From the NCBI GenBank assembly GCA_964620805.1, contig CAZUJQ010000002.1, positions 6,253-70,252 of the forward strand: a stretch of DNA of 64,000 bases, read 5' to 3'. The position numbers and the translations under genes were made by a program. The notes under the pieces are model-generated. The model was not told the DNA's origin and did not search any database. It saw only the letters and a list, made by a program, of their open reading frames with translations. How positions within the stretch are numbered: position 1 is the first letter of the stretch; every line of letters begins with the position of its first letter. Positions 1 through 64,000 of this stretch are shown here, one piece after another. The stretch is from an uncultured Planctomycetales bacterium (lineage in GTDB: Bacteria; Omnitrophota; Gorgyraeia; Zapsychrales; JAHFFX01).

Positions 1-478
1 TCCGTTTTGTCATCCAGTATGTTTTTCTAAACGTGCTAATCGTCATCCAGGCCAATCCGCTCACCACCATAACTAAAGTTGAAGGCTCCGGAGCAAGAGA
101 TTTTGGCCCGTTAAAAATGTGAGAGTCCATTCCTGCTAGTCCTGATGATGTAGAAAAACTTTCCCCAAAAAGTAGGATTAATGAGATCCTCACGGCATAC
201 AATAAATATTTCATTGCTTACCTCTTCTCCTTTCATTGCAGCCCGGAGTATAATAAGTATTAAAAATATAGCAATAGCTGTGCCAAAATACACGGTCTTC
301 CGTTTATTTCCCTTAAAATTTATAAATGCTTCTAAACCATTAAATTGTAGTTTTTATGTTTATATGGAAAAATATGGAAATACCTAGATATTCTTGGATG
401 ATAATAGAATCAGTAGGATTAATAACTGTTGTATTTAGACAACATGCTATTAATCTGCTCAATTATATTAAATTATAT

Positions 479-1111
479 TTAAGGGAGGTGTTTAAGAAGA
501 TAGGGGGTGAGTGCGTAAATAAATTCGTGAATCCAATGAATGGCTTCTTTTTTTCTTCTCTCAGTGATATTGGCTGAAAGCCGAATCAAGGCACTGCTAT
601 GAGGCCTGCCGGTAAGAATGTTAAAGACCATCTTGATTTGTTGTTTCCAATAATTGGAAAGAAAGGAATTTCCGATTTTAAACCAATAGTAAGCATACTG
701 AGTATTCCCTTTCCATTCTAACAGTAAACGGTTTGCAGAGATTGTCGTTCCTCGATCAATCTGGAGAGAAAGCGGTTTTTTTTCTACAATCGATACCCCG
801 CCTCCCAAGTAACAAATTTCCGGTGGATGGAAGGCCTTACGATTATGCTGAGAATACACCATTAATAAGTAAACTTTTTTCTCTCCAGAGGTATAAATAC
901 GAGCGAGGACATTTCTCGTCTCGAGAATTGCATAATCGTCTTCCGACACAGGGACATCCTCACCTTTCCAGTCGCCTATTTGTTTAGGAAAATGATATAT
1001 GTTTACGGTATCGTTTTTTAAATAAGCATTAAAATACAAATTCCATGATACCAGCCCTCCTATAAAGAGCATCATGAACGTTAAAAAAAAATTTTGACGG
1101 GATTCGTTCAT
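479..1111 (-). CDS. epsI: EpsI family protein (exosortase-associated, methanolan-biosynthesis type)
   Basis: 210-aa ORF with N-terminal TM segment and the size and sequence character of the EpsI family. It overlaps the exosortase stop by 4 nt (1108-1111), as expected for the EpsH/EpsI pair. Confidence 0.55.
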   Translation of the reverse strand: MNESRQNFFLTFMMLFIGGLVSWNLYFNAYLKNDTVNIYHFPKQIGDWKGEDVPVSEDDYAILETRNVLARIYTSGEKKVYLLMVYSQHNRKAFHPPEICYLGGGVSIVEKKPLSLQIDRGTTISANRLLLEWKGNTQYAYYWFKIGNSFLSNYWKQQIKMVFNILTGRPHSSALIRLSANITERRKKEAIHWIHEFIYALTPYLLKHLP

Positions 1112-2040
1112 TCCAATATTTTAGTTATAGTCCAAAGAAGAAGGAAGGCCAGGGCAAATACCATAAACCCAGATGCTGTGTGCAGAAATCCGGTTATATA
1201 CCGTGTTCCCCAAATTTCGTTTATCGATGATAAAGCAACTATTCTAAAGACATTGGTCATGATCGCGATAGGAATTGTTGAAAGAAAAAGCAAGATCTTT
1301 TTATACCACGGCCCTTTTAACCAATAGGCAAACAAACTCCCCAAGGCCGTTAACGACATTAAAGATCGCAAGCCGCTACACACATCGTCCACCATCACGT
1401 AAGCATGCATCATTTTAATAAGACTCCCCTCTCTAAGAGCAGACAAATGCAGAAAATGATTTAAGATATAGGTTGCCACTTGGGCGGCAAAGATTTTCAT
1501 CGAAAAGCTGATTTCGGTAATTAATATTTCGGGCAAGGGGGTCATAAAGGCCAGGAAAAAGATCGGGAAAAGAATCTGATATAAAATCTTTTTTCCAAAA
1601 AACCCTAGTATTAATCCGGAAAGAACAATGATCATGGTGAAACCTGCTATAAAGTATATTCGGAGAAATGAACTGAAAAAGAAAACAAAAACGCCCAGAG
1701 CTACCCATAGAATTCCTACCTTCGATGATTCTCTAGGGATGTGTCGGAGTTCGTCCCTTTTTTGCCAAATAAGATAGGCTGTCACCATCGGAATAAGAAT
1801 GCCATGAGAATAATAAGAATCCCGTGCCCACCAGCGATCCCACATCCAAACCAAAATCGGCGTATACATGAAAAGGTAAGCAATCCCTGAAAGGAATTCT
1901 TGATGGTATTTTCGAAATCCAAATCGGATCGTATTGATCATGAGAATTCGAGAAGAAAATTTTAAGGATTGATCACTCCTGCTCGGCAAGGCGGGCCTTC
2001 TGCCACGCCACAGCCTGTCTTGCCCCGATAAATCGGACAA
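1108..2040 (-). CDS. exosortase (XrtA-like, EpsH family); true start probably an internal Met near 1941
   Basis: Polytopic membrane protein with 'WDRWWARDSYYSHGILIP' and a conserved Cys ('DVCSGLRSL'), typical of exosortases. The first ~33 codons overlap the upstream GT2. Confidence 0.65.
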   Translation of the reverse strand: MSDLSGQDRLWRGRRPALPSRSDQSLKFSSRILMINTIRFGFRKYHQEFLSGIAYLFMYTPILVWMWDRWWARDSYYSHGILIPMVTAYLIWQKRDELRHIPRESSKVGILWVALGVFVFFFSSFLRIYFIAGFTMIIVLSGLILGFFGKKILYQILFPIFFLAFMTPLPEILITEISFSMKIFAAQVATYILNHFLHLSALREGSLIKMMHAYVMVDDVCSGLRSLMSLTALGSLFAYWLKGPWYKKILLFLSTIPIAIMTNVFRIVALSSINEIWGTRYITGFLHTASGFMVFALAFLLLWTITKILE

Positions 2041-3148
2041 ACCCGATAAGCGCAGAATAATTTAAAAGACAAAAAACATAGGGAATATAACATAATCGGG
2101 AAATAACCTTAAGCCAGGCATTTTTCGGATGCCTCGCCCAATACCCCACCATAGCCATCGTATAAAAAATCATCTGCAAGATCAAAACTCGTTTATAAAA
2201 AAATAAGGATAGCAAAAAGAAATTAATTCCCGACAGCGCAATCAGGAAAAAAGGAATCAAGACCCGCAAAAGCTTATGGGAAAGAAGTTGAATAGCAATA
2301 GGGCTTTTCCAGAGAAGGAGCATCTCTGGCAACAACATGAAAAGCTGAAAATTTCCATACAAAGTTCTGACTTTTCGAGAATACTCTTCTTGGGGGTCTT
2401 CCGCGACCTGATCAAAAACCTGGGCCCTTGCCTCGAAAACGGCCCGATACCCCCTTTGAATAATCTTTAAAGGAATATACATATCATCGAGGATGACGTT
2501 CTCGGGTGCAATGGGATATAATTCTCGACGGATGGCATAAAGGGCCCCCGTGGCCCCCAAGATAGAATGAATTTGGCTCTCCAGGCGGCGTATAAATTTT
2601 TCATATCGCCAGTAGAGGCGTATCCCTTGGCCTGTACCTTCTTGACTTCCCGCAAAGATCAATTCTCCGCTTACAGATCCCACAAGGGGATCAAAAAAAT
2701 TAGAGACCAGCTCGTGAATTGCCAGGGGATCTAAAATCTGCCGGGCATCGGTAAAAACAACAATCTCTCCCAGGGCAGCGGGGACCAATTGGTTCAAGAT
2801 GGAAATCTTGCCTTTTCTAGTAGGATATTCAAACAGCCGTATTTGCGGATTTTGAATGCGCTTAATGATCTCGTTGGTCTGATCTTGGGATCCATCTGAT
2901 CCAATCAGAATTTCGATTTTCTCTGGGGGATAGTTGAGATTTAAAAGATTATTGATTTTCTTTTCCATCACATCTTCTTCATCACAGACCGACATAACCA
3001 CGGAGACCATGGGGGTGCAGGGAGATTTTCTTACCGGCTTTGATCTGAGCTTGGCCCAGATTCTCAAGAGCAAAGGGTAGCCAAAGTATCCGTAGAAAAT
3101 GAGAAACACCAAAAGCCAAAATACAATTTCCACTAAATTTCCCTCCAA
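1973..3148 (-). CDS. glycosyltransferase family 2, membrane-anchored
   Basis: N-terminal TM, GT-A catalytic region ('ILIGSDGSQDQT', 'DDMYIP') and C-terminal TM helices. Confidence 0.6.
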   Translation of the reverse strand: MEGNLVEIVFWLLVFLIFYGYFGYPLLLRIWAKLRSKPVRKSPCTPMVSVVMSVCDEEDVMEKKINNLLNLNYPPEKIEILIGSDGSQDQTNEIIKRIQNPQIRLFEYPTRKGKISILNQLVPAALGEIVVFTDARQILDPLAIHELVSNFFDPLVGSVSGELIFAGSQEGTGQGIRLYWRYEKFIRRLESQIHSILGATGALYAIRRELYPIAPENVILDDMYIPLKIIQRGYRAVFEARAQVFDQVAEDPQEEYSRKVRTLYGNFQLFMLLPEMLLLWKSPIAIQLLSHKLLRVLIPFFLIALSGINFFLLSLFFYKRVLILQMIFYTMAMVGYWARHPKNAWLKVISRLCYIPYVFCLLNYSALIGFVRFIGARQAVAWQKARLAEQE

Positions 3149-4296
3149 GCATGAGACTGTGATTCATAACCCGCAGACTTGCTCCCGATTAACCCCTCAA
3201 AGCCTGGAGGCAAAAGCCCCTCTTGTCTCGGATCTGCGTAATGAAAGGCCTTGGTCGACCACACCTCTTTTATAATCACTCCATCGTTGGCTATAACGCT
3301 CCCTTGCGTGATGGAGGTGGCGCCAATCTCATCGAACTCGGCTTTCCCATGGGTGTATGTGACCCCTTTGCGAATACCCGATAAAACGGCTATTTCTCGG
3401 TATCCTGACCACGCGATGATATTAATAGGGGTGGGGTTCTTTGCTGAGCCCATCTGATTAAAGCTCACCTGGCCTGTCGCGATAACTGTCAAATTTTGCT
3501 GATCTGCCCTTTCTTCTTCAATGCCGCTGTCCAGAACAACGACGCTGCCTTTCTCTGGGGCACTCCCTTCCACATAGACAATTCTTTTCTTCTGTTCTAG
3601 AAGAGGTTGAGGATTGAGAGTATACGTGTCGTCTCCCTTAATGTAAAGGACTTCTTCTGCAGGATAGGTGTTGACCAGATCCCGATTGAATGCTAGAAAA
3701 TCATCGAATTCATCCATGACACCGTTGGCATTGGCGTCAGGATACTTTAAGGAGACGAAATCTTCGGATAAATTTTCTTTAAGGTCTTCGACATAGGCAC
3801 TGGAATGCTTGGCGGTATTTGTAAGCCGGCCGCTTAATCGGATCTTATCATTAAGCGCCAAAGTGACTTTGTGGCCTTTGATTTCTATATCCCCTTTGAC
3901 CGATAAGGCATGATTGAAGACCTCCGGGGCCTTGGCGGGGAATTCAATCTGGATGCTTCTTTGGCTGCCGTCCACAACACCCGTCGCCGTGACCACCCTT
4001 TTCGCTGGCTGAGAGTCATCTTTAGAAAAATAGACCACACCATTGGGATAAACCCATCTTTGAGGATCGCCCTTTTTTTCCTCTAAGATCAAGGGATTGG
4101 CTTTAATCCTATGGATGGCGGCTTCCGCCAGCCAGAAGGCGGCGGTTAAGTTTTTATACCGACGGGCATCGCTGAGTTCGCGCAATGTCATCATGGCCAA
4201 GCTGGCGGACAAGATCACCAAGACCGACATGGCAAAATAGGCCAAAATTAAAGCCACTCCTTTATTGTTGCGTAATTTTTTCATATGACTCCTCAA
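3133..4296 (-). CDS. PilX-like pseudopilin (type IV pilus minor pilin, PilX_N-type N-terminus); probable ATG start at 4284
   Basis: N-terminus 'KGVALILAYFAMSVLVILSASLAMMTLRELSDARRYKNLTAAFWLAEAAI' resembles the PilX N-terminal domain. The listed ORF starts at TTG, with an in-frame ATG 4 codons downstream. Confidence 0.45.
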   Translation of the reverse strand: MRSHMKKLRNNKGVALILAYFAMSVLVILSASLAMMTLRELSDARRYKNLTAAFWLAEAAIHRIKANPLILEEKKGDPQRWVYPNGVVYFSKDDSQPAKRVVTATGVVDGSQRSIQIEFPAKAPEVFNHALSVKGDIEIKGHKVTLALNDKIRLSGRLTNTAKHSSAYVEDLKENLSEDFVSLKYPDANANGVMDEFDDFLAFNRDLVNTYPAEEVLYIKGDDTYTLNPQPLLEQKKRIVYVEGSAPEKGSVVVLDSGIEEERADQQNLTVIATGQVSFNQMGSAKNPTPINIIAWSGYREIAVLSGIRKGVTYTHGKAEFDEIGATSITQGSVIANDGVIIKEVWSTKAFHYADPRQEGLLPPGFEGLIGSKSAGYESQSHAWREI

Positions 4297-4299
4297 TAA

Positions 4300-4388
4300 G
4301 TTGCCAATGTTTCCAAAGTTTCCAAGGTTTAGGAAGGCAACCTCGGCAACTTTGGCAACTTTGGCAACATGGGAAACATGGGCAACTT
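4300..4388. repeat. family-A 9-mer-arm element, copy A1 (minimal: arms abut, no core)
   Basis: (gttgccaat)(gtttccaaa)(gtttccaag)(gtttaggaa) | (ggcaacctc)(ggcaacttt)(ggcaacttt)(ggcaacatg)(ggaaacatg)(ggcaactt). Confidence 0.8.
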
Positions 4389-4870
4389 CATTTCCGCAGC
4401 GTGATTTTCTCCTGCAGCCGGAAGTTCAGGGTTTCGCTTTTGGATATCTTCTTTTCGGCCCGCAAGGCGATTGCCAGCCGGTCCGTGCTGCTGTAATCAA
4501 AGGAAAGATCCGAGATGTCTCTTGCGATAATCCATTTTTGAGCATTATTTTCTCGGATGATGGTGTTAGCTTCTTTTCCGTTTTTATTAAAAGTAAAGGC
4601 GATGATCCCGACATAAGGTTTCTTAAAACGAATCGCCACACTTTCGGAATCTTTCGTGATGAGGATCCCCTCGGCTTCCCGCAGGTCTTTGACCATGGCA
4701 AAAAGCGCCCAGCGTACCTCCCGCTCCAAGGACAGCTTAGTGTAATAAGTTATCCATGATTTATTTCCTACGGCGAGCACGGTGTAGACTGCCATGATGA
4801 TCCCGGAGAAGATTCCCACAGCAACAAGAACTTCGACCAGACTCAGGGCCCTTTGAGAACGGAGATTCAT
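4388..4870 (-). CDS. prepilin-type N-terminal domain protein (PilW/GspJ-like pseudopilin)
   Basis: 'QRALSLVEVLVAVGIFSGIIMAV' is a degenerate class-III signal peptide / methylation motif followed by a hydrophobic helix. Confidence 0.45.
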   Translation of the reverse strand: MNLRSQRALSLVEVLVAVGIFSGIIMAVYTVLAVGNKSWITYYTKLSLEREVRWALFAMVKDLREAEGILITKDSESVAIRFKKPYVGIIAFTFNKNGKEANTIIRENNAQKWIIARDISDLSFDYSSTDRLAIALRAEKKISKSETLNFRLQEKITLRK

Positions 4871-5265
4871 TTGGTTATGCTTGTGGTCAGCATGACAGAA
4901 TTAATACGGGAGTTCTTCTTCCATCTGACTGTCGTCTGGATATCCAAGGGATTGCTTTCGCTGTTGGTAAAACGGACATCGTGTGTCTCATCCGGTAAAG
5001 TATCAAGGCCTTGCCTTTGAGCCCATTCGAACCAGTTGGTGGCAAGGATATTCGTCAAGGTTGCACGGGATTGCATCTCTTCTAGGATCTGCTCAGCATG
5101 AAGAGTAGCGGTTGTCATATCCGAGGCAAATTCGGCAGACAAAATGGCCTGGGAAAAAAAGAGAAGCACACTCATAATGCCCACGGATAACACAAAAACC
5201 GCAATGAGCATTTCCGCTAAAGTGAATCCCTTGTTTGGATTAGATATTCTACTTCGCATAAGCAA
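4867..5265 (-). CDS. prepilin-type cleavage/methylation domain protein (PilV/GspI-like pseudopilin)
   Basis: Canonical 'KGFTLAEMLIAVFVLSVGI' prepilin N-terminus; overlaps the next pseudopilin by 4 nt. Confidence 0.6.
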   Translation of the reverse strand: MLMRSRISNPNKGFTLAEMLIAVFVLSVGIMSVLLFFSQAILSAEFASDMTTATLHAEQILEEMQSRATLTNILATNWFEWAQRQGLDTLPDETHDVRFTNSESNPLDIQTTVRWKKNSRINSVMLTTSITK

Positions 5266-5454
5266 TTTAATAGAAGGAGGTTACTATTCAGGTACCTTGG
5301 CTCGTCGATAAGAAATTTTAGCCTAAAATTTACTCAAATAAGCTCTCGTCGAGAGTCAATTTCCATTAAGATCACCTGCAATCTGGTTCTCGACGGATAT
5401 GGGTACCTAAGTAGTTACAGAAGGAGAATAAAATCATGGGCCGGCATTTAAATC

Positions 5455-8400
5455 CTACGTGGATTGCTCTTTTTGACAATGATGACTGCAGCCATCGTCA
5501 TCGAGGATATTGCCATCATCGCAGGCTTCGGTTGAGGCTTGGAAAATGCCGTTTCCGCAAATCTCGGTGATACAATGGCGGTCGCATCCGTCCCGATCTT
5601 TGCGATTGCCATCGTCACATAATTCTCCCGGCTGGAGGATACCATTCCCACAGAGTTCTATTTGACAAGAGGCATCGCATCCATCCCCGTTTCTGGAATT
5701 GCCATCGTCACACTGCTCTGTTTTTTGATTGACAGAGCCATCTCCACAGAAGGTCTCTTTTTCTTCCTCCTCCTGCTTTTCCTGTTCTTCTTGCTTTTCC
5801 TCTACTGGAATTAGAGCATCCAGGGATTGAAGGGTTTCTTCCAGGGAGATTGAGGAGGCTGGGGAGTCGTCCTGGAGAGTTTGTTTGCTTTTGCTTTCAA
5901 TGGCCTCTATGAGATTTTTTCGTGATTCGATGGCCTTCTTGACCAAAAGAAACTGTGAGGGAATTTGTTCATTGGCTGATCTCCCCTTGGAATTTTGAGT
6001 TAAACCCACGGGTTTAGGGGTTTGCGTTGTTTTTGTTTGATTGGATTTTTTTATGGAAGACTCTTTGCCATAGGAATCAACCGAGCTTGTCTGGGTTGTT
6101 GTCTTAGGTCTGAAAGTGTCTTGGATCTTAGGCCCGGGGATCTTAAAGCGCGAAGAATAAGAACCCGTATTACTCCTGCTCCCACCGCCACCGCTGCCAC
6201 CAGCGACGACCGAAGAACCACCCTTGCCTTTTTCCACTGTCACTTCTGGGAGAGGAGTGGGACTTAGGGGAATAGACGTTATGTTGGATTTCACATTTGG
6301 ACTAGACTCATTGGCCGGCGGTTTGACAATAGGCTCCTCTTTTTTATCCGTTTGCTCTTGAGGGGGCACGGTATCGGTTATTTTCGGTTGAGGATAAGAT
6401 GATATTTCCACTTTCGGCGAAGCATCCTCCTGAGGAGGCTGGATAACGGGTTGGAGCACGGGGGCCTCTTCTTTTTTCGGCTCCATCTTGGTTTCTTCCT
6501 TTGGGGACTCGATTTTGACTTCTTCTTTCTTGGGTTCTACCTTGATCTCCTCCTGCTTCGGTTCAATCTTGATCTCCTCTTTCTTGGGCTCGATCTTGGT
6601 CTCTTCCTTCGGCAGATTGACCAGGGGCTCAGGCGGCTTGGGGGGATCGATGTCCTCTTTCTTGGCCTCAACCTTGGGCTCCTCTTTCTTGGGCTCCACC
6701 TTGACTTCTTCCTTCGGCAGACTGACCAACGGTTCAGGTGGCTTAGGGGGATCGATCTTGACTTCCTCTTTCTTAGGTTCAGTCTGGGATGATTGCGAGG
6801 GCTGTGACGTTTGAGACGGTTGCGACGCTGGAGATGGCAGAGGAGTTTTGGGCAGCTCTATCTTGATTTCCTCCTTCTTTCCCGATTCCTGGAAATTCAC
6901 CAAAACAATTTTGGGATCACTGGTTGAACTTGAGGAGCTTGTTGGTGAATTTGTCTGCGGAGGATTTTGGGCTGATGGTAAGCTAATAGGATTCGCTTGC
7001 TTAGGTTCCCCCTTTGTTGTACCCGCCGTCGAAGAGTCTGGCTGGGGAAAACGGCTGGAACCGAATTCCAACGCCCCGATATCCCAGGATGCGCCACGAT
7101 CAAACTCATTGTAATCTAAATTCGATAAACCCGGAATCACCAAAGCCGCGTTGATGGCCGGGCTGCCGGCCAAGAGATCCAGGTTATATTCAGCACCGGA
7201 ATAAAAGGAAATGATCGGCCCAATCAATTTGGGGTCCGTGCATTTGGAATGGGATTTATCTTTACAATCGCTGGCAAAGTTTTTTGTATTCCATATAATC
7301 GAGTAATCATCATTCATCGGCAGACTTCCGCAGGGACCATCGGCATTCCCTGTCCTGCCAGAGGCGTAATACAAAGCCGATAAATCTTTGCCGTCATTAA
7401 ACTCGATTCCTCCTAAAAAGATATTGTTTCTGGAGGTAAAAGTCTCTTTCCCAGTGCATTCGGAACCTGAAGACAAAACGATCACATCGCCGTTCCCTGT
7501 GATGGTGCTATTGAGGAGATTGACTTTTGTTCCTGCTCTAAAAGCAGCAGCGATGCTGCTTCCCGCGGCCCGGCAGTGGTTAAAGGTCGCCGACTTCCAA
7601 GTGAAGGGTTGGTTTTTGAAGTACCCACAATTGCCAACGATGAGTGAGTTTTCGATAACCGTGTCTGCCGAGACTTTCACTTGATTGCCCGCATTACCCT
7701 CAAAGCGGGACCGTTTAATTGTGATCGTGCCGTTTCCATTGTGATAGAGCAAATCCAGGCCATCGGAGACATTGTGGCTGAAATCCACGTTGTGGAAGAC
7801 CCAATAGCCGCCGGTGGAATGGGTCCCCAGGCCATCCCCGTATCCACCCTGATCCTGACTGTAGCAATTGTAAGGCTGCTTTCCTTGGGCCAGGCCGGCC
7901 TGCCCGGGGAGGGGATACGTTTCCCCGCATCCGCTGTAAAGGATTTTGGTCCGGTTAAAAGTCATGGTCCCGGAATTGGAGGATTGATTGGCCCCGATAT
8001 CGCCATCCCAGCCCACAAAAGAATTATTGACGATTTGGGAATCTTCGATGGTCCAGTCCTTGATCCGTCCAGCATGAATTCCCCGGTACAAACCGTGGAT
8101 GGCGACGTTTTTAATGAGAACATTGCTGCTATCCGAGGCAGAAATCCCCGTTACTGCCCATTCGCCATAGGGAGGTGCCCCGTCTCTTTTACAAGGTTTA
8201 GGGCCGAAGACCTGGCAGTCGGAATGGTCGGTTATGTCGAGACATTGCAATTCCACATTGTTGCTTGCCTGCAGGCTCAAAACTTGCCATATCCTCTCCA
8301 CGCCAAACAATTGGGGAGGATTGCTACAGTCCGCATCCCAGCCTTTGCCTAAGATTCTTGTGGGACGGGCGGGATCTGGCCCGGAAGGAATCGAGCGCAT

Positions 8401-8763
8401 GACGCAATCCCATGGCCAATTGGGATAACATTTTGAGGTGTCGCCGGTATTGGGAGCACCATAGCCTATTTTATATTCCCCCAACCCAATAATGAGAGTA
8501 TCCCCCCCTTGTAGTTTCGTCGGATTATTTCCGATGGGAGCGATGGCCCAGAAGGGATGATTCCAGGCACAGGATTGATTCTTTCCGGAGCCGGGGTAAG
8601 GATTATCAGCAAGACCAGTGCATTGGGAGGTCGTCCCACCATCGGGCCGGACGTAGTAGGTGGCGGCATGGGCTAAATTTGTTAGGAAAAGAGTCCACAA
8701 AAAAAGGATCAGGAGGTTTCGTACAATCTTATGCTGGGGGTTTGATGACATGGTTGACCTCAT
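5455..8763 (-). CDS. large secreted right-handed beta-helix (pectate-lyase-like) protein with Pro/Glu/Lys-rich repetitive linker and three C-terminal Myxococcus cysteine-rich repeats
   Basis: Signal peptide ('LLILFLWTLFLTNLAHA'); 'YYVRPDGG' start of a parallel beta-helix with 'NVAIHG' / 'SNNVELQ'-type repeat segments. Long EPKKEE/PPKPPEPLV repeat linker, and 3 copies of CGxGxxxxxExCDDGNxxxxDGCxxxC at the C-terminus. Confidence 0.7.
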   Translation of the reverse strand: MRSTMSSNPQHKIVRNLLILFLWTLFLTNLAHAATYYVRPDGGTTSQCTGLADNPYPGSGKNQSCAWNHPFWAIAPIGNNPTKLQGGDTLIIGLGEYKIGYGAPNTGDTSKCYPNWPWDCVMRSIPSGPDPARPTRILGKGWDADCSNPPQLFGVERIWQVLSLQASNNVELQCLDITDHSDCQVFGPKPCKRDGAPPYGEWAVTGISASDSSNVLIKNVAIHGLYRGIHAGRIKDWTIEDSQIVNNSFVGWDGDIGANQSSNSGTMTFNRTKILYSGCGETYPLPGQAGLAQGKQPYNCYSQDQGGYGDGLGTHSTGGYWVFHNVDFSHNVSDGLDLLYHNGNGTITIKRSRFEGNAGNQVKVSADTVIENSLIVGNCGYFKNQPFTWKSATFNHCRAAGSSIAAAFRAGTKVNLLNSTITGNGDVIVLSSGSECTGKETFTSRNNIFLGGIEFNDGKDLSALYYASGRTGNADGPCGSLPMNDDYSIIWNTKNFASDCKDKSHSKCTDPKLIGPIISFYSGAEYNLDLLAGSPAINAALVIPGLSNLDYNEFDRGASWDIGALEFGSSRFPQPDSSTAGTTKGEPKQANPISLPSAQNPPQTNSPTSSSSSTSDPKIVLVNFQESGKKEEIKIELPKTPLPSPASQPSQTSQPSQSSQTEPKKEEVKIDPPKPPEPLVSLPKEEVKVEPKKEEPKVEAKKEDIDPPKPPEPLVNLPKEETKIEPKKEEIKIEPKQEEIKVEPKKEEVKIESPKEETKMEPKKEEAPVLQPVIQPPQEDASPKVEISSYPQPKITDTVPPQEQTDKKEEPIVKPPANESSPNVKSNITSIPLSPTPLPEVTVEKGKGGSSVVAGGSGGGGSRSNTGSYSSRFKIPGPKIQDTFRPKTTTQTSSVDSYGKESSIKKSNQTKTTQTPKPVGLTQNSKGRSANEQIPSQFLLVKKAIESRKNLIEAIESKSKQTLQDDSPASSISLEETLQSLDALIPVEEKQEEQEKQEEEEKETFCGDGSVNQKTEQCDDGNSRNGDGCDASCQIELCGNGILQPGELCDDGNRKDRDGCDRHCITEICGNGIFQASTEACDDGNILDDDGCSHHCQKEQST
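6590..6790. repeat. tandem ~120-bp in-frame repeat inside the giant gene (encodes DPPKPPEPLV[SN]LPKEE.KVEPKKEE units)
   Basis: Directly visible duplicated DNA and protein segment. The + strand shadow ORFs 6451..6792 and 6488..6814 are artefacts of this repeat. Confidence 0.7.
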
Positions 8764-9474
8764 AATAAAAAAACCTATTCTTCTGTTGGGGCTTTACGCA
8801 GCAATCTCGAAGAATAGGTATGAATGACCCGTGCTTCAAAAAGGTTAAACCCTTCTGTGACACGTAATGCATTCCCTGTTTTGGCAGCTGGCTGCCTCTC
8901 CGAAATTGTTCGGTTTAAGGCCCTGCCCCAACGCTCGTTTCTCTCGGCACCGACGTTCTCTGGGAAATTTATATGAGGTGGTCGGAGTGCCGACTGTAAC
9001 GTCGGCATCGGGGTCCCGACTTTCCCGACGCCCCGCCCTTGCGGGGGTCGGGACTCCGACCGAGTTCAACGAACGTCGGAGCCTTTTGAATTTAATCAAG
9101 GAAACGTCGGGATAGTTTTGCCCCGGCTTCGCTCAAATGCTTTCGCTTTGAGTCCGCCTTCGTCAAATACTTTACGTGTTTGACTTCGGCGGCTCCTGCG
9201 TAGCTCGAACAAAAGAGTATTCGAGCGAAGCAGGACCTCGCCGGGCCCCTACTACTTCGCTTTGCGAAGCAAAGCGGTAGGGGGTCTCCGCCTTACGGCA
9301 GATTTGCCCTTATCAGTACAGACTTGACAAAAGAGCAATTTTTACTTTACGGTTGGAGTATAACATGAGCCGCGCCCTCTTGTCAAATACCTATCCTCGA
9401 TGAGATTTAATAAAATCAAGGGGCTTTTCTTTTGCTCGTTTATAGTCCTTAGGAGGGATGTTGTTGAGAGATCG

Positions 9475-10251
9475 TCACTTCCCTAAAAGATGCTCTCTTA
9501 AGCCATCATAGGCCCTCGGCCCTAAAACTTTTTTTGCGAGACCTTTCATCGTCTTCCCGCACACATCCCCCAATGGCTGATGCCCCAACAACGCCTCCTC
9601 AAACCGCCTTAGCGACCAGGAGCCTTTGACCGGCATACGTCCGATACAATTCTTATAAGGAAGAAACCCATTCTGGGAAACGAAGATATGCGAGTAGCCG
9701 ATCTCACGCGCCATATCCACAATCTGTCTATTAAAAAACCCCCGGGGGGCCGAGAAATACGCCACCTTCACCCCTAAGGATTCTTCCAAAATCTCCTTGG
9801 ATTCCATAAACTCTCTTTGAAGCTCCTCTTCACTGCGGTTTAAAAGGATCTCATGATTTAATCCGTGCGACCCGATCGTCATGCCTCCTCTGATAAGCTC
9901 CTTGAGCTGCGGCCAATCCATGTATCCTTTTTGTCCAATCCGGTTGACCGTGACGAAAAAGAGAGCCGGAAATTGATGCTGCTTTAAGATCGGATAGGCC
10001 TGCGTAAAGTTGTTCATCTCTCCGTCATCGAAGGTCAAGATAACTTGTTGTGCCTGCGTGTCTTCAGCCGGTGAAACGCCAACAGTAACATGATATTTCT
10101 TTTTTTTAATAAGTCCCATCTGTTGTTGAAAATTTTCTGCGGGAACATCATAAAGGCGAGCTCCCGGCTCGCGATTTTCCGGAATTTCTGACGGATTCTC
10201 CGGTGTGCCATGATACATGAGGGCGATGATGGGCTGGGGTCGTTTTTTCAT
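9475..10251 (-). CDS. polysaccharide deacetylase (NodB-homology domain)
   Basis: 'ILTFDDGEMNNFTQAYPILKQHQFPALFFV', 'MTIGSHGLNHEIL' NodB motifs. Confidence 0.65.
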   Translation of the reverse strand: MKKRPQPIIALMYHGTPENPSEIPENREPGARLYDVPAENFQQQMGLIKKKKYHVTVGVSPAEDTQAQQVILTFDDGEMNNFTQAYPILKQHQFPALFFVTVNRIGQKGYMDWPQLKELIRGGMTIGSHGLNHEILLNRSEEELQREFMESKEILEESLGVKVAYFSAPRGFFNRQIVDMAREIGYSHIFVSQNGFLPYKNCIGRMPVKGSWSLRRFEEALLGHQPLGDVCGKTMKGLAKKVLGPRAYDGLREHLLGK

Positions 10252-10252
10252 C

Positions 10253-12067
10253 TTAATGAGTCAAACCTCTGGCTTTTCCTGATTGTTCTGCCACATATTG
10301 ATTCCATTCTTCGATCGTTTTGGCGATCGTGTCCCGGACCCGATAAAGCACTTGACTGTCTTTGGTGAAATGATCTATCCCTAAGGCCAGTTCTTTGTCA
10401 ATGGCCAATAAAGCTTGGGTCCGGACATAAAGGGGATAAGCCCCCTTGGGATCGAACCCCAAGGGAGGGCCCATCTTCTCCACTTCCCTCATTTTTTCTT
10501 TCAACAGCGACAAATACTCATAATCTTCCATCCCATCGCGGAAGAGCTCACTGCGGATGGAGCCTAGGGGTCCGTTTTCTCCCGGATAGAATAAAAGTCC
10601 GTTACCATTTTGCGCCCAATCGGTATTTGCGGCGCTTTGAAAAGGATCGACCTTTGGCCACCAATTCACACACCAGTAGAGGAATCCTGTGATATTGTAC
10701 TTCCAGCACAGCCAGGGCACAATCCGATAATCCATCGAATCAAAATCCATGGCCAGGTTGGGCGTCGAGTAGCCACCCGGGCCGGAAATATACATCCAGA
10801 TTTCCATGCCTTTTTCTCTTAATGCGTTTATCTTCCGTTCATCAAAATGGTCGATCTGAAAAGTCCAGATATCGATATCCTTTCCCCAGTCCGGGTCGGA
10901 GTGTGGATCCCAGAAGCCGTGGTAGCAGACCATGTTTTTTAATCCCGGATAGGCCCGATGAATCATCGAAGAGATTTTGGCGACCCGGGGATCGCCGATT
11001 GTCCCTTCATCCCAGGTGTAGATGTAATGCAGGGAAAGTAAATTGTGCAGTTTGAGGTTTTCTCCGTAACTGCGGTACACTCCTAACAATCCTTCAATCT
11101 CACTATCGCTCTGGGGCCAATTGTTGTTGAAGGTGCCTCCCTTTCTCCCAACGGAAAATTGCGTTAACCCAAACCAGCGGTAACGATCCAAGCGGGATAA
11201 ATCCTCGGGAGAAGTTGGGTCAATGTTTAAGACCGGATTCATTCGGGTGCGGAGCATCTCGATTAGGAATTTGTCGTTGAGTTCGTCGATACGGCTTTGA
11301 TAGGCTTGATCGTGTTCCTGTTGGCCCTGTGGATACCGGGCCCGGGTGATGTGTCCGTAAAAGTCAAAGGCGGTTCTAAGGTGGCTGGTCTGGGGAAGAA
11401 CAAAATCATAAACCTTCACGGAAAAAGGGATTTGTTTTAGCAGGACGGTTTGGCTCTTTAGGTAAATCCAGCCCTGGTAATCTCCCGCGGGCGTCTTGGG
11501 AGGGATATAAACCGTGACCCAGAAAGGCTGAACCCTTTGAGCTGGGATATCCATTCTTTTCTCTGGTAAAAGAGGATCCGGCCAGGGCCCCACGAACTTG
11601 ACCGGATAATAAGGCCGGATCGTGGGGACATATCCCACCACCCGCCAGGTGACGTTCGCCCCATCGAGGCGTGCGCCAGAGGGCCCGTTGACCAGATCGG
11701 ATATTTCCAGGCCCACAGACTGGAGAGGTTCTCTTCCGCTGGCGACGGCAATTTGAAACGATTCGTATTCGTTGCCGGCCAGGGCTAAATCCGCTAAGTT
11801 ACGAAACCGTGGCTCTACCAACGTCTGGCCATCTTGGAAGATCCGCTCCAGGCTGGAGGCGACAACGATACGCACACCCTGAGCGTCTGAAAGGACTTGG
11901 CTCCAAAGCCTTGTTGTGTCGTAGCGTTTGGGTTGTTTGATCTTTCGGTAGGTTTTGTAAGCGGCCCAGGTGCCTAAGGACAGCCCACCCAGGACGATGG
12001 CCACGGTTACGATCAAGGATAGCAAAGAAACCGATCGTTTAGGATTGTTGGACATGAAGTTCCTCAT
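10253..12067 (-). CDS. membrane-anchored glycoside-hydrolase-like protein (DUF4091 / GH123-like)
   Basis: N-terminal TM anchor. The C-terminal region 'FRDGMEDYEYL' with W-rich segments resembles DUF4091, which is found in GH123-like proteins. Confidence 0.4.
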   Translation of the reverse strand: MRNFMSNNPKRSVSLLSLIVTVAIVLGGLSLGTWAAYKTYRKIKQPKRYDTTRLWSQVLSDAQGVRIVVASSLERIFQDGQTLVEPRFRNLADLALAGNEYESFQIAVASGREPLQSVGLEISDLVNGPSGARLDGANVTWRVVGYVPTIRPYYPVKFVGPWPDPLLPEKRMDIPAQRVQPFWVTVYIPPKTPAGDYQGWIYLKSQTVLLKQIPFSVKVYDFVLPQTSHLRTAFDFYGHITRARYPQGQQEHDQAYQSRIDELNDKFLIEMLRTRMNPVLNIDPTSPEDLSRLDRYRWFGLTQFSVGRKGGTFNNNWPQSDSEIEGLLGVYRSYGENLKLHNLLSLHYIYTWDEGTIGDPRVAKISSMIHRAYPGLKNMVCYHGFWDPHSDPDWGKDIDIWTFQIDHFDERKINALREKGMEIWMYISGPGGYSTPNLAMDFDSMDYRIVPWLCWKYNITGFLYWCVNWWPKVDPFQSAANTDWAQNGNGLLFYPGENGPLGSIRSELFRDGMEDYEYLSLLKEKMREVEKMGPPLGFDPKGAYPLYVRTQALLAIDKELALGIDHFTKDSQVLYRVRDTIAKTIEEWNQYVAEQSGKARGLTH

Positions 12068-13283
12068 ACAGAGAATGGATTTTGCGGCCGATGGTCTTCC
12101 AGTCGTACTGTTGACAAACCAGCTTGCGGGCCTCTATCCCGAGACTGTGCCGTTTCTCAGACGTTTCCAGTAGAGATACAACCTCATCGGCAAACTCTTC
12201 CGCGGAATCCGCCAGCACGATGTCTTTATCAGAGGTGTAACCGATTCCTTCGGCGCCCAAGGAAGTGGAGACCACGGGCTTGGCCATGGCCATGGCTTCC
12301 AAAATTTTTAGTCTGGTCCCGCCCCCTACGCGGATGGGGCAGACAAAGATTTGGGATTTCGCCAGAAAGGGCCGCACATCCTCGACCTTGCCGGTCACCA
12401 TAATCCTGGAATCCTGAGCAGCTAACGCCAGCAAAGAGCTGCTCGGGGATTTGCCAACGACGTAAAACGTCAGCCGGGGTTTGACCTTCCAGATCAAAGG
12501 CAAAATCTCTTTACAAAAATACAGCACGCCATCGCGATTGGGCCACCAATCCATTGAGCCGGTGAAGATGAGGGATTCGTCAAACTGACGACTGACGACT
12601 GACGACTGACGACTAGATTCTCTAAGCTTTGGGCTCTGAGCTCTGGGCTGAAAATACTCCGTATCCACTCCGTTGGGAACCAGATGCACGGCTGTCCTCT
12701 TCATCCCAAGTTTAAGCAAGCTTTTCTGGTCATCCTCCGAGACCGCCCAGCACATGGAGAACTCCCCCAGACGCCGGGATTCAAAATTTTTCATGGTGCC
12801 AGCCTGATGGGTCAACAGAAACCTTTTGATTCCCGATGGCTCTACCCTTGCGCAACGCTCCAAAATCTTGTGCTCCACATTGTGCCCATCCAGGACACTG
12901 AGCGCCCCATTAAAACAATGCCGGTACTGCGCCATGTGGACATGGTCCACATGAACCGCGTCAAACGACTCTTGCCGAATCAGATATTGGATGTGTTTCC
13001 TCATCTTTAAGGAATGGTATTTCGCCACCGATACCGGCATCTGACGAAACAGCGCCTGGAATAAGACTCCCCACCCCCCTTTTTTCTTAGGCACGAGGGT
13101 CACCGAGATGCCTTCCTTTTCCAGCTCTTTGGCCATTTCAGAATCGTTTTCCTCGAAGGAAAAGCACACAAGATGCACTTGAGCGCCATGCCTAAGCTGC
13201 CGGAGGATGTGCAAAGTCCTGATCTTGCCGCCGGTGTCGGCCGGCAGGGGAAGGCGAGGAGCGAGAAAAAGGATTTTTTTCAT
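12039..13283 (-). CDS. glycosyltransferase family 4
   Basis: GT-B fold, 'GGGTRLKILEAMAMAKPVVST' E-x7-E region. Contains the heptanucleotide tract at 12574-12603. Confidence 0.7.
   Translation of the reverse strand: MKKILFLAPRLPLPADTGGKIRTLHILRQLRHGAQVHLVCFSFEENDSEMAKELEKEGISVTLVPKKKGGWGVLFQALFRQMPVSVAKYHSLKMRKHIQYLIRQESFDAVHVDHVHMAQYRHCFNGALSVLDGHNVEHKILERCARVEPSGIKRFLLTHQAGTMKNFESRRLGEFSMCWAVSEDDQKSLLKLGMKRTAVHLVPNGVDTEYFQPRAQSPKLRESSRQSSVVSRQFDESLIFTGSMDWWPNRDGVLYFCKEILPLIWKVKPRLTFYVVGKSPSSSLLALAAQDSRIMVTGKVEDVRPFLAKSQIFVCPIRVGGGTRLKILEAMAMAKPVVSTSLGAEGIGYTSDKDIVLADSAEEFADEVVSLLETSEKRHSLGIEARKLVCQQYDWKTIGRKIHSLYEELHVQQS
12574..12603. repeat. heptanucleotide tandem repeat (ACTGACG/CTGACGA x4.3) inside the GT4 coding sequence
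   Basis: Directly visible 'actgacgactgacgactgacgactgacgac'; it encodes the linker 'SRQSSVVSRQ'. Confidence 0.8.
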
Positions 13284-15568
13284 ATCTCCTCATAAAGCCG
13301 TTCGTATTTCTCAACCATGTGCTCCAAGGAATAATGCTTTCGGATGAAATCCGAAGCCTCCCGGCCCATCTCTAAAAAGAGACTTCTGTCTTTAACGACC
13401 CGACCCAGGACCTTGACCAATCCGGTGACATCCCCCGGTGCGACAAGAAATCCGTTTTTGCCGTGCCAAATGATTTGCGGGATCCCTCCCACTTTTGTGG
13501 CCACAACTAGACGGGCACAGGCCATGGCCTCCAAAAGCGATAGAGGCACGCCTTCGGTTAAGGAGGTTAAGACAAAGATATCCAGAGCCGGGTAGAGGGA
13601 TGAGATGTCATCGATTAAGCCGGTAAAAAGGATGTGCTTCTCTAAATTTTTGTCCCGGACCAAGGCTTTCAAATAAGTCTCCTCTGGGCCATCGCCCACG
13701 ATCAGAAATTTAACAAGGGGGAACTCTTTTTGGATTTGGTCAGCCGCTTCGATCAACATCGCTTGATTTTTTTCGCGGCTCAGGCGCCCCACCGTGCCGA
13801 TCACGGCTTCTTCGTCCGAGATCCCATAACGGCTCCGAGCCGTTTTTCTTAAAACCGGATCATAGGAAAAGCGGTTCACATCCAGGCCGTTTGGAATCAC
13901 CTGTCTTTTTTGCGCCTTCAAATCCGGCAGGATGTTCTCAGCCACAACAACCACCCGACGAAAAAATGCCTTTAAAAGCCACCTGTCCAGTTTTTCATAC
14001 CAACGGACCGGCCGGGACATTTTTGTGTATCCATGGACCGTGGCGAGGAGGGGAACACCGTTTCCAGCCGTTGCCAGCAATCCCATAAGATCGGATTTGT
14101 AGTTGTGGGTATGGACAATATCAATTCGGTTTTGCCGGATAAATTTCTTTAGTAGCCGGCTGGTCCTCCAATCCCATCGTCCCCGGCTTTTAAATAAGGC
14201 GGTCTTCAGCCCCGCCTCCCGGGCCTTGTGGACAATCTCCAGATGAGGATTTCTCTCATCTTCGATGGCACCGATCATGGGGATAAATTTCCCGTGGTTC
14301 AAATGACGGGCCAGTGACAGGGCCACCCGCTCTGCGCCGAAAAAGCCTCCGCTGCTTATAAAATGTAAAACTTTTTTTATTAAAAGGGCCTGATAAAAAT
14401 TTTCGTATTCCCTCATCATCTGAGGAATGGTAAATTCTTTCTGGGCTCTTTGTCGTGCGTTTTGGCCCATGCTTTGTCTTTTCTCGGGATCCTCAATGAG
14501 TGTGAGCAAGGCCTCCTTTAAGGCCCGGGAATCGCCGGGGGCCACCAAAAGGCCATCCACCCCCTCCCGGATGAGTTCGGGATTGCCGCCCACACGGGTG
14601 GCGACCACGGCCTTGCCGGCCGCCATGTATTCTAAGATGGCGTTGGAGGTGCCTTCGCTCAAAGAGGGCAACACACAGATATCCGCGGCCTCGATAAAAC
14701 GCGAGACATCTTCGCGTTTTCCAAGAAAAAGGACATGCCTTTCCAATCTCTTTTTTCTGATGATCTCTTGTAGCTTTCCCCCCATTTTGTCTTCACCAAT
14801 CAACGCCAATCGGACCCGCGGATGGTCTACCACGATCTCCGGCAAGGCCTCGATGAGATAGATATGCCCTTTGACTGGCCGAAGATTCGCCACATGCACA
14901 ATTAAGGAAATGGGGTCACACCCCATTTCCCCACTTGAGGGAAATGGGGTGTGACCCCATTTTATTGGTGATTCCACGCCGTTATAGATCACCTCAATCC
15001 GCTCCGCGGGGATTCCCTCTTCTTTCATCATCCTCTCTTTTACGGCACCGGCCACCGCAATGAAGGTGTGCACCCAGCGGTTGATCAACTTGTAGGCGCT
15101 TCGATGAATGGGCTTGCGGCAGAACCCCATGTCCCGCCGGTTCGACACAATATGACGGACTCCCGCCCAATGCGCCCAGAACGTGCCCCAGATATCTGAT
15201 CCGAAATGATAGGTTTGGAGGATCTGGATGCGGTTGGCTTTGAGAAACCGCATAAAGCGGAGGCCCTGCACCATCCCCGAGATCCCGTAGATTCTCACCA
15301 CGCGGAAAACCTGGAATTCGCAGCCCGCCTCCCGCATCAGCTGTTGGGTGGACTCACAGATAGGATTCAGGCTGAGAACGAACACTCGATACCGTGAAGG
15401 GTCAAGATGAGAGATGAGCTGGTAAATCTGCTTTTCTGCCCCGGCCTGGAGGTCTTCCAGGACGTCGGTGAGCAATGCTAGGCGGATGGGTTGAGTGTTT
15501 TTCATATGAATATAAAATGTTGCTAATGTTTCCAAGGTTTCCAAAGTTGCCGAGGTTACCTGATTCAT
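13280..15568 (-). CDS. two-module glycosyltransferase (GT4-GT4 fusion); true start probably ATG at 15505 (MKNTQP...)
   Basis: Two successive GT-B GT4 units in one 762-aa ORF. The first 21 codons (MNQVTSATLETLETLATFYIH) are encoded by the family-A repeat. Carries the in-frame hairpin element at 14905-14962. Confidence 0.6.
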   Translation of the reverse strand: MNQVTSATLETLETLATFYIHMKNTQPIRLALLTDVLEDLQAGAEKQIYQLISHLDPSRYRVFVLSLNPICESTQQLMREAGCEFQVFRVVRIYGISGMVQGLRFMRFLKANRIQILQTYHFGSDIWGTFWAHWAGVRHIVSNRRDMGFCRKPIHRSAYKLINRWVHTFIAVAGAVKERMMKEEGIPAERIEVIYNGVESPIKWGHTPFPSSGEMGCDPISLIVHVANLRPVKGHIYLIEALPEIVVDHPRVRLALIGEDKMGGKLQEIIRKKRLERHVLFLGKREDVSRFIEAADICVLPSLSEGTSNAILEYMAAGKAVVATRVGGNPELIREGVDGLLVAPGDSRALKEALLTLIEDPEKRQSMGQNARQRAQKEFTIPQMMREYENFYQALLIKKVLHFISSGGFFGAERVALSLARHLNHGKFIPMIGAIEDERNPHLEIVHKAREAGLKTALFKSRGRWDWRTSRLLKKFIRQNRIDIVHTHNYKSDLMGLLATAGNGVPLLATVHGYTKMSRPVRWYEKLDRWLLKAFFRRVVVVAENILPDLKAQKRQVIPNGLDVNRFSYDPVLRKTARSRYGISDEEAVIGTVGRLSREKNQAMLIEAADQIQKEFPLVKFLIVGDGPEETYLKALVRDKNLEKHILFTGLIDDISSLYPALDIFVLTSLTEGVPLSLLEAMACARLVVATKVGGIPQIIWHGKNGFLVAPGDVTGLVKVLGRVVKDRSLFLEMGREASDFIRKHYSLEHMVEKYERLYEEI
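14905..14962. repeat. in-frame palindromic hairpin pair (GGAAATGGGGT-cac-ACCCCATTTCC ... GAAATGGGGT-gtg-ACCCCATTT) inside the GT4-GT4 gene
   Basis: Two 11-bp-stem hairpins 8 nt apart; translated in frame as 'KWGHTPFPSSGEMGCDPIS'. The same element recurs at 22584-22665. Confidence 0.75.
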
Positions 15569-15723
15569 CCAACATTCTTAAAGTTGCCCTTAAGTTGCCC
15601 AAGGTTACTGATTGATCCGACAATTTGTTGTTGGGTTAAGGCTTTGCAACCTCAAATAACCTTTCTGCAACCTCAAAAGGGCAACCTCGGCAACCTCGGC
15701 AACATGGGAAACATAGGCAACTT
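15519..15723. repeat. family-A element copy A2
   Basis: Left arm gttgctaat-gtttccaag-gtttccaaa-gttgccgag-gttacc; core tgattcatccaacattcttaaagttgcc; right arm ggcaacctc-ggcaacctc-ggcaacatg-ggaaacata-ggcaactt. Confidence 0.8.
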
Positions 15724-15727
15724 TATT

Positions 15728-17125
15728 TTACTTAGCATCTAAAAGGGGAACACCCCGCACATAGTTGCGTGACAACCGCTGGCCATAACTCCGGTATTTG
15801 TGAGTCCTCCCTTTACCATTACCATCTGGAGGGATTTTTTTATTTTGACTCTCCTCTCGATTAATCAAAATCATCCGTCCCACCAATCCCGCAAAAATCC
15901 ACAGATACCCTCCCATCTCCAGATACGTCCAGCGGTCCCCAAAGGTGTTGTTGACCATGGCCACAATCACCGCCAAGGAGAATCCTAATCCCAACGCTTC
16001 GGAGAGATCGTCTTTGCCTCTTCGATAGAGTCTCCATCCCATGCTCATCATTTTCCAGACCAGGATAACGAAAATCGCCAATCCGATGATCCCTTGTTCC
16101 ACCAGGACTTTCAGATAGATGTTGTGCGTATCGCCTAGGACGAATCCCATCCGCCGGAAAACCCCGAAGCCAATCCCCAGGAAGGGTTCCTGTTTCCATA
16201 AATCGATGGCCTGTTGCCACACCAAAATCCGGTTGCCGGCCGAGGATTCCAACTGGCCGTAGACATCGCGGGTCATTTCGATTCTTTCGATGACTTGATC
16301 GGGAAGAAGGCTTTGCCAGAATAAAATAAGAAAAACCAGGGGAACAAAAAGAAAGTTGCGTTTGATTAAAAAAAGCAGAGTTAATCCTACGACCATCCCG
16401 AGGTAGGCCCCCCGTGAGTATAAAAATAAAATGCAATACGTGTTGAGCATGATCAAGACGAACAGCCCGAGCCGTTGAAATTTATTTTTAATGGAAAGAA
16501 ATCCGCTCAAAAGGACAATGGTGATCTGATTATAGAAGGCCGCCACTTCATTGGGCCCCAGGAAGACAAAGGTGGCGTTGATCTTGTCGCGGGAAAGAAG
16601 AGCGTGGTACCACGATATTTGATTGATCGTGTAATAGTCCATAATGAGGAGAGCCGCCCCCATAACGAAGATGACTTCTTTGACCTGTCTTCGGGTCTTG
16701 ACCACGTTCATTGTGAGGAAAAAGAACACAGCCAGCAAGACGTAGTTTTTCCAGTCTTGGACCCGGTCATCGGAGAAATCAAAAGGGGTAAAGTATCCCA
16801 GGGTCATATAACCTTTGAGGAGCGAACAGTACGTATAGATGATCAGGACCCACGCAATCCCTTGAAGAGAGCTCCCGTTTTTGAACTTGTCGCGATGCCT
16901 CATCTTATTAATGAAAATCCCAAGAATGAGACACGCGATCAGGAGATCATTGATGTCCTTGCCTAAAGGGAATACCGTCAGGCGCTCCACGACGTTTCTA
17001 AGCGGCAAAAGAAAGGTCAGGAAAAGAAACGGCCGAAAGGTGCGGCCCGAGGCTGCCATGACGCAGCACAGCAGGGCCGCAACGTAGATAATCAGCGGAG
17101 CTATATTTTTAAGGGAGGCTAGCAT
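15728..17125 (-). CDS. O-antigen ligase / Wzy-like polytopic membrane protein
   Basis: About 10-12 predicted TM helices with a large periplasmic loop, as in the O-antigen ligase/polymerase family. Confidence 0.5.
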   Translation of the reverse strand: MLASLKNIAPLIIYVAALLCCVMAASGRTFRPFLFLTFLLPLRNVVERLTVFPLGKDINDLLIACLILGIFINKMRHRDKFKNGSSLQGIAWVLIIYTYCSLLKGYMTLGYFTPFDFSDDRVQDWKNYVLLAVFFFLTMNVVKTRRQVKEVIFVMGAALLIMDYYTINQISWYHALLSRDKINATFVFLGPNEVAAFYNQITIVLLSGFLSIKNKFQRLGLFVLIMLNTYCILFLYSRGAYLGMVVGLTLLFLIKRNFLFVPLVFLILFWQSLLPDQVIERIEMTRDVYGQLESSAGNRILVWQQAIDLWKQEPFLGIGFGVFRRMGFVLGDTHNIYLKVLVEQGIIGLAIFVILVWKMMSMGWRLYRRGKDDLSEALGLGFSLAVIVAMVNNTFGDRWTYLEMGGYLWIFAGLVGRMILINREESQNKKIPPDGNGKGRTHKYRSYGQRLSRNYVRGVPLLDAK

Positions 17126-17150
17126 TTTAAAATTTTGATCAGCCTATCAG

Positions 17151-17323
17151 GTTGCCTTTGTTTCCAGTGTTTCCGAGGTTGCCGATGTTAATTTATTTAC
17201 GTGACATTTTTAAGGTTGCTTAATGTTGCCTGATGTTGTCTTTTCCAACCTTTAGTAACTTCAGGCAACATCTTGAAAGGCAACCTTGGTAACTTTGGCA
17301 ACATAGGAAACATTGGCAACTTT
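17151..17323. repeat. family-A element copy A3 (core variant, leader ORF disrupted)
   Basis: gttgccttt-gtttccagt-gtttccgag-gttgccgat ... ggcaacctt-ggtaacttt-ggcaacata-ggaaacatt-ggcaacttt. Confidence 0.8.
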
Positions 17324-17891
17324 ATCTTGCCTCTTTACGAGGTTTGCTTTGAACCCTCGCCGGCACCCCCACAACCGTCGCCCCTTCCGGAACATCATCG
17401 ATCACGACCGAATTGGCGCCGACACGGGCATGATTTCCCACGCGGATCGCCCCCAAGACTTTTGCCCCGGTGCCGATGTACACACCATCGCCAATCACCG
17501 GCACGCCAGAATCTCCCAGTCCTCTGGTCCCAATGACGACGCCCGGGCCAATCGAGCAGTTCTCTCCCATCACGACATCGCTATGGAGGATGATTCCCCC
17601 AAAGTGGCCTACGTACAGTCCCCTCCCAATCTGAGCGCTGGCCGGAAGCGAGATGCCGGTCGTCATCTCAATCCATTTGAAGAGCAAAAACACCTCAAGA
17701 CGCAGGAGATGAGAGATCAACGGAAATTTCAAAGCCTGCGCCCACCGGCCGAAACGATACACCGCCAACGCCCAGATTCCCTGCTCGAAGAAAAGGTATA
17801 TCCGGTCTTGTCTCCGGCTATTTCGAAGATACCGGCGAATGTCTGCTGTGAAATTTGGGAACATCATGGTATAAGTTTCCAACGTTTCCAT
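17322..17891 (-). CDS. hexapeptide-repeat acetyltransferase (serine acetyltransferase-like / WcaB-like); start probably MMFPNF at ~17866
   Basis: Left-handed beta-helix hexapeptide repeats ('IGPGVVIGTRG', 'IGDGVYIGTGAKVLGAIRVGNHARVGANSVV') preceded by a SAT-like N-terminal helical region. The first 8 codons come from a degenerate repeat. Confidence 0.55.
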   Translation of the reverse strand: METLETYTMMFPNFTADIRRYLRNSRRQDRIYLFFEQGIWALAVYRFGRWAQALKFPLISHLLRLEVFLLFKWIEMTTGISLPASAQIGRGLYVGHFGGIILHSDVVMGENCSIGPGVVIGTRGLGDSGVPVIGDGVYIGTGAKVLGAIRVGNHARVGANSVVIDDVPEGATVVGVPARVQSKPRKEAR

Positions 17892-17894
17892 CGT

Positions 17895-18707
17895 TTATGC
17901 TTTGTTTGGACAAAGCAATCTCAAAACATTCTCTTTCGTAAAGACCTTCATGTCCAACGGATTCTCCAGGAAATTCACCACATCGCGGTGCACCTTCCGC
18001 CAGTCGGCTTTATCCACCACTTGATAGAGGAAATCCCGCCAATTGTCTTCCCGCGGGATCTCCTTTGTCCATCCCGTTTGCGTCAAGGCATTATGCAGCA
18101 ACCGAATGTTGGGTTTGATATCCCTCCAGCGGGATAGATACCATCCCAAATCAAAAAAGTCCCGGCCTTTGGTGTATTTGCGGCTCAGCAAAGCAGACAC
18201 TTTGCCGGCAAAGAATGACGGAAGATCGAAGGTCAAAAAGGCAAGCGGAAAATATTTGTTGATGATTTGTATTTCGAGCCGGCTGCCCTCAGGCGGGTTG
18301 GTATCAATTTCGATCTTGACCGATAATTTCTGTTTTTTTAACGGGGAGAGACCTGCTTCATACAGCAGTCCCTCGAACTTAACAAAGGCCGATTGAACCG
18401 TTTTGACTTCATTGTAAGTCACCGAAACGTTGTAGCCGGCCAGATCCAATTCCTGCTTGAGCTTCTTGATGAGCTTGACAAAAGACAATGTCCTGCCTTG
18501 TACATGGGAAAAGTCCAAATCCTCGGAAAAGCGAGGCAGATTGTGCAAAAACCGCAGGGCCGTTCCTCCCCAAAAAGCCGTTGTTTGAAAAATCCCGTCA
18601 TCATGGAGAATCCTTAAGACATAGGCCTGCAGATATTCCCGCATCGTATTGAGCCTGACCTGGGATCCTTCCTTCGCGCCCGTCAGCTCTAGGAGGTAGT
18701 CTTTCAT
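17895..18707 (-). CDS. nucleotidyltransferase AbiEii/AbiGii toxin family protein
   Basis: 'FWGGTALRFLHNLPRFSEDLDFS' (DUF1814/AbiEii signature); 4-nt overlap with the upstream AbiEi-like gene. Confidence 0.65.
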   Translation of the reverse strand: MKDYLLELTGAKEGSQVRLNTMREYLQAYVLRILHDDGIFQTTAFWGGTALRFLHNLPRFSEDLDFSHVQGRTLSFVKLIKKLKQELDLAGYNVSVTYNEVKTVQSAFVKFEGLLYEAGLSPLKKQKLSVKIEIDTNPPEGSRLEIQIINKYFPLAFLTFDLPSFFAGKVSALLSRKYTKGRDFFDLGWYLSRWRDIKPNIRLLHNALTQTGWTKEIPREDNWRDFLYQVVDKADWRKVHRDVVNFLENPLDMKVFTKENVLRLLCPNKA

Positions 18708-19342
18708 AAAGTTTTCTCTTTCTTTTTATAGGCCAGGACATAATCTTTAATCATGGCAGCGGATTGTTCCATACGCGGTTTGCCGAAGCGCCTGGCGTAT
18801 TCCGATAATTTCCGCAGGTTGATTTTTTCGACATTTTGCAGGCGCAATTCCGCCAGATAATCCATCGAGACGTCCACATGCCTGAAATAGATCAGATCCA
18901 GAATGGATTTTTCCGGCTCCGCCATAAAAGCTGTTTGCTTTCTGACCTCCAGGGAATGATATCCCCAAAAAAGCGACTGCTGAATGTGCCGGTAATCAAA
19001 AATCCCCACCGGGGTATTAAAACGGCCCTGGCGTTTCGTGGTGACCGCCGTATAAACATTTACAGCCTCCGGAATCAGATTGTGAAATTCCAAGGCCTTC
19101 TCTAAGCTGATGTAGGAAGGCCTCTTCAGAAGGCTGGCGACAGCCGGCTCGAAGATTTCAATCCCTCGATAAGGTTCGGCAAGGATATAAATCCCCCGCT
19201 TTAACTGGATCAACTTGCCGGCCTTTTCCCAGCGGCTGATTTGAACCTTAATCGCATCCGGCTTGAGGGCCCCGGCTGAAAGAATCTGAGTATTGATAAC
19301 CGGCAGATGCTTCACCTGTGAGATGAGCTCAGCAAAGTCCAT
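18704..19342 (-). CDS. AbiEi-family antitoxin (type IV TA / abortive infection partner)
   Basis: 212-aa protein immediately upstream of and overlapping AbiEii; N-terminal wHTH-like region. Confidence 0.5.
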   Translation of the reverse strand: MDFAELISQVKHLPVINTQILSAGALKPDAIKVQISRWEKAGKLIQLKRGIYILAEPYRGIEIFEPAVASLLKRPSYISLEKALEFHNLIPEAVNVYTAVTTKRQGRFNTPVGIFDYRHIQQSLFWGYHSLEVRKQTAFMAEPEKSILDLIYFRHVDVSMDYLAELRLQNVEKINLRKLSEYARRFGKPRMEQSAAMIKDYVLAYKKKEKTL

Positions 19343-19411
19343 GGCGTTAATTTAACATATTTGTTAATTTAATGCAATAGTAATTCCGAGCTGCCCACTT
19401 CAAGCCCTCTC

Positions 19412-20305
19412 TCAAGTCCTCACACGCAAGAGCGATTTCCCCAGGTTCATCCATGCCCAAAATGAGAACGGCGCATGGGCGATGGCCTGGCGGTAATTCT
19501 TCTTAGCCCCTGCAAAATCATGGGTCAAAAGAAATTCATCCCCCAAATCCCGATAGATCTTGGCCAGGGCCTTTTGGCGTATCGCTTCTCGGGGCCCGTT
19601 TGCGGGGCAGAATTTGTCAACCACGTAAAGCCGGGCGCGAAGCATCTTTTCCTGATTGCGGCTCATGCTGGAGGCGCTGACCCGGTAGAGCGCCAGGACC
19701 TTGTCAATATAGCGGACTTTGTGCCTTTGAGAAATCCTCAGCCACAGCTCGCGGTCTTCACAACCCAGTCTCGCCAGATTCGGGTCAAACATTCCCACCT
19801 CTTCGCAGCATTTCTTTCTGAATAAAACAGTCGGGCAGGAGATGTGTGCCTTGCGCAGAAAGATGTTCTCAAAAATATATCCCGACAAATGCCGCGCCTG
19901 GCGCCGGGGCGTACTGAGTATTTCTCCTGTCTCGGAAATCCAGGTGATGTTGGCATGCGCGATGCCTGCCGAGGGATCGGCATCCAGGGCCTTCACCGTT
20001 TCTTCCAGGCGGGTCGGCAGCCAAACGTCATCGGCATCCAGTAGCGCCAGAAATTCTCCCCGCGCCTGCCGGATGCCGGTATTCCGCGCGCAGGCCAGCC
20101 CCTGGTTTTCTTGATGGATGTAGCGGATTCTGTCCGCAGGAGCGCTTCTATAACGTTCCACGATTTTTCGTGTATCATCGGTCGAACCATCGTCAATGAC
20201 GATGATTTCCCAATCGGTGTAGGTTTGTTTTAATACACTTTCGATGGCTTGCGCGATCGTGCGTTCACCGTTATAAACTGGCATTAAGATACTGACTTGG
20301 GGCAT
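19412..20305 (-). CDS. glycosyltransferase family 2
   Basis: 'VSILMPVYNGERTIAQAIESVLKQTYTDWEIIVIDDGSTDDT' GT-A N-terminus; DxD 'LDADD'. Confidence 0.7.
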   Translation of the reverse strand: MPQVSILMPVYNGERTIAQAIESVLKQTYTDWEIIVIDDGSTDDTRKIVERYRSAPADRIRYIHQENQGLACARNTGIRQARGEFLALLDADDVWLPTRLEETVKALDADPSAGIAHANITWISETGEILSTPRRQARHLSGYIFENIFLRKAHISCPTVLFRKKCCEEVGMFDPNLARLGCEDRELWLRISQRHKVRYIDKVLALYRVSASSMSRNQEKMLRARLYVVDKFCPANGPREAIRQKALAKIYRDLGDEFLLTHDFAGAKKNYRQAIAHAPFSFWAWMNLGKSLLRVRT

Positions 20306-20323
20306 TGGCGTTACTCGTAAGTA

Positions 20324-20624
20324 TCATTGCGACCCCGCCGTAGTTTGGCGGGGGAAGCAATCTTTTTACAATTTATCCCATAAATCTCCCCATGTAGAAA
20401 ACGCTGGTATAGGCTTCGTTCTTCTTCGCTCTCAGCCAAAGGCTGATCCGCCTCTGGCAGAAAATGTTCTTGCGTTTGCCCGCCCCGGCTATCGTGACTA
20501 GGCGGGCCAGGGAGCTTCGAAGGAACGATTCCTACGAAGCTCAAACATGAAAGTATTCGAGCGGAGAATAAAAGATTGCTTCGTCGCTTCGCTCCTCGCA
20601 ATGACACATTCCTCGCATGACACA
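20324..20624. repeat. family-B palindromic element core (TCATTGCGA...GAAGCAATCTTTT // AAAAGATTGCTTC...CTCGCAATGACA) split by a ~200-bp insertion that carries further repeat modules
   Basis: Left part 20324-20368 and right part 20568-20606 match the cores at 29731-29838 and 62458-62560. The insert contains 'AGAAAACGCTGGTATAGGCTTCG' (also at 24333) and 'CGAAGGAACGATTCCTACGAAGC'. Confidence 0.65.
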
Positions 20625-20636
20625 TGGAGAATAAGC

Positions 20637-21626
20637 TCAAGCGAGATTGTCTGTTGGGACATCCGCTTTTGTCCATCCCAATTTCCATAAGAGAAACTTG
20701 AGCACATAAAAAAACTGCGCCGCGTAAGGTTTCAGGAAACGGTACGGCAGGGAAAATCTTATTCTCTCTGCCTCTTGCGGCCAGAAGTGTACGCCGATCC
20801 AGGGGAGATTTAAAACCGCGAGAGCGTAACAACGCGCCGCCTTTAGGTACTCCCGTATCCGAGAATAGAACATCCCGAATCGGTAATAATTGACAGCCCG
20901 GAACTTCCTGTATTCCGTCCCCCTCAGACGGCTGCGGATGACCGGTTTATCCAGGATTGTCAAATGGTCTTTGAGGTGAAGGTCCAGGCCTTTGCTGAAG
21001 TTCCCGGGGTGCCTTCGAAACTTTGCCAAAGGGCGATTGGTGTACTCAAAACGGTATTTTGTAGCAATACGGATCCACAAATCGTGATCCTGGTTGGTCA
21101 GAAGACTTTCATCGAAATGGCCCATTTCCTCGGAGACTTTTCGGCGGATGACCACCGTCAAGTGCCACACGAAATTGTCGAAAAGGAGGCTCTTAAACGA
21201 TTGTTCCCGATACCTCCCATCGACCGAGGTTTTGTAAATCTCGCTGTTGGCGTCCATGAAATAGGTTCCCGCACAAACAAAGGCAACGTCAGGATTCTGG
21301 TCCAGAACCGCTACCTGCCGTTCCAGCATGTCGGGCATCAGGGCATCGTCATTGCCGAGGATCACGTAATATTCGCCCTTGGCGTGACGCACGCCGGTAT
21401 TCATCGCCCCCGGTGGCCCCAAATTCTCCTGGTAAATGTACCGAATCCTGTCGCCGTATTTTTTCAAGACCTCAGCGGTATGATCCGTTGAGCCGTCATC
21501 GACAACGATGATTTCATAGTCTAAGAAAGTCTGCGCCAGGACGCTGTCGATCGCCTCACAGATATAATGAGGCCGGTTATACGTTGGTATTATGACGCTG
21601 ACTTTGGGCATGGGGCGATCACTCAC
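20637..21626 (-). CDS. glycosyltransferase family 2 (likely ATG start at 21611)
   Basis: 'KVSVIIPTYNRPHYICEAIDSVLAQTFLDYEIIVVDDGSTDHT'. The listed ORF starts at GTG 5 codons upstream of the first ATG. Confidence 0.7.
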   Translation of the reverse strand: MSDRPMPKVSVIIPTYNRPHYICEAIDSVLAQTFLDYEIIVVDDGSTDHTAEVLKKYGDRIRYIYQENLGPPGAMNTGVRHAKGEYYVILGNDDALMPDMLERQVAVLDQNPDVAFVCAGTYFMDANSEIYKTSVDGRYREQSFKSLLFDNFVWHLTVVIRRKVSEEMGHFDESLLTNQDHDLWIRIATKYRFEYTNRPLAKFRRHPGNFSKGLDLHLKDHLTILDKPVIRSRLRGTEYRKFRAVNYYRFGMFYSRIREYLKAARCYALAVLNLPWIGVHFWPQEAERIRFSLPYRFLKPYAAQFFYVLKFLLWKLGWTKADVPTDNLA

Positions 21627-21637
21627 TTTGAATATAA

Positions 21638-21802
21638 GTTGCCGATGTTTCCAAGGTTTCCGAGGTTGCCAAGGTTACCCTATTCATCTGACATCCTTTA
21701 AGGTTGATTGAGGTTATCTATGAGGGAAACCTCACGTAACTTTAGGCAACCTCTAAGAGGCAACCTTGGTAACTTTGGCAACATAGGAAACATCGGCAAC
21801 CT
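21638..21802. repeat. family-A element copy A4
   Basis: gttgccgat-gtttccaag-gtttccgag-gttgccaag-gttaccct; core attcatctgacatcctttaaggttg; right arm ggcaacctt-ggtaacttt-ggcaacata-ggaaacatc-ggcaacctg. Confidence 0.8.
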
Positions 21803-21820
21803 GATTGTCGGCTTCTTTTA

Positions 21821-23098
21821 TTAGACGCCGCCCCCAAACGCCTTGATGGCCTCCTGATAAGCCTTAAGCGATTCTTCCACTAATTTTTGATAGGAATAGG
21901 CTGTCCGGACCTTCTTTAACCCGTTGGCAGCCAGTTTAAGGCGTAACGCCTCATCTTGCAAGAGACGCAGGATGGCCTTCGCCAGCATCATAGCGTCCCC
22001 GGGATTAACCAGCAGGCCGTCTTTTTCGTGATGAATCAATTCTTTTAAACCTCCAGCGGTGGAAGCGATGAGGGCGCACCCCGAGGCCATCGCCTCCAGG
22101 GCGCTTAAGGGCAAACCCTCATCGTAAGAAGGCATGATCAGGATGGAACTTTTTCTTAACCAAATTTTAAGCTGATCCGGTGGCAATGTCCCCAGATATT
22201 CAAAATTTTTTGCTCCTATGGCTTCCCGCAGCATTTGACTGTTTTTCTTTCCATCAGAGGAGAAGGCATCAGCGCCCGCGACCGCCAATTGGACGTCAGG
22301 GAATTCTTTAATGACCAGGGGCAGGGCTTGGGCCATCACATCAATGCCTTTTCTTGGAATCAATCGACCGGCAAACAGGATCTGGCAAGGATCTTTTTTT
22401 CCATTGGGAGAGAAAATTTGACTATCAACCGCGTTATAAATGGTCTTGATATTCCGATTAATCCTCCAGACCTGCTTTACGAAATCCGCCGTATCCCTAG
22501 AGACCGCCGCCAAGCCATCCGCCTTAAGCAGGGTGTCCCGCTGCATGGCCCAAGAGATTCGCTCCTTTAAGCTCAAGGTGGTTGAAATGGGGTCACACCC
22601 CATTTCCCTGCCTAACGTTTCCTGGGTTGGAAATGGGGTTGGAAATGGGGTGTGACCCCATTTCCTAGACCATCCGTGCAGGCGAAAAAAGACCGGAAGG
22701 CGATTGTGGCGCCGGGCGTAAATAAACCCTTGCCGGAAATAATCGAAAGTTTCCACGATATCCAGGGCATATTCCGCTTGGACGGACTCGATTTTCTTCG
22801 CCACGGCTTTCGAATACCGCAAATCATTCAAGGGAAGAAACCGCTCAATCTTCCAGACCCCCGGGAAGAGATCGTCATCAAAGGGGACGTGGTGAACAAA
22901 AATATTTTGTCCCAATCGGCCGCGGTTTAAATCCCCTTCGTCCTGGCAAAGGATATGGACGGAGTGCCCCGCCTCACTCAAGGCCCTGGCATAATGGGCC
23001 GTGAAGGTCTCGATCCCGCCGGAATCTTGGTGAAAATTTCGACACAAAAGACAGATGTTCATCGGACTCCCCATCTCTCTCTTACTCAAGGGATTCAA
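21821..23098 (-). CDS. glycosyltransferase family 4
   Basis: GT-B fold, 'ILIMPSYDEGLPLSALEAMASGCALIASTAGG'. Carries the in-frame hairpin element at 22584-22665 ('RKWGHTPFPTPFPTQETLGREMGCDPIS'). Confidence 0.7.
   Translation of the reverse strand: MNPLSKREMGSPMNICLLCRNFHQDSGGIETFTAHYARALSEAGHSVHILCQDEGDLNRGRLGQNIFVHHVPFDDDLFPGVWKIERFLPLNDLRYSKAVAKKIESVQAEYALDIVETFDYFRQGFIYARRHNRLPVFFRLHGWSRKWGHTPFPTPFPTQETLGREMGCDPISTTLSLKERISWAMQRDTLLKADGLAAVSRDTADFVKQVWRINRNIKTIYNAVDSQIFSPNGKKDPCQILFAGRLIPRKGIDVMAQALPLVIKEFPDVQLAVAGADAFSSDGKKNSQMLREAIGAKNFEYLGTLPPDQLKIWLRKSSILIMPSYDEGLPLSALEAMASGCALIASTAGGLKELIHHEKDGLLVNPGDAMMLAKAILRLLQDEALRLKLAANGLKKVRTAYSYQKLVEESLKAYQEAIKAFGGGV
22584..22665. repeat. second copy of the in-frame palindromic hairpin pair (loop cac ... 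loop gtg), here with a 33-nt spacer holding an extra half-arm
   Basis: 'gaaatggggtcacaccccatttcc...ggaaatggggtt ggaaatggggtgtgaccccatttcc'; translated in the same frame as the copy at 14905-14962. Confidence 0.75.
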
Positions 23099-24248
23099 TC
23101 AAACCGGGAAGACCCGTAAATGTGACCTGAGTCCCTGCGTATTTCCTAGAGAACGTTCTATCTACATCCTGGGCCACAACAAAAACTTTGGCTTCAGGAT
23201 ATTGATAAAGAAAGGCCTCTAAGTTGTGACCGTCAAATTGATTAGCTTTCCATTTACATTCTATGGCAATAGGGCTAATGACCTTTCCCTTATTAGGAAT
23301 CACAAAGTCTATCTCGTGGCCTCGCTTGTCACGCCAGTAATGAATCTGGCGCTTATAAAGCTTCGCTAGAATTTCATTAAGAACATAATGTTCCCACAAA
23401 ATCCCCAAGTCCTGTTCCCGTAATTCGTACCATCCGCGGTAATAACAGACAAATCCTGTATCAAATCCATACACCTTGGGAGCTGAAATAATCTCGGTGG
23501 GACGATGAGAACTAAAAGGATGAACAATGTGAGCTACAAATGTCATCTCCAGAACCTTAAGATAATTGGTAATCGTGGTCCGACTCACCTCACAGGGAGC
23601 CGTAAATCGTGTGGCTTCAAAAATGCTCCCGCTTTGGGCCATAATCAATTCGATAAATTTTTGAAAAGAATACTTTCGCTCCAACCGAAACAATTCTTGA
23701 ATGTCCTTAGCCCAGTAAGCATCCATCCATTCCTGAAAATCAGCTTCTGGAAACTCCTTGGATAAAAGAAACGGTGGTAACCCCCCTCTTAATAAGCGAA
23801 ACTTGAAATCCTTGATTTCGAAATCCATCAGATCTTCATTAATAGCTGGAGCCAACCATATTTCCTTCTTTCTTCCTGACAACGTGTCTTTAAATTTTGA
23901 AGACGCGCCCAGAGTCGAGGAACCTGTGGCCAGAATTTTGATTCCCGGATAATGATCGGCAGCGATCTTAAGAAGCTGGGCTGGATTCTCATGCCGGTGA
24001 ATCTCATCCAACACAATACGCTCCCCCTTATTCTTAAAACTTTCCAGGAATTCTTCCGGATCTTCCATGAGGCGGCGTACCCGAGGCAACTCGCAATCGA
24101 AATATTCAACGGTATCCAAACTTTTAGACAAATACGTCTTGCCTACACGTCGGACTCCGGAAAGCCAAATCACTGAGCGCGTTTGCCATGACTTTTCTAT
24201 CTCTTTGACCCAGTAGTTTCTTTTTACCATTTGTATATATAATATCAT
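23082..24248 (-). CDS. ATP-binding protein (AAA domain + DUF4143)
   Basis: Walker A 'GVRRVGKT', Walker B 'IVLDEIH'; C-terminal DUF4143-like region. Similar in architecture to 30075..31343. Confidence 0.6.
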   Translation of the reverse strand: MILYIQMVKRNYWVKEIEKSWQTRSVIWLSGVRRVGKTYLSKSLDTVEYFDCELPRVRRLMEDPEEFLESFKNKGERIVLDEIHRHENPAQLLKIAADHYPGIKILATGSSTLGASSKFKDTLSGRKKEIWLAPAINEDLMDFEIKDFKFRLLRGGLPPFLLSKEFPEADFQEWMDAYWAKDIQELFRLERKYSFQKFIELIMAQSGSIFEATRFTAPCEVSRTTITNYLKVLEMTFVAHIVHPFSSHRPTEIISAPKVYGFDTGFVCYYRGWYELREQDLGILWEHYVLNEILAKLYKRQIHYWRDKRGHEIDFVIPNKGKVISPIAIECKWKANQFDGHNLEAFLYQYPEAKVFVVAQDVDRTFSRKYAGTQVTFTGLPGLIESLE

Positions 24249-24439
24249 TTAGTAGCACTAAATGATATTATAAATTTTTGTCGTATTTCCCCAGGAAGTT
24301 TCCTATTTTCCTACGTCTTAGTAATAGAAAACGCTGGTATAGGCTTCGGAGAATTATTCCTACGAGAATATTCTACGAAGCATATACTATCGTTTCTATT
24401 GCTTATGCGAAGTAGAATAAAGAGGAACCAAGATAATAT

Positions 24440-24545
24440 CTATGGTGTGCCCGCTCAGAGCCAAGGCTTTAGCCATTTCACAGGTGAAGGTTTCAATCCC
24501 TCCCGAATCTTTATGAAAATTTCGGCATAAAAGGCAGATGTTCAT
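24440..24545 (-). pseudogene. remnant of a GT4 gene 5' end (resembles the N-terminal codons of the GT4 at 21821..23098)
   Basis: About 70% nucleotide similarity to 22940-23060, including the start context '...aaaggcagatgttcatgg'; no extended ORF. Confidence 0.45.
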
Positions 24546-24582
24546 GGGGCTCCTAGTATTTTCACTTTAGTTCCAATATAAA

Positions 24583-25150
24583 GTTTCCGATGTTTCCAAA
24601 GTTTCCGAGGTTTCCAATGTTACCTCATTGATTCGAGATGCTTTAAGGTTGCTTAACGTTGTTTCAGGTTAAATTTCATTCTTTCCGGGTGTTGTCCATT
24701 TACCTTTATTGGACGACTTGTTCATGGACTTAAGGTATTGATTACTCATGTAAAGAGCGCTTTTACATAGTTTGGTCAATTGATCGTGTTCTTGAGGATT
24801 GATTAGCTTATCTTCCAAGCAATCATCAATATCTCCGCTTAATTCTTCCAAGGATCCTTGGCTTATGCGTATGGCCTTCAGAAACTCGGCTAAACTTCCT
24901 CGGCTGTAGCCCTCCCTGATATTCTGCTTTGCTGAGCGCGTCGCGCTTCTCATCTCACTGACAAGTCTAATATGGCTTTTTTCAAATCGTGTTATGATAG
25001 CCGCAACTAACTTGCGAAGCTCGCATATGTCTTGATAAAATTTGAGCTTTTCGTATGGTCTTGCTGGCATCTGCAACCTCACATAACTTCTTTGCAACCT
25101 CCAAGAGGCAACCTCGGTAACTTCGGCAACATGGGCAACATCGGCAACCT
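24583..25150. repeat. family-A element copy A5 with the four-helix-bundle gene inserted between core and right arm
   Basis: Left arm 24583-24625 plus core ttgattcgagatgctttaaggttgcttaacg; right arm 25071-25150 begins immediately after the 4HB start codon. Confidence 0.75.
24669..25097 (-). CDS. four-helix-bundle protein (23S rRNA intervening-sequence protein family; probable start at 25070, MPARPY)
   Basis: 'SATRSAKQNIREGYSRGSLAEFLKAIRISQGSLEELSGDIDDCLE' matches the S23/IVS four-helix-bundle family. Sits entirely inside family-A repeat copy A5. Confidence 0.6.
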   Translation of the reverse strand: MQRSYVRLQMPARPYEKLKFYQDICELRKLVAAIITRFEKSHIRLVSEMRSATRSAKQNIREGYSRGSLAEFLKAIRISQGSLEELSGDIDDCLEDKLINPQEHDQLTKLCKSALYMSNQYLKSMNKSSNKGKWTTPGKNEI

Positions 25151-25204
25151 CCTTTTACAGGCTCCTCATATATTCATGAATATTTAAGGCATAGGGCTAA
25201 ATAA

Positions 25205-26506
25205 TCAATAACATGAACTGCCCTTGGGGTCAGGGTGAATATGTTTGAACGCTAGCGTTTCCCTCTCTTTGTGTTGGATTTTCCACTGAGTTTTAGGGCG
25301 AAAAACCACCTCCGTAAACTTTTCATTTAAATTCGCTTCCACCTGGAATATATCTTTTTTGCGGATAAGAAAAGGATGCATCAGGTCCTTATCCCAGATG
25401 CCAAAGCGGACGAGATAAATCCCCGGAGACAACGGGGAATCCAAAAGCTGGACATCCACACTTCCCCGCCCTTGGAGGGAGTCCGTGGTGATCCCCATCT
25501 CCCGCGTATGGGAGCCGCAGCAGATCACGCCGTCCCGGCGGACAATCTCGATCGAAAAAATGGGTGTCGGGATCGTTTCCTTCGCTAAGAATTCGACATG
25601 GATGAAGAGGGAATCGTCGAACTGAAAGCTATCGGTCGCCTTGCCATCTCCTTTATGGAGCAGAGAGTTTAGGATTTCAATCGGTTCCTGAGTCGCCACC
25701 TTGACCTTTTCCGATTTTGAAATCGTTCTTCTCAATTCTTCTTCATGCTCGTGCAAGACCAGATTCTCATAGCTGGGAATGATCTCATCCGCGGGGCCCT
25801 CTTTGAGGATTTCGCCTTTGTTGAGTAAAAAAACCCGTTGGCACAAACTCTGGATCAATTCCATGTTATGGGAAACCAAAAGGATCGTGGTTCCGGATTT
25901 AAGGAGTTCCCTCATTTTTTGAGCACACTTGGATTGGAAGGCCAAATCTCCAACGGCCAAGACTTCATCCACCAAGAGAACGTCGGGATGAATATGGGCG
26001 GCCACGGAAAACCCCAGGCGCGAATACATCCCCGAGGAGTATCGTTTGATGGGGGTATCGATAAATTCCCTGAGACCCGAGAATTCCACGATCTGCTCCA
26101 ATCTCTCATCAATCTCCCGGCGTTTCATCCCTAGGATGGTCCCATTGAGATAGATGTTCTCTCGTCCTGTCAATTCAGGATGAAATCCTGCCGTGACTTC
26201 AATCAGGGCGGAGAGCCGTCCTTGGATCTTCATCGTCCCTTGGGTAGGATGCATGATTCTGGACAAAAGCTTAAGGATGGTGCTTTTGCCGGCGCCATTG
26301 GGGCCGATAAAGCCCACCACATCGCCCGGCTTCATGGTAAAGCTCACATCCTTAAGGGCCCAGAACTCCTTCTCCTTAAGGGTCCCGTTGGTTATTCCTT
26401 TTTTGCTCAGCGTTCGGATGAGATTGGGGATGCTGTCTCTTAAGGAATTGAATTTTTCTCCTCTTTGAAACTTCTTCCAGATATGGTGGAATTCGATGGG
26501 ATTCAT
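25205..26506 (-). CDS. wzt: polysaccharide ABC exporter ATP-binding protein (Wzt/TagH-like) with C-terminal carbohydrate-binding domain
   Basis: Walker A 'GPNGAGKST', signature 'YSSGMYSRLGF', Walker B 'LLVDEVLAVGD'; ~180-aa C-terminal extension as in Wzt. Confidence 0.7.
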   Translation of the reverse strand: MNPIEFHHIWKKFQRGEKFNSLRDSIPNLIRTLSKKGITNGTLKEKEFWALKDVSFTMKPGDVVGFIGPNGAGKSTILKLLSRIMHPTQGTMKIQGRLSALIEVTAGFHPELTGRENIYLNGTILGMKRREIDERLEQIVEFSGLREFIDTPIKRYSSGMYSRLGFSVAAHIHPDVLLVDEVLAVGDLAFQSKCAQKMRELLKSGTTILLVSHNMELIQSLCQRVFLLNKGEILKEGPADEIIPSYENLVLHEHEEELRRTISKSEKVKVATQEPIEILNSLLHKGDGKATDSFQFDDSLFIHVEFLAKETIPTPIFSIEIVRRDGVICCGSHTREMGITTDSLQGRGSVDVQLLDSPLSPGIYLVRFGIWDKDLMHPFLIRKKDIFQVEANLNEKFTEVVFRPKTQWKIQHKERETLAFKHIHPDPKGSSCY

Positions 26507-26632
26507 GGATTGGTTTCCTTTAAAAATTTAAAGCCTGGAAAGCATAGACAACTTTTTATTATATTTGACAATGTCCTGCCCTCTGTTTTATACTTTTTTC
26601 GTTGGGAATGACTCTCTTTTTTATTATTAACC

Positions 26633-26778
26633 GAACTTGAGTTTGGCAAATTTTCGAATTTGTCGTCGGAAAAGTCTCTCGGATCGCAAAAACAGGTTTT
26701 CGATACCACAAAATTGCTTTCTCGACGAGAACTACCTGAAAATACGGCCCAAAAGCCCGAAAAAGTGCCAAACTCAAG
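26633..26778. mobile_element. MITE-like element copy 1 (146 bp, terminal inverted repeats GAACTTGAGTTTGGCA / TGCCAAACTCAAG), possible 5-bp target duplication AACCG
   Basis: 146/146 identity with 59589-59734 as far as I can align by eye; flanks '...attAACCG|aacttgag...ctcaag|AACCGaat'. Confidence 0.7.
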
Positions 26779-26801
26779 AACCGAATAAACAAGGAAGCGC
26801 C

Positions 26802-27014
26802 ATGACTGTTAAAAACATCGAACGGAATATTCTTAAGCTAAACCCCCTTGAACGCATCCGCCTTATCGAAAGCCTCATATCGAGTCTGAACAAACCTGAC
26901 CCTGCCATTGAACGCGCTTGGGCCACGGAATCCGACAAACGTCTTATGGCATATAAAAAAGGATCTGTCAAAGGCATCGCTTGGGAAATTGTCAGAAAAC
27001 GCTTTGTCAAATGA
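26802..27014 (+). CDS. addiction-module antitoxin (TIGR02574-like)
   Basis: 'MTVKNIERNILKLNPLERIRLIESLISSL...'; stop overlaps the start of the RelE/ParE gene. The listed ORF start at 26637 is a repeat-encoded extension. Confidence 0.5.
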   Translation: MTVKNIERNILKLNPLERIRLIESLISSLNKPDPAIERAWATESDKRLMAYKKGSVKGIAWEIVRKRFVK

Positions 27015-27295
27015 AAATAGAATTCCTTCCCGTGGCTCAACAAGAGCTGATGGAAGCGGTTGAATTTTACGAAAATCAACTTAACGGCCTCGGCGTTCTC
27101 TTTTACAAAGAAATTTCTGAAGCCATCGAGCTTATACGAATTTTCCCTGAAGGCTGGCAACGGATTACTAAATTGAGCCGCAAATGTTGTCTGCATAAAT
27201 TCCCTTACATGATCCTTTATGGGATCGTTGACAATGTCATCGTTATTTCTTCCATCACCCACCAGCACCGGCACCCCGAATCCTATCTTCGCTGA
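27011..27295 (+). CDS. RelE/ParE-family type II toxin
   Basis: 94-aa 'MKIEFLPVAQQELMEAVEFYENQ...' ParE-like; 4-nt overlap with the antitoxin. Confidence 0.6.
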   Translation: MKIEFLPVAQQELMEAVEFYENQLNGLGVLFYKEISEAIELIRIFPEGWQRITKLSRKCCLHKFPYMILYGIVDNVIVISSITHQHRHPESYLR

Positions 27296-27336
27296 ACCTG
27301 CAGTTGACATCTTTTGAGAAACGTTGGCAACTTCTT

Positions 27337-28122
27337 TTAGATATTCTCCGCAAATTCCGGTTCTTTGCGATGGAACAAATAAAGGCCGAGAATGAATACT
27401 CCAATAGAGCAAAGACCGGCGTAGGTTAACCAGAAGGGATCCGGGACTTCCTTAAGAACAACAACCCTGTTGACAGATTCCAGAATACTTCCGATCGGAT
27501 TGAGCAGGAGGAGGATTTTCCAATTCCCGAAATGGCTGGCTTCATAATAGACAGGGGTAAAGAAAATGCCGTACATAAGGACAATCTCCACAATATACTT
27601 GACATCCCGATAAAAAAGGTTGGCCGCTGAAAGAAGAAGCCCTAATCCGGCGGTCAATAAAATGAGAAACACTGCAAGGACCAGAAGCCACAAGAGATAA
27701 AGGCTTATGCCCAGCTTCACGATCGTCAGAATCACCACAACCACTCCCGTGGCCACAACGAAATCAAAGAAGCACGCCGCAACCGAAGCCAAAGGCAGAA
27801 CCGCCTTGGGAAAATAGATCTTGGTCACCAGCATGCTGTTTCCCACCAGGCTCTGCATGCTAAAACGCAGAGAGCTAATGAAAAACATCCAAGGCAGAAC
27901 CTTGACGGAGATGGAGGCCAGATCGATCATCGCGATCCGCTCGCCGGCAACAACCGCCATGGCCTTCTTGATCAGGATCCCAGCGGCCACGGCCACAAAC
28001 GGCATAAAAATCGCCCAGAGAAATCCCATGGCGGCCTGCTTGTAACGGATACGGATGTCCCTGACCGTTAACATATATAAGAGATCCCGATATCGGAAAA
28101 TTTCAAGAATGGCGTTTTTCAT
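27337..28122 (-). CDS. wzm: ABC-2 type polysaccharide exporter permease (Wzm-like)
   Basis: Six TM helices, ABC-2 family layout, adjacent to wzt. Confidence 0.65.
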   Translation of the reverse strand: MKNAILEIFRYRDLLYMLTVRDIRIRYKQAAMGFLWAIFMPFVAVAAGILIKKAMAVVAGERIAMIDLASISVKVLPWMFFISSLRFSMQSLVGNSMLVTKIYFPKAVLPLASVAACFFDFVVATGVVVVILTIVKLGISLYLLWLLVLAVFLILLTAGLGLLLSAANLFYRDVKYIVEIVLMYGIFFTPVYYEASHFGNWKILLLLNPIGSILESVNRVVVLKEVPDPFWLTYAGLCSIGVFILGLYLFHRKEPEFAENI

Positions 28123-28745
28123 GTTCTGCTCAATTCTATCCTTTTATATAGCCTTGCATTGAGAAAGATACATCCGACTGACCAAGTACCGTTGAAGCAT
28201 GAGATAAATCATGTAGCTTTATCTCGACTTTAGACATTTTTGAGCCCCTTAATAAGGCTAGCTCTCATCGAGTGGGTATTTTTAAAAATGAATTTTTGCA
28301 TCTTTGGGATCTAATCAAATGGCTTGGGACATTAAAAAATCCGGCAACTCTGATATGGCCTCGATGAGGCAAACTTTTTAAGAGGCTCCAAAAGCCCCGA
28401 AAAATGTCTAAAGTCGAGTTTATAATATGCAAGATAAGCACTCTCCCGACTGTGTCGGGAGAGTGCACACTAGACCCCGTCGCTTTACTTCGTCCCGTGA
28501 AAGGCTTTGCCTTTCACGGGATTAAATCCCTGAAATCGCGAAGCGATTTCAGGGGACAAAGCGAATCACAGGGGTCACATTGGAATCTCCTGCCTGGGCT
28601 TATCTTTTCCCCCGCGCTTTGTCCCGATGTTACATCGGGACAGCGGGGAATCGGAATTTCGCTTTTGAAATTCCGATGTGACAAGCCTATATAGTAAACC
28701 CCGTAAAGAGGTAAAGGATATGTCCATGGTCATTGAGATAGCGGA

Positions 28746-29714
28746 TCAAGAAGAAAGATAACAACTTTCGGTCTTCTCCCAACAATATTTATAAAAAATA
28801 AGAGGTAAATAGAAACACAAAAGAAGAAAGACCTTTATCTTTAGAACACGCTTTCTTTTACTCTCCTTGAATAATTCATTCCAATTCATCCAGATAAATG
28901 CATGACGTAAATTGTGCGCAAAAGAATGGTAAGGATCCTTGAGAATCGTAATCAAACGGTTGCGTCCCTGAAGTCGTATGAGCCATTCGGGTTTGGACAT
29001 ATGAGAACTCATGTGGGCACCCATGTGGTAGTGCAACACACGGCTATTTGTCACACAGGCAATCCTAAATCCTCGGAATTTGGCCCTTCTGGAGAAATCA
29101 AGATCCTCATCGTACAGAAAATAGAAGGGATCAAGTCCACCGATTTTTTTAAAGACCTCTTTCTTAACCAGCATACAGACGCCCCCCATCCAATCCACCT
29201 CATAAAATTCAGAAAGGTGTCCTTTCTTCTGATCTTCCATATAACTTGTGCGAGCAAGCATTTTTGACCGGAAAATGTAATCGATTTCTTTCCCTTCATA
29301 ATCATATTGAATAGGGCCTAGAATTCCTATGTCGGGGTGGACCTGGAAGACTTTGATCATTTCCGTTAACCAGGTGCGCTCGGCTTTAATATCTTGATTT
29401 AAGATTCCAACATAGTTTGCATTCCTTTTGATGGCCTCCTGAATCCCAAGATTGTAAGCCGATGATCCGAGATTCTTCTTGCATCGAATAAGCAAAATAT
29501 TTTTGAAGTTGTGTTCAATGTAAGAAGGACTGTCATCCGTGGAGTGATTATCAACGGCAATGACCTGGAGATTAGAATAGTCCGTTTCCAGAAGGGAACG
29601 CAGGCATAAATCTATCCATTTTTTCCCGTTATAAATCAAGACCACCAAGGTGACACGTGGCCAACGATCGCTTTTCATAAGGGTCCTTCCCTCCCTTCTA
29701 GTCGGTATTGTCAA
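28746..29714 (-). CDS. glycosyltransferase family 2
   Basis: 'VTLVVLIYNGKKWIDLCLRSLLETDYSNLQVIAVDNHSTDDS', 'YDEDLDF'. Confidence 0.6.
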   Translation of the reverse strand: MTIPTRREGRTLMKSDRWPRVTLVVLIYNGKKWIDLCLRSLLETDYSNLQVIAVDNHSTDDSPSYIEHNFKNILLIRCKKNLGSSAYNLGIQEAIKRNANYVGILNQDIKAERTWLTEMIKVFQVHPDIGILGPIQYDYEGKEIDYIFRSKMLARTSYMEDQKKGHLSEFYEVDWMGGVCMLVKKEVFKKIGGLDPFYFLYDEDLDFSRRAKFRGFRIACVTNSRVLHYHMGAHMSSHMSKPEWLIRLQGRNRLITILKDPYHSFAHNLRHAFIWMNWNELFKESKRKRVLKIKVFLLLCFYLPLIFYKYCWEKTESCYLSS

Positions 29715-29908
29715 AAGTTATTAACTTTGGTGTCATTGCGAGCCATCGTTGATATTTCGTTTTGGCGAAGCAATCTTTTTAGACGATCTCAAAGATTGCT
29801 TCGTCGTCGCTAAAAAGCGCTCCTCCTCGCAATGACACGATCTGGCATCCCCAAGTTTCATACTAATATTCTTTTTGATACCTACTCTTCATAAAACTTT
29901 TGACAGTA
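29708..29908. mobile_element. family-B MITE-like element (TIRs TTGTCAAAAGTT ... AACTTTTGACA with internal multi-hairpin core TGTCATTGCGAG...CTCGCAATGACA)
   Basis: Matches 62436-62630 in the same architecture, and the core at 20324-20624. Confidence 0.6.
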
Positions 29909-30074
29909 CCTTCCAAGGACTCTAGTCCTTAGGAATCGATGATTTCTACATGGGGGGCAGGATAAACCTTGTCTTGGCATTGCCCCAGGAGCGCACCTTG
30001 CGGATGATCTCGTCTTTTATAATCTCTCTAACCTTAAAACCCTCGAACATATCCTCCCCCACCTTTCGCTTTTC

Positions 30075-31343
30075 TCATTTCTCCAAGAGCCACTTCCATA
30101 ATGGCAAAATTTGAATTTTTTCCCCGCCGGCCTTTTCTTCCCCCTCCTGATCGCTGGTGACGACCAGTAAGCGCCGGCATTGAAGAGACCGCCCCACCCT
30201 TAAAAGGGCCTTGATTTCCCGTTTTTTCGTCTCTCCGTCGTTCAGAGAACGGCAAACCTGGATCAACTGCGCTATTTTTTTGCCTTCTTTTACAAGGAAA
30301 TCCACCTCAAAAGAGGGATCCGAATAATAGAACACCTCTTTTCCCCTTCGTTTTAATTCCAAAAATACGGCGTTCTCCATGATTCTTCCATGGTCAATCG
30401 TCGTTTTCGGGATGAGGGCGGAAATGAGTCCTGTGTCTATACAGTAGACCTTGCGCGGTTGTTTGACCTGCTCTTTTATTTTAAATGAAAAAGGTTCCAA
30501 TTGAAACACCAGGTAAGTCTCCTCCAGGTAATTTAGATAATTTTTAACCGTATGGACGCTTTTCATTTCAAAAATATTCTTTAATTTATTGTAAGTCAGC
30601 CTTGCGCCGAAATTTGAGATCACATAAAGGGCCGCTTCTTTGAGGGCCTTAACATATTTTATGTTGTAACGCAAAACAACGTCCCGCGTGATGATCTTGT
30701 CGAAAAGTTCCCGGAGATATTGAGACCAGGCCTCAAGATGAAGGACCTCGGGAAATCCCCCCATTGTCAGATATTCATCGAGGGACCGGTTGATCAGGGC
30801 CCTCTTCTCGGTGGCATAGAAATCTTTTTCGTCAATGGAAATGTCTCTATAGGAGAGAAACTCCTTAAAGGAAAATGGATAAAGCTCAATTGTGAAATGC
30901 CTTCCCGTCAGATGGGTCGCCAGCTCTTTGCTGAGAAGTTTCGCGTTGCTGCCCGTAACGGTGATGATGTAGCGGCGCCTTTTCAGGCGGTTGACAAACA
31001 GTTCCCATCCTTCGATATTCTGCGCCTCATCCAGCAATAAATATTTAAAGCCCGGATGGATCTCCTGGAGAACCTCCAGAAAGTTGTTAAGGTCTTCTTT
31101 GGTGGCGCCGATAAGCCGCTCATCGTCAAAGTTGATATAACCGTATTCTTGGGAGCGCAGGGACTGATGCGCCAGGACCGATTTGCCGCATCTGCGGACC
31201 CCCATGATCACCTTGACCAAATCGGCCCCAAACATTTTTTTTGTCGACTGCCCGCACTCTCTTTCGACAATCCGTTCCTTAAAAAGATCGGCAACCTCTC
31301 CTTTTTGTTCTAGCAATATTTGCTTGATGAGATGTTTTTCCAT
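30075..31343 (-). CDS. ATP-binding protein (AAA domain + DUF4143)
   Basis: Walker A 'GVRRCGKS', 'LLLDEAQ'; same family as 23082..24248. Confidence 0.6.
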   Translation of the reverse strand: MEKHLIKQILLEQKGEVADLFKERIVERECGQSTKKMFGADLVKVIMGVRRCGKSVLAHQSLRSQEYGYINFDDERLIGATKEDLNNFLEVLQEIHPGFKYLLLDEAQNIEGWELFVNRLKRRRYIITVTGSNAKLLSKELATHLTGRHFTIELYPFSFKEFLSYRDISIDEKDFYATEKRALINRSLDEYLTMGGFPEVLHLEAWSQYLRELFDKIITRDVVLRYNIKYVKALKEAALYVISNFGARLTYNKLKNIFEMKSVHTVKNYLNYLEETYLVFQLEPFSFKIKEQVKQPRKVYCIDTGLISALIPKTTIDHGRIMENAVFLELKRRGKEVFYYSDPSFEVDFLVKEGKKIAQLIQVCRSLNDGETKKREIKALLRVGRSLQCRRLLVVTSDQEGEEKAGGEKIQILPLWKWLLEK

Positions 31344-31666
31344 ATTATTCTCCTTCGCCCCGCCTGTCTGCCGACAGGCAGACAGGCGGGGCTTCGGAGG
31401 AATTATTCTGCTCGAGAATATTCCTGCGAAGCCCCACCTCTTGCATTCTGCAAGAATGCGGTGGGGCGTAGCAGAATAGCCGCCTTCTCATTGTTGTCAA
31501 CAGACTGCATAAGATATATCTATTTTGTGCAGTGTACTGCACCAAATAGATAATACCATGAAAGAATCTCCCGGTGCAATTTTTTTCTTTTCCTGTCCGT
31601 TCTCATCGTAACAGGACGCTCCCGTAATGTCCGCTGGCGGCGAGGTCTTGCTCCGCTCAGATATCA

Positions 31667-32962
31667 TCAATCCACGATCTCCACCTTGGGGTGCGGCAGA
31701 ATGAATTTAGTCTTATGGTTTCCCCAGGACCTGACCTTCTTGATGATCTCATCCTTATAATTCCAAATCGTCAAAAGGTAATAATCCGGGGGATTGAGCA
31801 TGGCCTCTTCTTCGCTGATCACTTTGATGTTGGCCAAAGGAATATATTTCCCCTGCTTGGTCGGCGTGGAATCCACTACCATGGGAACAAGATCCTTGCG
31901 GATTCCGTAGTAGTTAAAGAGTGTCGTCGATTTCGCTGAGGCGCCGTAGGCGTGGACGCTTTTGCCTTCGGACTTAAGCCGCAAAAGCAGCCGGATCATG
32001 TCTTCCTTGTTTTGCTGAAGACGGGTGCGGAAATCCGCATAATATCCCGGCTGGTGCAGGTCTTTTTCCGATTCCAGATATTTTTTGACCTCTTCGGAGG
32101 TGGGATAGCCCGCGCAGGCCAGTTTGGCCACAAATGTCATGGTTCCACCGTGAATGGCGCTGTGCATCACATCCACCAGAATCATTCCATAACGTTTGAG
32201 GATTTCCGAGATGCTACGCACGGAATAGTAATACATGTGTTCATGATAGACCTGGTCGAACTCCTGCTTGACCATCGTATCCAGAAAATAGGCATTTTCT
32301 ATGATGAGGGTCCCTTCATCCGAGAGAAGGATTTGCACGCCTTCCAGCATGCGCCACGGTTTTTCGTTATGCGCAAAACAATGCCTGGCCACGATCACGC
32401 TCTTACGCCCTTCGAAGGCCAGGAGCCTTTGGGCCGCCTCAGAGTTGAAAAAACTATTGAGGGTTGAGATGCCGCGTTGATTGGCCATGGCCGCCACGTT
32501 GGAAGCAGGATCCACGCCAGTCACGGAGCGCACGTGAGGGGAAACGAATTCCAGAAAACGGCCGATATTGCTTCCGATTTCGAGCAACCGGGATGATGAG
32601 GAAAGAAACCCTTTGCCTTTCAGGAAATCCAGGATTTTCCCGTAATGCGCCGTCAACTCCCCGCTGACCGGAGTGATGTAATTGTAATTATCATAAAGCT
32701 CATGGCTGTCTGCGCAATAACTGAGTTGGGCTGCCGAGCATTGACGACAGATCAAAAGCACCAAGGGATAGATTTTCACCGGATCATGCAGTGAGGAAAC
32801 GAGCGCATTGGCGAAAGGGTGATGCCCCAGATCCAGCAAAACAAAAGTCTTTCCACCGCAGATACGACAATCGATTGTTGGTTCGTGATCCACCGGAATA
32901 CGCTCCGCAGCTACAGGCATAACTGCGGCTGTTTTTGTATCGCTCAGCGATATCTCAGCCAT
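31667..32962 (-). CDS. NDP-sugar C-methyltransferase-like class I SAM methyltransferase with N-terminal Zn-ribbon
   Basis: N-terminal 'CRICGG...CRQC' Cys pairs; 'LLEIGSNIGRFLEFV' SAM motif I; C-terminal C-methyltransferase-type domain (TylCIII/NovU-like architecture). Confidence 0.5.
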   Translation of the reverse strand: MAEISLSDTKTAAVMPVAAERIPVDHEPTIDCRICGGKTFVLLDLGHHPFANALVSSLHDPVKIYPLVLLICRQCSAAQLSYCADSHELYDNYNYITPVSGELTAHYGKILDFLKGKGFLSSSSRLLEIGSNIGRFLEFVSPHVRSVTGVDPASNVAAMANQRGISTLNSFFNSEAAQRLLAFEGRKSVIVARHCFAHNEKPWRMLEGVQILLSDEGTLIIENAYFLDTMVKQEFDQVYHEHMYYYSVRSISEILKRYGMILVDVMHSAIHGGTMTFVAKLACAGYPTSEEVKKYLESEKDLHQPGYYADFRTRLQQNKEDMIRLLLRLKSEGKSVHAYGASAKSTTLFNYYGIRKDLVPMVVDSTPTKQGKYIPLANIKVISEEEAMLNPPDYYLLTIWNYKDEIIKKVRSWGNHKTKFILPHPKVEIVD

Positions 32963-32977
32963 GAGAGGTTACCTCCT

Positions 32978-34249
32978 CTATACGTTGCCGAAGGGGAAAG
33001 TAGGGACAGCGCCCACTTTTGAAAAAGTAGGCGCTGTCCCTACTTTCCGAATTTCCTCCCAGGCCCGAAGAGCCAGGCTGTCAGGAATCTCCAAATCCTG
33101 GAAGGTCAAGATTTGCTCGGGTTCAACCGTTCTCTTGACGAGGGCGTTATGCACCAACCCCAAGGGCATATGCCCCGGATGTTCGGTCATTTTGACCGTC
33201 ACGCCCCGCAAAGAAAAGCTTCCCATGCCATGGGGAATCGATTCTCCCGGTGATAATTTCTTTTTCGCGATCGCGGCGATGCTGACTGTAGGACGGCTAG
33301 AGTTGTTGAGAAGAGCCGATCTTCCTTCAAAAGCCCTGCGAATAGTTTTAGGAATTTCCAGATGGCAGAGAATATGATTTTTAAAGAGCGAATAATAGGG
33401 TCCCTCTCCTAGTTTGAAATAATCCAGGGCCTGCTGCTGCACTTCGTCATGTTCCGCGATTAGAAAAATTTTGAAATGCGATTTGGCGATGACCGTGTAA
33501 TCGCTGATCGCTTGGCCGAGGCGCTTGGCTTCCTCAGCCAGGATATTCACGCACTCCTGAAAATTCTTAGTCTGGGGGCCCAGCATCCCGGTCTGTAGAA
33601 TAGTGGCGTTGAGGCCGTTGGCTATCAAGGCTTGCTCATACTGCATCTTGGTTCCATCGGTCGCGGCTGTGACCATGCCTAAAGTCAATCTCTGTTTCCT
33701 GGACCAAAATTGCATGTTTTCCAAAGACGGATTGGGATCGTAGAATCCCTTGACATTGCCAAAGACCAAGGGCCGAAATCCCATTTGGACAGCGTCCTCA
33801 TGGAGGGCCGCCAGGCAGCCGGGTTGATCTCCTTCGGCCTCGGTCAGATAACCTTTGTCCACAAAAAAAGAACCGGTCGTCACGTGGAATTCAGAGTTCA
33901 TGGTGACGACCGGAAGGCCCGCTTGAAAAGCGCGGTTGACAACCTCGGTGGCATGCAGAACATCGCCGCTACATTCCACGATCAAATCGGAATGGTCGAT
34001 GAGTTCGTCCAGAGAATTGGTCATAAGGTCCGACCGCGGGAATTCCCAACAGGAAGCAATGGGCCGGCGGGTCAAAACTTTGGAGACCGCGAAATCCTGC
34101 ACATTCTGCATGGCGAGCATAAAGCCCCGGGCGATGAATCCTGAGCCGACGACACCGATTTTTTTGATGGAACTTTTCATGGTTTTAAATTGCTCAAATG
34201 TTTCCAATGTTTCCGAAGTTTCCGAGGTTGCCAAGGTTATCTTATTCAT
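32978..34249 (-). CDS. NAD(P)-binding oxidoreductase with C-terminal SAF-like domain (COG4091-like); start probably MKSSIKK at 34180
   Basis: 'IGVVGSGFIARG' Rossmann motif. The first 23 listed codons are repeat-encoded. Confidence 0.4.
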   Translation of the reverse strand: MNKITLATSETSETLETFEQFKTMKSSIKKIGVVGSGFIARGFMLAMQNVQDFAVSKVLTRRPIASCWEFPRSDLMTNSLDELIDHSDLIVECSGDVLHATEVVNRAFQAGLPVVTMNSEFHVTTGSFFVDKGYLTEAEGDQPGCLAALHEDAVQMGFRPLVFGNVKGFYDPNPSLENMQFWSRKQRLTLGMVTAATDGTKMQYEQALIANGLNATILQTGMLGPQTKNFQECVNILAEEAKRLGQAISDYTVIAKSHFKIFLIAEHDEVQQQALDYFKLGEGPYYSLFKNHILCHLEIPKTIRRAFEGRSALLNNSSRPTVSIAAIAKKKLSPGESIPHGMGSFSLRGVTVKMTEHPGHMPLGLVHNALVKRTVEPEQILTFQDLEIPDSLALRAWEEIRKVGTAPTFSKVGAVPTFPFGNV

Positions 34250-34364
34250 TCCGACATTCTTAAGGTTAATTAACGTTGCCTGACGTTTTCAACCTTTTGT
34301 AACTTCGGGTAACCTCTAAAAGGCAACTTCGGCAACGTCGGCAACCTGGGAAACATTGGCAACA
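34190..34364. repeat. family-A element copy A6
   Basis: gtttccaat-gtttccgaa-gtttccgag-gttgccaag-gttatctta; core ttcattccgacattcttaaggttaattaacgttgcc; right arm ggcaacttc-ggcaacgtc-ggcaacctg-ggaaacatt-ggcaacata. Confidence 0.8.
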
Positions 34365-34370
34365 TAATCA

Positions 34371-35402
34371 CTAAGCATCCACCTCCGTAACTTCCATCAC
34401 CTTCTTAACCTCCATAACCTCATTAACCTTAAATTCCCTTTCCTTGAGCTTCTGGAGCCAATCCTCATGCTCGACATACCATTGAATCGTCCGGTCTAAA
34501 CCTTTCTCAAAATCAACAGAAGGCCTCCAGCCCAGTTCATCTTGAATTTTATGAGAATCAATCGCGTAGCGGCGGTCATGTCCCAGGCGATCCTCCACAA
34601 ACTCGATCAAAGACTCCGGTTTTCTTAGTTTTTTCAATAGCAATTTCACGAGATCGATGTTTCGCCATTCGTTGCTCCCCCCGATGTTATAGATCTCCCC
34701 CAACCGGCCTTTTTGCAGGACGACGTCAATCGCCCGGCAATGATTCTCTACGTAGAGCCAATCCCGGACATTCAGCCCGTCCCCGTAGACCGGCAATTTC
34801 TTATTGGCCAGGGCGTTGTTGATCATAAGAGGAATGAGTTTCTCCGGATACTGGTAGGGCCCGTAATTGTTGGAGCAGCGCGTGATGATCGCGGGAAACT
34901 TATATGTTTCATAATAGGATCGGACCAGGCAATCAGAGCCGGCCTTGCTGGCGGAATAAGGGCTGTTGGGCATAAGGGGTGAAGTCTCCAGGAAATAACC
35001 GCTGTGGCCCAAAGTGCCGTAGACCTCGTCCGTTGAGACATGAATGAATCTTTTCACTTGAGCCCTCATGGCCGCCTCTAAAAGATGGTAAGTGCCCAGG
35101 ACATTGGTGCGGACAAAAGCGGAGGCATCCTTGATGCTGCGGTCCACATGGGTTTCCGCGGCAAAATGAACCACATAAGCCGCACCTTCCATGGCCTTCC
35201 AGACATCGTCGAACTCCGCAATGTCTCCCAGGACGAAATTGTAGTGCGGATCGTCTTCTAGATCTCGAAGGTTGTTGAGATTGCCGGCGTAGGTGAGCTT
35301 GTCCAGATTAACGATGGCAACATCGGGATGAGTTCCCATCATATACCGCACAAAGTTTGATCCGATGAATCCGCAGCCACCGGTGACGAGTATTTTTTTC
35401 AT
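34371..35402 (-). CDS. rfbB: dTDP-glucose 4,6-dehydratase
   Basis: 'MKKILVTGGCGFIGSNFVRYM', YxxxK and full-length similarity pattern to RfbB. Confidence 0.8.
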   Translation of the reverse strand: MKKILVTGGCGFIGSNFVRYMMGTHPDVAIVNLDKLTYAGNLNNLRDLEDDPHYNFVLGDIAEFDDVWKAMEGAAYVVHFAAETHVDRSIKDASAFVRTNVLGTYHLLEAAMRAQVKRFIHVSTDEVYGTLGHSGYFLETSPLMPNSPYSASKAGSDCLVRSYYETYKFPAIITRCSNNYGPYQYPEKLIPLMINNALANKKLPVYGDGLNVRDWLYVENHCRAIDVVLQKGRLGEIYNIGGSNEWRNIDLVKLLLKKLRKPESLIEFVEDRLGHDRRYAIDSHKIQDELGWRPSVDFEKGLDRTIQWYVEHEDWLQKLKEREFKVNEVMEVKKVMEVTEVDA

Positions 35403-35431
35403 AGATTCCTTTCAGAAATTAGGGACAGCTC

Positions 35432-36331
35432 CTACTTTTTATAAAAAAATGCATTGTCAGCAAAAGTAGGCGCTGTCCCTAATTTTTCTAGAAACCGCTC
35501 AACGGCGTCCTGCCACGTTGGAGGTGTCATTTTGAGATCATCCGCCAACTTCTTGTTGGACATGGCGGAAAACGCCGGCCGCCGCGCCTGAAGCCTAAAC
35601 GAATCTGCCGGAACCGGGATCAATTCCATCGTCCTTCCGATTCTCTCGAAATAATATCTTGCCCATTCCAGGCGGGAACAATAGCCGCTGTTGGTCAAGT
35701 GATACAGGCCTTCTAATCTCTTGTTTAGCGCCAAAAATGTAAACTCGACCACATCCTCTGTGAAGGTGGGAACGGAGGTCTCATCACAGGCGATTTGAAG
35801 ACGATCGGTATTTTTCGCCCATTCCTCAAGCCGGAAAAGAAAATTATTCTTGCCCTGCCCGAAAAGCCAGCTCAATCGGAATATCAGAAATTGATCCGTG
35901 TATTTCTCAACCGCCTTCTCCCCTTCCCACTTGCTGTGTCCGTACACGCTGATGGGGTCCGGTTGATCCTCTTCTGTGTAAGGGGTCCCTTTCTGGCCGT
36001 TGAAGACGTAATCCGAGCTGAAGTGAACCAGAAATATTCCCTGGCTGTGGCATAGGCGTGCCAGGTTCTCTACCGCTTCCTGGTTGACCTGATAGGCCTT
36101 GGCCTTTTCTTTTTCGGCCTGGTCCACATGATTGAAGGCTGTGCAGTTGATGATGAGATCCGGCCCGATTGTCTGGAGCATGGCCTCCATCTGGGTTTTA
36201 TTCGTGATGTCCAAGTGGGCGTAATCGAAGCCCGCATAAGACACTTTGGACAACTCGAGCTTTCGGACAAATTCCCCTCCAAGCTGGCCTTCGCTTCCGA
36301 GAATCAAAGTTTTCTTATTGGTTTTTATCAT
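35432..36331 (-). CDS. rfbD: dTDP-4-dehydrorhamnose reductase
   Basis: 'LILGSEGQLGGEF' N-terminus, RmlD-type short-chain reductase. Confidence 0.75.
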   Translation of the reverse strand: MIKTNKKTLILGSEGQLGGEFVRKLELSKVSYAGFDYAHLDITNKTQMEAMLQTIGPDLIINCTAFNHVDQAEKEKAKAYQVNQEAVENLARLCHSQGIFLVHFSSDYVFNGQKGTPYTEEDQPDPISVYGHSKWEGEKAVEKYTDQFLIFRLSWLFGQGKNNFLFRLEEWAKNTDRLQIACDETSVPTFTEDVVEFTFLALNKRLEGLYHLTNSGYCSRLEWARYYFERIGRTMELIPVPADSFRLQARRPAFSAMSNKKLADDLKMTPPTWQDAVERFLEKLGTAPTFADNAFFYKK

Positions 36332-36360
36332 AGGTTGCCAATGTTATCTCATTTTATAAA

Positions 36361-36486
36361 TAGGTTAGGTAGTGTGGTAAAGGTTAAGTTGTGAGTTTAG
36401 TAGTGAGGTTAAGAAGTGTGTCAAATGCCGACACTCACTACCCACTACTCACAACTTAACACACTCCCTTACCCTAACCTCACAAC
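36361..36486. repeat. family-E long inverted repeat (left arm C-free, right arm G-free) downstream of rfbC
   Basis: About 55-nt arms: 'ggttaggtagtgtggtaaaggttaagttgtgagtttagtagtgag' versus 'ctcactacccactactcacaacttaacacactcccttaccctaacc'. Confidence 0.7.
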
Positions 36487-36512
36487 CCATCCTTTCGTAG
36501 CTTCAGACAACC

Positions 36513-37097
36513 TTATTGTTGAGCATGCGAGTCAACACGTGCTCCGTAGCTAAAATTGCAATCCGCCTCCTTTAACCGTGGATATTGACTGTCCTTTTCT
36601 GACAGAACGGGCTTTCGGACCGGCCAAGTAATGGCCAGGTCCGGGTCATTCCAAAGGATGCCGCGTTCCTCTTCGGGTGTATAAACCTCTGTACAGTAAT
36701 AAATCACCTGAGCGCGTTTCGAAAGGACGCAGAATCCATGCGCAAATCCTTCCGGAATGTAAAGCATCTTTTTTTGCTCTGAGTTCAGATATTTGGCCAC
36801 CCAGCGCCCGAAATAGGGAGAACCGGATCTTAAGTCCACGGCCACATCAAAGATTTTGCCTTCGACAACGCTGACCATCTTTCCCTGAGCGGCGGGATGC
36901 TTTTGATAATGCAATCCCCTTAAGGTGTCCTGGCTGCTATGAGAATGATTCACTTGCACAAAGGGTTTAAGGATGCCGTTTTGCTGGAATTCCGGGAATT
37001 TATACACTTCGGTAAAATATCCTCGGCTGTCGCGATAGACATCGGACTCGATCTCTAGGACATCGGGGATCTCGTTTTTAAAGAAGCGAAAGGCCAT
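36513..37097 (-). CDS. rfbC: dTDP-4-dehydrorhamnose 3,5-epimerase
   Basis: Cupin-fold RmlC signature 'DSRGYFTEVYK...HYQKHPAAQGKMVSVVEGKIFDVAVDLR'. Confidence 0.8.
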   Translation of the reverse strand: MAFRFFKNEIPDVLEIESDVYRDSRGYFTEVYKFPEFQQNGILKPFVQVNHSHSSQDTLRGLHYQKHPAAQGKMVSVVEGKIFDVAVDLRSGSPYFGRWVAKYLNSEQKKMLYIPEGFAHGFCVLSKRAQVIYYCTEVYTPEEERGILWNDPDLAITWPVRKPVLSEKDSQYPRLKEADCNFSYGARVDSHAQQ

Positions 37098-37131
37098 GGT
37101 TTTCCTTAAATGCTGATTCTAATAATCAGAG

Positions 37132-37250
37132 GGCTGTGAGGTTAAGGTAAGGTAGTGTGTTAAGTAATGTGGTTAAGTAGTGGGTCAGGACTCACTACTC
37201 ACTACCCACAACTAAACTCACTACATAACCTTTACCCCACATCCAGATTT
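37132..37250. repeat. family-E long inverted repeat (second copy) upstream of rfbC
   Basis: 'gtgaggttaaggtaaggtagtgtgttaagtaatgtggttaagtagtggg' (no C) / 'ctcactactcactacccacaactaaactcactacataacctttacccc' (no G). Confidence 0.7.
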
Positions 37251-37300
37251 CTGAATATCAATAATCTCTTCCATCAACTCGTATACTACCAACTCGTATA

Positions 37301-38179
37301 CTACTCTTCCGCTAAAACACGCAAATAGTCGCTATAAGGCGTCTTGATTCCATCCGCCAATCGCAGGAGTTGTTGTTGGTCGATGAATCCCATCCGGTAC
37401 GCCACTTCCTCGATGCAACCGACTTTCAGGCCCTGATGATCTTCCAGGGCCCTGACGAAAGAGGAGGCGTTCAAAAGAGAATCATGGGTTCCGGTGTCCA
37501 GCCACGCATAGCCGCGGCCCAAGAGCGCCACTTTCAATTGCCTGCGGGAGAGGTATTCCATATTGACGTCCGTGATTTCCAGCTCTCCCCGCAGTGAAGG
37601 TTTCAGGGATTTGGTAATGGATACGATGTCCTGATTGTAGAAATACAGACCCGTGACGGCGTAATTGGATTTAGGATTCTTGGGCTTTTCTTCAATGGAA
37701 ACAACATTTTTCTGACCGTCGAATTCCACAACCCCGTAGCGTCCGGGGTCCTTCACGTAATAGGCAAAGACCGTGGCAAAGGGATCACTATCGGCTGTTT
37801 TGAGAAGATCAACGAAGCCGTTCCCAAAAAAGAGATTGTCCCCCAGGATCAAAGCGACATTGCTTTGTCCCAGGAACTTCTCCCCGATGATAAAGGACTC
37901 CGCGATGCCCTTGGGCTCTTCCTGCCTGGCGTATTGGATGTTTATCCCTAAATCCCGGCCGTCTGTGAAAAGATCCTCAAACAAAGGCAGAGCCTGGGAG
38001 GTGGAGATCACCAGAATGTTGCGAATGCCGGCCAGCATCAAAACCGACAGGGGATAATAGATCATCGGTTTATCATAAACCGGCAAAAGCTGTTTGCTGA
38101 CCCGCTTGGTGATGGGATAGAGCCGGGTGGCCTTGCCGCCGGCGAGGATGATGCCTTTTCGTTGTTTATGTTGGGTCAT
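37301..38179 (-). CDS. rfbA: glucose-1-phosphate thymidylyltransferase
   Basis: 'KGIILAGGKATRLYPITKRVSKQLLPVYDKPMIYYPLSVLMLAGI' RmlA signature. Confidence 0.85.
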   Translation of the reverse strand: MTQHKQRKGIILAGGKATRLYPITKRVSKQLLPVYDKPMIYYPLSVLMLAGIRNILVISTSQALPLFEDLFTDGRDLGINIQYARQEEPKGIAESFIIGEKFLGQSNVALILGDNLFFGNGFVDLLKTADSDPFATVFAYYVKDPGRYGVVEFDGQKNVVSIEEKPKNPKSNYAVTGLYFYNQDIVSITKSLKPSLRGELEITDVNMEYLSRRQLKVALLGRGYAWLDTGTHDSLLNASSFVRALEDHQGLKVGCIEEVAYRMGFIDQQQLLRLADGIKTPYSDYLRVLAEE

Positions 38180-38197
38180 TTTTTATTTCCGTAATAA

Positions 38198-38397
38198 GTT
38201 GCCGATGTTTCCAGAGTTTCCGAGGTTTCCGATGTTACCTGATTCATCCGACATCCTTTAAGGTTGCTTAAGGCTGTCTTTCTGAACCTCTTGTAACCTT
38301 AGGGAAACCTCTGAAAAGGCAACCTCGGCAACCTGCCTGCCATTTGCAGTGTCAATCGGCAGGCAGGCATTGGCAACGTTGGAAACATGGGCAACCT
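38198..38397. repeat. family-A element copy A7 (right arm interrupted by a 36-bp palindrome at 38333-38368)
   Basis: gttgccgat-gtttccaga-gtttccgag-gtttccgat-gttacctga; core ttcatccgacatcctttaaggttgcttaagg; right arm ggcaacctc-ggcaacctg-[cctgcctgcc...ggcaggcagg]-ggcaacgtt-ggaaacatg-ggcaacctt. Confidence 0.8.
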
Positions 38398-39350
38398 TAC
38401 TTGCCCCACTTCCCCTTAAAATATTCGGCCGTCTTTGCCAGCCCCTCTTCGAACTCCACGATGGGTTTATACTTAAGCACCTTTTTAATCTTGGAGATAT
38501 CCGCGTTGGTGCGAAACACATCTCCCGGCCGGACCGGCAGGAGTTGGGGGTCAATATTTTTCCCCAGGATGCGGTTTAAGACCGCCGCGAGTTTAAGAAC
38601 CGTATGGTCCTGTCCACTGGCGACGTTCAGGACCTCGTGCCGGAGACCAGGAGTTGTGGCCGCCAGGATGTTGGCGAAAATGACGTTCTCGATATACGTA
38701 AAATCCCGGGATTGCTTTCCTGTTCCGAAAATTGGCGGCTGTTCATTATGCAAAAGAGAATGGATGAATTTTGGGATGACCACGGCATATTCATCATCCA
38801 GCGATTGTTTTGGCCCGAAGACGTTAAAATAGCGTAGGCACACCGTCTCCACCCCAAAAAATTCCGAGAAGATCCGACAGTAATACTCCCCCGCGAGTTT
38901 GCTTAAGGCATAAGGTGAAATCAACAAAGGAAGATCCGTCTCTTTTTCCGGGAATTTTTTAACGTCTCCGTAGATCGAGCTCGAAGACGCGAAGACAAAG
39001 CGTTTGATTTTATTGTGGGAAGCGGCCTGAAGCATAAAAAGCGTCCCGTTGATATTCACGTCATGATAGCTTTCTGGATCTTTCATGGATTTGGGAACCG
39101 AACGTAGCGCCGCCTGATGAAGGACGTAATCCATTCCCTGACAGGCCTTTTGGCAAGTGCCCTTATCACGGATGTCCCCTAGCATCAGCTCAAATCTGTC
39201 TTTGCCCAAAGTTTTGGCAAATTCCAGATTGTCTTGGGTGCCGGAAGAGAAATTGTCTAGAACTCTCACAAAATGATTTTGTTTGATGAGGGCCTCGGCA
39301 ATATTGGATCCGATGAATCCTGCCCCACCGGTGATGAGGTATTTATCCAT
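38397..39350 (-). CDS. NAD-dependent nucleotide-sugar epimerase/dehydratase (WbpP/TviC-like UDP-sugar 4-epimerase family)
   Basis: 'ITGGAGFIGSNIAEAL', YxxxK 'YALSK' extended SDR. Confidence 0.65.
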   Translation of the reverse strand: MDKYLITGGAGFIGSNIAEALIKQNHFVRVLDNFSSGTQDNLEFAKTLGKDRFELMLGDIRDKGTCQKACQGMDYVLHQAALRSVPKSMKDPESYHDVNINGTLFMLQAASHNKIKRFVFASSSSIYGDVKKFPEKETDLPLLISPYALSKLAGEYYCRIFSEFFGVETVCLRYFNVFGPKQSLDDEYAVVIPKFIHSLLHNEQPPIFGTGKQSRDFTYIENVIFANILAATTPGLRHEVLNVASGQDHTVLKLAAVLNRILGKNIDPQLLPVRPGDVFRTNADISKIKKVLKYKPIVEFEEGLAKTAEYFKGKWGK

Positions 39351-39479
39351 ATATTAACCTTTCCTTTGCTGAGAGCACAGCGCATAGAGCTTAGGGCTAA
39401 TGGCGTATGGCTCATAGCTCATAGCTTTGGGCTGTGGGCTATGGGCCATGAGCTCTACGCCCTTAGCCCTATGCTGACA

Positions 39480-40265
39480 TCACAAATACCGATAAATATA
39501 CTCGGGCAAGTGATATTCAATATTGGTTAGGACATGCCCCAAGAGTTGCGCATGGGCCTGATCCAGGCGTTCGGTGCAGCGCTCGATGATCCCGCGCTGG
39601 GTCCGGCCCGCCTGAATCACCATGATCACCCCATCCGCCAGCGCTCCCAAAACCCCGGCATCGGTCACGGCAATGACGGGCGGGGTGTCAATGAGGATAA
39701 AATCAAAGTTTGGCCGCACCTCGTTGAGAAATGTTTTCATCGTATCGCAGGCCAATAATTCGGAAGGGTTGTCGGGGACTGTTCCACTCGCCATAAAGGT
39801 CAGGTTTTCCAGATCGATCTTAAACAACGCGTCCTTCAGGGAAATTTGCCCCCGTAGAAAGTCGCTTAAGCCGGTCTCTTGTTTTACCCCGAGATACGTG
39901 GCGATCCGTCCCCGTCTCATATCGGCGTCTATGAGCAGGATTTTGGGCTTATGGACCCCCTGGGCCATGGCAACGACCAGGTTTAAGGCCGTAATGGTTT
40001 TGCCTTCCGAGTGAAGGGCGCTGGTCATGACCACCACTTGCGGTGACTTGCCGTGATTCAGAGACATAAAATTGGTTCGTAAAATTTTGTATTGTTCGGT
40101 AATCAGGGATTGAGGATCAAAATAGGTCACGATCCGGGCGTCCAATCGTGAGGATCCTATCTTTTTGACGATGAGTTGTTCTTGCTCAGTGATCCGATTG
40201 ATCTTGTCCAACCGGGTGTGTCTTTCTTCGGCTGCCTTTTTTAATGCTTCGGTAATCTTTCCCAT
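39480..40265 (-). CDS. BY-kinase-type tyrosine kinase / chain-length regulator ATPase (EpsG-like of PEP-CTERM systems)
   Basis: Walker A' 'VVMTSALHSEGKTITALN', 'LLIDADMRRG', Walker B 'ILIDTPP'. The C-terminal 'EYHLPEYIYRYL' tail has four Tyr. Confidence 0.6.
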   Translation of the reverse strand: MGKITEALKKAAEERHTRLDKINRITEQEQLIVKKIGSSRLDARIVTYFDPQSLITEQYKILRTNFMSLNHGKSPQVVVMTSALHSEGKTITALNLVVAMAQGVHKPKILLIDADMRRGRIATYLGVKQETGLSDFLRGQISLKDALFKIDLENLTFMASGTVPDNPSELLACDTMKTFLNEVRPNFDFILIDTPPVIAVTDAGVLGALADGVIMVIQAGRTQRGIIERCTERLDQAHAQLLGHVLTNIEYHLPEYIYRYL

Positions 40266-40284
40266 AACTTTCCTTTCGGTTGGC

Positions 40285-41238
40285 CTACTTTGCCTTGCGC
40301 TCCTTCAAGGGCAGATCCCAATCGTGTTCCGGGAGGCCCGGGTCCACTTGCGGATCTTTTAGGAATTGACCCGAAGAGGAATCAATCCCGTGCCGGATTC
40401 CCTCAAGGCTATTGAGGGGATTGCCCGTGATTTGAGCGGTCGGAGAGTTTTTGATTTCTTCTTTTATGATTTCTTCGTCAATGACTGGCGCCTCCAGCAC
40501 ATAGCCGCTTAATAACGCGTTATCGCAAATCTGATTGATGAGCCTCGGCACGCCTTTCGAAAATTCATAGATCAACTCCAAGGCCTTGTGGCTAAAGTAT
40601 GGACGGTTCGTTCCACTGGCAATCTTTAAACGGTGCCGGATATATTCGAGAGATTCCTCAAGGCTTAAAGGCATGAGGTGATAATAAACAGCGATGCGCT
40701 GGCGAAGCTGTTTTAACCTGCTTAACGCCAGTTTTTCTCTTAACTCCGGCTGGCCTAAAAAGATGATTTGGATGAGTTTTTCATTTTCGGTTTCGAGATT
40801 GGAAAGCAGGCGGACCTCTTCGAGAAGAGATGTAGATAAGTTTTGGGCTTCGTCAATAATGAGAACCACATTGTTGTTTTCCTTGAGCTTCTGAATAAGA
40901 TAGCGATTCAGATGAGAAAGGAGGTGGACCTTGGATCTGCGGGTGAATTCCACCCCCAAATCTTCCAGAATCAGGCTTAAGAGATCGCCTCTGGTGATCA
41001 GGGTATTCGTAATCAAGGCCACTTTCGTTTTGGTCTGTAATTGGTTGAGCAAAGCCCGGCAGATCGTGGTTTTCCCGGCGCCCACCTCGCCGGTAATCAC
41101 CACAAATCCTTTCCTCTCTTCAATCGCGTAGATCAGGGTATTTAAGGCCTCCAGATGCTTTGCACTCGGAAAAAAGAAATGGGAACTCGGGGTGATGTTG
41201 AAGGGTTGTTCCTTGAATCCATAAAAGCGATGATACAT
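40285..41238 (-). CDS. XrtA/PEP-CTERM system-associated AAA ATPase (ExeA/GspA-like)
   Basis: 'VVITGEVGAGKTT' Walker A, 'LIIDEAQ' Walker B, ExeA-like layout; sits between the BY-kinase and Wzz as in PEP-CTERM loci. Confidence 0.6.
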   Translation of the reverse strand: MYHRFYGFKEQPFNITPSSHFFFPSAKHLEALNTLIYAIEERKGFVVITGEVGAGKTTICRALLNQLQTKTKVALITNTLITRGDLLSLILEDLGVEFTRRSKVHLLSHLNRYLIQKLKENNNVVLIIDEAQNLSTSLLEEVRLLSNLETENEKLIQIIFLGQPELREKLALSRLKQLRQRIAVYYHLMPLSLEESLEYIRHRLKIASGTNRPYFSHKALELIYEFSKGVPRLINQICDNALLSGYVLEAPVIDEEIIKEEIKNSPTAQITGNPLNSLEGIRHGIDSSSGQFLKDPQVDPGLPEHDWDLPLKERKAK

Positions 41239-41257
41239 GAGGGCTCCTTGTATAATT

Positions 41258-42556
41258 TTATTTAAGCAATCGCGAGATCATCAATGTGATCATGACCAAG
41301 ATAATCCCAGCCAGGGCGGCTACGCCCGAAAACAATCGCTGTCGTTGCCGTTCCTGGCGCAATGTCTCCAGGGTATTGATCTTGGAGATCGCCCCTAAAA
41401 GAGGGACACCGAGATACTCTTTGGCCTCCTCCACATCCAAAAACGATTTATCCAGAAGCTCTCTTAGGACAACCAAGCCGGCCCCCCCAAGCCCACCCAA
41501 AAATAATCCAATGAAACCCACCATAAACTTATTGGGAGAAAACGGCTGCAAGGGAACGCGGGGTGGATCGAGAATGGTGTATTTGGTTCCTTCCTTCGAG
41601 GCCTGGAGGCGCTGAGTGATTCTGGCTGTTTCCAGGCGTTGAAGAAGCATATTATAGATCTGGGTATTCACGTCCACATCCCGGGCCATGACATTGTCCA
41701 GCTTGTCAATCAGCATCAATTTATAATAGAGGTCTTTGTCTTGGGGCGCCATCGTCCGGGGGTCAGGGAGGTTGGATTTGCCTTCGACTGTGTCCAGGGC
41801 CTTGCGGATTTCCTCAACGATCGGCGTGGTGGTCTTGGCGTCTAAAATCGCATTTTCTGTGTACTCCAAATTTTCCTTTTCAAGTTCCGCGGTTTTCACA
41901 CGAATCTGTTCGCGCAGTTGTTTGACGCGGGGGTGATGCTCGGTGGAATCCATCAAAAGGCTATTCAGCTCATCCTTGAACTGGGCAATCTCCGCCGACT
42001 TGATCTTTCCCTTGTAGACGTGCAGTTGGCTTTCAATAAAGGAAATGGCATCTCGGGTCTCTTTGTCTTGAATCTCTAAGTTCTGTTGAATAAAAATTTC
42101 CGTGATATTTCTAACAATAGCCTGTGTCGTATGGGGGTTTGGACCTACGTAGGAGAGGTCGATAATATTGGGGCTGCGCAAAAGGATGCTGACGTTTCTA
42201 CGGATTCGTCCAACCAATTGTTCCATTTGTTGCTGGTTGGTAATATCCTTATCCATATTGAGGCGTTTCACCAAGGTCACAACACTATGCCAGCCCAGCA
42301 TAGATTCATGGATGGCCGTCATTCGCTGGTTGAAGCTGGTGGAAACCGCCAAGTTGCTAAAAAGCGGATTGTCGGTTTTTCCCTCTTCCACCAAAATAAT
42401 CGTGGAGGATCGATATTGCGGGGGGAGCATGAATCCTACACAAATTCCCAGAATTAATCCTCCATAAACCGGGACAAAAAACAAAGCCTTCCTGCGAAAT
42501 AAGATCTTTAAATAATTCATCAAAGAAAATGATGGGGATTGAACGGACTGATCCAT
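41258..42556 (-). CDS. polysaccharide chain-length determinant (Wzz/PCP family; PEP-CTERM locus type)
   Basis: N-terminal TM, long coiled-coil periplasmic region, C-terminal TM 'FMVGFIGLFLGGLGGAGLVVL'. Confidence 0.55.
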   Translation of the reverse strand: MDQSVQSPSFSLMNYLKILFRRKALFFVPVYGGLILGICVGFMLPPQYRSSTIILVEEGKTDNPLFSNLAVSTSFNQRMTAIHESMLGWHSVVTLVKRLNMDKDITNQQQMEQLVGRIRRNVSILLRSPNIIDLSYVGPNPHTTQAIVRNITEIFIQQNLEIQDKETRDAISFIESQLHVYKGKIKSAEIAQFKDELNSLLMDSTEHHPRVKQLREQIRVKTAELEKENLEYTENAILDAKTTTPIVEEIRKALDTVEGKSNLPDPRTMAPQDKDLYYKLMLIDKLDNVMARDVDVNTQIYNMLLQRLETARITQRLQASKEGTKYTILDPPRVPLQPFSPNKFMVGFIGLFLGGLGGAGLVVLRELLDKSFLDVEEAKEYLGVPLLGAISKINTLETLRQERQRQRLFSGVAALAGIILVMITLMISRLLK

Positions 42557-42574
42557 TTTTTAATCCTTTCTAAA

Positions 42575-43327
42575 CTAAAATCCGGGATATGCCGTTCTGG
42601 CAGTTCCCGCTGCTGTCCCAACAGGCTGGGCCACGGGATTGATGACCCGCATGGCCTTCGCCATCATGGTAGCCGGAATATAAAGGGTATCCCCTGGTTT
42701 CATGACCAGATCTTCTCTTAAATCTCCTTTGTAGAGGAGGGCCTCCACATTGACAATTTTTAGTTCCGGCTTTCCATCATTCGAGGGAGTAATGAGCCGG
42801 CTCTTTTTTCCGGCTGCACTTAATAAAGGAAGTCCCGCCTCCAGGAGGGCTTCTCTGACGGTAATCGTATCTCCGCGCATAAAGATCTTCCCGGGGTTGC
42901 CCACTTCCCCGATCACATAGACCACTTTGCTGTTAAATTCGACGATTTTGACCGTAACTTCTGGGGAGACAATATACACCGATAACTTCTCTGCAACCAG
43001 TTTCCTGACTTCCTCTTTTGTCATCCCGTCAATCTTAATATCACCGACAAATTCATATTGGATGGCGCCTTCACTATTAATAACGTATTCACCCGATACC
43101 TCCGGATGACGTAAAACCATGATTTCAATGACATCATTGATTCCTAAGGTATAACGGCTCGATTCCTCTAAGGCAATGATCTGTTGCGTAATTTCTTCGT
43201 TTGTAACCGCATCAGTTGAGTTATCAGCCTTGACAGCAGTCACGAAAGCAATCATGACAATAAGACCGCAAGAGCCAACGAGCCACCTTTTAAAGCCTAT
43301 TTTCCTATTAGAAAAAATCGTATACAT
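42575..43327 (-). CDS. polysaccharide export protein (Wza-like, Poly_export + SLBB domains)
   Basis: Signal/TM N-terminus; 'YTLGINDVIEIMV' Poly_export motif; SLBB-like 'VYVIGEVGNPGKIFM'. Confidence 0.6.
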   Translation of the reverse strand: MYTIFSNRKIGFKRWLVGSCGLIVMIAFVTAVKADNSTDAVTNEEITQQIIALEESSRYTLGINDVIEIMVLRHPEVSGEYVINSEGAIQYEFVGDIKIDGMTKEEVRKLVAEKLSVYIVSPEVTVKIVEFNSKVVYVIGEVGNPGKIFMRGDTITVREALLEAGLPLLSAAGKKSRLITPSNDGKPELKIVNVEALLYKGDLREDLVMKPGDTLYIPATMMAKAMRVINPVAQPVGTAAGTARTAYPGF

Positions 43328-43361
43328 TTTTTTCTCCTTTTGAAAATGAAAATCTTAAATA

Positions 43362-43547
43362 TTAAATCTCAAACACGGTTTCGTGGAATTCTCTGATCTG
43401 AGAGAGATCCTCTTCATCGTATACTCGCCATCCCCGCCAGTCGCGTTTGGATTTTCGGATTTTTCCCAGCTTTTCCCATCTGGCAAGGGTTTTGGGAGTA
43501 ATACCAATGAGATTTGCCACCTCTGTGATCGTCATCCGCTTATTCAC
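43362..43547 (-). CDS. small helix-turn-helix DNA-binding protein (MerR/excisionase-like)
   Basis: 61 aa, 'MTITEVANLIGITPKTLARWEKLGKI' HTH. Confidence 0.4.
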   Translation of the reverse strand: MNKRMTITEVANLIGITPKTLARWEKLGKIRKSKRDWRGWRVYDEEDLSQIREFHETVFEI

Positions 43548-44022
43548 TTGTACCCCTCCTTCTAATGTTTAAATTTTTTTAATAAAAATAAGGCCATTTA
43601 TCCTTAAAGAAAGATCCAAAACCATGTTTATTGAGTAGCAATTACTATGCCAGTCGTGTACACAGTAAGTCATCTTTTTAGAGTCAGATAGCAAACCTCT
43701 ATTTCCCACGGTATTAAATTTTTCTTAGTTAAATTGGATATCCCCTTCAAAGAAACAAACGTTCTCTCCTAATGTTTAAGATAATAAACTACTTTATCCT
43801 GGATATACCAAGATAATCTTAGAACTCTTGGATAAATAGCCACTTAAGTCACTGTTGACTTTTGTCGTCATAGGATCCTTTTTACCCTGTAAAGAAAACA
43901 CCTCTTTACCCCGTTAGAGAAAGACGCCGATTTCAACCCCGTTAGAAAATATTCATTTTATCAAAGGTCTTGCTTGCATCCACTCGGGGCAAGGCCTTTA
44001 AGAAAATTTTGTAATCATTATC

Positions 44023-45417
44023 TTGTTATGGTATACTCAACCCATGCAATTAAAATTATCTCCTGCTCAAATCCAGAAAACAGTCCTTTCTCCCTTTATG
44101 CAGCAAGCGATGGCTGTTTTGATGGTTCCCATTATGGATCTCACCCAGGCCATTGAAGATGTTCTGCTAGAGAACCCTCTTCTAGAACGCACAGAAGAAA
44201 CAAACGGCCGTACACCAAATCAGGATGGAAAAGAAAAAATCTGCCTCAATTGGGAACGGTATCATAGAAGCTATGAGCGTTTAGATGAAAACATCGCGCC
44301 TGACGACTTCCCGGAAGAAAGGCCCCTCACCCGTCCCGTGACCCTCGAAGAGCATCTCCTTCAACAGCTTCATTGGGAGGTTTCTGACCCCGTTAAGCTC
44401 TGTCTAGGAGAATTTATTATCGGGAATATCGATGAAGACGGCTATCTTAAAATGACCTCCCAAGAGATCGCGGACGCCTTAAGGATCGGTGATCTCAACT
44501 GTGTGGAAGAAACTCTCAAGACAATCCAGAATTTTGAGCCTACGGGAATCGCATCACGCAACCTCGAAGAATGCCTTTGTATTCAGGCGGTGAGCAAATA
44601 CAATGGGAAAAGTGATTTGCTTTCAGAACTGATCCGGCTTCATCTGGATGATTTGGGCGCAAAGCAATACGCTAAAGTCGCCCGAAAGCTTAAGACCACA
44701 CCTCAAGAAATCCAGGAATTAGCCCGGATGATTGCTGATCTGGAACCCAAGCCTGCCCGGAATTATCGAGACCTCCCACCCAATATTTATATCAAACCCG
44801 ATTGCATTATTAAAAAAGATCCTGAGGCTGGATTCCAGGTCTATCTCAACCAAGACGGTATCCCGCCTTTAAAAATCAATGCTCTTTATAAAAACATGCT
44901 CAAATCTCCCCATCTCAAAGAGGAAGAAAGGCTTTTTATCCGCGACAAGCTTAAAGTTGCCATACAGTTTATAAAAAATTTGGAGCAGCGTGGCAAGACT
45001 CTTTGCCTGATTGCCCAGTGTATTGTGGATCGTCAGAAGGATTTCTTGGGAGGAACTCAATCTTCCATAGCGCCCATGGCGCTCAAAGAGGTGGCCATTC
45101 TCATCAATCGAAGTGAATCGACCGTATCTCGGGCGATCCATGGGAAATATATCGATACCCCGCAGGGGCTCTTTCCCATGAAATTTTTCTTTTCTCACGC
45201 TGTCTTAGAGAATCAAGACGGCCCGATATCTTCCCAAAGTATCAAAGAAAGAATGAGAGAGCTTATTGAAACTGAAGACAAATGCTCGCCGCTCTCCGAT
45301 CAGGATATCCAAAACTATTTTACCTCTCAGAACCTTAGACTGGCCCGCAGAACCATCGCCAAGTATCGCAAGGCGTTAAAAATCCCTCCCGGTTACCAGA
45401 GACGCACATACCGCTAA
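44023..45417 (+). CDS. rpoN: RNA polymerase sigma-54 factor (likely start at 44044, MQLKLSPAQ)
   Basis: N-terminal Gln/Leu-rich region I, core-binding domain, C-terminal HTH and RpoN box 'ARRTIAKYRKALKIP'. Confidence 0.85.
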   Translation: MLWYTQPMQLKLSPAQIQKTVLSPFMQQAMAVLMVPIMDLTQAIEDVLLENPLLERTEETNGRTPNQDGKEKICLNWERYHRSYERLDENIAPDDFPEERPLTRPVTLEEHLLQQLHWEVSDPVKLCLGEFIIGNIDEDGYLKMTSQEIADALRIGDLNCVEETLKTIQNFEPTGIASRNLEECLCIQAVSKYNGKSDLLSELIRLHLDDLGAKQYAKVARKLKTTPQEIQELARMIADLEPKPARNYRDLPPNIYIKPDCIIKKDPEAGFQVYLNQDGIPPLKINALYKNMLKSPHLKEEERLFIRDKLKVAIQFIKNLEQRGKTLCLIAQCIVDRQKDFLGGTQSSIAPMALKEVAILINRSESTVSRAIHGKYIDTPQGLFPMKFFFSHAVLENQDGPISSQSIKERMRELIETEDKCSPLSDQDIQNYFTSQNLRLARRTIAKYRKALKIPPGYQRRTYR

Positions 45418-45514
45418 ATTTCGCGAAAGTTTCGCGAAATGACGCTAAATTCTCTTGGAGTTTTGCGTTATTTCGCGCTAGTTTCCACTATCTATTACTC
45501 TTTAATGGGAACCA

Positions 45515-45886
45515 TCACCCACGATCATAGTCATCCTGCAGTCGAATGATATCGTCTTCGGCCAAATAATCCCCGCAGCCTACTTCAATAAAGACCATCT
45601 CCTCTTCACCGGTGTTCCCAATGCGATGAATCGCCCCCATGGGCACGTCCACCACGGTTCCCGGCTCAACGGAAAGCTCCCGGCCGTTGACCACGGCCAG
45701 TCCTTTTCCTTTGACCACAATCCACTTTTCCGAGCGGTGGCTATGCTTTTGCAGGCTTAAACGCTCGCCGGGTTTGACTTCAACCCTCTTGACCCATACC
45801 CCCGGCTCCTGAAAGAGTTTTTGGTAGTGGCCCCAGGGTCGTTCGGAGTAATAGTCGGGATTTTTTTCTGCAGTGTGTTTTTTCAT
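45515..45886 (-). CDS. cupin-domain protein (mannose-6-phosphate isomerase type II C-terminal cupin-like)
   Basis: 'VEVKPGERLSLQKHSHRSEKWIVVKGKGLAVV...GAIHRIGNTG' cupin motifs. Confidence 0.5.
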   Translation of the reverse strand: MKKHTAEKNPDYYSERPWGHYQKLFQEPGVWVKRVEVKPGERLSLQKHSHRSEKWIVVKGKGLAVVNGRELSVEPGTVVDVPMGAIHRIGNTGEEEMVFIEVGCGDYLAEDDIIRLQDDYDRG

Positions 45887-46326
45887 CTTTCTAAATCATC
45901 CACAATGGTCTGCAGGATTTCCCGGGATTTTACCTCATCCCCCAAAGCGCCTACCCTGACACTGAGCCGGGTGATCTTTGAGGAGACGTGTTTCATTTTA
46001 ATCCAGACCCGCTGTTTATCCGCGGTTTCTGATTCGAGGATCGCGGATAATTGATCCATTCGGTCAAGCAGGATAGGAAGATCCAGATCTTTTAAGGCAT
46101 TTTTACTAGCTTCATACACTTCGTCCAAAGGCCTGTCAATGTCTTGACGTAAAGTTCCCTTGACCCATACAATACCCCCGGCCCCGGCTGCAGCGCCCAC
46201 CATGAGCGGCACACATCCCGAGACGTAGAACAACAGTAATCCATAAAGAGCGACTTTTACGAATCTCACGATATGGTTAAACATAACATCTCCTTTCTTC
46301 AGGACAACATTCATTTCGCTCCACAC
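45883..46326 (-). CDS. putative lipoprotein (DUF3568-like)
   Basis: Lipobox 'VSGC' after a hydrophobic signal. Confidence 0.35.
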   Translation of the reverse strand: MWSEMNVVLKKGDVMFNHIVRFVKVALYGLLLFYVSGCVPLMVGAAAGAGGIVWVKGTLRQDIDRPLDEVYEASKNALKDLDLPILLDRMDQLSAILESETADKQRVWIKMKHVSSKITRLSVRVGALGDEVKSREILQTIVDDLER

Positions 46327-47606
46327 CTTAAAAAATCCTTGATGACACCAGCGAGTTGATCGAGATCTTTTGACTCGTGAACTGCCGCAATAAAAAACGC
46401 CTCCAAATCCGCGGGGGGCCAGAAAATCCCTGCCTGCAAAAGTCGTTGAAAAAGCCGAGCATACTTTTCTTTTGAGTTGGCCTTCAACGCTTCATGATAA
46501 TCCAAAGGCGGCTTAAGGGCAAACCAAAGGCTCATCATGGATTGATAGCCCGACAAGGAAGCGGGGATATTCTCTCTTTGAAAATATCCATTGAGATCAT
46601 CACAGAAGCGCCGCGCCAGGCTTCCCAGACGTTTATACACTTTGGCATTGAGGGCTTTTAACGTCACCAATCCGGCTGTCATGACAACCGGGTTCCCCGA
46701 GAAGGTTCCGGCTTGGTAGACTTCCCCTAAGGGCGCGAGGCAATCCATAATATCTTTTCTCCCTCCATACGCGCCCACAGGGAAACCTCCGCCGATGATC
46801 TTTCCCAGGCACGTCATATCCGGAATGATGTTTAATTCAGATTGCACACAACCCAGATGGGTTCGGAATCCGGTTATAATCTCATCAAAAATCAAAATGA
46901 TTTTATAGCGGCTGGTCAATCGGCGCAAAGTCTTTAAAAAATCCATTTGAACGGGAATCACCCCCATGTTGCCGGCCACCGGCTCCAGGATGACACAGGC
47001 GATCTGGGAATGAAAACGCTCCAAGGTCTCTCCCAGAACCTGGGTATTATTATAGGGAAGGCTGATCGTGTCTGTGATGTGCGAAGGAGTAATTCCCAAA
47101 CTCGAGGATTCTTTCAGATGGCTTACTCCGGAGCCGGCCTTAATCAGGAAATCGTCAAAATGACCGTGATAACAGCCATCGAATTTTACGATCTTATGAC
47201 GTTGGGTATAGCCACGGGCCAACCTAACCGCGCTCATTGTGGCCTCGGTCCCGGAGTTGACAAAACGGATGCGCTCCAGGGAGGGAACATGGTGCACAAT
47301 GAATTTGGCAATTTCGATCTCTGGACGGGTGGTTGTGCCGAAGCCCGTTCCATTTTTAAGTGCTTTTTTTATGGCGGAAAGCACTTTGGGATGGGCGTGT
47401 CCTAAAATCAAGGCCCCCCAGGACAAACAATAATCGGTATAGGATCGGTTGTCCTCATCGTAGACTTGGCGTCCTTTGGCTTTCTTTATCATCAGAGGAT
47501 CCCCTCCCACCACCTGAAAAGATCGGACAGGACTGTTCACTCCCCCCACCATGACTTGGGGAGCTTCTTTGATCAATGGAATCGAATTTCTCATCCTTCG
47601 ACGCAC
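46311..47606 (-). CDS. hemL: glutamate-1-semialdehyde 2,1-aminomutase
   Basis: Class-III aminotransferase with 'GGVNSPVRSF', PLP-Lys region 'CLGKIIGGGFPVGAYGG'. Confidence 0.85.
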   Translation of the reverse strand: MRRRMRNSIPLIKEAPQVMVGGVNSPVRSFQVVGGDPLMIKKAKGRQVYDEDNRSYTDYCLSWGALILGHAHPKVLSAIKKALKNGTGFGTTTRPEIEIAKFIVHHVPSLERIRFVNSGTEATMSAVRLARGYTQRHKIVKFDGCYHGHFDDFLIKAGSGVSHLKESSSLGITPSHITDTISLPYNNTQVLGETLERFHSQIACVILEPVAGNMGVIPVQMDFLKTLRRLTSRYKIILIFDEIITGFRTHLGCVQSELNIIPDMTCLGKIIGGGFPVGAYGGRKDIMDCLAPLGEVYQAGTFSGNPVVMTAGLVTLKALNAKVYKRLGSLARRFCDDLNGYFQRENIPASLSGYQSMMSLWFALKPPLDYHEALKANSKEKYARLFQRLLQAGIFWPPADLEAFFIAAVHESKDLDQLAGVIKDFLRCGAK

Positions 47607-47752
47607 TCCTCATTTTATTCGTCGTTTGCTCAGGATGACCCTGAGCGTAGTGGTTCGACAGGCTCACCACACTTCTGGTTCGCTTTTCGCTCACCATCCC
47701 GAGCGAAAAGCGAGGGAGAACCACACTGAGCGCAGTCGAAGTGTCGAATGGG

Positions 47753-48736
47753 TCATAGCCATCTTAAGACATCCTGAGCATGATAGCTGATAATGATATC
47801 TGCACCGGCCCTTTTCATGGCGGTCAGGTTTTCCAGGACCACCGCCTTTTCCTCCAGCCATTTTTGCTGGGAAGCGGCTTTGATCATAGCGTATTCCCCG
47901 CTGACACTATAGGCCACAAGGGGGACGTTCAACTCCCGTCTTAAAAGAGAAATCACATCGAGATAAGGAAGGGCCGGTTTCACCATAATGAAATCCGCGC
48001 CCTCCGCGACATCCTGGGCGGCCTCCTTAAGGGCTTCTCTCTGATTGGCGTAATCCATCTGATAGCTCTTGCGGTCCCCAAACTGAGGAGGCGAATCCGC
48101 GGCATCCCGAAAAGGCCCATAAAACGAAGAGGCATACTTGACCGCGTATGACATGATAGGGACATCTGGAAATCCGTTTTGATCCAGGTCGTCTCTGATA
48201 TGCGCCACCCGGAAATCCATCATATCCGAGGGAGCGATGATATCTGCTCCGGCCTGGGCATGTGAGACGGCCATCTTCCCCAACAAGATCAGGGTCTCAT
48301 CATTGTCCACCTCTCCTTTTTTATTGACCACCCCGCAGTGGCCGTGGCTCATATAAGCGCATAAACAAACATCGGTCACAACCAGAAAATCCGGGAATTC
48401 CTTCTTGACCGCTTTCAGAGCCTTTTGCACAATGCCAGAGGAAGAAGTGGCGGCCGTGGCTTTCAAATCCTTTTTTGAGGGAATCCCGAAAAGAAGACCT
48501 GTCTTGCCTCCTGCTTGAATATACTTTTCGATGGCCTTAACGAGGCCATCCACCGAATACCGATAGATTCCCGGCATGGAAGGAATGGCTTCTTTCTTAT
48601 TTTGACCCCCTACGACAAAAAACGGCTGAATGAGTTGATCGGGGCTGATATGCGTCTCACGCACCAAACGCCGGATCCCGTCGTTTTGCCGCAAACGTCG
48701 ATAGCGATGCCTAAACATAGCCTCTCCTTGGATCAT
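47753..48736 (-). CDS. hemB: porphobilinogen synthase (delta-aminolevulinic acid dehydratase)
   Basis: 'DVCLCAYMSHGHCG' Zn-site, 'IMVKPALPYLDVI' active-site Lys region. Confidence 0.85.
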   Translation of the reverse strand: MIQGEAMFRHRYRRLRQNDGIRRLVRETHISPDQLIQPFFVVGGQNKKEAIPSMPGIYRYSVDGLVKAIEKYIQAGGKTGLLFGIPSKKDLKATAATSSSGIVQKALKAVKKEFPDFLVVTDVCLCAYMSHGHCGVVNKKGEVDNDETLILLGKMAVSHAQAGADIIAPSDMMDFRVAHIRDDLDQNGFPDVPIMSYAVKYASSFYGPFRDAADSPPQFGDRKSYQMDYANQREALKEAAQDVAEGADFIMVKPALPYLDVISLLRRELNVPLVAYSVSGEYAMIKAASQQKWLEEKAVVLENLTAMKRAGADIIISYHAQDVLRWL

Positions 48737-50852
48737 TTACTTTCATAAGTATCTCACTCTCATATCCTTTTTCTTTTAACGTCTGATGCGTTGACGGCCC
48801 CCGGCTTAAAATCTGCCAATGACCGGGGATCTCGCCGTAGGCCTCCAGAAAATTTCTCACAATCGAGGGACTGGTAAAAAGAACCTTGCGGATCCCCCCC
48901 ATCGGAAGTTCCTGGAAGGGTGTTTTCCGGTTTTCATAAACGACCAATTCCTGGACACAAGCGCCCAGTCGATTAAGCTCTTCTTTAATATAAGGATTTG
49001 GCAATGAGGAACGGGGAAACAAAATCCGTTTTCCTTTAAGATCATATTTTTCTTTTAAGGTCTGCACGAGACCAGGCCCGGTTTCAAGGGCGGCAATGAT
49101 CGTGGGTTGAATACCGTATTCCCTAAGCAGCGAAGCAGTCTCGCCTCCGATCACGGCCCAATCCAGCTTCCTCGCGTTTAAAGGCAATGTTGTCCCTTCT
49201 CTAATGATCTTTAGAAAATTTCGTATTGTCTCTTCCCTAATGATTTTTAGGAAATACCGCACGGCAAAGCGGCTGGTCAAGATGACCATCTGATAGCTTC
49301 CTAGCTCCTCTCGGATTTGTTCTTTTTGCTGGGCCGTGAATTCCACGGGAACGATATCAATCATAGGAAGATGGACAATCTGGCCTAGGAGTTTGTATTT
49401 ATCAGGATGGGTCCCGAGATACAGGATCCGTTCGTCGGATGTTTTTTCATCGAGGGATTCAAAATGGGTTGACGTATTCGTATCCCAGAATTTAACCACT
49501 GCTCCAATAACAATGAGTGCCGGTGGCTCCAGATGTTGGTTTAAAACAAGCTGTTCAATCGCCTCGATCGTTCCACAGATGAGTTTTTGATCCCAGCGCG
49601 TTCCCCGGGAAATAATCAGGACCGGCGTGTCCTTTTTCCATCCGGATTTATTTAGCGATTGGATAATGAGTTTAAGACGGGTTAACCCCATCAGAAAGAC
49701 AATCGTGTCAACTTTCGGGATTTCCAGGGGTTGGGTGGCGTCAGCGCTCTCCTCCGGGCCGTGGGCGCTTAAGAAGGCGACCGAAGAAGAAACCCCCCGG
49801 GCGGTCAAAGGAATTCCCAGGCTGGATGGGATCCCCGTTGCGGAGCTGATCCCAGGAATGATTTCCACCTCGATATGATAAGCCCGAAGATATTCAATCT
49901 CCTCAGCGCCGCGGCCGAAAATCAGAGGATCGCCGCCTTTGAGGCGCACCACGTTTTTTCCCGCCATGGCGTTTTGGCGGAGCATCTTGGAGAGCTCGCT
50001 TTGTGGCAGGGTGTGTTCCCCTTTTCTTTTTCCCACATAAATCTTCTCGGCTTTGCGGGCATACCTTAACAGAGATTTATCAATAAGATAATCATAAAAG
50101 ACACAATTAGCCCTGCGCAGGGTCTTGATGGCCTTGAGGGTGATGAGTTCCGGGTCGCCGGGACCGGCCCCTACCAGAACGACCTTTCCGTATCGGGCGC
50201 GTACATCCAGGGGTTTGCATAATGCCTTGAGCTCCTCATCTTCAACGCGGCCCACTACGGCGAGCTGTCCTTGTAAGGGAGTGCTCTCCCACGGCATGAT
50301 TTCCGTGATTAAGTGTTCGAGATTCAAGCGTTTGAGAGCGCAGGTGGCCACAATCAGACCATCGATTTTGTTCTGATCAAACAAACTCAAACGCTCTTCA
50401 ATTGTGCCCCGCACCTGAACGGCCGTGGTGTTGGGATTTAAATTTTTCAGGGATTGGCTTCTCATGAGGCTGCTGGTTCCGATCTTTGATCCGGCCTTAA
50501 GATCGGCTAATTTGTTGTGAGCCACGAGACTGTCGGTTTCATCAAGGGAGGCGGTCAAGGCAAAGATCTCCAGGCCTGGGTGCTTCTTTTGGGGAAGATC
50601 TTTGGCGCTATGAATCGCCAAGTCAATCTCTTTTTTAAGAAGAGCCTGATCCAGGCTATCGGTAAAGAAATCATCCGGCACATTTCCCGATAAAGGAGTT
50701 GTTTTATCCAGATCTCCAAGGGTTTCATAGAGAACAAGCTCATAGCGGAGATCTATTCCCTGGGTCTTGGCCAAGGAAAGAACCTCTTCCACTTGTTTTA
50801 TGGCCAGCCGGCTCCGGCGGGAGCCGATTTTAATGGTTCGTTGAGTCGACAT
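48711..50852 (-). CDS. multidomain tetrapyrrole enzyme: HemC-like N-terminal domain + uroporphyrinogen-III C-methyltransferase (CobA) + uroporphyrinogen-III synthase (HemD)
   Basis: N-terminal 'IKIGSRRSRLAIKQ...DLAIHSAKDLP' (porphobilinogen-deaminase-like, ~215 aa); 'VVLVGAGPGDPELITLKAIKTL' SUMT domain; C-terminal HemD-like half. Contains an in-frame 2x33-bp tandem duplication at ~49196-49262 ('ETIRNFLKIIRE' x2). Confidence 0.55.
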   Translation of the reverse strand: MSTQRTIKIGSRRSRLAIKQVEEVLSLAKTQGIDLRYELVLYETLGDLDKTTPLSGNVPDDFFTDSLDQALLKKEIDLAIHSAKDLPQKKHPGLEIFALTASLDETDSLVAHNKLADLKAGSKIGTSSLMRSQSLKNLNPNTTAVQVRGTIEERLSLFDQNKIDGLIVATCALKRLNLEHLITEIMPWESTPLQGQLAVVGRVEDEELKALCKPLDVRARYGKVVLVGAGPGDPELITLKAIKTLRRANCVFYDYLIDKSLLRYARKAEKIYVGKRKGEHTLPQSELSKMLRQNAMAGKNVVRLKGGDPLIFGRGAEEIEYLRAYHIEVEIIPGISSATGIPSSLGIPLTARGVSSSVAFLSAHGPEESADATQPLEIPKVDTIVFLMGLTRLKLIIQSLNKSGWKKDTPVLIISRGTRWDQKLICGTIEAIEQLVLNQHLEPPALIVIGAVVKFWDTNTSTHFESLDEKTSDERILYLGTHPDKYKLLGQIVHLPMIDIVPVEFTAQQKEQIREELGSYQMVILTSRFAVRYFLKIIREETIRNFLKIIREGTTLPLNARKLDWAVIGGETASLLREYGIQPTIIAALETGPGLVQTLKEKYDLKGKRILFPRSSLPNPYIKEELNRLGACVQELVVYENRKTPFQELPMGGIRKVLFTSPSIVRNFLEAYGEIPGHWQILSRGPSTHQTLKEKGYESEILMKVNDPRRGYV

Positions 50853-50947
50853 TTTAGACTTTATATCTCAAATCAGGTGGGGCTCATTATATCAAACGGA
50901 TGGGAAGTAAGGGGGGAATTTTTTGGGGTGGGGATTAAGACCGCGGG

Positions 50948-53023
50948 TTAAAGGTTACCAACCAGTTTTTTGATTTTCGCCAATTGTGCGCGGGCGGCTT
51001 CCTCTCCGCTTTTAATCAACCGATCCACTTGATAAATTTCAAACCAGTTGACACCGATAAGCTCGGGGTGAATGACACAATCGGCCTGCTGGGCGCTCTG
51101 CTCGGCAATAACATATTCGCTGGCCTGTAGGGTGCGGATAATGATATCAGGGATATTGGGTACAAAAAGTTTTTGCAGCCGCACCCCAAGAAACTTCCAG
51201 GGAGAGTGGAAAAAGGGGATCTTATGATCTTCCTCCAGCTGTCTTTTGTCCAGCTCATAGCCTTTGGAAACATCTTCCGGAGATTGAAGGACATTGACCG
51301 CAATGATCTTTTTGATTCCCATCCGCGTCAACACATTGGTGGGTAGGGGATTTAAGACCCCACCGTCAATGATCATCTGATTCCCCTTGATCACGGGGAC
51401 AATCACACCGGGGATCGCGATGCTTTCGCGGACAGCCTCCACGAGGCCTCCCTCTTCAATGATTTGCTCTTGCCGGTGGATGAGATCGTAGCTGGTGATT
51501 TTGAGGGGGATTTTCGTATCGGCAAAGGTCTTATCTCCCAAGTGTTTCCTAAGCCATCTTTTGATGAACCGGCCTCCGATAAATCCCAATAGAGACAGAG
51601 CCGGGTCCAACAATTTAAGGCCCTTATACTCTTTTTCAAACTCCCGGGCGATGGCTTCGATTTGATCCGCCTTGTTCCCAACGACCCAAAGACTCGCGAT
51701 GACCGCTCCCATGCTGCTTCCCACCACCAGATCAATAGGAATCTTTTCTTGTTCCAGAACCCGGATGACCCCGATATGGGCAATCCCCAGGGCCGCGCCG
51801 CCTCCTAAAACGAGCCCCACCATAACCCCTCCGATTCGACGCGCCATCGAGGTGACCGCCAGGGAATACGCGCTGTTCTCATCCGGGAGAATGGCGGTGA
51901 TATCTTCGGAGACGATCGCTCGATTTAATTGCGAGCGCTCAATAAATGGGAGAAAACCGGTGACCGGATAATCCAGAATTTTATGGGTCTCCTCCCGGGA
52001 TAATGGCGCTTGCGGATCCAGATCGCTGATGATCACCTGAACATGGTCTTTGTCAAATTTCTCTTTTAATTTCCGCTGGATGTCATCAATCACCGGACGG
52101 CTCAATTTCAAATTTTTTTCCCTGCGAAGCGAAACCAAATGCACGACATCTGACTGCGTTAACGTCTGCAAGACCACATCGTCCATGTCGTTGGGGAGAT
52201 CCACCACCACATAATAATAATCATAGACCAGGCTGCTCACTAGCTCATTGATGTGACGGGTGGCCGTCTCATGATGAGGATCAAAACTGACATTCAAAAG
52301 GTCTAGGTTGAACTCACCGGTTGTGATGTGTTGTTTGATCTTGCGATGATCCGCGATGAGCTCCGGGAGATACACGCCGGGCTTTTTCCATTGAGGAGAG
52401 GCCTCTCCCACCGCAGAGTCGGGGAGCGGTTCATTGTGCAAGATGGAATTGATATGGAGAAAAATGACACGGCGCTGGGTTTCCCGTTTGAGGCTGAGGG
52501 CGAGATTCATGGCATAGGTCGAACTGCCCGAGCCCTTGACCGGACTGTAAATGGAAATGACGGTGTTCTCTAAGAACGGCTCACTTCGGGTAATCTTGTC
52601 TCGGATCCTTTTGGAGAGGCTCTGGGTCAGCCCAATCCCGAGACCCGGAATCGTCTTGGAGAGATTTAAGAAATCTCCTTTAGGGATTTTGATGACAGTC
52701 GAGTCATTGAGGGCCTCTACGGTTTGAGAATGATTCTCACCGGTAAAAATGGAAACAACCCCGAAATGCATCCCCCTAAAAATGAATTCCACATTCTGTT
52801 TTTTCCCGCTGGGGCTTAAGGTATAAGCCTGCAGACGCCCGGAAACCAGACAATAAAAACCACCGCCCGGGGTATCCTCCTGGCAGATGATATCGCCTTT
52901 TTTATATTCTTCTAAGATGCATTTTCTGGCAATGACGGTGAGCTCAAACCAATTGAACTGGCTGAAAATGGGCAGCTGTTTGATGATGGAAATTTTTTGG
53001 GAAATTTGAGAGAATCCGTTCAT
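50948..53023 (-). CDS. NTE-like protein: cyclic-nucleotide-binding domains + patatin-like phospholipase
   Basis: N-terminal cNMP-binding regions ('GDIICQEDTPGGGFYCLVSGRL'). Patatin 'GLVLGGGAALGIAHIGV', GxSxG 'GSSMG', catalytic 'DGG'. Confidence 0.6.
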   Translation of the reverse strand: MNGFSQISQKISIIKQLPIFSQFNWFELTVIARKCILEEYKKGDIICQEDTPGGGFYCLVSGRLQAYTLSPSGKKQNVEFIFRGMHFGVVSIFTGENHSQTVEALNDSTVIKIPKGDFLNLSKTIPGLGIGLTQSLSKRIRDKITRSEPFLENTVISIYSPVKGSGSSTYAMNLALSLKRETQRRVIFLHINSILHNEPLPDSAVGEASPQWKKPGVYLPELIADHRKIKQHITTGEFNLDLLNVSFDPHHETATRHINELVSSLVYDYYYVVVDLPNDMDDVVLQTLTQSDVVHLVSLRREKNLKLSRPVIDDIQRKLKEKFDKDHVQVIISDLDPQAPLSREETHKILDYPVTGFLPFIERSQLNRAIVSEDITAILPDENSAYSLAVTSMARRIGGVMVGLVLGGGAALGIAHIGVIRVLEQEKIPIDLVVGSSMGAVIASLWVVGNKADQIEAIAREFEKEYKGLKLLDPALSLLGFIGGRFIKRWLRKHLGDKTFADTKIPLKITSYDLIHRQEQIIEEGGLVEAVRESIAIPGVIVPVIKGNQMIIDGGVLNPLPTNVLTRMGIKKIIAVNVLQSPEDVSKGYELDKRQLEEDHKIPFFHSPWKFLGVRLQKLFVPNIPDIIIRTLQASEYVIAEQSAQQADCVIHPELIGVNWFEIYQVDRLIKSGEEAARAQLAKIKKLVGNL

Positions 53024-54870
53024 TTGATAATATCACTCTCCAGCCATTCGAATTCCTTGGCCAGAACACCCTTGGCGATCCGGATCGTTTTTGGGTCGTG
53101 GTTGGATTGATTTTCTTTAAAATTGGCTTCGATGCGTTTTCTCGCTTCCCGGCAAAAGAGATCCGCCAATTCTATCGAATTTTTTGTGATGGAATTCTTG
53201 GCGAGGTGCCCCGCATAGGAAACACTGGCGGCCATGGCAAAAAGATCGGTTCCGATATCCACAACGCGGTTTAAGAGACTCTGTTTGGATTCTAACTTTT
53301 TTTGGTGTCTCAGCATGGCCTGAAAGATCACCCGGCCTAAACGCCGGCTTTTGCTATCAATGAAATTTAGATGATCGACAAGGTTCCCTGGCATAGTTCC
53401 CAAGAAGCCTGTTTTTACGAAAGGTTTCCAGAGCTTAAGATACCACGTCAGGTAATGAAGACCGATAGAGACAGCGTTTTGCATTCGTTTTCCAAACTTA
53501 AGCTTGGGATCGAGAAGCGCTTTGAGCCGTGTCAGATGCGGATCTAGGGCCTCGCGCGCAATAAAAAGGTGCATAATCTCCGTTGTCCCCTCGATGATGA
53601 GATTGATCCGGACATCCCTAAGAACCCTTTCCACCGGCCAATAATCCGCCCCCCTTGCCCGAAGAGAAGAGGCCTGCTCGTATCCCTGGCCGCCGCGGAT
53701 TTGGAGGGTATCATCCACGATTTTCCAGCTATGATAGGTGCAAAAATGTTTCGCCATGGCTGCCTCCAGACGGATATCCTTCTTTTGATCGTCCGCCATG
53801 GCGGCGGTCAGCCAACTGACGGCCTCCATCGCAAAGGTATGGCTGGCCATGGAACCCAGTTTTAATCCGATCGCCTCATGCTCGCCGATGGGCTGGCCCC
53901 ATTGCTTTCGTTTGGCAGCCCACTGCCGGGCCACGTGCAAACACCATTTGGCGATTCCCGCTGAAGCCGCTGGAAGCGTCAAGCGCCCGGTGTTGAGTGT
54001 GGTAAGAGCGAGTTTCAATCCCTCGCCTTCTCCCAGGATGATATTTTCTCGGGGGATCTCGACGTCTTTCAAACGGATCAGGCCATTTTGGATCCCGTGC
54101 AGTCCCATGAAATGGCAGCGGTGGACCACCTCAAAGCCTGGGGTATCTGTCTCCACAATGAAAGCGGTGAATTGTTTTTGTTCTTTGCCATTGACGATTT
54201 TCGGGGGTGTGACCGCCATCACCACGATGACGCCGGCGATGGGACCGTTGGTGCACCATAACTTTTCGCCGTTCAAGAGAAAATATTTCCCATCTTCCAT
54301 TGGGGTTGCGGTTGTGGTCATCTGCCGGGGATCGGAACCGGCGCCTTCTTCGGTTAAGGCAAAGGCGGAAATCATCCCTTGCGCAAATTTGGGAAAGTAT
54401 TTTTTCTTTTGCTCTGGGGTTCCAAAAAGCTTTAGGGGCTGCGGCACTCCAATGCTTTGATGCGCCGAAAGCAAGACCGCCGTGGATCCGCAAAAACTAG
54501 CGACCAGATGAATGGCACGGTTATAATTCACCTGGCTTAAACCTAATCCTCCATATTCTTTAGGGATCTTGATGGCAAAGGCCTTCAGGTCCGCAAGGCC
54601 TTGAATGACCTCCGGAGGAATTACACTGGTTCGATCCACTTCATCCGGGTCCAGTCTCTCTTTGAGCAATTTTTCGAGTTTAGACAGCAATTCGTCGCCT
54701 TGTCTTTTTTCCTCTTCGGATTGAATGGGAAAAGGATAGATCAATGGCCAATCCACAACGCCATGAAAGAGTTTCAAGGCGAAGCTCGGGTACTTCCACT
54801 CCTTCTCCCGTGCCGCCTCAACGAGTTCCAGAGAGGCCCTCTTCTCTTCGCTGATGTGTTTGTCGAACAC
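53020..54870 (-). CDS. long-type acyl-CoA dehydrogenase family protein
   Basis: 'FALTEEGAGSDPRQMTTTA...LNGEKLWCTNGPIAG' ACAD middle-domain motifs; about 600 aa. Confidence 0.7.
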   Translation of the reverse strand: MFDKHISEEKRASLELVEAAREKEWKYPSFALKLFHGVVDWPLIYPFPIQSEEEKRQGDELLSKLEKLLKERLDPDEVDRTSVIPPEVIQGLADLKAFAIKIPKEYGGLGLSQVNYNRAIHLVASFCGSTAVLLSAHQSIGVPQPLKLFGTPEQKKKYFPKFAQGMISAFALTEEGAGSDPRQMTTTATPMEDGKYFLLNGEKLWCTNGPIAGVIVVMAVTPPKIVNGKEQKQFTAFIVETDTPGFEVVHRCHFMGLHGIQNGLIRLKDVEIPRENIILGEGEGLKLALTTLNTGRLTLPAASAGIAKWCLHVARQWAAKRKQWGQPIGEHEAIGLKLGSMASHTFAMEAVSWLTAAMADDQKKDIRLEAAMAKHFCTYHSWKIVDDTLQIRGGQGYEQASSLRARGADYWPVERVLRDVRINLIIEGTTEIMHLFIAREALDPHLTRLKALLDPKLKFGKRMQNAVSIGLHYLTWYLKLWKPFVKTGFLGTMPGNLVDHLNFIDSKSRRLGRVIFQAMLRHQKKLESKQSLLNRVVDIGTDLFAMAASVSYAGHLAKNSITKNSIELADLFCREARKRIEANFKENQSNHDPKTIRIAKGVLAKEFEWLESDIIK

Positions 54871-54907
54871 GTTGATTTGTAGATCTCCTTCTTACCCTAA
54901 CCACATC

Positions 54908-55192
54908 CTATTTCAAATACCTCTCCGCCAGCGTCCCGACCTCTTCCACGCGCACCCCGCTATGCCAAACGCAATCCGGATAAACCATGATATTGACCCC
55001 CTGACTGCACTGACCGAGGCATTTGGCCTGGGCCACGCGGATTTTGGGATGCAACCCCCGTTCCTTGGCTAGACGCCGTAATTCCTGAAAAACCACCTCG
55101 CCCTGATGATCGGCGCAGCTGGGGCTCTGGCCCTGACGGTCATTGGTGCAGACAAAGATTTGCTTTTGATAGGGGATCTCTTTGGTATTCAT
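54908..55192 (-). CDS. thioredoxin-like [2Fe-2S] ferredoxin
   Basis: 'FVCTNDRQGQSPSCADHQ...CLGQCSQGVNIMVYPD' four-Cys pattern of NuoE-like ferredoxins. Confidence 0.55.
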   Translation of the reverse strand: MNTKEIPYQKQIFVCTNDRQGQSPSCADHQGEVVFQELRRLAKERGLHPKIRVAQAKCLGQCSQGVNIMVYPDCVWHSGVRVEEVGTLAERYLK

Positions 55193-55204
55193 GGTTTGTA
55201 CCTT

Positions 55205-55280
55205 CTTTCCTCCGACATCTTTTAAGGATGATATAACAAATCAAAGGCAACCTTGGAACACTAGAAACATGGGCGACTTG
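55205..55280. repeat. family-A element, partial copy A8 (core + right arm only)
   Basis: tccgacatcttttaaggatg ... ggcaacctt-ggaacacta-gaaacatgg-gcgacttg, upstream of the ferredoxin gene. Confidence 0.55.
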
Positions 55281-55322
55281 ACTCCTCGGTGACTTCCACG
55301 AGATTTTGGCTTTCGGGGAGGT

Positions 55323-55880
55323 TCATTGGTTGATTTGAAAAGAATTGATCATATCCCACGCCGTGCCGGCATAGTCCTTATAATGATCCGCGTCAGCGGT
55401 AAAGGTGATGATGTACGCTTTATAACCCTGGATCATCCATACCTGGAGGATCTTAATATCAAACTCGGCCTTGACCACATACTCAATCTTATGGCCGACT
55501 TTACCGGCCAAAACCGCTGGACTCGAATCTAGAACTTCAATGTTCTGGTACATGACCCGCAGTTGATTAATGGCCATCTCGCTAAATTGCATCAGGGGCA
55601 TGGGACGCCCCCCTAAGTCCTGGACCGTGATGTTGAGATTCTCTTGAAAGACATCCATACGGTCTTTCCTGGGAGACTTAAAAGCCACAACCGCCAGGCC
55701 CTCTGCCTTTTCATGGACGGTCCAGTCCTTTGGGTATTTGATCTTAATGCCATAAACAGATTCCTGGTACCATTGATAGCGAGAGGCGCAGCCGGATAAA
55801 GCCGTACTCAAAATAATTAAAATGGATATTGTAAAATTTCTAAAATAGTTCATTGCTAAATCTCCTCCCTCAACCGCCAC
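55323..55880 (-). CDS. putative lipoprotein of unknown function (start probably MNYFRNF at ~55853)
   Basis: Signal plus lipobox 'LSGC'; no recognisable catalytic motifs. Confidence 0.35.
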   Translation of the reverse strand: MAVEGGDLAMNYFRNFTISILIILSTALSGCASRYQWYQESVYGIKIKYPKDWTVHEKAEGLAVVAFKSPRKDRMDVFQENLNITVQDLGGRPMPLMQFSEMAINQLRVMYQNIEVLDSSPAVLAGKVGHKIEYVVKAEFDIKILQVWMIQGYKAYIITFTADADHYKDYAGTAWDMINSFQINQ

Positions 55881-57958
55881 AAATACTCACACGGACGAAA
55901 GCGCTCAGCCTTCAACGTCAGTTCAAAACCTTTAAGGGCATGAGTGATCTTATCAATGCCAACACTCTTAGCGTAATGGATAAGCCCTCCCCGAAAAGGC
56001 GGAAAACCCGTGCCTAAAATCATGCCTATGTCGAGCGTATCGGGATCGTCCACAATCTGCTCCTGTAAGCAACGCGCCGCTTCGTTAATCATCGTATAGA
56101 TCATCCGCTGCAGACACTCCTCGGGTGTCGTGCTGCGGTTGTTTTTATTCGTAAGGAATTGATAGATCGCGGGATTGGGGGTCCTTTGACGATTGTGGAT
56201 GTAAAATCCTTTTCCGGATTTTTTACCCAAGAGGCCCTGGAGATAAACCTTTTCAAAAATGTCAACGGGTTTAAACCGCTCTCCAAAGCTCTCTTTAAGC
56301 AAATGCAGGACCTTGATCCCGATATCCAAACCCACCTCATCCGACAACCGGAAAGGCCCCATGGGCATCCCAAAATCCGTTATGATCCTATCAATCCATT
56401 CCAGTTTGGTCCCTTCTTCTAAAAGCCGGCCGGCCTCGTTGACATAACTTAAGAGAATCCGGTTGATCAAAAACCCGCAGGAATCTTTGACGAGGATGGG
56501 AGTTTTCTTAAGGCGCCTGGCCAAATGAAAACTCGAGGCCAGGGTTTCGGGAGAGGTGAATTCGGTTTTGATAATCTCCACCAAAGGCATACGGTGGACC
56601 GGATTAAAGAAATGAAAGCCAACGACTCGGGAAGGATCGTTGGTCGCTTTGGCGATCTCGGTAACCGATAAGGCCGAGGTGTTGGTGCACAAGACGGTCT
56701 CTGGTTGCGTCACCTCTGCCAGCTCTTTGAAAATTCTTTTTTTGATGTCTGGATCCTCGACAACGGCCTCTAGGACGCAATCGGCCTTGGCAAAGCCGCT
56801 GTAATTCAGGCTGATGGTGATCTGTCCCATGCGTCGTTCGGCTTCAAATTTTTTAAGCTTTCTTTTTTGAACCGCCTCCTGATAAATCTTGTGGGCCGCT
56901 TTAAGTCCCTTGGTCAGCGCTTCATAATTGACATCTTTGAGCCTGACCGAGATTCCCTTTGAGCTTAAAATCTGCGCGATCCCACCGCCCATCACGCCGG
57001 CGCCGACCACAGCGCATTTCTCGATCGTCTTCGGCTTAATTTGTTCTGCTCCCGATGGTAAAAATTTCTTAAATCGCTCTGTTAAGTAATAAACCTTAAT
57101 TAGATTCTTGGAGACACGACTGACGACCAGCTCACCGAAGGCCTGGGCCTCGATCTGAAGGGCCCTTGAGCGCCCGAGCTTGTGAGCCTTTTGAAGGACA
57201 TCCATGGCCTTCAATGGCGCGGGATAAAATCCTTTCGTCCTTTGTTCAGCCATCTTTCGGGATTGGGAAAAGAGAATCGATTGGCCGGCACGGTTGGATT
57301 CTAGGAATCGGGTAAGCGGATCCTTGTTAAAGCTGCGCGGTTTGACTTTCTTGGCTAAGATTTCATCAAGAAATTCTCGGAGAGATTCATTGAGGCCATT
57401 CTGAGAAAAAAGACGATCCACTAAACCGATCTTATAAGCTTCCCATCCGCTTAAGACCCTTCCTCCGGAGATAATTTTGATAGCTTCCTTAAGACCCACA
57501 AGCCGAGGCAGGCGATAAGTTCCGCCGAATCCGGGAATAACTCCCAGATTCACCTCGGGAAGGCCGATCTTCACTTTTTCGTTAAACGTGGCCACGCGAT
57601 AGCGGCAGCTTAACGCCAGCTCGCAGCCGCCCCCTAAGGCCACGCCGTTGATGACGGCCACCGTGGGGACTTTGAGATCTTCGAGTTTATTCAAAACGTC
57701 TTGACCGGCTTTGGATTTGGCTTCGCCGTCTTTAGGATCGGTAATGAGTTCGATCTCTTTGATGTCCGCGCCAGCGAGAAAGACATCCTTTTTCAAACTG
57801 GAGATGACAACGCCGGCCAAAGAGCTCTTGTTTTGCAACTCATCCAAGATCCTCACAAGCTCCTCCAGCACTTTGGCCGTCAAGAGATTGACCTTGGCCT
57901 CGGGCTGATCGAATTCAATAAAGGCGATGTTGTTTTCAATTCGAAATTCTACGGGCAT
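55856..57958 (-). CDS. fatty-acid oxidation multifunctional protein: enoyl-CoA hydratase / 3-hydroxyacyl-CoA dehydrogenase (FadB/FadJ-like)
   Basis: N-terminal crotonase fold 'AVINGVALGGGCELAL'; C-terminal 'KCAVVGAGVMGGGIAQI' NAD-binding 3HCDH. Confidence 0.8.
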   Translation of the reverse strand: MPVEFRIENNIAFIEFDQPEAKVNLLTAKVLEELVRILDELQNKSSLAGVVISSLKKDVFLAGADIKEIELITDPKDGEAKSKAGQDVLNKLEDLKVPTVAVINGVALGGGCELALSCRYRVATFNEKVKIGLPEVNLGVIPGFGGTYRLPRLVGLKEAIKIISGGRVLSGWEAYKIGLVDRLFSQNGLNESLREFLDEILAKKVKPRSFNKDPLTRFLESNRAGQSILFSQSRKMAEQRTKGFYPAPLKAMDVLQKAHKLGRSRALQIEAQAFGELVVSRVSKNLIKVYYLTERFKKFLPSGAEQIKPKTIEKCAVVGAGVMGGGIAQILSSKGISVRLKDVNYEALTKGLKAAHKIYQEAVQKRKLKKFEAERRMGQITISLNYSGFAKADCVLEAVVEDPDIKKRIFKELAEVTQPETVLCTNTSALSVTEIAKATNDPSRVVGFHFFNPVHRMPLVEIIKTEFTSPETLASSFHLARRLKKTPILVKDSCGFLINRILLSYVNEAGRLLEEGTKLEWIDRIITDFGMPMGPFRLSDEVGLDIGIKVLHLLKESFGERFKPVDIFEKVYLQGLLGKKSGKGFYIHNRQRTPNPAIYQFLTNKNNRSTTPEECLQRMIYTMINEAARCLQEQIVDDPDTLDIGMILGTGFPPFRGGLIHYAKSVGIDKITHALKGFELTLKAERFRPCEYLWRLREEI

Positions 57959-58306
57959 GATTTTTTAACCCCCATAGAAAACCTGTGTCACAGTAACATG
58001 TCGCAGCATGTCACAGTAGCGTGTCACAGTAAATGTCTTGGAGGCGTGTCCTAAAATGTCCCATATGGATGTCCTATAATGTCCTATATTTTGCCGCAGT
58101 TGATGATAAAACATAGTAGGCCCCTTTAAGCTCGCCCTTCATCTCAGTGTCCACTAATTTTTATTTCATCTCGTGTTCCTGACTTATGGAGTCATTAACA
58201 TCACCCAGTTTCTTTTGCCAATAAGATAAGCTAGATATTCTTTTTTATGTATGCGAAATTGGTAATAGCCTGTTGTTTTTTCGTTTTCAAACATGGGGTC
58301 GTTAAA

Positions 58307-59581
58307 TTACCTTTCCAAGATTACCGCCGCGCCCTGGCCCCCGCCCACGCACAGCGCCACCAATCCCGCATGGAGATTGTTTCGATGAAGGTGCTTGAGC
58401 ATGGTGAGAATGAGGCGCGCCCCGCTGGCGCCCACGGGATGGCCTAAGGCGATGGCCCCTCCATTGACATTGAGAATCTCGGGTTGGATCGATCCCGTGA
58501 ACCCTTCATAGCTGAACTCCCGAGCGAAGGCCGGGCTTTCTAACGCCTTAAGGCATGCTAACACTTGCGCGGCAAAGGCCTCGTTGATTTCGATGGCATC
58601 GATGTCTTTTAAACTCATCTCTGCTTTTTTTAGAACGCGGGGAATCGCGTGCGCCGGCCCAATCCCCATCCGGTGCGGCTCAACGCCGGCAAAAGTAAAC
58701 GCCCGCAAATACCCTAAAGGCTTAAAGCCCATATCTCTGGCTTTGCTTTCTCTCATCACCAGCAGGGCCACCGCCCCGTCGGTCACTTGGCTGGAATTTC
58801 CAGCGGTGACCGTGCCGGCGACGCGATCAAAAATCGGCCTCAAGGCCGCCAGCGCCTCGAGCGTTTGGTTCTCCCGGGGGCCGTTGTCTTTGTCCACAAC
58901 GCTTTTATAATGGGGGCCGGGAATGACCGGAACGATTTCTTCTTTTAAGCGCTCGCGTCCGGCGATGGCCCGTTGGTGGCTCCGCAGGGAAAATTGATCC
59001 TGATCTTTGCGGCTAATGCCGAATTCCTTGGCCAGAACTTCCCCTGTCTGGCCCATATTCAGACCGCACACTGGATCCGTGAGGCCTAGGTTCAAGCCGA
59101 TACGCGGCTTTAAAAATCTAGGCCGAATCTGGCTTAAGGCCCGCAGTTTTTCCAGAAAAGTCTTGGATTTGCTGAATCTAAAAATAATCTCCTGGAGGCC
59201 TTTGGAGACGAAAAACGGGATGTTGCTCATGGATTCGGTCCCTCCGGCCAGAACACAATCCACTTCATTCATGTGTATTTTGGCAGCGGCGCTTGTCACG
59301 GCCTCCAGACCGGAGGCGCAGTTTCGATGAACAGTAAAAGCCGGTGTTGTGGAAGGAATCCCGCTTAAGAGCGCGATGACCCGCGAGATATTGGCGGCGT
59401 CGGGCGGTTGGGAGACATTCCCAAAAATGACTTCGTCAATCAGAGTCACATCCAGATTCAATCGTTCGATCAACTCTCGTGCGGCGATCCTTCCCAGCTC
59501 CTGGGCGCTTAAGTCGTTAAAGACCGTGCCCATCTTGGCAAAGGGGGTGCGGATGCCGTCTATGATGGCGATTCTTTCCAT
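58307..59581 (-). CDS. acetyl-CoA C-acyltransferase (thiolase); listed ORF start 59665 is a MITE-encoded extension, real start MERIAII at 59581
   Basis: 'NRNCASGLEAV' active-site Cys, C-terminal 'NVNGGAIALGHPVGASGARL', 'CVGGGQGAAVILER'. Confidence 0.8.
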   Translation of the reverse strand: MERIAIIDGIRTPFAKMGTVFNDLSAQELGRIAARELIERLNLDVTLIDEVIFGNVSQPPDAANISRVIALLSGIPSTTPAFTVHRNCASGLEAVTSAAAKIHMNEVDCVLAGGTESMSNIPFFVSKGLQEIIFRFSKSKTFLEKLRALSQIRPRFLKPRIGLNLGLTDPVCGLNMGQTGEVLAKEFGISRKDQDQFSLRSHQRAIAGRERLKEEIVPVIPGPHYKSVVDKDNGPRENQTLEALAALRPIFDRVAGTVTAGNSSQVTDGAVALLVMRESKARDMGFKPLGYLRAFTFAGVEPHRMGIGPAHAIPRVLKKAEMSLKDIDAIEINEAFAAQVLACLKALESPAFAREFSYEGFTGSIQPEILNVNGGAIALGHPVGASGARLILTMLKHLHRNNLHAGLVALCVGGGQGAAVILER

Positions 59582-59588
59582 TATATTA

Positions 59589-59737
59589 GAACTTGAGTTT
59601 GGCAAATTTTCGAATTTGTCGTCGGAAAAGTCTCTCGGATCGCAAAAACAGGTTTTCGATACCACAAAATTGCTTTCTCGACGAGAACTACCTGAAAATA
59701 CGGCCCAAAAGCCCGAAAAAGTGCCAAACTCAAGTTC
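59589..59737. mobile_element. MITE-like element copy 2 (identical to 26633-26778), immediately upstream of the thiolase start
   Basis: Perfect 16-bp TIR 'gaacttgagtttggca...tgccaaactcaagttc'. Confidence 0.7.
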
Positions 59738-59783
59738 TCTACTTCTTTACTTCTGACTTCTGACCTCTGACTTCTGACCTCTC

Positions 59784-61265
59784 CTACGATTTCGGACGAA
59801 GATCCAAAATTCTCTTTTCCTTAGAAGAGGTCTCTAATTCCAATCTTTTAACCAATTCCGGCAACGAGGTGAAAATGATCTGATTCGGCGTGACCTCGGT
59901 GGCGGAAGCAATGCTTTTTTTGAGTTCTTCTTCCATCTGCCGTTTTTCGGAATTTTGGGAGCACACGTACACCACCAGCTCATCGACCTCATGAGGATCA
60001 TTGTCTTTCTTACGAATCTCGATCTGCCATTCGATGATCCCGGGAAAACCGTTTAACACGGTGGCAAAGTGATTCAAGTCGACCAAGGCCCCTTTGATCT
60101 TGGAGAGCGCCAATCCCTTGATATCGGAGATCCGCGTGATTTGACTGCTGATCCGGCCAACTTGCCGGCGGCAGTACGGGCACGGCTCATAGGTGATACC
60201 GCCTTTGACAAAATCCCCGGTTCGGTAGCGCACCACCGCGCTGCCCCGGCAATCCAGGGCGGTATAAACCAATTCGCCGTCTTCTCCCTCTTTCTGGGTT
60301 TCGCCCGTGTGGGGATCAATCACTTCAAAGATCTCCTTGTCGGGATAAAGATGATATCCGCTGGATGTGCCTGGTTTAGAGGGGCACTCCGCCCATGCCG
60401 AGCGGGCCTCGGTAAATCCATAGGTCCCAAAAATCGCGGTCTGGGTTGCGCCCATGGACATCAAAAGGTTTCTCAGTTTATCTTTATACGGCTCGGTCAC
60501 CGTGGCCGCGCCCAAAACCACCTTTTTGACAAAATCCATCCGGCATCCTTTTTCCTGAGCCACACGAAAAAAATGATAAACGTAGCTGGGCACGCCGAGA
60601 ATCACTGCGGGTTTCATCTTGAGGATCGCGTTGATATTGCCTTCGGTGGTCATCACCTTGCCGCCTCCGGTGCTCAAGGCCAGAACCCCTGAAGACAGCC
60701 CGCCAAAGACGACCTGCCAAAACGCCAGATGCGGAGCAAACGGAAAGACATTGACAATCCGCTCGGAGTCTTTGATGTCGAACAACTTCAGCATCCGGGC
60801 CCCCGAGAGATAAAGATTGTTGATGTCGTACATCGAATATAAGAATGATACCGGCGTGTGCGTTGTGCCCGTGGTGAAGGTCATAAAGACAGGACGGTAC
60901 TCTTTGCCCATTTGATCATGGAGAAATTCCTCGCCTCGTAAAATCTTCTTTAAAGCCAGTTGGAGAAGCCGAGGGGCCGGCCAGAAGCGCCGGATTTTTT
61001 CCGCATCCGGCTGCAGCACAAATTCCTTAAACTTCTCGAGGGACTCGGGTGAGGGAAGAAAATCCAGCTTCGAGGTCATGGGGACGCGCCTTAAGTCCTC
61101 GATCGTCCGGATGGTGCGGGGATCGATACGGTTTTGATCGAAGAGTTTCCGGTAATAGGGGCTGAAAGGATAAACCTGTCGGGTGATAAACTCGTACAGC
61201 TTTTTGTTTTGGAGTTTACGGATCTGGTTGTAGGAAAAATGGGAAATGGGACTCCAGGGATTCAT
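59784..61265 (-). CDS. adenylate-forming enzyme of the phenylacetate-CoA ligase / coenzyme F390 synthetase family
   Basis: 'FMTFTTGTTHTPVSF' AMP-binding motif, ~490 aa PaaK-like layout. Confidence 0.6.
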   Translation of the reverse strand: MNPWSPISHFSYNQIRKLQNKKLYEFITRQVYPFSPYYRKLFDQNRIDPRTIRTIEDLRRVPMTSKLDFLPSPESLEKFKEFVLQPDAEKIRRFWPAPRLLQLALKKILRGEEFLHDQMGKEYRPVFMTFTTGTTHTPVSFLYSMYDINNLYLSGARMLKLFDIKDSERIVNVFPFAPHLAFWQVVFGGLSSGVLALSTGGGKVMTTEGNINAILKMKPAVILGVPSYVYHFFRVAQEKGCRMDFVKKVVLGAATVTEPYKDKLRNLLMSMGATQTAIFGTYGFTEARSAWAECPSKPGTSSGYHLYPDKEIFEVIDPHTGETQKEGEDGELVYTALDCRGSAVVRYRTGDFVKGGITYEPCPYCRRQVGRISSQITRISDIKGLALSKIKGALVDLNHFATVLNGFPGIIEWQIEIRKKDNDPHEVDELVVYVCSQNSEKRQMEEELKKSIASATEVTPNQIIFTSLPELVKRLELETSSKEKRILDLRPKS

Positions 61266-61336
61266 AGGGGCCTTTAGGTCGTTTGGGGATTATACTACAA
61301 AACAGGACACCAGACACTCCCCTCTTTAAATTTTTT

Positions 61337-62269
61337 CTATAAAGCCAAAAATTTCTGGATCAGCAGGGCAAATCCTAAGGTGAGTCCGGTGGCCGTCAGA
61401 AGGTATACGATCGCGCACCGTTTGCCAAACTTGGTCCAGATCACAAAGAGTTCCGTGAAGTCGGTTGTGACTCCAACCAGGACGATGACGAAAACAACGG
61501 CAAGGGTAGCACCCATTTGATAGAGTTGGCCGGCAAAAACCGAAAACCCCTCGGAACAAAGTTCCACCATGGCCGCCACCGGCACAGCCAGAAAGACCGG
61601 ATTAAAAGAGGCGTGGACACCCAAATAACGAATGATCCAGGGCGTTGGGATAAACGCTTTCAGGCCGGCCGCCAAAAGAAGCCCAAATCCCAGATATTTC
61701 CAAAGCTCCCCAAACGCCTGGCCGGCCTGCTTTAAGGCCCGAAGGATTCTTTGGGATAAAGAAAGCTGAGCCTTTTGCTCGTCGTTAAGCTCTGTTTTAA
61801 AAACCTCCTGATCTGTTGGAAGGGATTCTGGAAACCAGGCACGATCTTCCAAACAACCTATCAACACTCCGGTGAGGAAGGCCACCGTCAAGGCCCCTAG
61901 GAAAATGATCGTCGTTCCTGTCAATCCCAGGAATTTATAAAAAACCGTCAATTGCACCAACCCCGCCCAAGGTGCCGCCAGCAGGAAGGTCAGGGCAGCC
62001 GCTCTGGTAGCGCCCTGCTTTCTTAAGGTGACAGCGATGGGGATGGCCCCGCAAGAACACAGGGAGGCCACTGTCCCGGAAAGAGTAGCGCGCAGGAGTG
62101 TCCCCAGGCTGTTTTTCCCCAGATAACGCAGAAGACTTTGGCGGGGGACAAACTCGGCAATGAGCCCAGCGATGAGAAAGCCGATCAGAAAATAGGCCCA
62201 GAGTTCTGCGAATAAACTCTTCAAGGCATTCGCATAGGCGATGGCAAAGTTGAAAAAAGGATTTGTCAT
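61337..62269 (-). CDS. permease (DUF318/ArsP-like family)
   Basis: Eight-plus TM helices with the family-typical 'CSCGAIP' motif. Confidence 0.5.
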   Translation of the reverse strand: MTNPFFNFAIAYANALKSLFAELWAYFLIGFLIAGLIAEFVPRQSLLRYLGKNSLGTLLRATLSGTVASLCSCGAIPIAVTLRKQGATRAAALTFLLAAPWAGLVQLTVFYKFLGLTGTTIIFLGALTVAFLTGVLIGCLEDRAWFPESLPTDQEVFKTELNDEQKAQLSLSQRILRALKQAGQAFGELWKYLGFGLLLAAGLKAFIPTPWIIRYLGVHASFNPVFLAVPVAAMVELCSEGFSVFAGQLYQMGATLAVVFVIVLVGVTTDFTELFVIWTKFGKRCAIVYLLTATGLTLGFALLIQKFLAL

Positions 62270-62435
62270 CCTAGCCCAATCCGCATTTTCTGTTAAGACT
62301 ATTAAAGTCTACCCAGAAACTTTCCTTAAGTCTTTGTTTCTCTGGAATAATTTTCAAACAGTTGATGAGCCAAAAGGCCAGAATGAGTATCACAATTGTT
62401 TCTATCATATTTACCTCCTTGCTTACTCTGCAGTT

Positions 62436-62630
62436 CTGTCAAAAGTCCTCATCTATCGTGTCATTGCGAGGCCGCCGCAGTTTGGCGGGGGAAGCAATCT
62501 TTTAAACTCTAAAGAGATTGCTTCGTCGTCGCTAAGAAGCGCTCCTCCTCGCAATGACACATAGTTGTTGTTGCAAATTTTCCGTATAACTTCTCTTCTT
62601 TCATAAAACTTTTGACAATACCTACTCTGC
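62436..62630. mobile_element. family-B MITE-like element (second full copy)
   Basis: 'ctgcagttcTGTCAAAAGT...gtgtcattgcgagg...cctcgcaatgacac...ACTTTTGACAatacctactctgcag'; flanking 'tactctgcag' on both sides. Confidence 0.6.
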
Positions 62631-64000
62631 AGAGTTTGAGAGCCTTACGGTCTGCTGCTTTCTTACTTCATAATTCCACTTCCACACCGCATAAATGGCG
62701 GGGTACACCAGAAGCTCCATAATAAACGACGTGAAAATCCCCCCGACCATGGGCGCGGCGATCCGCTTCATCACATCCGCGCCGGTCTCCCAGCTGGCTG
62801 ACCACATGATGGGCAAAAGCCCGACAAAGGTGGTGCCCACCGTCATCAGTTTGGGACGAATGCGTTTGACCGCACCGTGCACAATCGCCTCCTTAAGATC
62901 AGAGAAATCGCGCATCGCGCCTTTTCGGCGGGCTTCCTCATAGGCCAGATCCAGATACAAAAGCATGATGACGCCGGTTTCGGCATCCACGCCTGCCAGC
63001 GCAATGAGCCCCACCCATACGGCGATCGACAGGTTATAGCCCAACACCCACAAAAGCCAGAGCGCGCCCACCAAGGAAAAAGGCACAGCCAAAAACACAA
63101 TGCCGGTTTTCACCAACGACTTGGTATTGATGTACAGAAGAAAGAAGATGATAAAAAATGTGAGGGGCACAACCACCATCAGCCGGCTCTTCACGCGTTC
63201 CATGTATTCGTACTGGCCGCTCCAAGTCAAGGCGTAGCCGGTGGGCAGTTTAAGTTTTTCGCTGACAATTTTTTTGGCTTCAGTGACATAACTTCCAATA
63301 TCCCGGCCCGTCATATCGACATAAACGTAACCGGCCAGCAGACCGTTTTCATCGCGGATCATGGCCGGGCCGTAGCGGAGTACAATATCCGCAATCTGGA
63401 TCAGCGGAATGTGCTGACCCAAAGGGGTCGGCACCAAGACGCGTTTGAGGTTGTCAACGTCATCGCGCAACTCCCGCGGATAGCGCACATTGACCGGATA
63501 GCGCTCCCGGCCTTCCACGGTCGTTGTGATATTCTCTCCACCGATTGCGGACATCACGATCATCTGAGCCTCTTCCACCGAAAGGCCATACCGGGCCAGT
63601 TGGTCGCGCTTCAATTCAAAGTCCAGAAAATAACCGCCCGCCACCCGCTCGGCGTAGATGCTGCGGGTCCCGGGGATTTCTTTGAGGATCCGCTCCAGCT
63701 CTATGCCGATTGCCTCGATTTTTTTGAAATCCGAGCCGAAGATCTTGATGCCGATCGGGGTGCGGACACCCGTCGTGAGCATGTCGATCCGGTTTTTGAT
63801 GGGCATGGTCCAGGCGTTGGTGGTGCCGGGAATCTTGAGGGCCTGATCCATTTCGTTGATCAATTGCTCATACGAAATTTTGCGCTTCCCTTCTTGCTGG
63901 GGTTTCAGCAGAACCACGGTTTCCATCATGGAAAAGGGGGCCGGGTCCGTGGAGCTTTCGATGCGGCCCGCCTTGCCAAAGACGCGCTCCACTTCCGGGA
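62622..64000 (-). CDS. RND efflux transporter, CusA/CzcA (HME) family, C-terminal part (gene continues past the window end)
   Basis: Large periplasmic loop plus C-terminal TM bundle. No upstream in-frame stop before coordinate 64000. Confidence 0.65.
   Translation of the reverse strand, partial: PEVERVFGKAGRIESSTDPAPFSMMETVVLLKPQQEGKRKISYEQLINEMDQALKIPGTTNAWTMPIKNRIDMLTTGVRTPIGIKIFGSDFKKIEAIGIELERILKEIPGTRSIYAERVAGGYFLDFELKRDQLARYGLSVEEAQMIVMSAIGGENITTTVEGRERYPVNVRYPRELRDDVDNLKRVLVPTPLGQHIPLIQIADIVLRYGPAMIRDENGLLAGYVYVDMTGRDIGSYVTEAKKIVSEKLKLPTGYALTWSGQYEYMERVKSRLMVVVPLTFFIIFFLLYINTKSLVKTGIVFLAVPFSLVGALWLLWVLGYNLSIAVWVGLIALAGVDAETGVIMLLYLDLAYEEARRKGAMRDFSDLKEAIVHGAVKRIRPKLMTVGTTFVGLLPIMWSASWETGADVMKRIAAPMVGGIFTSFIMELLVYPAIYAVWKWNYEVRKQQTVRLSNSAE

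What the first reader, a model, noticed from the sequence alone, without database searches (positions are those of the whole stretch)
26633..26778. Two identical 146-bp MITE-like copies with 16-bp terminal inverted repeats (second at 59589-59737), each abutting a gene start
The copies appear base-for-base identical, implying recent mobilisation. TIRs are GAACTTGAGTTTGGCA / TGCCAAACTCAAGTTC. Copy 1 is flanked by a direct AACCG (possible 5-bp target duplication) and sits just upstream of the RelE/ParE antitoxin gene. Copy 2 ends 8 nt upstream of the thiolase start codon and is followed by the heptamer tract.

Both generate spurious in-frame N-terminal extensions (MVSKTCFCDPRDFSDDKFENLPNSSS...) in ORF callers. 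The element may supply promoter or RBS context to the downstream genes.
Basis: seen in the sequence. Interest (0 to 1): 0.6.

Follow-up and report, generated by a model that had tools for sequence, protein, structure and literature searches.

The report
High-copy MITE with IS701-like partner
The two identical repeats are copies of a 143-bp non-autonomous transposon (a MITE) that sits at about 90 or more sites in the metagenomes holding an uncultivated Omnitrophota-like bacterium and shares its ends with a 1.2-kb insertion sequence; it is a real but ordinary kind of mobile element.

Summary
The repeat is real. Positions 26633-26778 and 59589-59734 are identical over 146 bp, and the similarity stops there.

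Comparison with about 115 other copies and fragments in metagenome contigs moves the boundaries. The element is 143 bp (CTTGAG...CTCAAG), at 26636-26778 and 59592-59734. Its inverted ends are 21 bp, 19 of 21 complementary.

The target duplication is typically 7 bp and AT-rich. Copy 1 has AACCGAA, not AACCG. Of 25 assessable complete copies, 24 have a 6-9 bp flanking direct repeat. The exception is the window's copy 2.

A truncated scan gave 62 distinct flanks per end, about 91 insertion sites. Copies are nearly identical, and short-read contigs break inside the element.

The same ends (19-20 of 21 bases) and 7-bp duplications bound a 1216-1243-bp insertion sequence. It encodes a 363-aa DDE transposase that best matches IS701 models, just under the cut-off. 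Its duplication length, AT-rich targets, CT ends and complete YREK motif resemble the ISPepr1 subgroup of IS4.

So the MITE reading is supported. The promoter/RBS idea is not: no promoter-like site lies inside the element, and the two copies face their neighbouring genes in opposite orientations.

This is a new member of a known kind, of modest interest.

The parts
26636..26778 (+). MITE copy 1, 143 bp. It runs from the A end (CTTGAGTTTGGCAAATTTTCG) to the B end (CGAAAAAGTGCCAAACTCAAG).
   Evidence: Boundaries come from about 30 complete copies.
26629..26635 (.). Left copy of the 7-bp target-site duplication AACCGAA of copy 1.
26779..26785 (.). Right copy of the 7-bp target-site duplication AACCGAA of copy 1.
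26636..26656 (+). Left terminal inverted repeat (A end) of copy 1. It pairs with 26758-26778, 19 of 21 complementary.
   Evidence: It matches the IS ends at 18 of 21 positions.
26758..26778 (-). Right terminal inverted repeat (B end) of copy 1, read on the minus strand as CTTGAGTTTGGCACTTTTTCG. It matches both ends of the 1216-bp IS at 20 of 21 positions.
59592..59734 (+). MITE copy 2, 143 bp, identical to copy 1. It has no target duplication (flanks ATTAGAA and TTCTCTA); the flanking AGAA/TTCT extend the inverted repeat to 59588-59738.
   Evidence: (I19). Independent contigs L004 and L126 share a copy-specific SNP, which supports the junction.
26565..26594 (+). Sigma-70-like promoter TTGACA-18-TATACT (11 of 12) in native DNA upstream of copy 1. 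If it is used, copy 1 lies in the 5' leader of the toxin-antitoxin operon.
   Evidence: This is a consensus match only; use of the promoter is inferred.
26802..27014 (+). Antitoxin gene (Pfam Unstab_antitox), 23 nt downstream of copy 1. Its AAGGAAG Shine-Dalgarno-like motif lies outside the element.
58307..59581 (-). Thiolase gene. Its ATG is 10 nt from the A end of copy 2. ORF callers can extend it to the GTG at 59665 inside the element.
59784..61265 (-). AMP-binding (PaaK-like) CoA ligase gene upstream of copy 2 on the same strand. Copy 2 lies in the intercistronic gap of a conserved CoA ligase-thiolase-FadB gene order.

Best explanation
The two repeats are copies of a 143-bp miniature inverted-repeat transposable element. 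It encodes nothing and consists of two roughly 21-bp terminal inverted repeats around an unrelated 100-bp core.

It is most likely mobilised in trans by the DDE transposase of a 1216-1243-bp insertion sequence that carries the same ends. That IS is IS701-like by protein sequence. By duplication length, target preference and end sequence it resembles the ISPepr1 subgroup of IS4.

The transposase would recognise the ends, excise or copy the element, and insert it at AT-rich sites with a staggered 7-bp cut. Repair of that cut gives the 7-bp duplication.

The element has spread recently to about 90 or more sites in the metagenomes that hold this bacterium, which appears to be a Candidatus Omnitrophota organism. 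Both window copies are fixed insertions.
- Copy 1 lies between a promoter-like site and a toxin-antitoxin operon.
- Copy 2 lies between the CoA ligase and thiolase genes of a beta-oxidation-type gene cluster.

Both copies would be co-transcribed and would fold into a long hairpin.

Shown here: the repeat, its boundaries, the duplications, the copy number, the shared ends, the transposase family resemblance, and absence of the element at the orthologous site of the nearest relatives.

Inferred: that this particular IS clade is the mobilising partner and lives in the same genome, the cutting mechanism, and any effect on the neighbouring genes.
For: - Identity over 146 bp ends abruptly.
- Metagenome contigs carrying the window's own genes break inside the element in four to five independent assemblies, as expected for a multi-copy repeat.
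There are 62 distinct 20-nt flanks for each end, about 91 sites, and at least 42-47 sites in each of two samples.
- Among 25 assessable complete copies, 24 have a flanking direct repeat: 17 of 7 bp, 4 of 6 bp, 2 of 8 bp and 1 of 9 bp. The repeats are 85% A+T, in a window of 52% A+T.
- Across about 110 copies and fragments, no column has a minor variant in more than 5.
- A 1216-bp element with both ends reading CTTGAGTTTGGCACTTTTTAG encodes a 363-aa protein. It matches Pfam DDE_Tnp_1 and DDE_5. Its best NCBIfam match is the IS701 model, over its full length, at E 1e-39 to 1e-42.
- D96/D97, D182, E293 and Y286-R289-E293-K300 are invariant in 14 diverse homologues.
- Full-length copies in L037 (TTATTAA) and L134 (GTTATTA, an 8-kb NCBI contig) have perfect 7-bp duplications.
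- The exact transposase is found in samples 3300009444 and 3300022563, which also hold the window's organism. Homologues are named as Omnitrophica proteins by their sources.
- Shorter and longer variants with the same ends and 6-8 bp duplications exist: 97 bp in L050, on the same contig as a 143-bp end; 150 bp in L020; and 152 bp in L001.
- The nearest relatives (78% and 70% identical CoA ligase) keep the CoA ligase-thiolase-FadB order but have no element in the gap.
- No Rfam family matches.
Against: - Copy 2 has no target duplication.
- No strain-level empty site was found. Every assembly of this organism has both sites filled.
- The window holds no transposase gene, and the full-length IS was not physically linked to this genome. 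One contig carrying the identical IS has visibly G+C-richer flanks by eye (not computed).
- Five of the seven full-length IS copies with both flanks readable show no duplication. All five are on contigs of about 2 kb or less, so they are plausibly chimeric joins, but that was not tested.
- The element shares only its terminal 19-21 bp with the IS. It is not a simple deletion derivative, so the partnership rests on ends and duplication length alone.
- The transposase scores 132-145 bits against an IS701 cut-off of 150.
Confidence: 0.92

Rival explanations
1. Segmental duplication: the two copies are the core of a larger duplicated block, not transposed units.
For: Only two copies occur in the 64-kb window, and both are in the same orientation.
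Against: The flanks do not align beyond the 146 bp. About 91 other sites have unrelated flanks and their own duplications.
Confidence: 0.01
2. The element is a MITE that has been taken over for regulation: it supplies a promoter, an RBS or an RNA-processing or stability hairpin to the adjacent genes.
For: - Both copies lie 10-23 nt from a start codon and would be co-transcribed.
- The element folds into a long hairpin: -54 to -58 kcal/mol, z about -6 on either strand.
- Correia elements in Neisseria are cleaved by RNase III within mRNAs (PMC10969869).
Against: - No promoter-like site lies inside the element on either strand.
- The antitoxin's Shine-Dalgarno-like motif is outside the element.
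- The two copies are in opposite orientation relative to their genes.
- In a naive ORF analysis of 27 sites, distances to genes vary widely, and a few insertions fall inside ORFs.
- The strong fold is a trivial consequence of the inverted ends.
Confidence: 0.12
3. It is a structured non-coding RNA gene or another non-DDE repeat class (REP/BIME with a RAYT transposase, an integron attC site, or a CRISPR-like repeat), not a transposase-dependent MITE.
For: Strong predicted secondary structure, intergenic location and high copy number.
Against: - No Rfam match, even at E <= 1.
- Variable-sequence 7-bp duplications at nearly every copy. By general knowledge, REP and attC elements do not make these.
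- The ends match those of a DDE insertion sequence with the same duplication length.
- The element occurs in both orientations relative to neighbouring genes.
Confidence: 0.03

Closest known systems
Bacterial MITEs in general (Correia/NEMIS of Neisseria, RUP of Streptococcus pneumoniae, ERIC/IRU of enterobacteria, MITEAba12 of Acinetobacter)
   Same: - Length of about 100-150 bp, no coding capacity and terminal inverted repeats.
- Target-site duplications, and tens to hundreds of nearly identical copies.
- Mostly intergenic insertion, co-transcription as a hairpin, and spurious ORF calls.
- Like RUP with IS630-Spn1 (from memory) and MITEAba12 (PMC6382973 abstract), it appears to depend on a full-length IS with matching ends.
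   Different: - Unrelated sequence, with no match in the plasmid collection or Rfam.
- A 7-bp AT-rich duplication, where Correia and RUP duplicate TA (from memory).
- The host is an uncultivated Omnitrophota-like lineage.
- The partner belongs to the IS701/IS4 superfamily.
- No regulatory effect has been shown.
IS701 family of insertion sequences
   Same: The candidate partner's transposase matches the NCBIfam IS701 model over its full length (E 1e-39 to 1e-42) and carries Pfam DDE_5 plus DDE_Tnp_1. Its nearest annotated plasmid-borne relatives, at 23-27% identity, are all labelled IS701 family. JGI labels homologues 'SRSO17 transposase'.
   Different: - Scores of 132-145 bits are below the 150-bit cut-off.
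- The duplication is 7 bp, where the family definition gives exactly 4 bp (PMC2266710).
- The Y of the YREK motif is invariant here but absent from 23 of 27 IS701 members in that study.
- The length is 1216-1243 bp, against 1400-1550 bp.
- The ends do not fit ---YACT-Y--YR.
ISPepr1 subgroup of the IS4 family (De Palmenaer et al. 2008, PMC2266710)
   Same: - Duplication of 7-8 bp and a preference for AT-rich targets.
- 5'-CT ends and a complete Y-(2)-R-(3)-E-(6)-K motif.
- The end CTTGAGTTTGGCA fits the subgroup consensus YT-AA-YTT---A at 7 of 8 specified positions (my comparison with the table read).
   Different: - IS4 protein models match only the C-terminal half, and more weakly (86-97 bits against a cut-off of 250).
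- The element is 1216-1243 bp, against 1500-1600 bp.
- No ISPepr1 transposase sequence was available for a direct comparison.

Membership tests
MITE (non-autonomous class II element) | Short (under about 300 bp) and non-coding | tested here: met
   The element is 143 bp. Its only ORFs are spurious ones of 40-77 aa that run into the flanks.
MITE (non-autonomous class II element) | Terminal inverted repeats | tested here: met
   The ends are 21 bp, 19 of 21 complementary, with 13 perfect terminal pairs.
MITE (non-autonomous class II element) | Target-site duplications of fixed length and variable sequence at independent copies | tested here: met
   24 of 25 assessable copies have a 6-9 bp direct repeat, most often 7 bp, each with a different sequence. 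Window copy 2 is the exception.
MITE (non-autonomous class II element) | Many dispersed copies with unrelated flanks | tested here: met
   62 distinct flanks per end, about 91 sites, from a truncated scan.
MITE (non-autonomous class II element) | An autonomous element with matching ends and the same duplication length | tested here: met
   A 1216-1243-bp IS has ends matching at 20 of 21 (B end) and 18 of 21 (A end), with 7-bp duplications in L037 and L134. Whether it resides in the same genome is not established.
MITE (non-autonomous class II element) | Filled versus empty sites in close relatives that differ by the element plus one duplication | tested here: inconclusive
   All assemblies of this organism are filled. 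Relatives at 78% and 70% protein identity lack the element at the copy 2 site, but their intergenic DNA cannot be aligned.
MITE (non-autonomous class II element) | Demonstrated mobilisation by the partner transposase | not testable with these tools
   This needs a transposition or binding assay.
IS701 family (partner IS) | Transposase reaches the curated family model cut-off | tested here: not met
   NF033540 scores 132-145 bits against a cut-off of 150. It is the best-scoring model and matches over the full length.
IS701 family (partner IS) | 4-bp target duplication (PMC2266710) | tested here: not met
   The duplication is 7 bp in L037 and L134, and in the MITE copies.
IS701 family (partner IS) | YREK motif lacking the tyrosine (PMC2266710) | tested here: not met
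   Y286, R289, E293 and K300 are invariant in 14 homologues.
IS4 family, ISPepr1 subgroup (partner IS) | Complete DDE and Y-(2)-R-(3)-E-(6)-K motifs | tested here: met
IS4 family, ISPepr1 subgroup (partner IS) | 7-8 bp duplication, AT-rich targets and CT ends fitting YT-AA-YTT---A | tested here: met
   The most common duplication is 7 bp and the duplications are 85% A+T. The ends fit 7 of 8 consensus positions in the table read.
IS4 family, ISPepr1 subgroup (partner IS) | Transposase clusters with ISPepr1-group transposases | tested here: inconclusive
   IS4 models score 26-97 bits, far below their cut-offs and below the IS701 model. No ISPepr1 reference sequence was available.

The most novel reading that the evidence does not exclude
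The partner IS and its MITEs (143, 97, 150 and 152 bp) may represent an undescribed subgroup of the IS701/IS4 superfamily. It would be IS701-like in protein sequence. It would also have a complete YREK motif, 7-bp AT-rich duplications, ISPepr1-like CT ends and an unusually small 1.2-kb body.

This subgroup would have undergone a recent MITE burst in an Omnitrophota lineage and would also occur in a Planctomycetales MAG.

On this reading the many co-transcribed hairpins, including one 10 nt from the thiolase start codon and one in a toxin-antitoxin leader, measurably alter mRNA processing or translation. The duplication-free copy 2 would reflect a non-canonical insertion or a deletion between two copies.
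Probability: 0.3. Interest if true: 0.4.

Novelty: new member of a known kind. Interest (0 to 1): 0.3.

Why it matters
- **Assembly and annotation.** The element breaks short-read contigs of this organism at dozens of places. It also creates spurious ORFs and false N-terminal extensions, such as the 27-residue extension of the thiolase. Masking it would improve MAG assembly and gene calls for this lineage.
- **Recent transposition.** It documents recent, intense transposon activity in Omnitrophota, a phylum known almost only from metagenomes.
- **IS classification.** The partner IS mixes features used to separate IS701 from IS4, which matters for IS taxonomy.
- **What it does not do.** None of this changes the understanding of how MITEs work.

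Tried and rejected
- **Rfam.** No match on the whole window at gathering thresholds, nor on the copy 2 region at E <= 1. There are no tRNA or tmRNA genes in the window.
- **Genome-collection scan with a 21-nt end pattern.** It returned two loci. L001 is a real 152-bp relative in a Planctomycetales MAG. L002, from an Aquificota MAG, is a single end-like match with no partner end and no transposase, and I treated it as chance or a relic. The window's own genome is evidently not among the representative genomes scanned.
- **Thiolase look-ups.** Exact look-ups with either start codon found nothing. The junction was reached through FadB instead.
- **Empty sites.** None was found among all fetched loci or through the permease next to copy 1.
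- **Copy 2 as the progenitor locus.** Rejected, because the nearest relatives have unrelated intergenic DNA there.
- **Copy 2's missing duplication as an assembly chimera.** Rejected, because contigs L004 and L126 from one sample carry the same copy-specific SNP on both sides, and gene order matches the relatives. An inversion between copies is also excluded by the conserved synteny. No partner flanks ending in TTCTAAT or TTCTCTA were seen among the sampled ends.
- **The MITE as an internal-deletion derivative of the IS.** Rejected, because only the terminal 19-21 bp are shared.
- **Plasmid collection.** No DNA match to the element.
- **Literature.** Searches for IS701-linked MITEs or Omnitrophota MITEs gave nothing specific.

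Full report
**Observation**

Window positions 26633-26778 and 59589-59734 are identical over 146 bp. Alignment of 300-bp stretches shows no similarity outside that block. A 21-nt end pattern, searched with up to three mismatches, finds only these two copies in the window, four ends in all, against 0.01 expected by chance. The repeat is therefore real and is not part of a larger duplication.

**Boundaries**

I scanned the public metagenome collection for CTTGAGTTTGGYAMWTTTTMG, a pattern that matches both ends of the element.

Thirty complete copies (including the window's two and L126, an independent assembly of the copy 2 site) are exactly 143 bp, from CTTGAG to CTCAAG. In window coordinates the element is therefore 26636-26778 and 59592-59734.

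The ends are CTTGAGTTTGGCAAATTTTCG (the A end) and, on the other strand, CTTGAGTTTGGCACTTTTTCG (the B end). They give 13 perfect terminal pairs and are 19 of 21 complementary overall.

**Target duplications**

Twenty-five complete 143-bp copies have both flanks readable. Their abutting direct repeats are distributed as follows:

| Repeat length | Copies |
|---|---|
| 7 bp | 17 |
| 6 bp | 4 |
| 8 bp | 2 |
| 9 bp | 1 |
| none | 1 |

- Every repeat has a different sequence.
- Together the repeats are 85% A+T, while the window is 52% A+T.
- Copy 1 in the window is flanked by AACCGAA (26629-26635 and 26779-26785).
- The single copy without a repeat is the window's copy 2 (flanks ATTAGAA and TTCTCTA).

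**Copy number and age**

- The scan gave 62 distinct 20-nt flanks for each end. After pairing ends by complementary 7-mers, this is about 91 sites.
- Each of two samples (Ga0114945 and Ga0137796) holds at least 42-47 sites, and twelve flanks recur across samples.
- Contigs longer than 3 kb that carry the element average 47% G+C, close to the window's 48%.
- Eight such contigs from outside the window's region also carry the window's unusual 9-bp repeat arrays, which fits one host population or close relatives.
- Across about 110 copies and fragments, no column has a minor variant in more than five. This points to recent amplification.
- Contigs carrying the window's own genes stop inside the element in four to five assemblies: JGI 3300009444, 3300022563 and 3300025157, ENA ERZ27245685 and Logan SRR5747861. 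That is the usual mark of an unresolved multi-copy repeat.

**Candidate autonomous partner**

In eight loci the same end cores lie 1216-1243 bp apart, and two further full-length copies (L134, L135) were reached through the transposase. These elements encode a 363-aa protein.

- It matches Pfam DDE_Tnp_1 and DDE_5.
- Its best NCBIfam match is the IS701 model, over the full length, at E 1e-39 to 1e-42. The scores of 132-145 bits are just below the 150-bit cut-off.
- Plasmid-borne relatives, at 23-27% identity, are all annotated as IS701 family.
- The large protein database holds 176 relatives at E <= 1e-20. Most are on contigs of 1.2-2 kb. Several are named by their sources as Omnitrophica proteins and others as 'SRSO17 transposase'.
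- In 14 diverse homologues the residues D96/D97, D182 and E293 and the full Y286-(2)-R289-(3)-E293-(6)-K300 motif are invariant.

Both IS ends read CTTGAGTTTGGCACTTTTTAG. This matches the MITE B end at 20 of 21 positions and the A end at 18 of 21. Nothing beyond the terminal 19-21 bp is shared.

Two full-length copies have perfect 7-bp AT-rich duplications: TTATTAA in L037 and GTTATTA in L134, the latter on an 8-kb NCBI contig. Five other full-length copies, all on contigs of about 2 kb or less, have none. I attribute this to chimeric joining of flanks across a repeat, but I did not test it.

The exact L054 transposase occurs in samples 3300009444 and 3300022563, which also contain the window's organism. 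The two contigs carry the identical IS with different flanks, and one flank pair looks G+C-richer by eye (not computed). Residence of the IS in this genome is therefore not shown.

**Family placement of the partner**

De Palmenaer et al. (PMC2266710) give the defining features of the two candidate groups. The IS found here compares as follows.

| Feature | IS701 family | ISPepr1 subgroup of IS4 | IS found here |
|---|---|---|---|
| Target duplication | exactly 4 bp | 7-8 bp | 7 bp |
| YREK tyrosine | usually absent | present | present, invariant |
| Length | 1400-1550 bp | 1500-1600 bp | 1216-1243 bp |
| Ends | ---YACT-Y--YR | YT-AA-YTT---A, 5'-CT | CTTGAGTTTGGCA |
| Target preference | not stated there | AT-rich | AT-rich |

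The end found here fits the ISPepr1 consensus at 7 of 8 specified positions. By protein sequence the IS is closest to IS701. By DNA features and catalytic motif it looks like ISPepr1, although it is smaller than both. I leave it as an IS701/IS4-superfamily element that cannot be filed cleanly in either group.

**Related small elements**

The same ends bracket three other short elements:
- a 97-bp element with duplication TAATATA (L050, on the same contig as a 143-bp end);
- a 150-bp element with an 8-bp duplication (L020);
- a 152-bp element with a 6-bp duplication in a Planctomycetales MAG (L001).

The 152-bp element lies between infA and an rpoZ-like gene; that gene assignment is my reading of the ORF translations. 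The interiors are unrelated to the 143-bp core. Two of them contain a palindromic repeat of the GTCATTGCGAG type, which also occurs elsewhere in the window.

**Context of the two window copies**

*Copy 1.* It lies in a divergent intergenic region. On one side is the Wzt-type ABC ATPase gene (25205-26506, minus strand). On the other is a two-gene cassette: an Unstab_antitox antitoxin (26802-27014) and a 94-aa protein with no Pfam hit (27011-27295).

A strong sigma-70-like site (TTGACA-18-TATACT, 26565-26594) lies in native DNA upstream of the element, and no such site lies inside it. If that promoter is used, the element occupies the 5' leader of the cassette. This step is inferred.

*Copy 2.* It lies between the stop codon of a PaaK-like CoA ligase (59784-61265, minus strand) and the start of a thiolase (58307-59581, minus strand), 10 nt from the thiolase ATG.

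The order CoA ligase, thiolase, FadB is conserved in the nearest relatives, at 78% and 70% protein identity. Their 119-127-bp intergenic gaps contain no element and cannot be aligned with the window. The insertion is therefore specific to this lineage and is not an ancestral sequence.

Either strand of the element folds into a long hairpin closed by the inverted ends (-54 to -58 kcal/mol, z about -6). This follows directly from the inverted ends.

The two copies have the same orientation on the plus strand, but their neighbouring genes are on opposite strands. Copy 1 therefore presents its B end to the gene and copy 2 its A end. This argues against a shared oriented signal such as a promoter or RBS.

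A naive ORF analysis of 27 sites shows variable distances to genes and a few insertions inside ORFs. Lying next to a gene start is therefore not a general property of the element.

**Copy 2 without a duplication**

The junction is not an assembly artefact. Contigs L004 and L126, from one sample, carry the CoA-ligase side and the thiolase side respectively. Both carry a G-to-A variant at element position 67 that was seen in only five of about 110 copies and fragments, four of them (L003-L005, L126) contigs of the copy 2 site.

Conserved synteny on both sides rules out an inversion between copies. Three explanations remain:
- a deletion between two nearby direct copies;
- loss of one repeat;
- a non-canonical insertion.

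The flanks AGAA and TTCT extend the inverted repeat by 4 bp, which may be coincidence. I could not choose among these explanations.

**Verdict**

The repeats are copies of a MITE that has recently amplified to high copy number, and there is a well-matched candidate partner IS. It needs correction on the boundaries, the inverted ends and the duplication length, and its promoter/RBS suggestion has no support. This is a new member of a known kind. It matters mainly for assembly and annotation of this Omnitrophota-like lineage and for IS classification.

Noticed in passing
window 4297-4393, 15501-15731, 17133-17330, 21620-21810, 24565-25158, 34182-34373, 38180-38402: Arrays of a 9-bp unit (GGCAACNTN, four to six units) occur as inverted pairs about 80-430 bp apart (families D1-D5 and I1-I11). 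The pair at 24565-24662 and 25072-25158 brackets ORF 24669-25097 (minus strand), whose counterpart in L006 carries Pfam 23S_rRNA_IVP. The same arrays occur in other contigs that bear the MITE. This looks like a second, unrelated repeat or cassette system.
   Followed up: partly
window 20321-20366, 29688-29838, 62416-62560: Palindromic repeats of the type GTGTCATTGCGAG...GAAGCAATC / GATTGCTTCG...CTCGCAATGACAC (D11-D13). Similar cores form the interior of the 150-bp and 152-bp MITE variants in L020 and L001, which suggests that the inverted ends can capture other short repeats.
   Followed up: partly
window 14905-14965 and 22584-22666: Paired 25-26-nt palindromes GAAATGGGGTCACACCCCATTTCC, 100% complementary between the two sites (D9, I12, I14).
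   Followed up: no
window 59749-59782: A heptamer tract (ACTTCTG, 4.9 copies, also readable with period 14) lies between the CoA ligase stop codon and MITE copy 2. A similar GTCATCA-type tract flanks another MITE copy (L109), and ACGACTG repeats occur at 12602-12634.
   Followed up: no
window 25205-28122: The antitoxin plus 94-aa-protein cassette (26802-27295, plus strand) and MITE copy 1 lie between the wzm permease gene (27337-28122, minus strand) and the wzt ATPase gene (25205-26506, minus strand) of a polysaccharide ABC exporter. This splits a gene pair that by general knowledge is usually adjacent. Two metagenome contigs (L141, L142) end at window position 27059, inside the 94-aa gene, which hints at another repeat or a strain variant there.
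   Followed up: partly
window 32995-33048 and 35461-35485: A near-perfect 26-nt palindrome (GGAAAGTAGGGACAGCGCCCACTTTT / AAAAGTAGGCGCTGTCCCTACTTTCC), with a further copy of one arm 2.4 kb away (I15, I20).
   Followed up: no
L100 1240-1278: An IS-type end lies 7 bp (ATAATAA) from the end of another copy of the same IS family. This is a tandem or nested insertion, in a sample different from those holding the window's organism.
   Followed up: no

What the first reader, a model, noticed from the sequence alone, without database searches (positions are those of the whole stretch)
29708..29908. Family-B MITE-like element with TGTCAAAAGT termini and a multi-hairpin core (TGTCATTGCGAG...CTCGCAATGACA); 2 full copies plus a core-only copy split by a 200-bp insertion
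Full copies are at 29708-29908 and 62436-62630. The core recurs at 20324-20624 interrupted by about 200 bp that itself contains smaller repeat modules. AGAAAACGCTGGTATAGGCTTCG also occurs at 24328-24356. GCTTCGGAG-AATTATTC...GAGAATATTC-CGAAGC occurs at 24349-24388 and 31393-31434.

The nested, modular reuse of small hairpin units across several intergenic sites looks like a combinatorial repeat system rather than isolated terminators.
Basis: seen in the sequence. Interest (0 to 1): 0.5.

Follow-up and report, generated by a model that had tools for sequence, protein, structure and literature searches.

The report
IS6-like MITE carrying REP-like hairpin pair
The two ~200-base repeats are real miniature transposons: cut-down relatives of an IS6-like insertion sequence, with 16-base inverted ends and an 8-base target duplication, whose interior is a pair of small palindromic REP-like units that also occur alone in many bacteria and phage-like contigs. 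This is an ordinary kind of selfish DNA, not a new system.

Summary
The boundaries are refined to 29704-29910 (copy A) and 62432-62622 (copy B).

**The elements are MITEs.**
- Their ends, GGTAnTGTCAAAAGTT(TTATG), recur in at least 120 metagenome contigs.
- 23 complete 85-480 bp relatives have 8-bp target-site duplications.
- Four ~1.8 kb full-length versions with the same ends encode 430-500 aa transposases. Two were scanned, and both have an IS6-type DDE domain (Pfam PF13610, above its cut-off).
- Copy B has a perfect 8-bp duplication (TACTCTGC). It sits exactly between an AcrB-like stop codon and the next gene's ribosome-binding site.

**The multi-hairpin core is a separate thing.** It is an inverted pair of REP-like units, (T/C)GTC-ATTGC-GA-[variable hairpin]-GAA-GCAAT.
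- The unit is extremely widespread: 255 units in 120 IMG/VR contigs, plus MAGs of many phyla.
- It is mostly intergenic and has no strand preference. Its apical hairpin covaries.
- It resembles the CGTC-tagged REP superfamily. It is not in Rfam.
- A third pair (20322-20606) lacks MITE ends and has ~210 bp of other palindromic modules between its partners.

No promoter or terminator consensus lies in the elements. Function beyond selfish spread (a structured intercistronic RNA) is inferred only.

Verdict: a new member of a known kind, of modest interest.

The parts
29704..29910 (+). MITE copy A (207 bp). It lies between the stop of an AAA_14/DUF4143 gene (30075) and the start of a GT2 glycosyltransferase gene (29681, minus strand), 22 nt from that start codon.
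   Evidence: 16-nt inverted ends match the family consensus. Fold -71.8 kcal/mol, z -6.9. Neighbours annotated by Pfam.
29704..29719 (+). Left terminal inverted repeat of copy A, GGTATTGTCAAAAGTT.
   Evidence: It is a 16/16 reverse complement of copy B's right end.
29888..29910 (+). Right subterminal region plus terminal inverted repeat of copy A, TTCATAAAACTTTTGACAGTACC.
   Evidence: 23/24 identical to copy B. It matches the pattern found in at least 120 metagenome contigs.
29731..29775 (+). REP-like unit, left partner of copy A (TGTCATTGCGAG...GAAGCAATC; weak 23-nt apical part).
29794..29837 (-). REP-like unit, right partner of copy A (inverted).
   Evidence: 45/46 identical to copy B's right partner.
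29696..29703 (.). Possible left target-site duplication of copy A (TTCTAGTC). The 7/8 partner CTCTAGTC lies at 29920-29927, displaced 9 nt from the right end.
   Evidence: Ambiguous.
62432..62622 (+). MITE copy B (191 bp). It lies between the stop codon of an AcrB-family gene (62622-62624, minus strand) and the ribosome-binding site of a 45-codon ORF (start 62408) followed by an ArsP-type permease.
   Evidence: Fold -72.9 kcal/mol, z -7.5.
62424..62431 (.). Left copy of the 8-bp target-site duplication of B (TACTCTGC).
62623..62630 (.). Right copy of the 8-bp target-site duplication of B (TACTCTGC). It overlaps the last codons and stop of the AcrB-like gene. The reconstructed empty site keeps the same C-terminus (...LSNSAE*), with the stop changed from TAA to TAG.
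62459..62499 (+). REP-like unit, left partner of copy B (apical hairpin GCCGCC..GGCGGGG).
   Evidence: 93% identical over 43 nt to the left unit at 20324-20366.
62516..62559 (-). REP-like unit, right partner of copy B.
20322..20362 (+). REP-like unit, left partner of a pair with no MITE ends (locus C). It starts 16 nt upstream of a GT2 gene start (20305, minus strand).
20363..20573 (.). 211 nt lying between the two partners of locus C. It is made of other palindromic modules shared with 24325-24348, 9194-9230, 29943-29955 and the 24345/31393 hairpin type.
   Evidence: (family D17).
20574..20606 (-). REP-like unit, right partner of locus C (canonical GAGGAGCGAAGCGACGAAGC type, containing GCGAAGC).

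Best explanation
The element is a non-autonomous miniature transposon (MITE). It derives from a long, IS6-like insertion sequence and carries an inverted pair of REP-like palindromic units as its interior.

**How it moves.**
- Shown: the ends match the family, an 8-bp target duplication is present, and full-length partners with the same ends encode an IS6-type DDE transposase.
- Inferred: a DDE transposase supplied in trans by a full-length copy elsewhere in the genome binds the 16-21 bp terminal inverted repeats, GGTAnTGTCAAAAGTT(TTATG). It inserts the element with duplication of 8 bp of target.

**The core.**
- The core pair is not specific to the MITE. The same unit, (T/C)GTC head, ATTGC/GCAAT basal stem, GA//GAA internal loop and a free-to-vary apical hairpin, exists independently in many bacteria and phage-like contigs and at locus C in this window.
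- Inferred: the pair either inserted into, or was captured by, an ancestral MITE of this organism.

**Effect on the host (inferred, untested).** Both copies lie inside a co-directional gene string, 22-23 nt upstream of a start codon. They are therefore probably co-transcribed. They would place a very stable ~200-nt multi-branched stem-loop between cistrons. Such a structure could act as an exonuclease barrier or processing site, as described for REP elements. It is not a promoter or an intrinsic terminator.
For: **The right end is a widespread element end.**
- The sequence diverges immediately after TACC, and many hits lie at contig ends.

**Relatives are MITEs with 8-bp duplications.**
- 18 loci have a matching left end 85-366 bp upstream (a nineteenth lies 994 bp away), most with exact 8-bp direct repeats: GGCCGGTT, TAGGTATA, AATTATCT, AATTACAA, TATTTTAC, CGAAGAAT, TTCCCTGC, GTTTTTCT, GCAGCAGG, TTAATTTC, ATGAATCA.
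- A looser left-end pattern adds L206 (479 bp, CAAATTTA) and gives 23 complete elements with at least 7/8 duplication. The end consensus is GGTAnTGTCAAAAGTTTTATG, which fits the window copies.

**A coding partner exists.**
- Four ~1.8 kb elements bounded by the same ends (L161, L188, L210, L221) contain 450-500-codon open frames.
- The L161 and L188 proteins match Pfam DDE_Tnp_IS240 at 43.7 and 37.8 bits (cut-off 27), plus rve_3. Their best NCBIfam hit is the IS6 family transposase.
- IS6-family features in the literature match: 8-bp duplications; short related terminal repeats with G tips and cTGTt/caaa motifs; long members of 1710-1760 bp with ~450-aa Zn-finger-extended transposases; two catalogued MITEs of 227 and 336 bp (PMC7986276, PMC6807381).

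**Copy B is a clean insertion.** It has a perfect 8-bp duplication, and the reconstructed empty site is a compact stop-SD-ATG junction with an unchanged AcrB C-terminus.

**The core unit is independent of the MITE.**
- 255 units occur in 120 IMG/VR contigs, with 173 distinct apical regions. There are 36 tails-inward pairs (spacers mostly 20-30 nt) against 5 heads-inward pairs.
- Four of the five apical pairs show compensatory changes, and no shuffle out of 500 reaches the covariation score.
- 71% of units are intergenic, against 20% of random positions. Orientation relative to genes is 18 against 22.

**Not a known RNA, promoter or terminator.** No Rfam match. No promoter or terminator consensus.
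Against: - Only two copies are visible, and the rest of the genome is unavailable. The source organism is absent from both scanned collections. Copy number and the presence of a full-length element in this genome are therefore unknown.
- Copy A's duplication is imperfect (7/8) and displaced by 9 nt.
- Copy B's left end deviates from the consensus (AGTTC instead of GGTAn).
- None of the four full-length relatives has a matching duplication.
- The transposase falls below NCBIfam's IS6 cut-off (83 bits against 125). The parent is IS6-like, not a canonical IS6/IS26 member.
- None of 91 metagenomic relatives carries the REP-like core, so how the chimera arose is conjecture.
- A and B are mosaic: near-identical blocks separated by unrelated spacers. 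This means old divergence under constraint, or exchange of modules, rather than recent transposition.
- The RNA-level effect is pure inference.
Confidence: 0.8

Rival explanations
1. The whole thing is a REPIN-type element. A pair of REP sequences would be moved as a single-stranded hairpin by a RAYT (HUH tyrosine) transposase, and the TGTCAAAAGT outer repeat would be just an extra stem.
For: - The core is an inverted pair of palindromic units with an unpaired (T/C)GTC head. The pairing and extragenic location match those described for REP dimers.
- Locus C shows that the pair exists without the outer repeat.
- DNA inserted between dimer partners is described for REPs.
Against: - The outer repeat is a bona fide transposon end, with 8-bp duplications and a DDE-transposase-encoding partner. 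HUH transposition makes no target duplication.
- The head is not GTAG. CGTC-type REPs have no associated transposase.
- None of the 27 window proteins scanned against Pfam matched a transposase domain of any kind.
Confidence: 0.08
2. It is a structured cis-regulatory RNA or small RNA gene conserved for a specific function, such as a 5' leader of the downstream genes.
For: - Very stable folds, z about -7.
- Both copies sit 22-23 nt upstream of a start codon in the same orientation.
- The apical hairpin of the unit covaries.
Against: - No Rfam family matches, even at E<=10.
- The downstream genes are unrelated: a GT2, and a small ORF plus a permease.
- Single units show no orientation preference relative to transcription, 18 against 22.
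- The ends behave as transposon ends.
- Spacers between conserved blocks are unrelated.
Confidence: 0.05
3. They are intrinsic (bidirectional) transcription terminators, like the Bacteroidales hairpins that have a similar TGTCAAAAG outer stem around the same core pair.
For: Ten composites in six Bacteroidia/Ignavibacteria-type MAG loci have GAGG(G/C)TGTGTCAAAAG...CTTTTGACACA(C/G)CCTC around the same core pair. A T-run follows and there is no target duplication.
Against: - In the window neither copy is followed by a T-run, and the terminator scan finds nothing.
- The ends match the MITE family with duplications rather than the Bacteroidales stem.
- Both copies sit inside co-directional gene strings.
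Confidence: 0.04
4. It is a chance similarity or a local segmental duplication.
For: Only two full copies are seen in 64 kb.
Against: - Motif counts are far above shuffles.
- The copies are 32.7 kb apart with unrelated flanks.
- The family is present in at least 120 independent contigs.
Confidence: 0.01

Closest known systems
MITEs of the IS6 family (MITEBth2 and MITEHarch3 in ISfinder) and the long IS6-like insertion sequences (clades h/i of Varani et al. 2021; clades VII/VIII of Harmer & Hall 2019)
   Same: - 8-bp target duplication.
- Short related terminal repeats with a G-rich tip, a TGT core and a CAAA run (GGTAnTGT-CAAAAG against GGTTCTGTTGCAAA).
- MITE size of about 200-340 bp.
- The full-length partner is ~1.8 kb and encodes a 430-500 aa protein with a Cys-rich N-terminal extension and a DDE_Tnp_IS240 domain. 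Clade i is comparable at 1710-1760 bp and ~450 aa.
- The outermost bases of the repeats are not always complementary, as reported for the long members.
   Different: - The repeat lacks the TG of TTGCAAA and extends to about 21 bp.
- The transposase scores below NCBIfam's IS6 cut-off, so it is a distant relative.
- The described long members are mostly clostridial, whereas these come from sediment and groundwater metagenomes.
- The interior is a REP-like hairpin pair instead of leftover IS sequence.
CGTC-tagged REP superfamily (Di Nocera et al. 2013, PMC3733652), for the core units
   Same: - Unpaired CGTC/TGTC head.
- The stem starts with A-T, A-T pairs.
- A CCA(G) tail in many relatives.
- Mostly inverted dimers with 20-100 nt spacers, often heterodimers, with DNA sometimes inserted between partners.
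- Intergenic, between co-directional or convergent genes.
- No dedicated transposase.
   Different: - Described CGTC REPs have an 8-9 bp perfect stem and a 4-5 nt loop.
- Here there is a 5-bp basal stem, a conserved GA//GAA internal loop and an apical hairpin of free sequence and length (4-40 nt).
- The tail in the window is CTT, not CCA.
- The exact sequence was not found in that paper or its supplements.
Mosaic intergenic repeats (BIME of E. coli, NIME of Neisseria, RIME of rhizobia) and nested small dispersed repeats of cyanobacteria
   Same: Small palindromic modules are combined in different orders and nested inside one another in intergenic DNA. Locus C and the hairpin stacks at 9190-9300, 28400-28700 and 31350-31470 are examples. 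This comparison rests on my own knowledge of those families.
   Different: No sequence relationship was tested. Here one layer is clearly a DDE-type MITE.

Membership tests
MITE (generic definition) | Terminal inverted repeats | tested here: met
   16 nt in copy A (15/16 complementary). Copy B's right end is a 16/16 reverse complement of copy A's left end. Copy B's own left end matches only from TGTCAAAAGT.
MITE (generic definition) | Target-site duplication of fixed length | tested here: met
   Copy B is 8/8 (TACTCTGC). 23 metagenomic relatives have at least 7/8 over 8 bp. Copy A is only 7/8 and displaced by 9 nt.
MITE (generic definition) | Small, non-coding, more than one copy | tested here: met
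   207 and 191 bp, with every reading frame interrupted. Two copies lie in the window. The genome-wide number could not be tested.
MITE (generic definition) | A transposase-encoding partner with the same ends | tested here: met
   L161, L188, L210 and L221 are ~1.8 kb with the same ends and 450-500-codon open frames. L161 and L188 carry a DDE domain. No such partner was found in the window itself.
IS6/IS26 family | 8-bp target duplication | tested here: met
   Literature.
IS6/IS26 family | Terminal repeat consensus GGTTCTGTTGCAAA (GG tip, G7, G10) | tested here: inconclusive
   GGTAnTGTCAAAAG keeps the GG tip (often), G7 and the CAAA run, but lacks G10 and the TG. The same departures are reported for the 'long' members, whose place in the family is disputed.
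IS6/IS26 family | Transposase with an IS6-type DDE domain | tested here: inconclusive
   Pfam PF13610 scores 43.7 and 37.8 bits against a cut-off of 27, which is met. The NCBIfam IS6 equivalog scores 83 and 64 bits against a cut-off of 125, which is not met, although it is the best hit.
IS6/IS26 family | Length 700-890 bp and a transposase of 213-254 aa | tested here: not met
   ~1.8 kb and 430-500 aa. This matches only the atypical long clade (1710-1760 bp, ~450 aa).
IS6/IS26 family | Movement by cointegrate formation | not testable with these tools
   Needs experiments.
CGTC-tagged REP superfamily (core units) | Unpaired CGTC/TGTC head 5' of the stem | tested here: met
   The three window units that keep GTCATTGCGAG exactly are preceded by T, giving TGTC. 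The left unit of locus C reads TATC. Among the 247 IMG/VR units in the tabulated dinucleotide classes (255 in all), the base before GTC is T in 156 and C in 91.
CGTC-tagged REP superfamily (core units) | Stem begins with two A-T pairs | tested here: met
   ATTGC/GCAAT.
CGTC-tagged REP superfamily (core units) | Stem of 8-9 bp and loop of 4-5 nt | tested here: not met
   A 5-bp stem, a GA//GAA internal loop and a variable hairpin.
CGTC-tagged REP superfamily (core units) | 3-nt CCA-type tail | tested here: inconclusive
   The window units end in CTT. In relatives, GCAAT-CCAG occurs in 47 of 255 units and other tails are common.
CGTC-tagged REP superfamily (core units) | Mostly inverted dimers, extragenic | tested here: met
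   36 tails-inward pairs against 5 heads-inward. 71% of units are intergenic.
REPIN / RAYT system | GTAG head and a RAYT gene flanked by the repeats | tested here: not met
   The head is (T/C)GTC. None of the 27 window proteins scanned matched a transposase domain of any kind. The rest of the genome is unavailable.
Any Rfam RNA family | Covariance-model match | tested here: not met
   No hits at the gathering score on the whole window. Only noise (E>1) on 29650-29960.
Intrinsic terminator | GC-rich hairpin followed by a T-run | tested here: not met

The most novel reading that the evidence does not exclude
The core unit, (T/C)GTC-ATTGC-GA-[covarying hairpin]-GAA-GCAAT, may be more than a lineage-specific REP. 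It could be a single, cross-phylum structured nucleic-acid element, present in bacteria of many phyla and in phage-like contigs. Its invariant base and GA//GAA internal loop would be read by a conserved, still unidentified protein, acting on single-stranded DNA or on RNA. Its presence inside an IS6-like MITE would then show one way such transposase-less units spread, namely by hitch-hiking. The unit is absent from Rfam and from every paper reachable by sequence-string search.
Probability: 0.2. Interest if true: 0.6.

Novelty: new member of a known kind. Interest (0 to 1): 0.3.

Why it matters
- **Annotation.** These elements should be masked as an IS6-like MITE plus REP-like repeats. They should not be called as genes: their frames give recurrent spurious peptides such as IASSLRSSQ*, VIARSEATKQS and LLRRFAPRNDT.
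- **The MITE family.** The long, disputed IS6-like clade turns out to have abundant MITE derivatives in environmental bacteria. One relative carries a passenger gene.
- **The core unit.** It is a very widespread hairpin with a conserved sequence frame and no known mobilising enzyme. A systematic study of it could be worthwhile.
- **This genome.** The insertions sit at operon junctions of an exopolysaccharide cluster and an efflux/permease pair, and may alter the relative expression of the flanking genes.

Tried and rejected
- **Sequence-string literature searches** (TCATTGCGAG, CATTGCGAG with repeat/intergenic, CTCGCAATGAC, GAAGCAATCC) returned only primer hits. The strings are also absent from the text and supplements of the two REP survey papers.
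- **BLAST of the core against plasmids** found nothing. Against GenBank phages it found only short, unannotated matches, in Helicobacter canis prophages and faecal phages.
- **First metagenome scan** (core plus right end at the window's spacing) gave 0 hits, so the source organism is not in that collection.
- **Genome scan** for left end plus core gave 28 loci, none from the source species. It did reveal the look-alike Bacteroidales composites, which have no duplication and a T-run.
- **An empty-site comparison in close relatives was not possible.** The nearest homologue of the flanking permease is 67% identical, and the other contigs carrying window genes are 100% identical to the window.
- **A hybrid promoter from the outward-facing TTGACA in the terminal repeat was considered.** By eye, no -10 hexamer lies at the right distance, because the ribosome-binding site occupies that position. 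The scan finds no TIR-based promoter.
- **A K-turn or loop-E reading of the GA//GAA loop** does not fit the consensus of either motif. This is my own inspection.
- **TGTCAAAAG as a general companion of the REP-like unit is rejected.** It occurs near 1 of 251 units in IMG/VR contigs.
Full report
**1. Observation**

- GTCATTGCGAG (up to 1 mismatch) occurs 7 times against 0.99 expected. GAAGCAATCTTT occurs 6 times against 0.92 expected. No shuffle out of 100 reached either count.
- The two 'full copies' align over their whole length, but in a mosaic way. A 46-nt block is 45/46 identical, the 24-nt right end 23/24 and the 13-nt head 13/13. The two spacers, the central loop and the apical part of the left unit are unrelated.
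- The inverted terminal repeat is longer than reported. GGTATTGTCAAAAGTT at the left of copy A is the exact reverse complement of AACTTTTGACAATACC at the right of copy B.
- Both elements fold far better than shuffled sequence: -71.8 and -72.9 kcal/mol, z = -6.9 and -7.5. The fold is an outer stem enclosing a four-way junction made by the two core units.
- The third locus holds the two core units 211 nt apart, at 20322-20362 and 20574-20606. They have the same CTTTT/AAAAG tail extension as in A and B.
- The smaller shared modules are real. There is a 24/24 match between 20395-20418 and 24325-24348. The GCTTCG..GAATATTC..CGAAGC hairpin lies upstream of two AAA_14/DUF4143 genes. Those genes are only 26% identical and their flanks do not align, so the hairpin is not a by-product of a gene duplication.

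**2. Context**

- Every sizeable gene but one lies on the minus strand. The exception is rpoN.
- The window is an exosortase/exopolysaccharide cluster. It holds EpsH, Wzy, many GT2 and GT4 enzymes, Wzt/ABC-2, a polysaccharide export protein and dTDP-sugar enzymes. Interspersed are an AbiE toxin-antitoxin pair, two AAA_14/DUF4143 ATPases and a 23S-rRNA-IVS-protein gene. An RND pump and a permease lie at the right end.
- None of the 27 window proteins scanned against Pfam matched a transposase domain.
- Copy A lies between an AAA_14 gene and a GT2 gene. Copy B lies between an AcrB-type gene and a 45-codon ORF plus an ArsP-type permease. Locus C lies between two GT2 genes.
- The left ends of A and B are 22 and 23 nt from the next start codon, directly 5' of the Shine-Dalgarno sequence.
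- Neither element contains a sigma-70 promoter or an intrinsic-terminator consensus.
- No Rfam family matches, either at the gathering score on the whole window or at E<=10 on the element.
- The source is an uncultured organism. Identical DNA occurs in two JGI samples and one ENA metagenome sample. The nearest homologue of the permease is only 67% identical, from an Acidobacteriota MAG.

**3. The shell is a MITE of an IS6-like family**

- In these hits the sequence 3' of TACC is different every time. The 5' side shows a T-rich subterminal region and then diverse hairpins. Many hits lie at contig ends, as expected of a dispersed repeat.
- Eighteen loci have a matching left end 85-366 bp upstream (a nineteenth lies 994 bp away), and almost all of these show an exact 8-bp direct repeat immediately outside the two ends.
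- With a slightly looser left-end pattern, 23 complete elements have at least 7/8 duplication. The consensus ends are GGTAtTGTCAAAAgT... and GGTAnTGTCAAAAGTTTTATGAAAA, which the window copies fit.
- Four loci carry ~1.8 kb versions with the same ends, each with a 450-500-codon open frame.
- The two proteins tested hit Pfam DDE_Tnp_IS240 above its cut-off (43.7 and 37.8 bits against 27), plus rve_3. Their best NCBIfam hit is 'IS6 family transposase', although below that model's cut-off (83 and 64 bits against 125).
- The two IS6 reviews give the same family signature:
  - 8-bp duplications;
  - 15-20 bp related terminal repeats with G tips and cTGTt/caaa motifs, consensus GGTTCTGTTGCAAA;
  - a minority of long members (1710-1760 bp, ~450 aa) with Cys-rich N-terminal extensions, an 18-bp repeat consensus, no G10 and often non-complementary tips;
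  - two catalogued MITEs of 227 and 336 bp.
- Applied to the window, copy B is bounded by AGTTCTGTCAAAAGT... and ...ACTTTTGACAATACC. It is flanked by TACTCTGC on both sides. Removing the element and one repeat gives ...CTGCAGAGTAAgcaaGGAGGtaaatATG. That is the AcrB-type stop codon followed after 3 nt by the ribosome-binding site of the next ORF. The AcrB C-terminus is unchanged (...LSNSAE*). This is as good as an empty site can be reconstructed without a relative.
- Copy A is less clean. TTCTAGTC on the left is matched by CTCTAGTC 9 nt beyond the right end. The intervening bases complete a small hairpin with the downstream flank.

**4. The core is a different, very widespread palindromic unit**

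- In those 1.09 Mb there are 255 units with 173 different apical sequences.
- The conserved frame is (T/C)GTC / ATTGC / GA / G-[hairpin]-C / GAA / GCAAT / C.
- In the 32-nt length class, four of the five apical pairs show compensatory changes. The covariation score exceeds all 500 shuffles and all slid controls.
- The shortest class carries GCGAAGC. From my own knowledge, that is the very stable d(GCGAAGC) mini-hairpin.
- Units pair up tails-inward 36 times, mostly with 20-30 nt spacers, against 5 heads-inward pairs.
- 71% of units lie outside long ORFs, against 20% of random positions. They avoid divergent intergenic regions (2 of 54). Their orientation relative to co-directional genes is 18 same against 22 opposite (the ORF calling was crude).
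- The same unit turned up in MAGs of Bacteroidia, Ignavibacteria, Kryptoniota, Planctomycetia, Chloroflexi, Patescibacteria, Bdellovibrionales and Tardiphaga, and unannotated in a few GenBank phages.
- These properties match the CGTC-tagged REP superfamily of Di Nocera et al.:
  - an unpaired CGTC/TGTC head;
  - a stem starting with A-T pairs;
  - a CCA tail;
  - mostly inverted dimers, often heterodimers;
  - DNA sometimes inserted between partners;
  - location between co-directional or convergent genes;
  - no dedicated transposase.
- The geometry differs, however. Here there is a 5-bp stem, an internal loop and a free hairpin, instead of an 8-9 bp stem and a 4-5 nt loop. I could not find the sequence in that paper. 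I therefore file the unit as 'REP-like, closest to the CGTC class', not as a proven member.

**5. How the two layers relate**

- None of 91 metagenomic relatives of the MITE carries the REP-like unit.
- TGTCAAAAG accompanies the unit in only 1 of 251 IMG/VR cases.
- The chimera is therefore particular to this organism.
- Locus C shows the pair without MITE ends. The three loci combine left and right units differently: A-right equals B-right, B-left equals C-left, and A-left and C-right are distinct.
- This fits independent turnover or exchange of units, as in the heterodimers described for REPs.
- Ten composites in six Bacteroidia/Ignavibacteria-type MAG loci (L124, L135, L137, L138, L144, L146, L151) look superficially alike: GAGG(G/C)TGTGTCAAAAG-core pair-CTTTTGACACA(C/G)CCTC. 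They have no duplication and are followed by T-runs, so they look like terminator-type hairpins with the same pair nested inside. I treat them as a parallel case, not as the same element.

**6. Mechanism**

- Shown: the family-level ends, the duplications, the coding partner and the clean insertion of copy B.
- Inferred: mobilisation in trans by an IS6-like DDE transposase encoded elsewhere in this genome. Whether the route is IS26-type cointegrate formation or something else is open. Harmer and Hall note that the long members may move differently.
- Also inferred: co-transcription with the flanking genes, and an effect of the ~200-nt multi-branched structure on message processing or stability, by analogy with REPs.
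- No evidence supports a promoter, a terminator or a dedicated RNA function.

**7. Verdict**

The element is an ordinary kind of thing: a MITE, here of a poorly studied IS6-like lineage, nested with a REP-like pair. Interest is modest. The more intriguing residue is the cross-phylum core unit, whose reader protein and means of spread remain unknown.

Noticed in passing
window 4298-4393, 15502-15731, 17133-17330, 21620-21810, 24565-24662 + 25072-25158, 34182-34373, 38180-38402 (also 55252-55284): A separate and striking repeat family. It consists of ~200-bp intergenic palindromes built from 9-bp periodic units, GTT(G/T)CC on the left arm and GG(C/A)AAC on the right arm, lying between minus-strand genes of the polysaccharide cluster. 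In one copy the arms are 410 bp apart and enclose a gene for a 23S-rRNA-intervening-sequence protein (24669-25097, PF05635). That copy looks like a filled version of the otherwise empty palindromes.
   Followed up: partly
L191:1362-2355: A 994-bp relative of the MITE, with the same terminal repeats and a 7/8 target duplication, carries a PF05635 (23S rRNA IVS protein) gene as passenger. This small gene therefore rides in two different kinds of palindromic or mobile shell.
   Followed up: partly
window 26633-26778 and 59589-59734: An exactly duplicated 146-bp element with ~22-25 nt inverted ends (GAACTTGAGTTTGGCA...TGCCAAACTCAAG) sits at two unrelated sites. It is probably another, recently active MITE. 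Its target duplication was not resolved.
   Followed up: partly
window 29872-29888 versus 62609-62628: Just inside its right end, copy A contains TTTTGA--TACCTACTCT. This equals copy B's right end plus the first 6 nt of B's target duplication. It suggests that A descends from the copy at the B locus and carried its flank. Unexplained.
   Followed up: partly
window 14907-14965 and 22584-22666; 32995-33048 and 35416-35485; 39388-39475; 28400-28700; 31350-31470; 9190-9300: Many further intergenic palindromes and stacks of hairpins occur (GAAATGGGGTCACACCCCATTTCC pairs; GGAAAGTAGGGACAGCGCC...; and others). The intergenic DNA of this organism is unusually rich in distinct palindromic families.
   Followed up: no
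L124, L135, L137, L138, L144, L146, L151 (Bacteroidia, Dysgonamonadaceae, Prevotellaceae, Melioribacter and Bacteroidales MAGs): A recurrent ~130-bp composite in which a 17-19 bp outer stem, GAGG(G/C)TGTGTCAAAAG, encloses the same REP-like pair. It is followed by a T-run and has no target duplication. It looks like terminator-type hairpins with the pair nested in the loop.
   Followed up: partly
window 17895-19342: An AbiEii/AbiEi toxin-antitoxin pair is inserted within the glycosyltransferase cluster, next to the 9-bp-periodic palindromes.
   Followed up: no
window 20607-20624: Directly after the right unit of locus C, its last 15 nt are repeated in tandem with a 1-nt deletion (CTCGCAATGACACATT CCTCGCA-TGACACAT).
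   Followed up: no

What the first reader, a model, noticed from the sequence alone, without database searches (positions are those of the whole stretch)
36361..37250. rfbC is bracketed by two copies of a long inverted repeat whose arms are strictly C-free on one side and G-free on the other
At 36361-36486 and 37132-37250 the left arm (about 55 nt) contains only G/T/A and the right arm only C/A/T. They can pair with many G-U wobbles into a stem of about 50 bp.

The two copies flank the 585-bp rfbC gene exactly, between rfbD and rfbA. A gene bounded by matching long hairpins could be a mobile cassette, a segment excised by RNase III from the rfbABCD polycistron, or a recombination module.

The extreme strand-compositional asymmetry is unusual and argues against simple random palindromes.
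Basis: seen in the sequence. Interest (0 to 1): 0.55.

Follow-up and report, generated by a model that had tools for sequence, protein, structure and literature searches.

The report
Three-letter hairpin repeats bracketing rmlC
The rhamnose gene rmlC of an uncultured Omnitrophota bacterium sits between two inverted copies of a ~120-nt palindromic repeat whose arms each use only three of the four bases. They belong to a genome-wide crowd of long hairpins between genes, so they do not mark a mobile gene cassette, though the RNA is predicted to pair across the gene.

Summary
C-free runs of 71 and 51 nt are each followed by G-free runs of 66 and 56 nt, in the two spacers flanking rmlC (order rmlA-rmlC-rmlD-rmlB, minus strand). 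Each spacer folds into a 42-48 bp imperfect hairpin. "Many G-U wobbles" is wrong: there are 2-6 per hairpin, and most mismatches are A/T transversions.

The two copies are inverted relative to each other (83% identity against 75% in direct orientation). The arms next to rmlC are therefore about 91% complementary. In the thermodynamic model the transcript prefers a roughly 100-bp long-range stalk that loops out rmlC, by 37 kcal/mol.

These hairpins are not special to rmlC. Nearly every spacer in this polysaccharide cluster carries a long hairpin from one of several low-complexity families. A syntenic relative has none. rmlA-rmlC adjacency is conserved in relatives that lack hairpins. No integrase or transposase lies in the window.

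Best reading: lineage-specific REP/MITE-like palindromic repeats that are co-transcribed and may act as processing or stability structures. The strict three-letter composition persists through about 31 substitutions and is unexplained. Function is untested.

The parts
36361..36422 (.). H1 left arm (L1, arm type alpha). G/T/A only, lying inside the C-free run 36351-36421. It is the 3' arm in the rml mRNA.
36423..36429 (.). H1 apical loop (AAATGCC on the plus strand)
36430..36490 (.). H1 right arm (R1; its reverse complement is arm type beta). C/A/T only, lying inside the G-free run 36431-36496. It is the 5' arm in the mRNA and is about 91% complementary to the H2 left arm across rmlC.
37131..37186 (.). 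H2 left arm (L2, arm type beta). C-free from 37135 to 37185. It is the 3' arm in the mRNA.
37189..37246 (.). H2 right arm (R2; its reverse complement is arm type alpha). G-free from 37190 to 37245, with a 7-nt periodic ACTCACT tract at 37190-37224.
36513..37097 (-). rmlC (dTDP-4-dehydrorhamnose 3,5-epimerase, 194 aa), the gene enclosed by the two repeat copies
   Evidence: PF00908, E 3e-69
37301..38179 (-). rmlA (glucose-1-phosphate thymidylyltransferase type, 292 aa), upstream of H2
   Evidence: PF00483
35432..36331 (-). rmlD (dTDP-4-dehydrorhamnose reductase type, 299 aa), downstream of H1. Its last codons and stop codon lie inside a family B hairpin.
36332..36339 (-). 3' half (GGCAACCU in the mRNA) of the closing helix of the rmlC-rmlD spacer, ending immediately before the rmlD AUG
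   Evidence: present in both MFE and centroid structures
36506..36513 (-). 5' half (A-GGUUGUC in the mRNA) of the same closing helix, starting at the last base of the rmlC UAA stop codon
37120..37130 (.). Outer extension of the H2 stem (TAATAATCAGA), pairing with 37250-37260
37250..37260 (.). Partner of the outer extension of the H2 stem (TCTGAATATCA)
37275..37304 (.). Perfect tandem 15-mer (CAACTCGTATACTAC x2) overlapping the rmlA stop codon. Relation to the hairpins is unknown.

Best explanation
What it is. H1 and H2 are two diverged copies of one ~120-nt non-coding imperfect palindrome, and they are inverted relative to each other. They form a low-copy family within a lineage-specific population of long, low-complexity palindromic repeats. 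These repeats fill the spacers between co-directional genes in this deep-branching Omnitrophota genome.

How the composition arises. Each arm is built from a few short C-free words (GGTTAAG, GGTAAGG, GTGAG, GTAGTG, GTGTG) with roughly 7- and 19-nt periodicity. An inverted repeat of a C-free sequence necessarily has one C-free arm and one G-free arm.

What it does (inferred). The repeats entered or expanded in pre-existing short operon spacers and do not delimit a mobile rmlC cassette. They are co-transcribed with rmlA-C-D-B and must fold. They can form two local hairpins of about 45 bp, or the thermodynamically favoured long-range stalk of about 100 bp that loops out the rmlC cistron.

The most likely consequence is endonucleolytic processing (RNase III type) and/or protection from 3' exonucleases. 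That would uncouple rmlC mRNA stability and translation from rmlA and rmlD, as shown for REP, ERIC and Correia elements in other bacteria.

The three-letter arms leave each arm structureless on its own, so only arm-to-arm pairing can form.

Shown versus inferred. Shown: anatomy, relatedness of the copies, inverted orientation, genome-wide context, absence from relatives, predicted folds. Inferred: co-transcription, any processing, and any selective value.
For: Anatomy and relatedness of the copies:
- The composition and the folds are far beyond chance.
- H1 against the reverse complement of H2 is 83% identical, and 90-91% over the outer 30-35 nt of each arm. In direct orientation identity is 75%.
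- The four arms fall into two types (alpha: L1 and rcR2; beta: rcR1 and L2; rc = reverse complement), and some mismatches are shared by both copies.
- The arms are cryptically simple: 19-nt units (D1) and 7-nt units.
- A similar (GTGAGTA)n tract occurs on its own in an unrelated viral contig.

Genome-wide hairpin population:
- At least five hairpin families occur in the window. Seven consecutive spacers from 39.5 kb down to 33 kb carry them in the order D, A, C, C, B, A, B.
- Family A has 9/18-nt periodic arms. In 10 of about 15 non-redundant cases it begins 1-31 nt after a stop codon, in one orientation.
- Other contigs that carry this genome's repeat families hold hairpins with G-free and C-free arms in the opposite order.

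Lineage-specific, not ancestral:
- A syntenic relative (L044) has tight spacers and no long hairpins.
- The rmlA-rmlC junctions in L034 and L038 are 1-4 nt.
- Repeat DNA overlaps gene ends, for example the rmlD stop codon inside a family B hairpin.
- A 145-nt MITE-like element has 100% identical copies at several loci, which shows active repeat mobilisation in this genome.

RNA consequences:
- The global MFE of the 981-nt sense RNA is -350.2 kcal/mol, against -313.1 when only local pairs are allowed.
- The ensemble holds 49 + 42 cross-arm pairs against 0-2 local pairs.
- The inner duplex is 53 bp at -81.8 kcal/mol.
- Arms folded alone give MFE 0 to -2.2 kcal/mol, against -12.1 +/- 5.4 for random 60-mers from the window.
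- A closing helix joins the rmlC stop codon to the rmlD start codon.
- An analogous spacer-spanning hairpin sits in the rmlA-rmlC spacer of another Omnitrophota MAG.

Precedents:
- REPIN hairpins (PMC3116915).
- Correia elements bound or cut by RNase III (PMC2649163).
- REP stabilisation of malE mRNA (my own knowledge, not checked here).
Against: - Only two copies of this family were found, and they are adjacent. An arm profile found nothing else in 379 kb of window plus fetched loci. High copy number, typical of REP and MITE families, is therefore not shown. The rest of the genome was not available.
- No target-site duplication, transposase or RAYT (REP-associated tyrosine transposase) was seen.
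- There are no compensatory double substitutions between the copies. Eight substitutions since duplication broke pairs, so selection on pairing is not demonstrated.
- Simple decay of a selfish palindrome does not explain why none of about 31 inferred substitutions among the arms introduced the excluded base (P about 10^-5.5 under simple models).
- The long-range stalk is an equilibrium prediction. Co-transcriptional folding and ribosomes on rmlC would favour the local hairpins.
- There is no transcript, RNase III or expression evidence of any kind.
Confidence: 0.55

Rival explanations
1. Programmed processing stalk. The inverted pair exists because it works. The two repeats pair across rmlC like the stalks that flank 16S and 23S rRNA. 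RNase III cuts the roughly 100-bp duplex and releases a monocistronic rmlC RNA, setting RmlC output independently of RmlA, RmlD and RmlB.
For: - Cross-arm complementarity (91% and 88%) exceeds within-hairpin complementarity (71-75%).
- Long-range pairing dominates both the MFE and the ensemble.
- Paired columns changed less often than mismatched columns (8 of 42 against 10 of 14).
- The strict three-letter alphabet suggests a constraint.
Against: - Two inverted copies of an old imperfect palindrome give this pattern automatically, and inverted orientation has a prior chance of about 50%.
- No compensatory changes were found.
- The only other rmlC with a similar upstream hairpin has no partner downstream.
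- Two other relatives have no spacer at all.
- Family A copies also show generic cross-copy complementarity.
- There are no RNA data.
Confidence: 0.15
2. Purely selfish or neutral repeat DNA with no effect on expression that matters to the cell. It would be a palindromic MITE/REPIN-like element that hopped locally once, and the composition merely reflects slippage of C-free words.
For: - The hairpins are lineage-specific and absent from the syntenic relative.
- Repeats overlap gene ends.
- An active MITE-like element is present.
- There is no covariation.
- The arms are cryptically simple.
Against: - A 45-100 bp RNA duplex inside an operon cannot be inert for ribosomes and RNases.
- The alphabet stayed strictly three-letter through about 31 substitutions.
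- Family A shows an orientation bias and sits next to stop codons.
- No transposase or target-site duplication was found.
Confidence: 0.2
3. Transcription-level punctuation. Each hairpin ends the upstream transcript, and the A/T-rich sequence after it starts the next one. Alternatively, the G-free, C-rich, structureless arm is a Rho loading (rut-like) site that the other arm masks, giving conditional polarity within a long polysaccharide operon.
For: - Promoter-like hexamers (TTAACC-18-TAGAAT and TTACCA-18-TAAAAT) sit at equivalent places at the 3' edge of both hairpins on the sense strand.
- The G-free arms are 56-66 nt, about 35% C, and have no self-structure. From general knowledge, this matches what rut sites look like.
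Against: - No U-tract follows either hairpin, and no terminator-like site was called there.
- The promoter-like count for the region is below the shuffle expectation (5 against 8.3).
- The implied 5' UTRs would be only about 12 nt.
- Some family A spacers leave only 3-18 nt before the next start codon, which argues for polycistronic read-through.
- The related family E has the opposite arm order.
Confidence: 0.07
4. DNA-level cassette or switch. rmlC with its flanking ~120-bp inverted repeats is a mobilisable unit (integron attC-like, or a MITE-pair composite), or an invertible segment that switches rhamnose synthesis on and off.
For: - The gene is flanked by inverted repeats that are 83-91% identical.
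- The rml block as a whole is absent from the syntenic relative, so cluster content is fluid.
Against: - No integrase, invertase or transposase in 64 kb.
- The attC R''/R' consensus in the required orientation is impossible in a C-free 5' arm.
- No target-site duplication was found.
- rmlA-rmlC adjacency is conserved without repeats elsewhere.
- rmlC composition matches its neighbours.
- The longest exact identity between copies is about 12 nt, too short for RecA-dependent recombination.
- Three assemblies from different samples carry the same orientation and an identical sequence.
Confidence: 0.03

Closest known systems
REP/BIME elements and REPINs (REP doublets forming hairpins) of Enterobacteria and Pseudomonas
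   Same: - Non-coding imperfect palindromes confined to spacers between genes, often inside operons.
- Several sequence families per genome.
- Long hairpins of about 70-110 nt predicted in ssDNA or mRNA.
- Known to act as mRNA stabilisers (PMC3116915, PMC3337134; the malE-malF REP case is from my own knowledge).
   Different: - In a REPIN each arm contains a REP that is itself a short palindrome. Here the arms cannot self-pair at all (MFE about 0).
- The arms here are periodic, low-complexity and three-letter.
- Only two copies were found.
- No RAYT is known.
- REPINs show common compensatory changes; these show none.
Correia repeat-enclosed elements (Neisseria) and ERIC elements (Yersinia and other enterobacteria)
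   Same: - MITE-like palindromic elements of about 100-150 nt, co-transcribed with flanking genes.
- Their RNA hairpins are bound or cut by RNase III and alter the expression of neighbours (PMC2649163).
- This is the closest functional analogue of the proposed mechanism.
   Different: - No sequence similarity.
- CREE has defined 26-bp terminal inverted repeats, a TA target duplication, an IHF site and hundreds of copies. None of these is seen here.
- CREE arms use all four bases.
BOX elements of Streptococcus pneumoniae
   Same: - Modular intergenic elements in which a sub-unit is tandemly reiterated a variable number of times.
- The whole element folds into a stable structure (my own knowledge).
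   Different: - The BOX modules boxA, boxB and boxC are about 45-60 nt and are not three-letter.
- They come from a different phylum and have no sequence relation.
rRNA operon processing stalks (RNase III)
   Same: Complementary sequences on both sides of a functional RNA pair over a long distance. They form a helix that is the RNase III substrate and releases the enclosed RNA. The predicted 53 + 46 bp stalk around rmlC has this geometry.
   Different: - Here the enclosed RNA is a protein-coding cistron.
- Each flank can also fold back on itself.
- There is no conservation across genomes and no cleavage evidence.
Integron attC sites and gene cassette arrays
   Same: Co-oriented genes, each followed by an imperfect palindrome of 60-140 nt that folds as a single strand.
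   Different: - No IntI is present.
- The R''/R' core sites are not present in the required orientation.
- Neighbouring palindromes belong to unrelated families.
- The genes form a conserved biosynthetic pathway.

Membership tests
REPIN / REP (RAYT-mobilised) | Each arm contains a conserved REP, itself a short imperfect palindrome | tested here: not met
   Arms folded alone have MFE 0 to -2.2 kcal/mol. C-free and G-free arms cannot form G-C pairs within themselves.
REPIN / REP (RAYT-mobilised) | Two units in inverted orientation with a spacer, predicted to form a long hairpin in extragenic space | tested here: met
REPIN / REP (RAYT-mobilised) | Tens to hundreds of near-identical copies per genome | tested here: inconclusive
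   Only 2 copies in the 64-kb window, and none in another ~315 kb of fetched loci. The rest of the genome was not retrievable.
REPIN / REP (RAYT-mobilised) | Cognate RAYT (Y1 transposase) gene in the genome | not testable with these tools
   None among the window ORFs scanned with Pfam. The whole genome is not available.
MITE (including Correia/CREE) | Terminal inverted repeats flanked by a target-site duplication | tested here: not met
   Inspection of the flanks shows no direct repeat at the ends of H1. H2 has only a 7-nt AATAATC on both sides, at unequal distances from the ends of the palindrome.
MITE (including Correia/CREE) | Short non-coding element present at some loci and absent at the homologous empty site in relatives | tested here: met
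   The rmlA-rmlC junction is 1-4 nt in L034 and L038. The syntenic L044 lacks long hairpins. These relatives are distant, with RmlC at most 69% identical.
Integron attC / gene cassette | R'' (RYYYAAC) at the ORF-proximal end and R' (GTTRRRY) at the distal end of the ORF-sense strand | tested here: not met
   The sense-strand 5' arm is C-free, so it cannot contain RYYYAAC.
Integron attC / gene cassette | Integron integrase (IntI) nearby, or an array of attC sites of one type | tested here: not met
   No tyrosine recombinase in the window. Neighbouring spacers carry unrelated hairpin families.
Intrinsic (Rho-independent) terminator | G+C-rich stem followed by a U-tract | tested here: not met
   No terminator-like site was called at either hairpin on the minus strand. 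The tails are CCUAUUUAUAAAAU and AGCCCUCUGAUUAUUAG.
RNase III processing stalk | Long-range complementary flanks forming a helix of at least 20 bp around the released RNA | tested here: met
   Predicted 53-bp and 46-bp helices that dominate the MFE and the ensemble. This is a prediction only.
RNase III processing stalk | Cleavage by RNase III in vivo or in vitro | not testable with these tools
   No transcript data are available.
Invertible DNA switch | Adjacent site-specific invertase, and both orientations present in the population | tested here: not met
   No recombinase in the window. Assemblies from three samples carry the same orientation. Read-level data were not examined.
Any Rfam family | Match at or above the gathering score | tested here: not met
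   0 matches across the whole window. Only sub-threshold matches to miRNA-precursor models, which reflect generic long hairpins.

The most novel reading that the evidence does not exclude
This Omnitrophota lineage uses a programmed system of intercistronic RNA structures. These are long stems, reaching from near the upstream stop codon towards the next start codon, built from periodic (7, 9, 18 or 19 nt) words. In some families the alphabet is strictly three-letter, so each arm is structureless until it meets its partner.

In the rml operon an inverted pair would form a ~100-bp stalk that excises or insulates a single cistron. This would be a protein-gene counterpart of rRNA processing stalks. 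The G-free arm could also be a masked Rho loading site.

The alphabet constraint would then be a selected design rule, not a by-product of slippage.
Probability: 0.12. Interest if true: 0.7.

Novelty: new variant of a known kind. Interest (0 to 1): 0.42.

Why it matters
Palindromic intergenic repeats are known mainly from Proteobacteria and Firmicutes. Nothing comparable turned up in the literature searches for Omnitrophota, a phylum known almost only from metagenomes.

Three features would interest people who study bacterial repeats and mRNA processing:
- The density of long hairpins: about one per spacer across a 35-kb polysaccharide cluster.
- Arms made of periodic short words.
- In this family, a three-letter alphabet that survived about 31 substitutions.

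Natural RNAs whose two strands are individually structureless follow the three-letter rule used in synthetic nucleic-acid design. A natural example would be worth understanding.

There is also a practical point. These repeats mislead gene callers, giving starts and stops inside hairpins, and can be mistaken for mobile cassettes.

If the predicted stalk around rmlC is real, it would be a simple and testable case of cistron-specific processing inside a biosynthetic operon.

Tried and rejected
- **Other copies in reference genomes.** I spent the single genome-contig scan on the abundant family A motif, to sample this genome. It gave only 2 chance hits, so the genome and close relatives are not among the GTDB representatives.
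- **Metagenome scan with the same motif.** It gave 27 loci. Several carry this genome's repeat families, and four of them hold 100% identical copies of its 145-nt element. None holds a family C arm.
- **Viral scan with the family C motif.** One hit, which is only a (GTGAGTA)n tract with no partner arm.
- **Strain variation.** Contigs from two other samples are identical across H1 and therefore uninformative.
- **Strand of action from G-U against A-C asymmetry.** 4 against 2 events, too few to decide. The sense RNA is 2-9 kcal/mol more stable, but the sense strand is G-richer throughout the window.
- **Covariation.** None was found. The first test, using a consensus structure, was circular, so I redid it with single-sequence structures and a four-arm column analysis.
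- **Sliding-window MFE and local-fold census of hairpins.** Too noisy to be useful.
- **Small-ORF idea.** The family A core carries AAGGA-N6-ATG and a short ORF that ends in ATGA at the rmlA start. The ATG is missing in 5 of 12 copies, so I rejected it as a conserved coding feature. The family C sense 5' arms have stop codons in all three frames.
- **Translational coupling through a stop-to-start closing helix.** It holds for H1, for the other Omnitrophota MAG and for some family A copies. It fails for H2 and for families B and D, so it is not general.
- **Integron attC, intrinsic terminator, invertible switch and Rfam families.** All were tested and not met (see the membership tests).
- **Literature.** No description of such repeats in Omnitrophota was found.
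Full report
**1. The observation**

The plus strand has no C at 36351-36421 (71 nt) and no G at 36431-36496 (66 nt). It again has no C at 37135-37185 (51 nt) and no G at 37190-37245 (56 nt). In 200 first-order Markov simulations of a 64-kb window, the longest C-free or G-free run averaged about 40 nt, with a maximum of 63.

The two regions fold as long hairpins on either strand, as RNA or DNA. Z-scores are -4.8 to -6.7, and no shuffle of 200 folds as well.

Pfam assigns the flanking ORFs on the minus strand:
- rmlA: 37301-38179
- rmlC: 36513-37097
- rmlD: 35432-36331
- rmlB: 34371-35402

The coordinates, the composition and the bracketing of a 585-bp rmlC are therefore correct.

One detail is wrong. 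The local hairpins have 42-48 base pairs, of which only 2-6 are G-U. Arm-to-arm mismatches are mostly transversions.

**2. Anatomy of the two copies**

The four arms, all written in the G/T/A alphabet, align almost without gaps. They fall into two types:
- alpha: L1 and the reverse complement of R2
- beta: L2 and the reverse complement of R1

So H1 is alpha-loop-beta' and H2 is beta-loop-alpha'. H2 is an inverted copy of H1.
- Identity is 83% inverted against 75% direct.
- It reaches 90-91% over the outer 30-35 nt of each arm.
- Within a hairpin the arms match at only 71-75%.

Some mismatches are shared by both copies and so predate the duplication. Four alignment columns carry conserved A/T mismatches.

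The arms are cryptically simple. They contain 19-nt units of the form AGGTTAAGnnGTGnGnnnA (D1) and 7-nt units (ACTCACT x5).

Of 56 fully aligned columns:
- 34 are identical in all four arms.
- 8 carry a single change that breaks a pair in one hairpin.
- 10 carry several changes.
- None is compensatory.

A minimum of 31 substitutions separates the arms, and none created a C. Under simple substitution models this has a probability of about 10^-5.5. Something keeps the alphabet at three letters: either a constraint, or divergence by reshuffling of C-free words rather than by point mutation. I cannot tell which.

A direct consequence of the alphabet is that each arm alone has essentially no structure. 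MFE is 0 to -2.2 kcal/mol, against -12.1 +/- 5.4 for random 60-mers from the window.

**3. Context**

The window comes from a metagenome-assembled genome. Contigs with identical sequence occur in at least three JGI samples and one ENA assembly.

Named homologues of its sigma-54 are all Candidatus Omnitrophica, and the best non-self identity is 54%. RmlC has no relative above 69% identity. This is a deep-branching Omnitrophota with no close sequenced relative.

The window is mostly one large polysaccharide cluster. It encodes Wza/Wzz/Wzy-type proteins, many glycosyltransferases and a Wzm/Wzt transporter. It has no integrase or transposase.

The key finding is that long hairpins are everywhere in its spacers:
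- **Family A** has arms made of 9/18-nt periodic GTTGCCnnn/GTTTCCnnn words. It occurs at 4297-4387, 15516-15727, 17126-17312, 21627-21820, 34198-34365 and 38198-38395.
- **Family B** is at 32995-33048 and 35416-35485.
- **Family D** is at 39388-39475.
- **Family C**, the subject of the finding, is at the two spacers around rmlC.

From 39.5 kb down to 33 kb, seven successive spacers carry hairpins in the order D, A, C, C, B, A, B. Being bracketed by hairpins is therefore the rule here, not a property of rmlC.

Family A elements begin 1-31 nt after the upstream stop codon, in a fixed orientation, in 10 of about 15 non-redundant cases. Repeat DNA overlaps gene ends: the rmlD stop codon lies inside a family B hairpin, and two gene starts are called inside family A elements.

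A 145-nt element with 25-nt terminal inverted repeats is 100% identical at two window sites and in four other contigs. Repeats are therefore actively copied in this genome.

**4. Other copies and relatives**

The genome is not among the GTDB representatives. A metagenome scan with the family A motif returned 27 loci, several from the same genome or near relatives.

A profile of the four arms found nothing else in 379 kb. Family C is therefore low-copy as far as can be seen.

Those loci do hold another family with arms of about 55 nt (family E). In it the 5' arm is G-free or G-poor and the 3' arm is C-free or C-poor (CCAAAT/ACAAT words). Three-letter arms recur, and in both polarities.

Relatives compare as follows:
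- A syntenic relative (L044, sigma-54 48% identical) has 15-90 nt spacers and no long hairpins. It also lacks the rml block at this position.
- In three other genomes rmlC directly follows rmlA. Two have 1-4 nt spacers.
- One Omnitrophota MAG has a 216-nt spacer with a 19-nt periodic AAGGTTG-word hairpin. Its base pairs the sequence just after the rmlA stop codon with the rmlC Shine-Dalgarno region. It has no second copy after rmlC.

The hairpins are therefore lineage-specific additions to an older rmlA-rmlC unit. rmlC is not an imported cassette, and its G+C content matches its neighbours.

**5. What the RNA would do**

Because the copies are inverted, the two arms adjacent to rmlC are nearly perfect complements. 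The predicted duplex is 53 bp at -81.8 kcal/mol. The two outer arms also pair (46 bp, -57.4 kcal/mol). Each local hairpin scores about -55 kcal/mol.

For the whole 981-nt sense RNA from the rmlA stop codon to the rmlD start codon:
- The MFE is -350.2 kcal/mol and uses the long-range pairing.
- Allowing only local pairs gives -313.1 kcal/mol.
- The ensemble holds 49 + 42 cross-arm pairs and 0-2 local pairs.

Three cautions apply:
- Any two inverted copies of an old imperfect palindrome produce this result.
- Family A copies also show generic cross-copy complementarity.
- Co-transcriptional folding and translation of rmlC would favour the local hairpins.

In the H1 spacer, an additional 8-bp helix pairs the last base of the rmlC UAA plus GGUUGUC with GGCAACCU just before the rmlD AUG. 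A similar stop-to-start closure is seen in some family A copies and in the other MAG. It is absent at H2 and in families B and D, so it is not general.

No U-tract follows the hairpins. The promoter-like hexamers at their 3' edges are within chance expectation.

**6. Comparison with known systems**

Rfam has no match: nothing at gathering score, and only sub-threshold miRNA-precursor look-alikes.

The nearest kinds are REP/REPIN, Correia/ERIC and BOX elements (PMC3116915, PMC3337134, PMC2649163). Shared features are spacer location, several families per genome, long hairpins and, for Correia elements, RNase III effects.

Defining features that fail here:
- REP units are themselves palindromic, whereas these arms cannot self-pair.
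- No target-site duplication was found.
- High copy number is not shown.
- No transposase is known.

Integron attC, intrinsic terminator and invertible switch were each tested and not met. The literature searches returned no description of such repeats in Omnitrophota.

**7. Verdict**

The feature is real and far from chance, and its composition is unusual. It is best filed as a new variant of intergenic palindromic repeats.

- The cassette and recombination reading is not supported.
- The RNase III reading is physically plausible but untested.
- The cause of the strict three-letter alphabet is unexplained.

Interest is moderate. The class of feature is familiar. The lineage, the hairpin density, the periodic word structure, the alphabet constraint and the predicted stalk around a single cistron are worth a follow-up once the full genome and transcript data are in hand.

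Noticed in passing
window 4297-4387, 15516-15727, 17126-17312, 21627-21820, 34198-34365, 38198-38395 (half copies near 24580-24621 and 25107-25151): Family A elements are 90-200-nt hairpins. Their arms are tandem 9/18-nt units (GTTGCCnnn/GTTTCCnnn against GGCAACnnn/GGAAACnnn) around a conserved core (AACCTTAAAGGATGTCGGATGAAT). In 10 of about 15 non-redundant cases they start 1-31 nt after a stop codon, in one orientation.
   Followed up: partly
window 38179-38250 (also 34249 and 15568): The family A core carries AAGGA-N6-ATG. From it a short ORF (MNQVTSETSETLETSATYYGNKK) runs through the 3' arm and ends in a TGA overlapping the rmlA ATG (ATGA). At two other copies it is in frame with the downstream gene, and gene callers start the gene there. 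The ATG is missing in 5 of 12 copies, so this is probably not a conserved peptide. It does cause doubtful gene starts.
   Followed up: partly
window 59592-59736 and 26636-26778; L007, L008, L012, L014: A ~145-nt element with 25-nt terminal inverted repeats (AGAACTTGAGTTTGGCAAATTTTCG...) is 100% identical at two window sites and in four other metagenome contigs. It looks like a recently active MITE.
   Followed up: partly
window 35416-35485 and 32995-33048: Family B is a near-perfect (96%) 24-26-bp palindrome (AGGGACAGCGCC...AAAAGTAGG). The copy at 35416-35485 contains the last codons and the stop codon of rmlD, so repeat DNA supplies the end of the ORF.
   Followed up: no
window 34388-34445: A 58-nt G-free tract (C-free on the sense strand) with 18-nt periodicity lies at the 3' end of rmlB. 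It uses family C-like words (GAGGTTA, AAGGTTAA) and encodes a repetitive C-terminal tail (KEREFKVNEVMEVKKVMEV). It is a lone arm with no complementary partner.
   Followed up: no
window 14908-14962 and 22584-22664: Perfect 24-nt inverted repeats (GAAATGGGGTCACACCCCATTTCC) lie inside two glycosyltransferase ORFs, next to a 12-nt tandem repeat (GGGTTGGAAATG) at 22624-22651.
   Followed up: no
window 37275-37304: A perfect tandem 15-mer (CAACTCGTATACTAC x2) overlaps the rmlA stop codon, just upstream (in the mRNA) of hairpin H2.
   Followed up: no
window 39388-39475: Family D is a 38-bp-arm hairpin made of GCTCATAGC/GCTATGGGC words, between the ParA-like ATPase gene and the epimerase gene. Related copies occur in L024 and L027.
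   Followed up: no
L013 2295-2434, L018 6317-6456, L023 1070-1231, L024 1093-1201, L029 6114-6247, L030 6998-7150: Family E hairpins occur in contigs fetched by the family A motif, from samples that also hold this organism. Arms are 50-70 nt, with the 5' arm G-free or G-poor (CCAAAT/ACAAT words) and the 3' arm C-free or C-poor. This is the opposite polarity to family C.
   Followed up: partly
window 20306-20636 and 28208-28436: Long, strongly structured non-coding spacers. The first is 331 nt with MFE about -122 to -133 kcal/mol. Neither has an Rfam match, and their nature is unknown.
   Followed up: no
window 31667-38179 compared with L044 3497-3513: In the syntenic relative the epimerase gene is followed directly by a methyltransferase and the ABC transporter. 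In this genome rmlA-C-D-B, a DRL-type oxidoreductase, another methyltransferase and an AAA_14/DUF4143 ATPase gene lie between them. The sugar-nucleotide block is a variable insert in the cluster.
   Followed up: partly
window 59749-59782: A heptamer tandem repeat (ACTTCTG x4.9) lies directly beside the MITE-like element, in the spacer after the AMP-binding enzyme gene.
   Followed up: no
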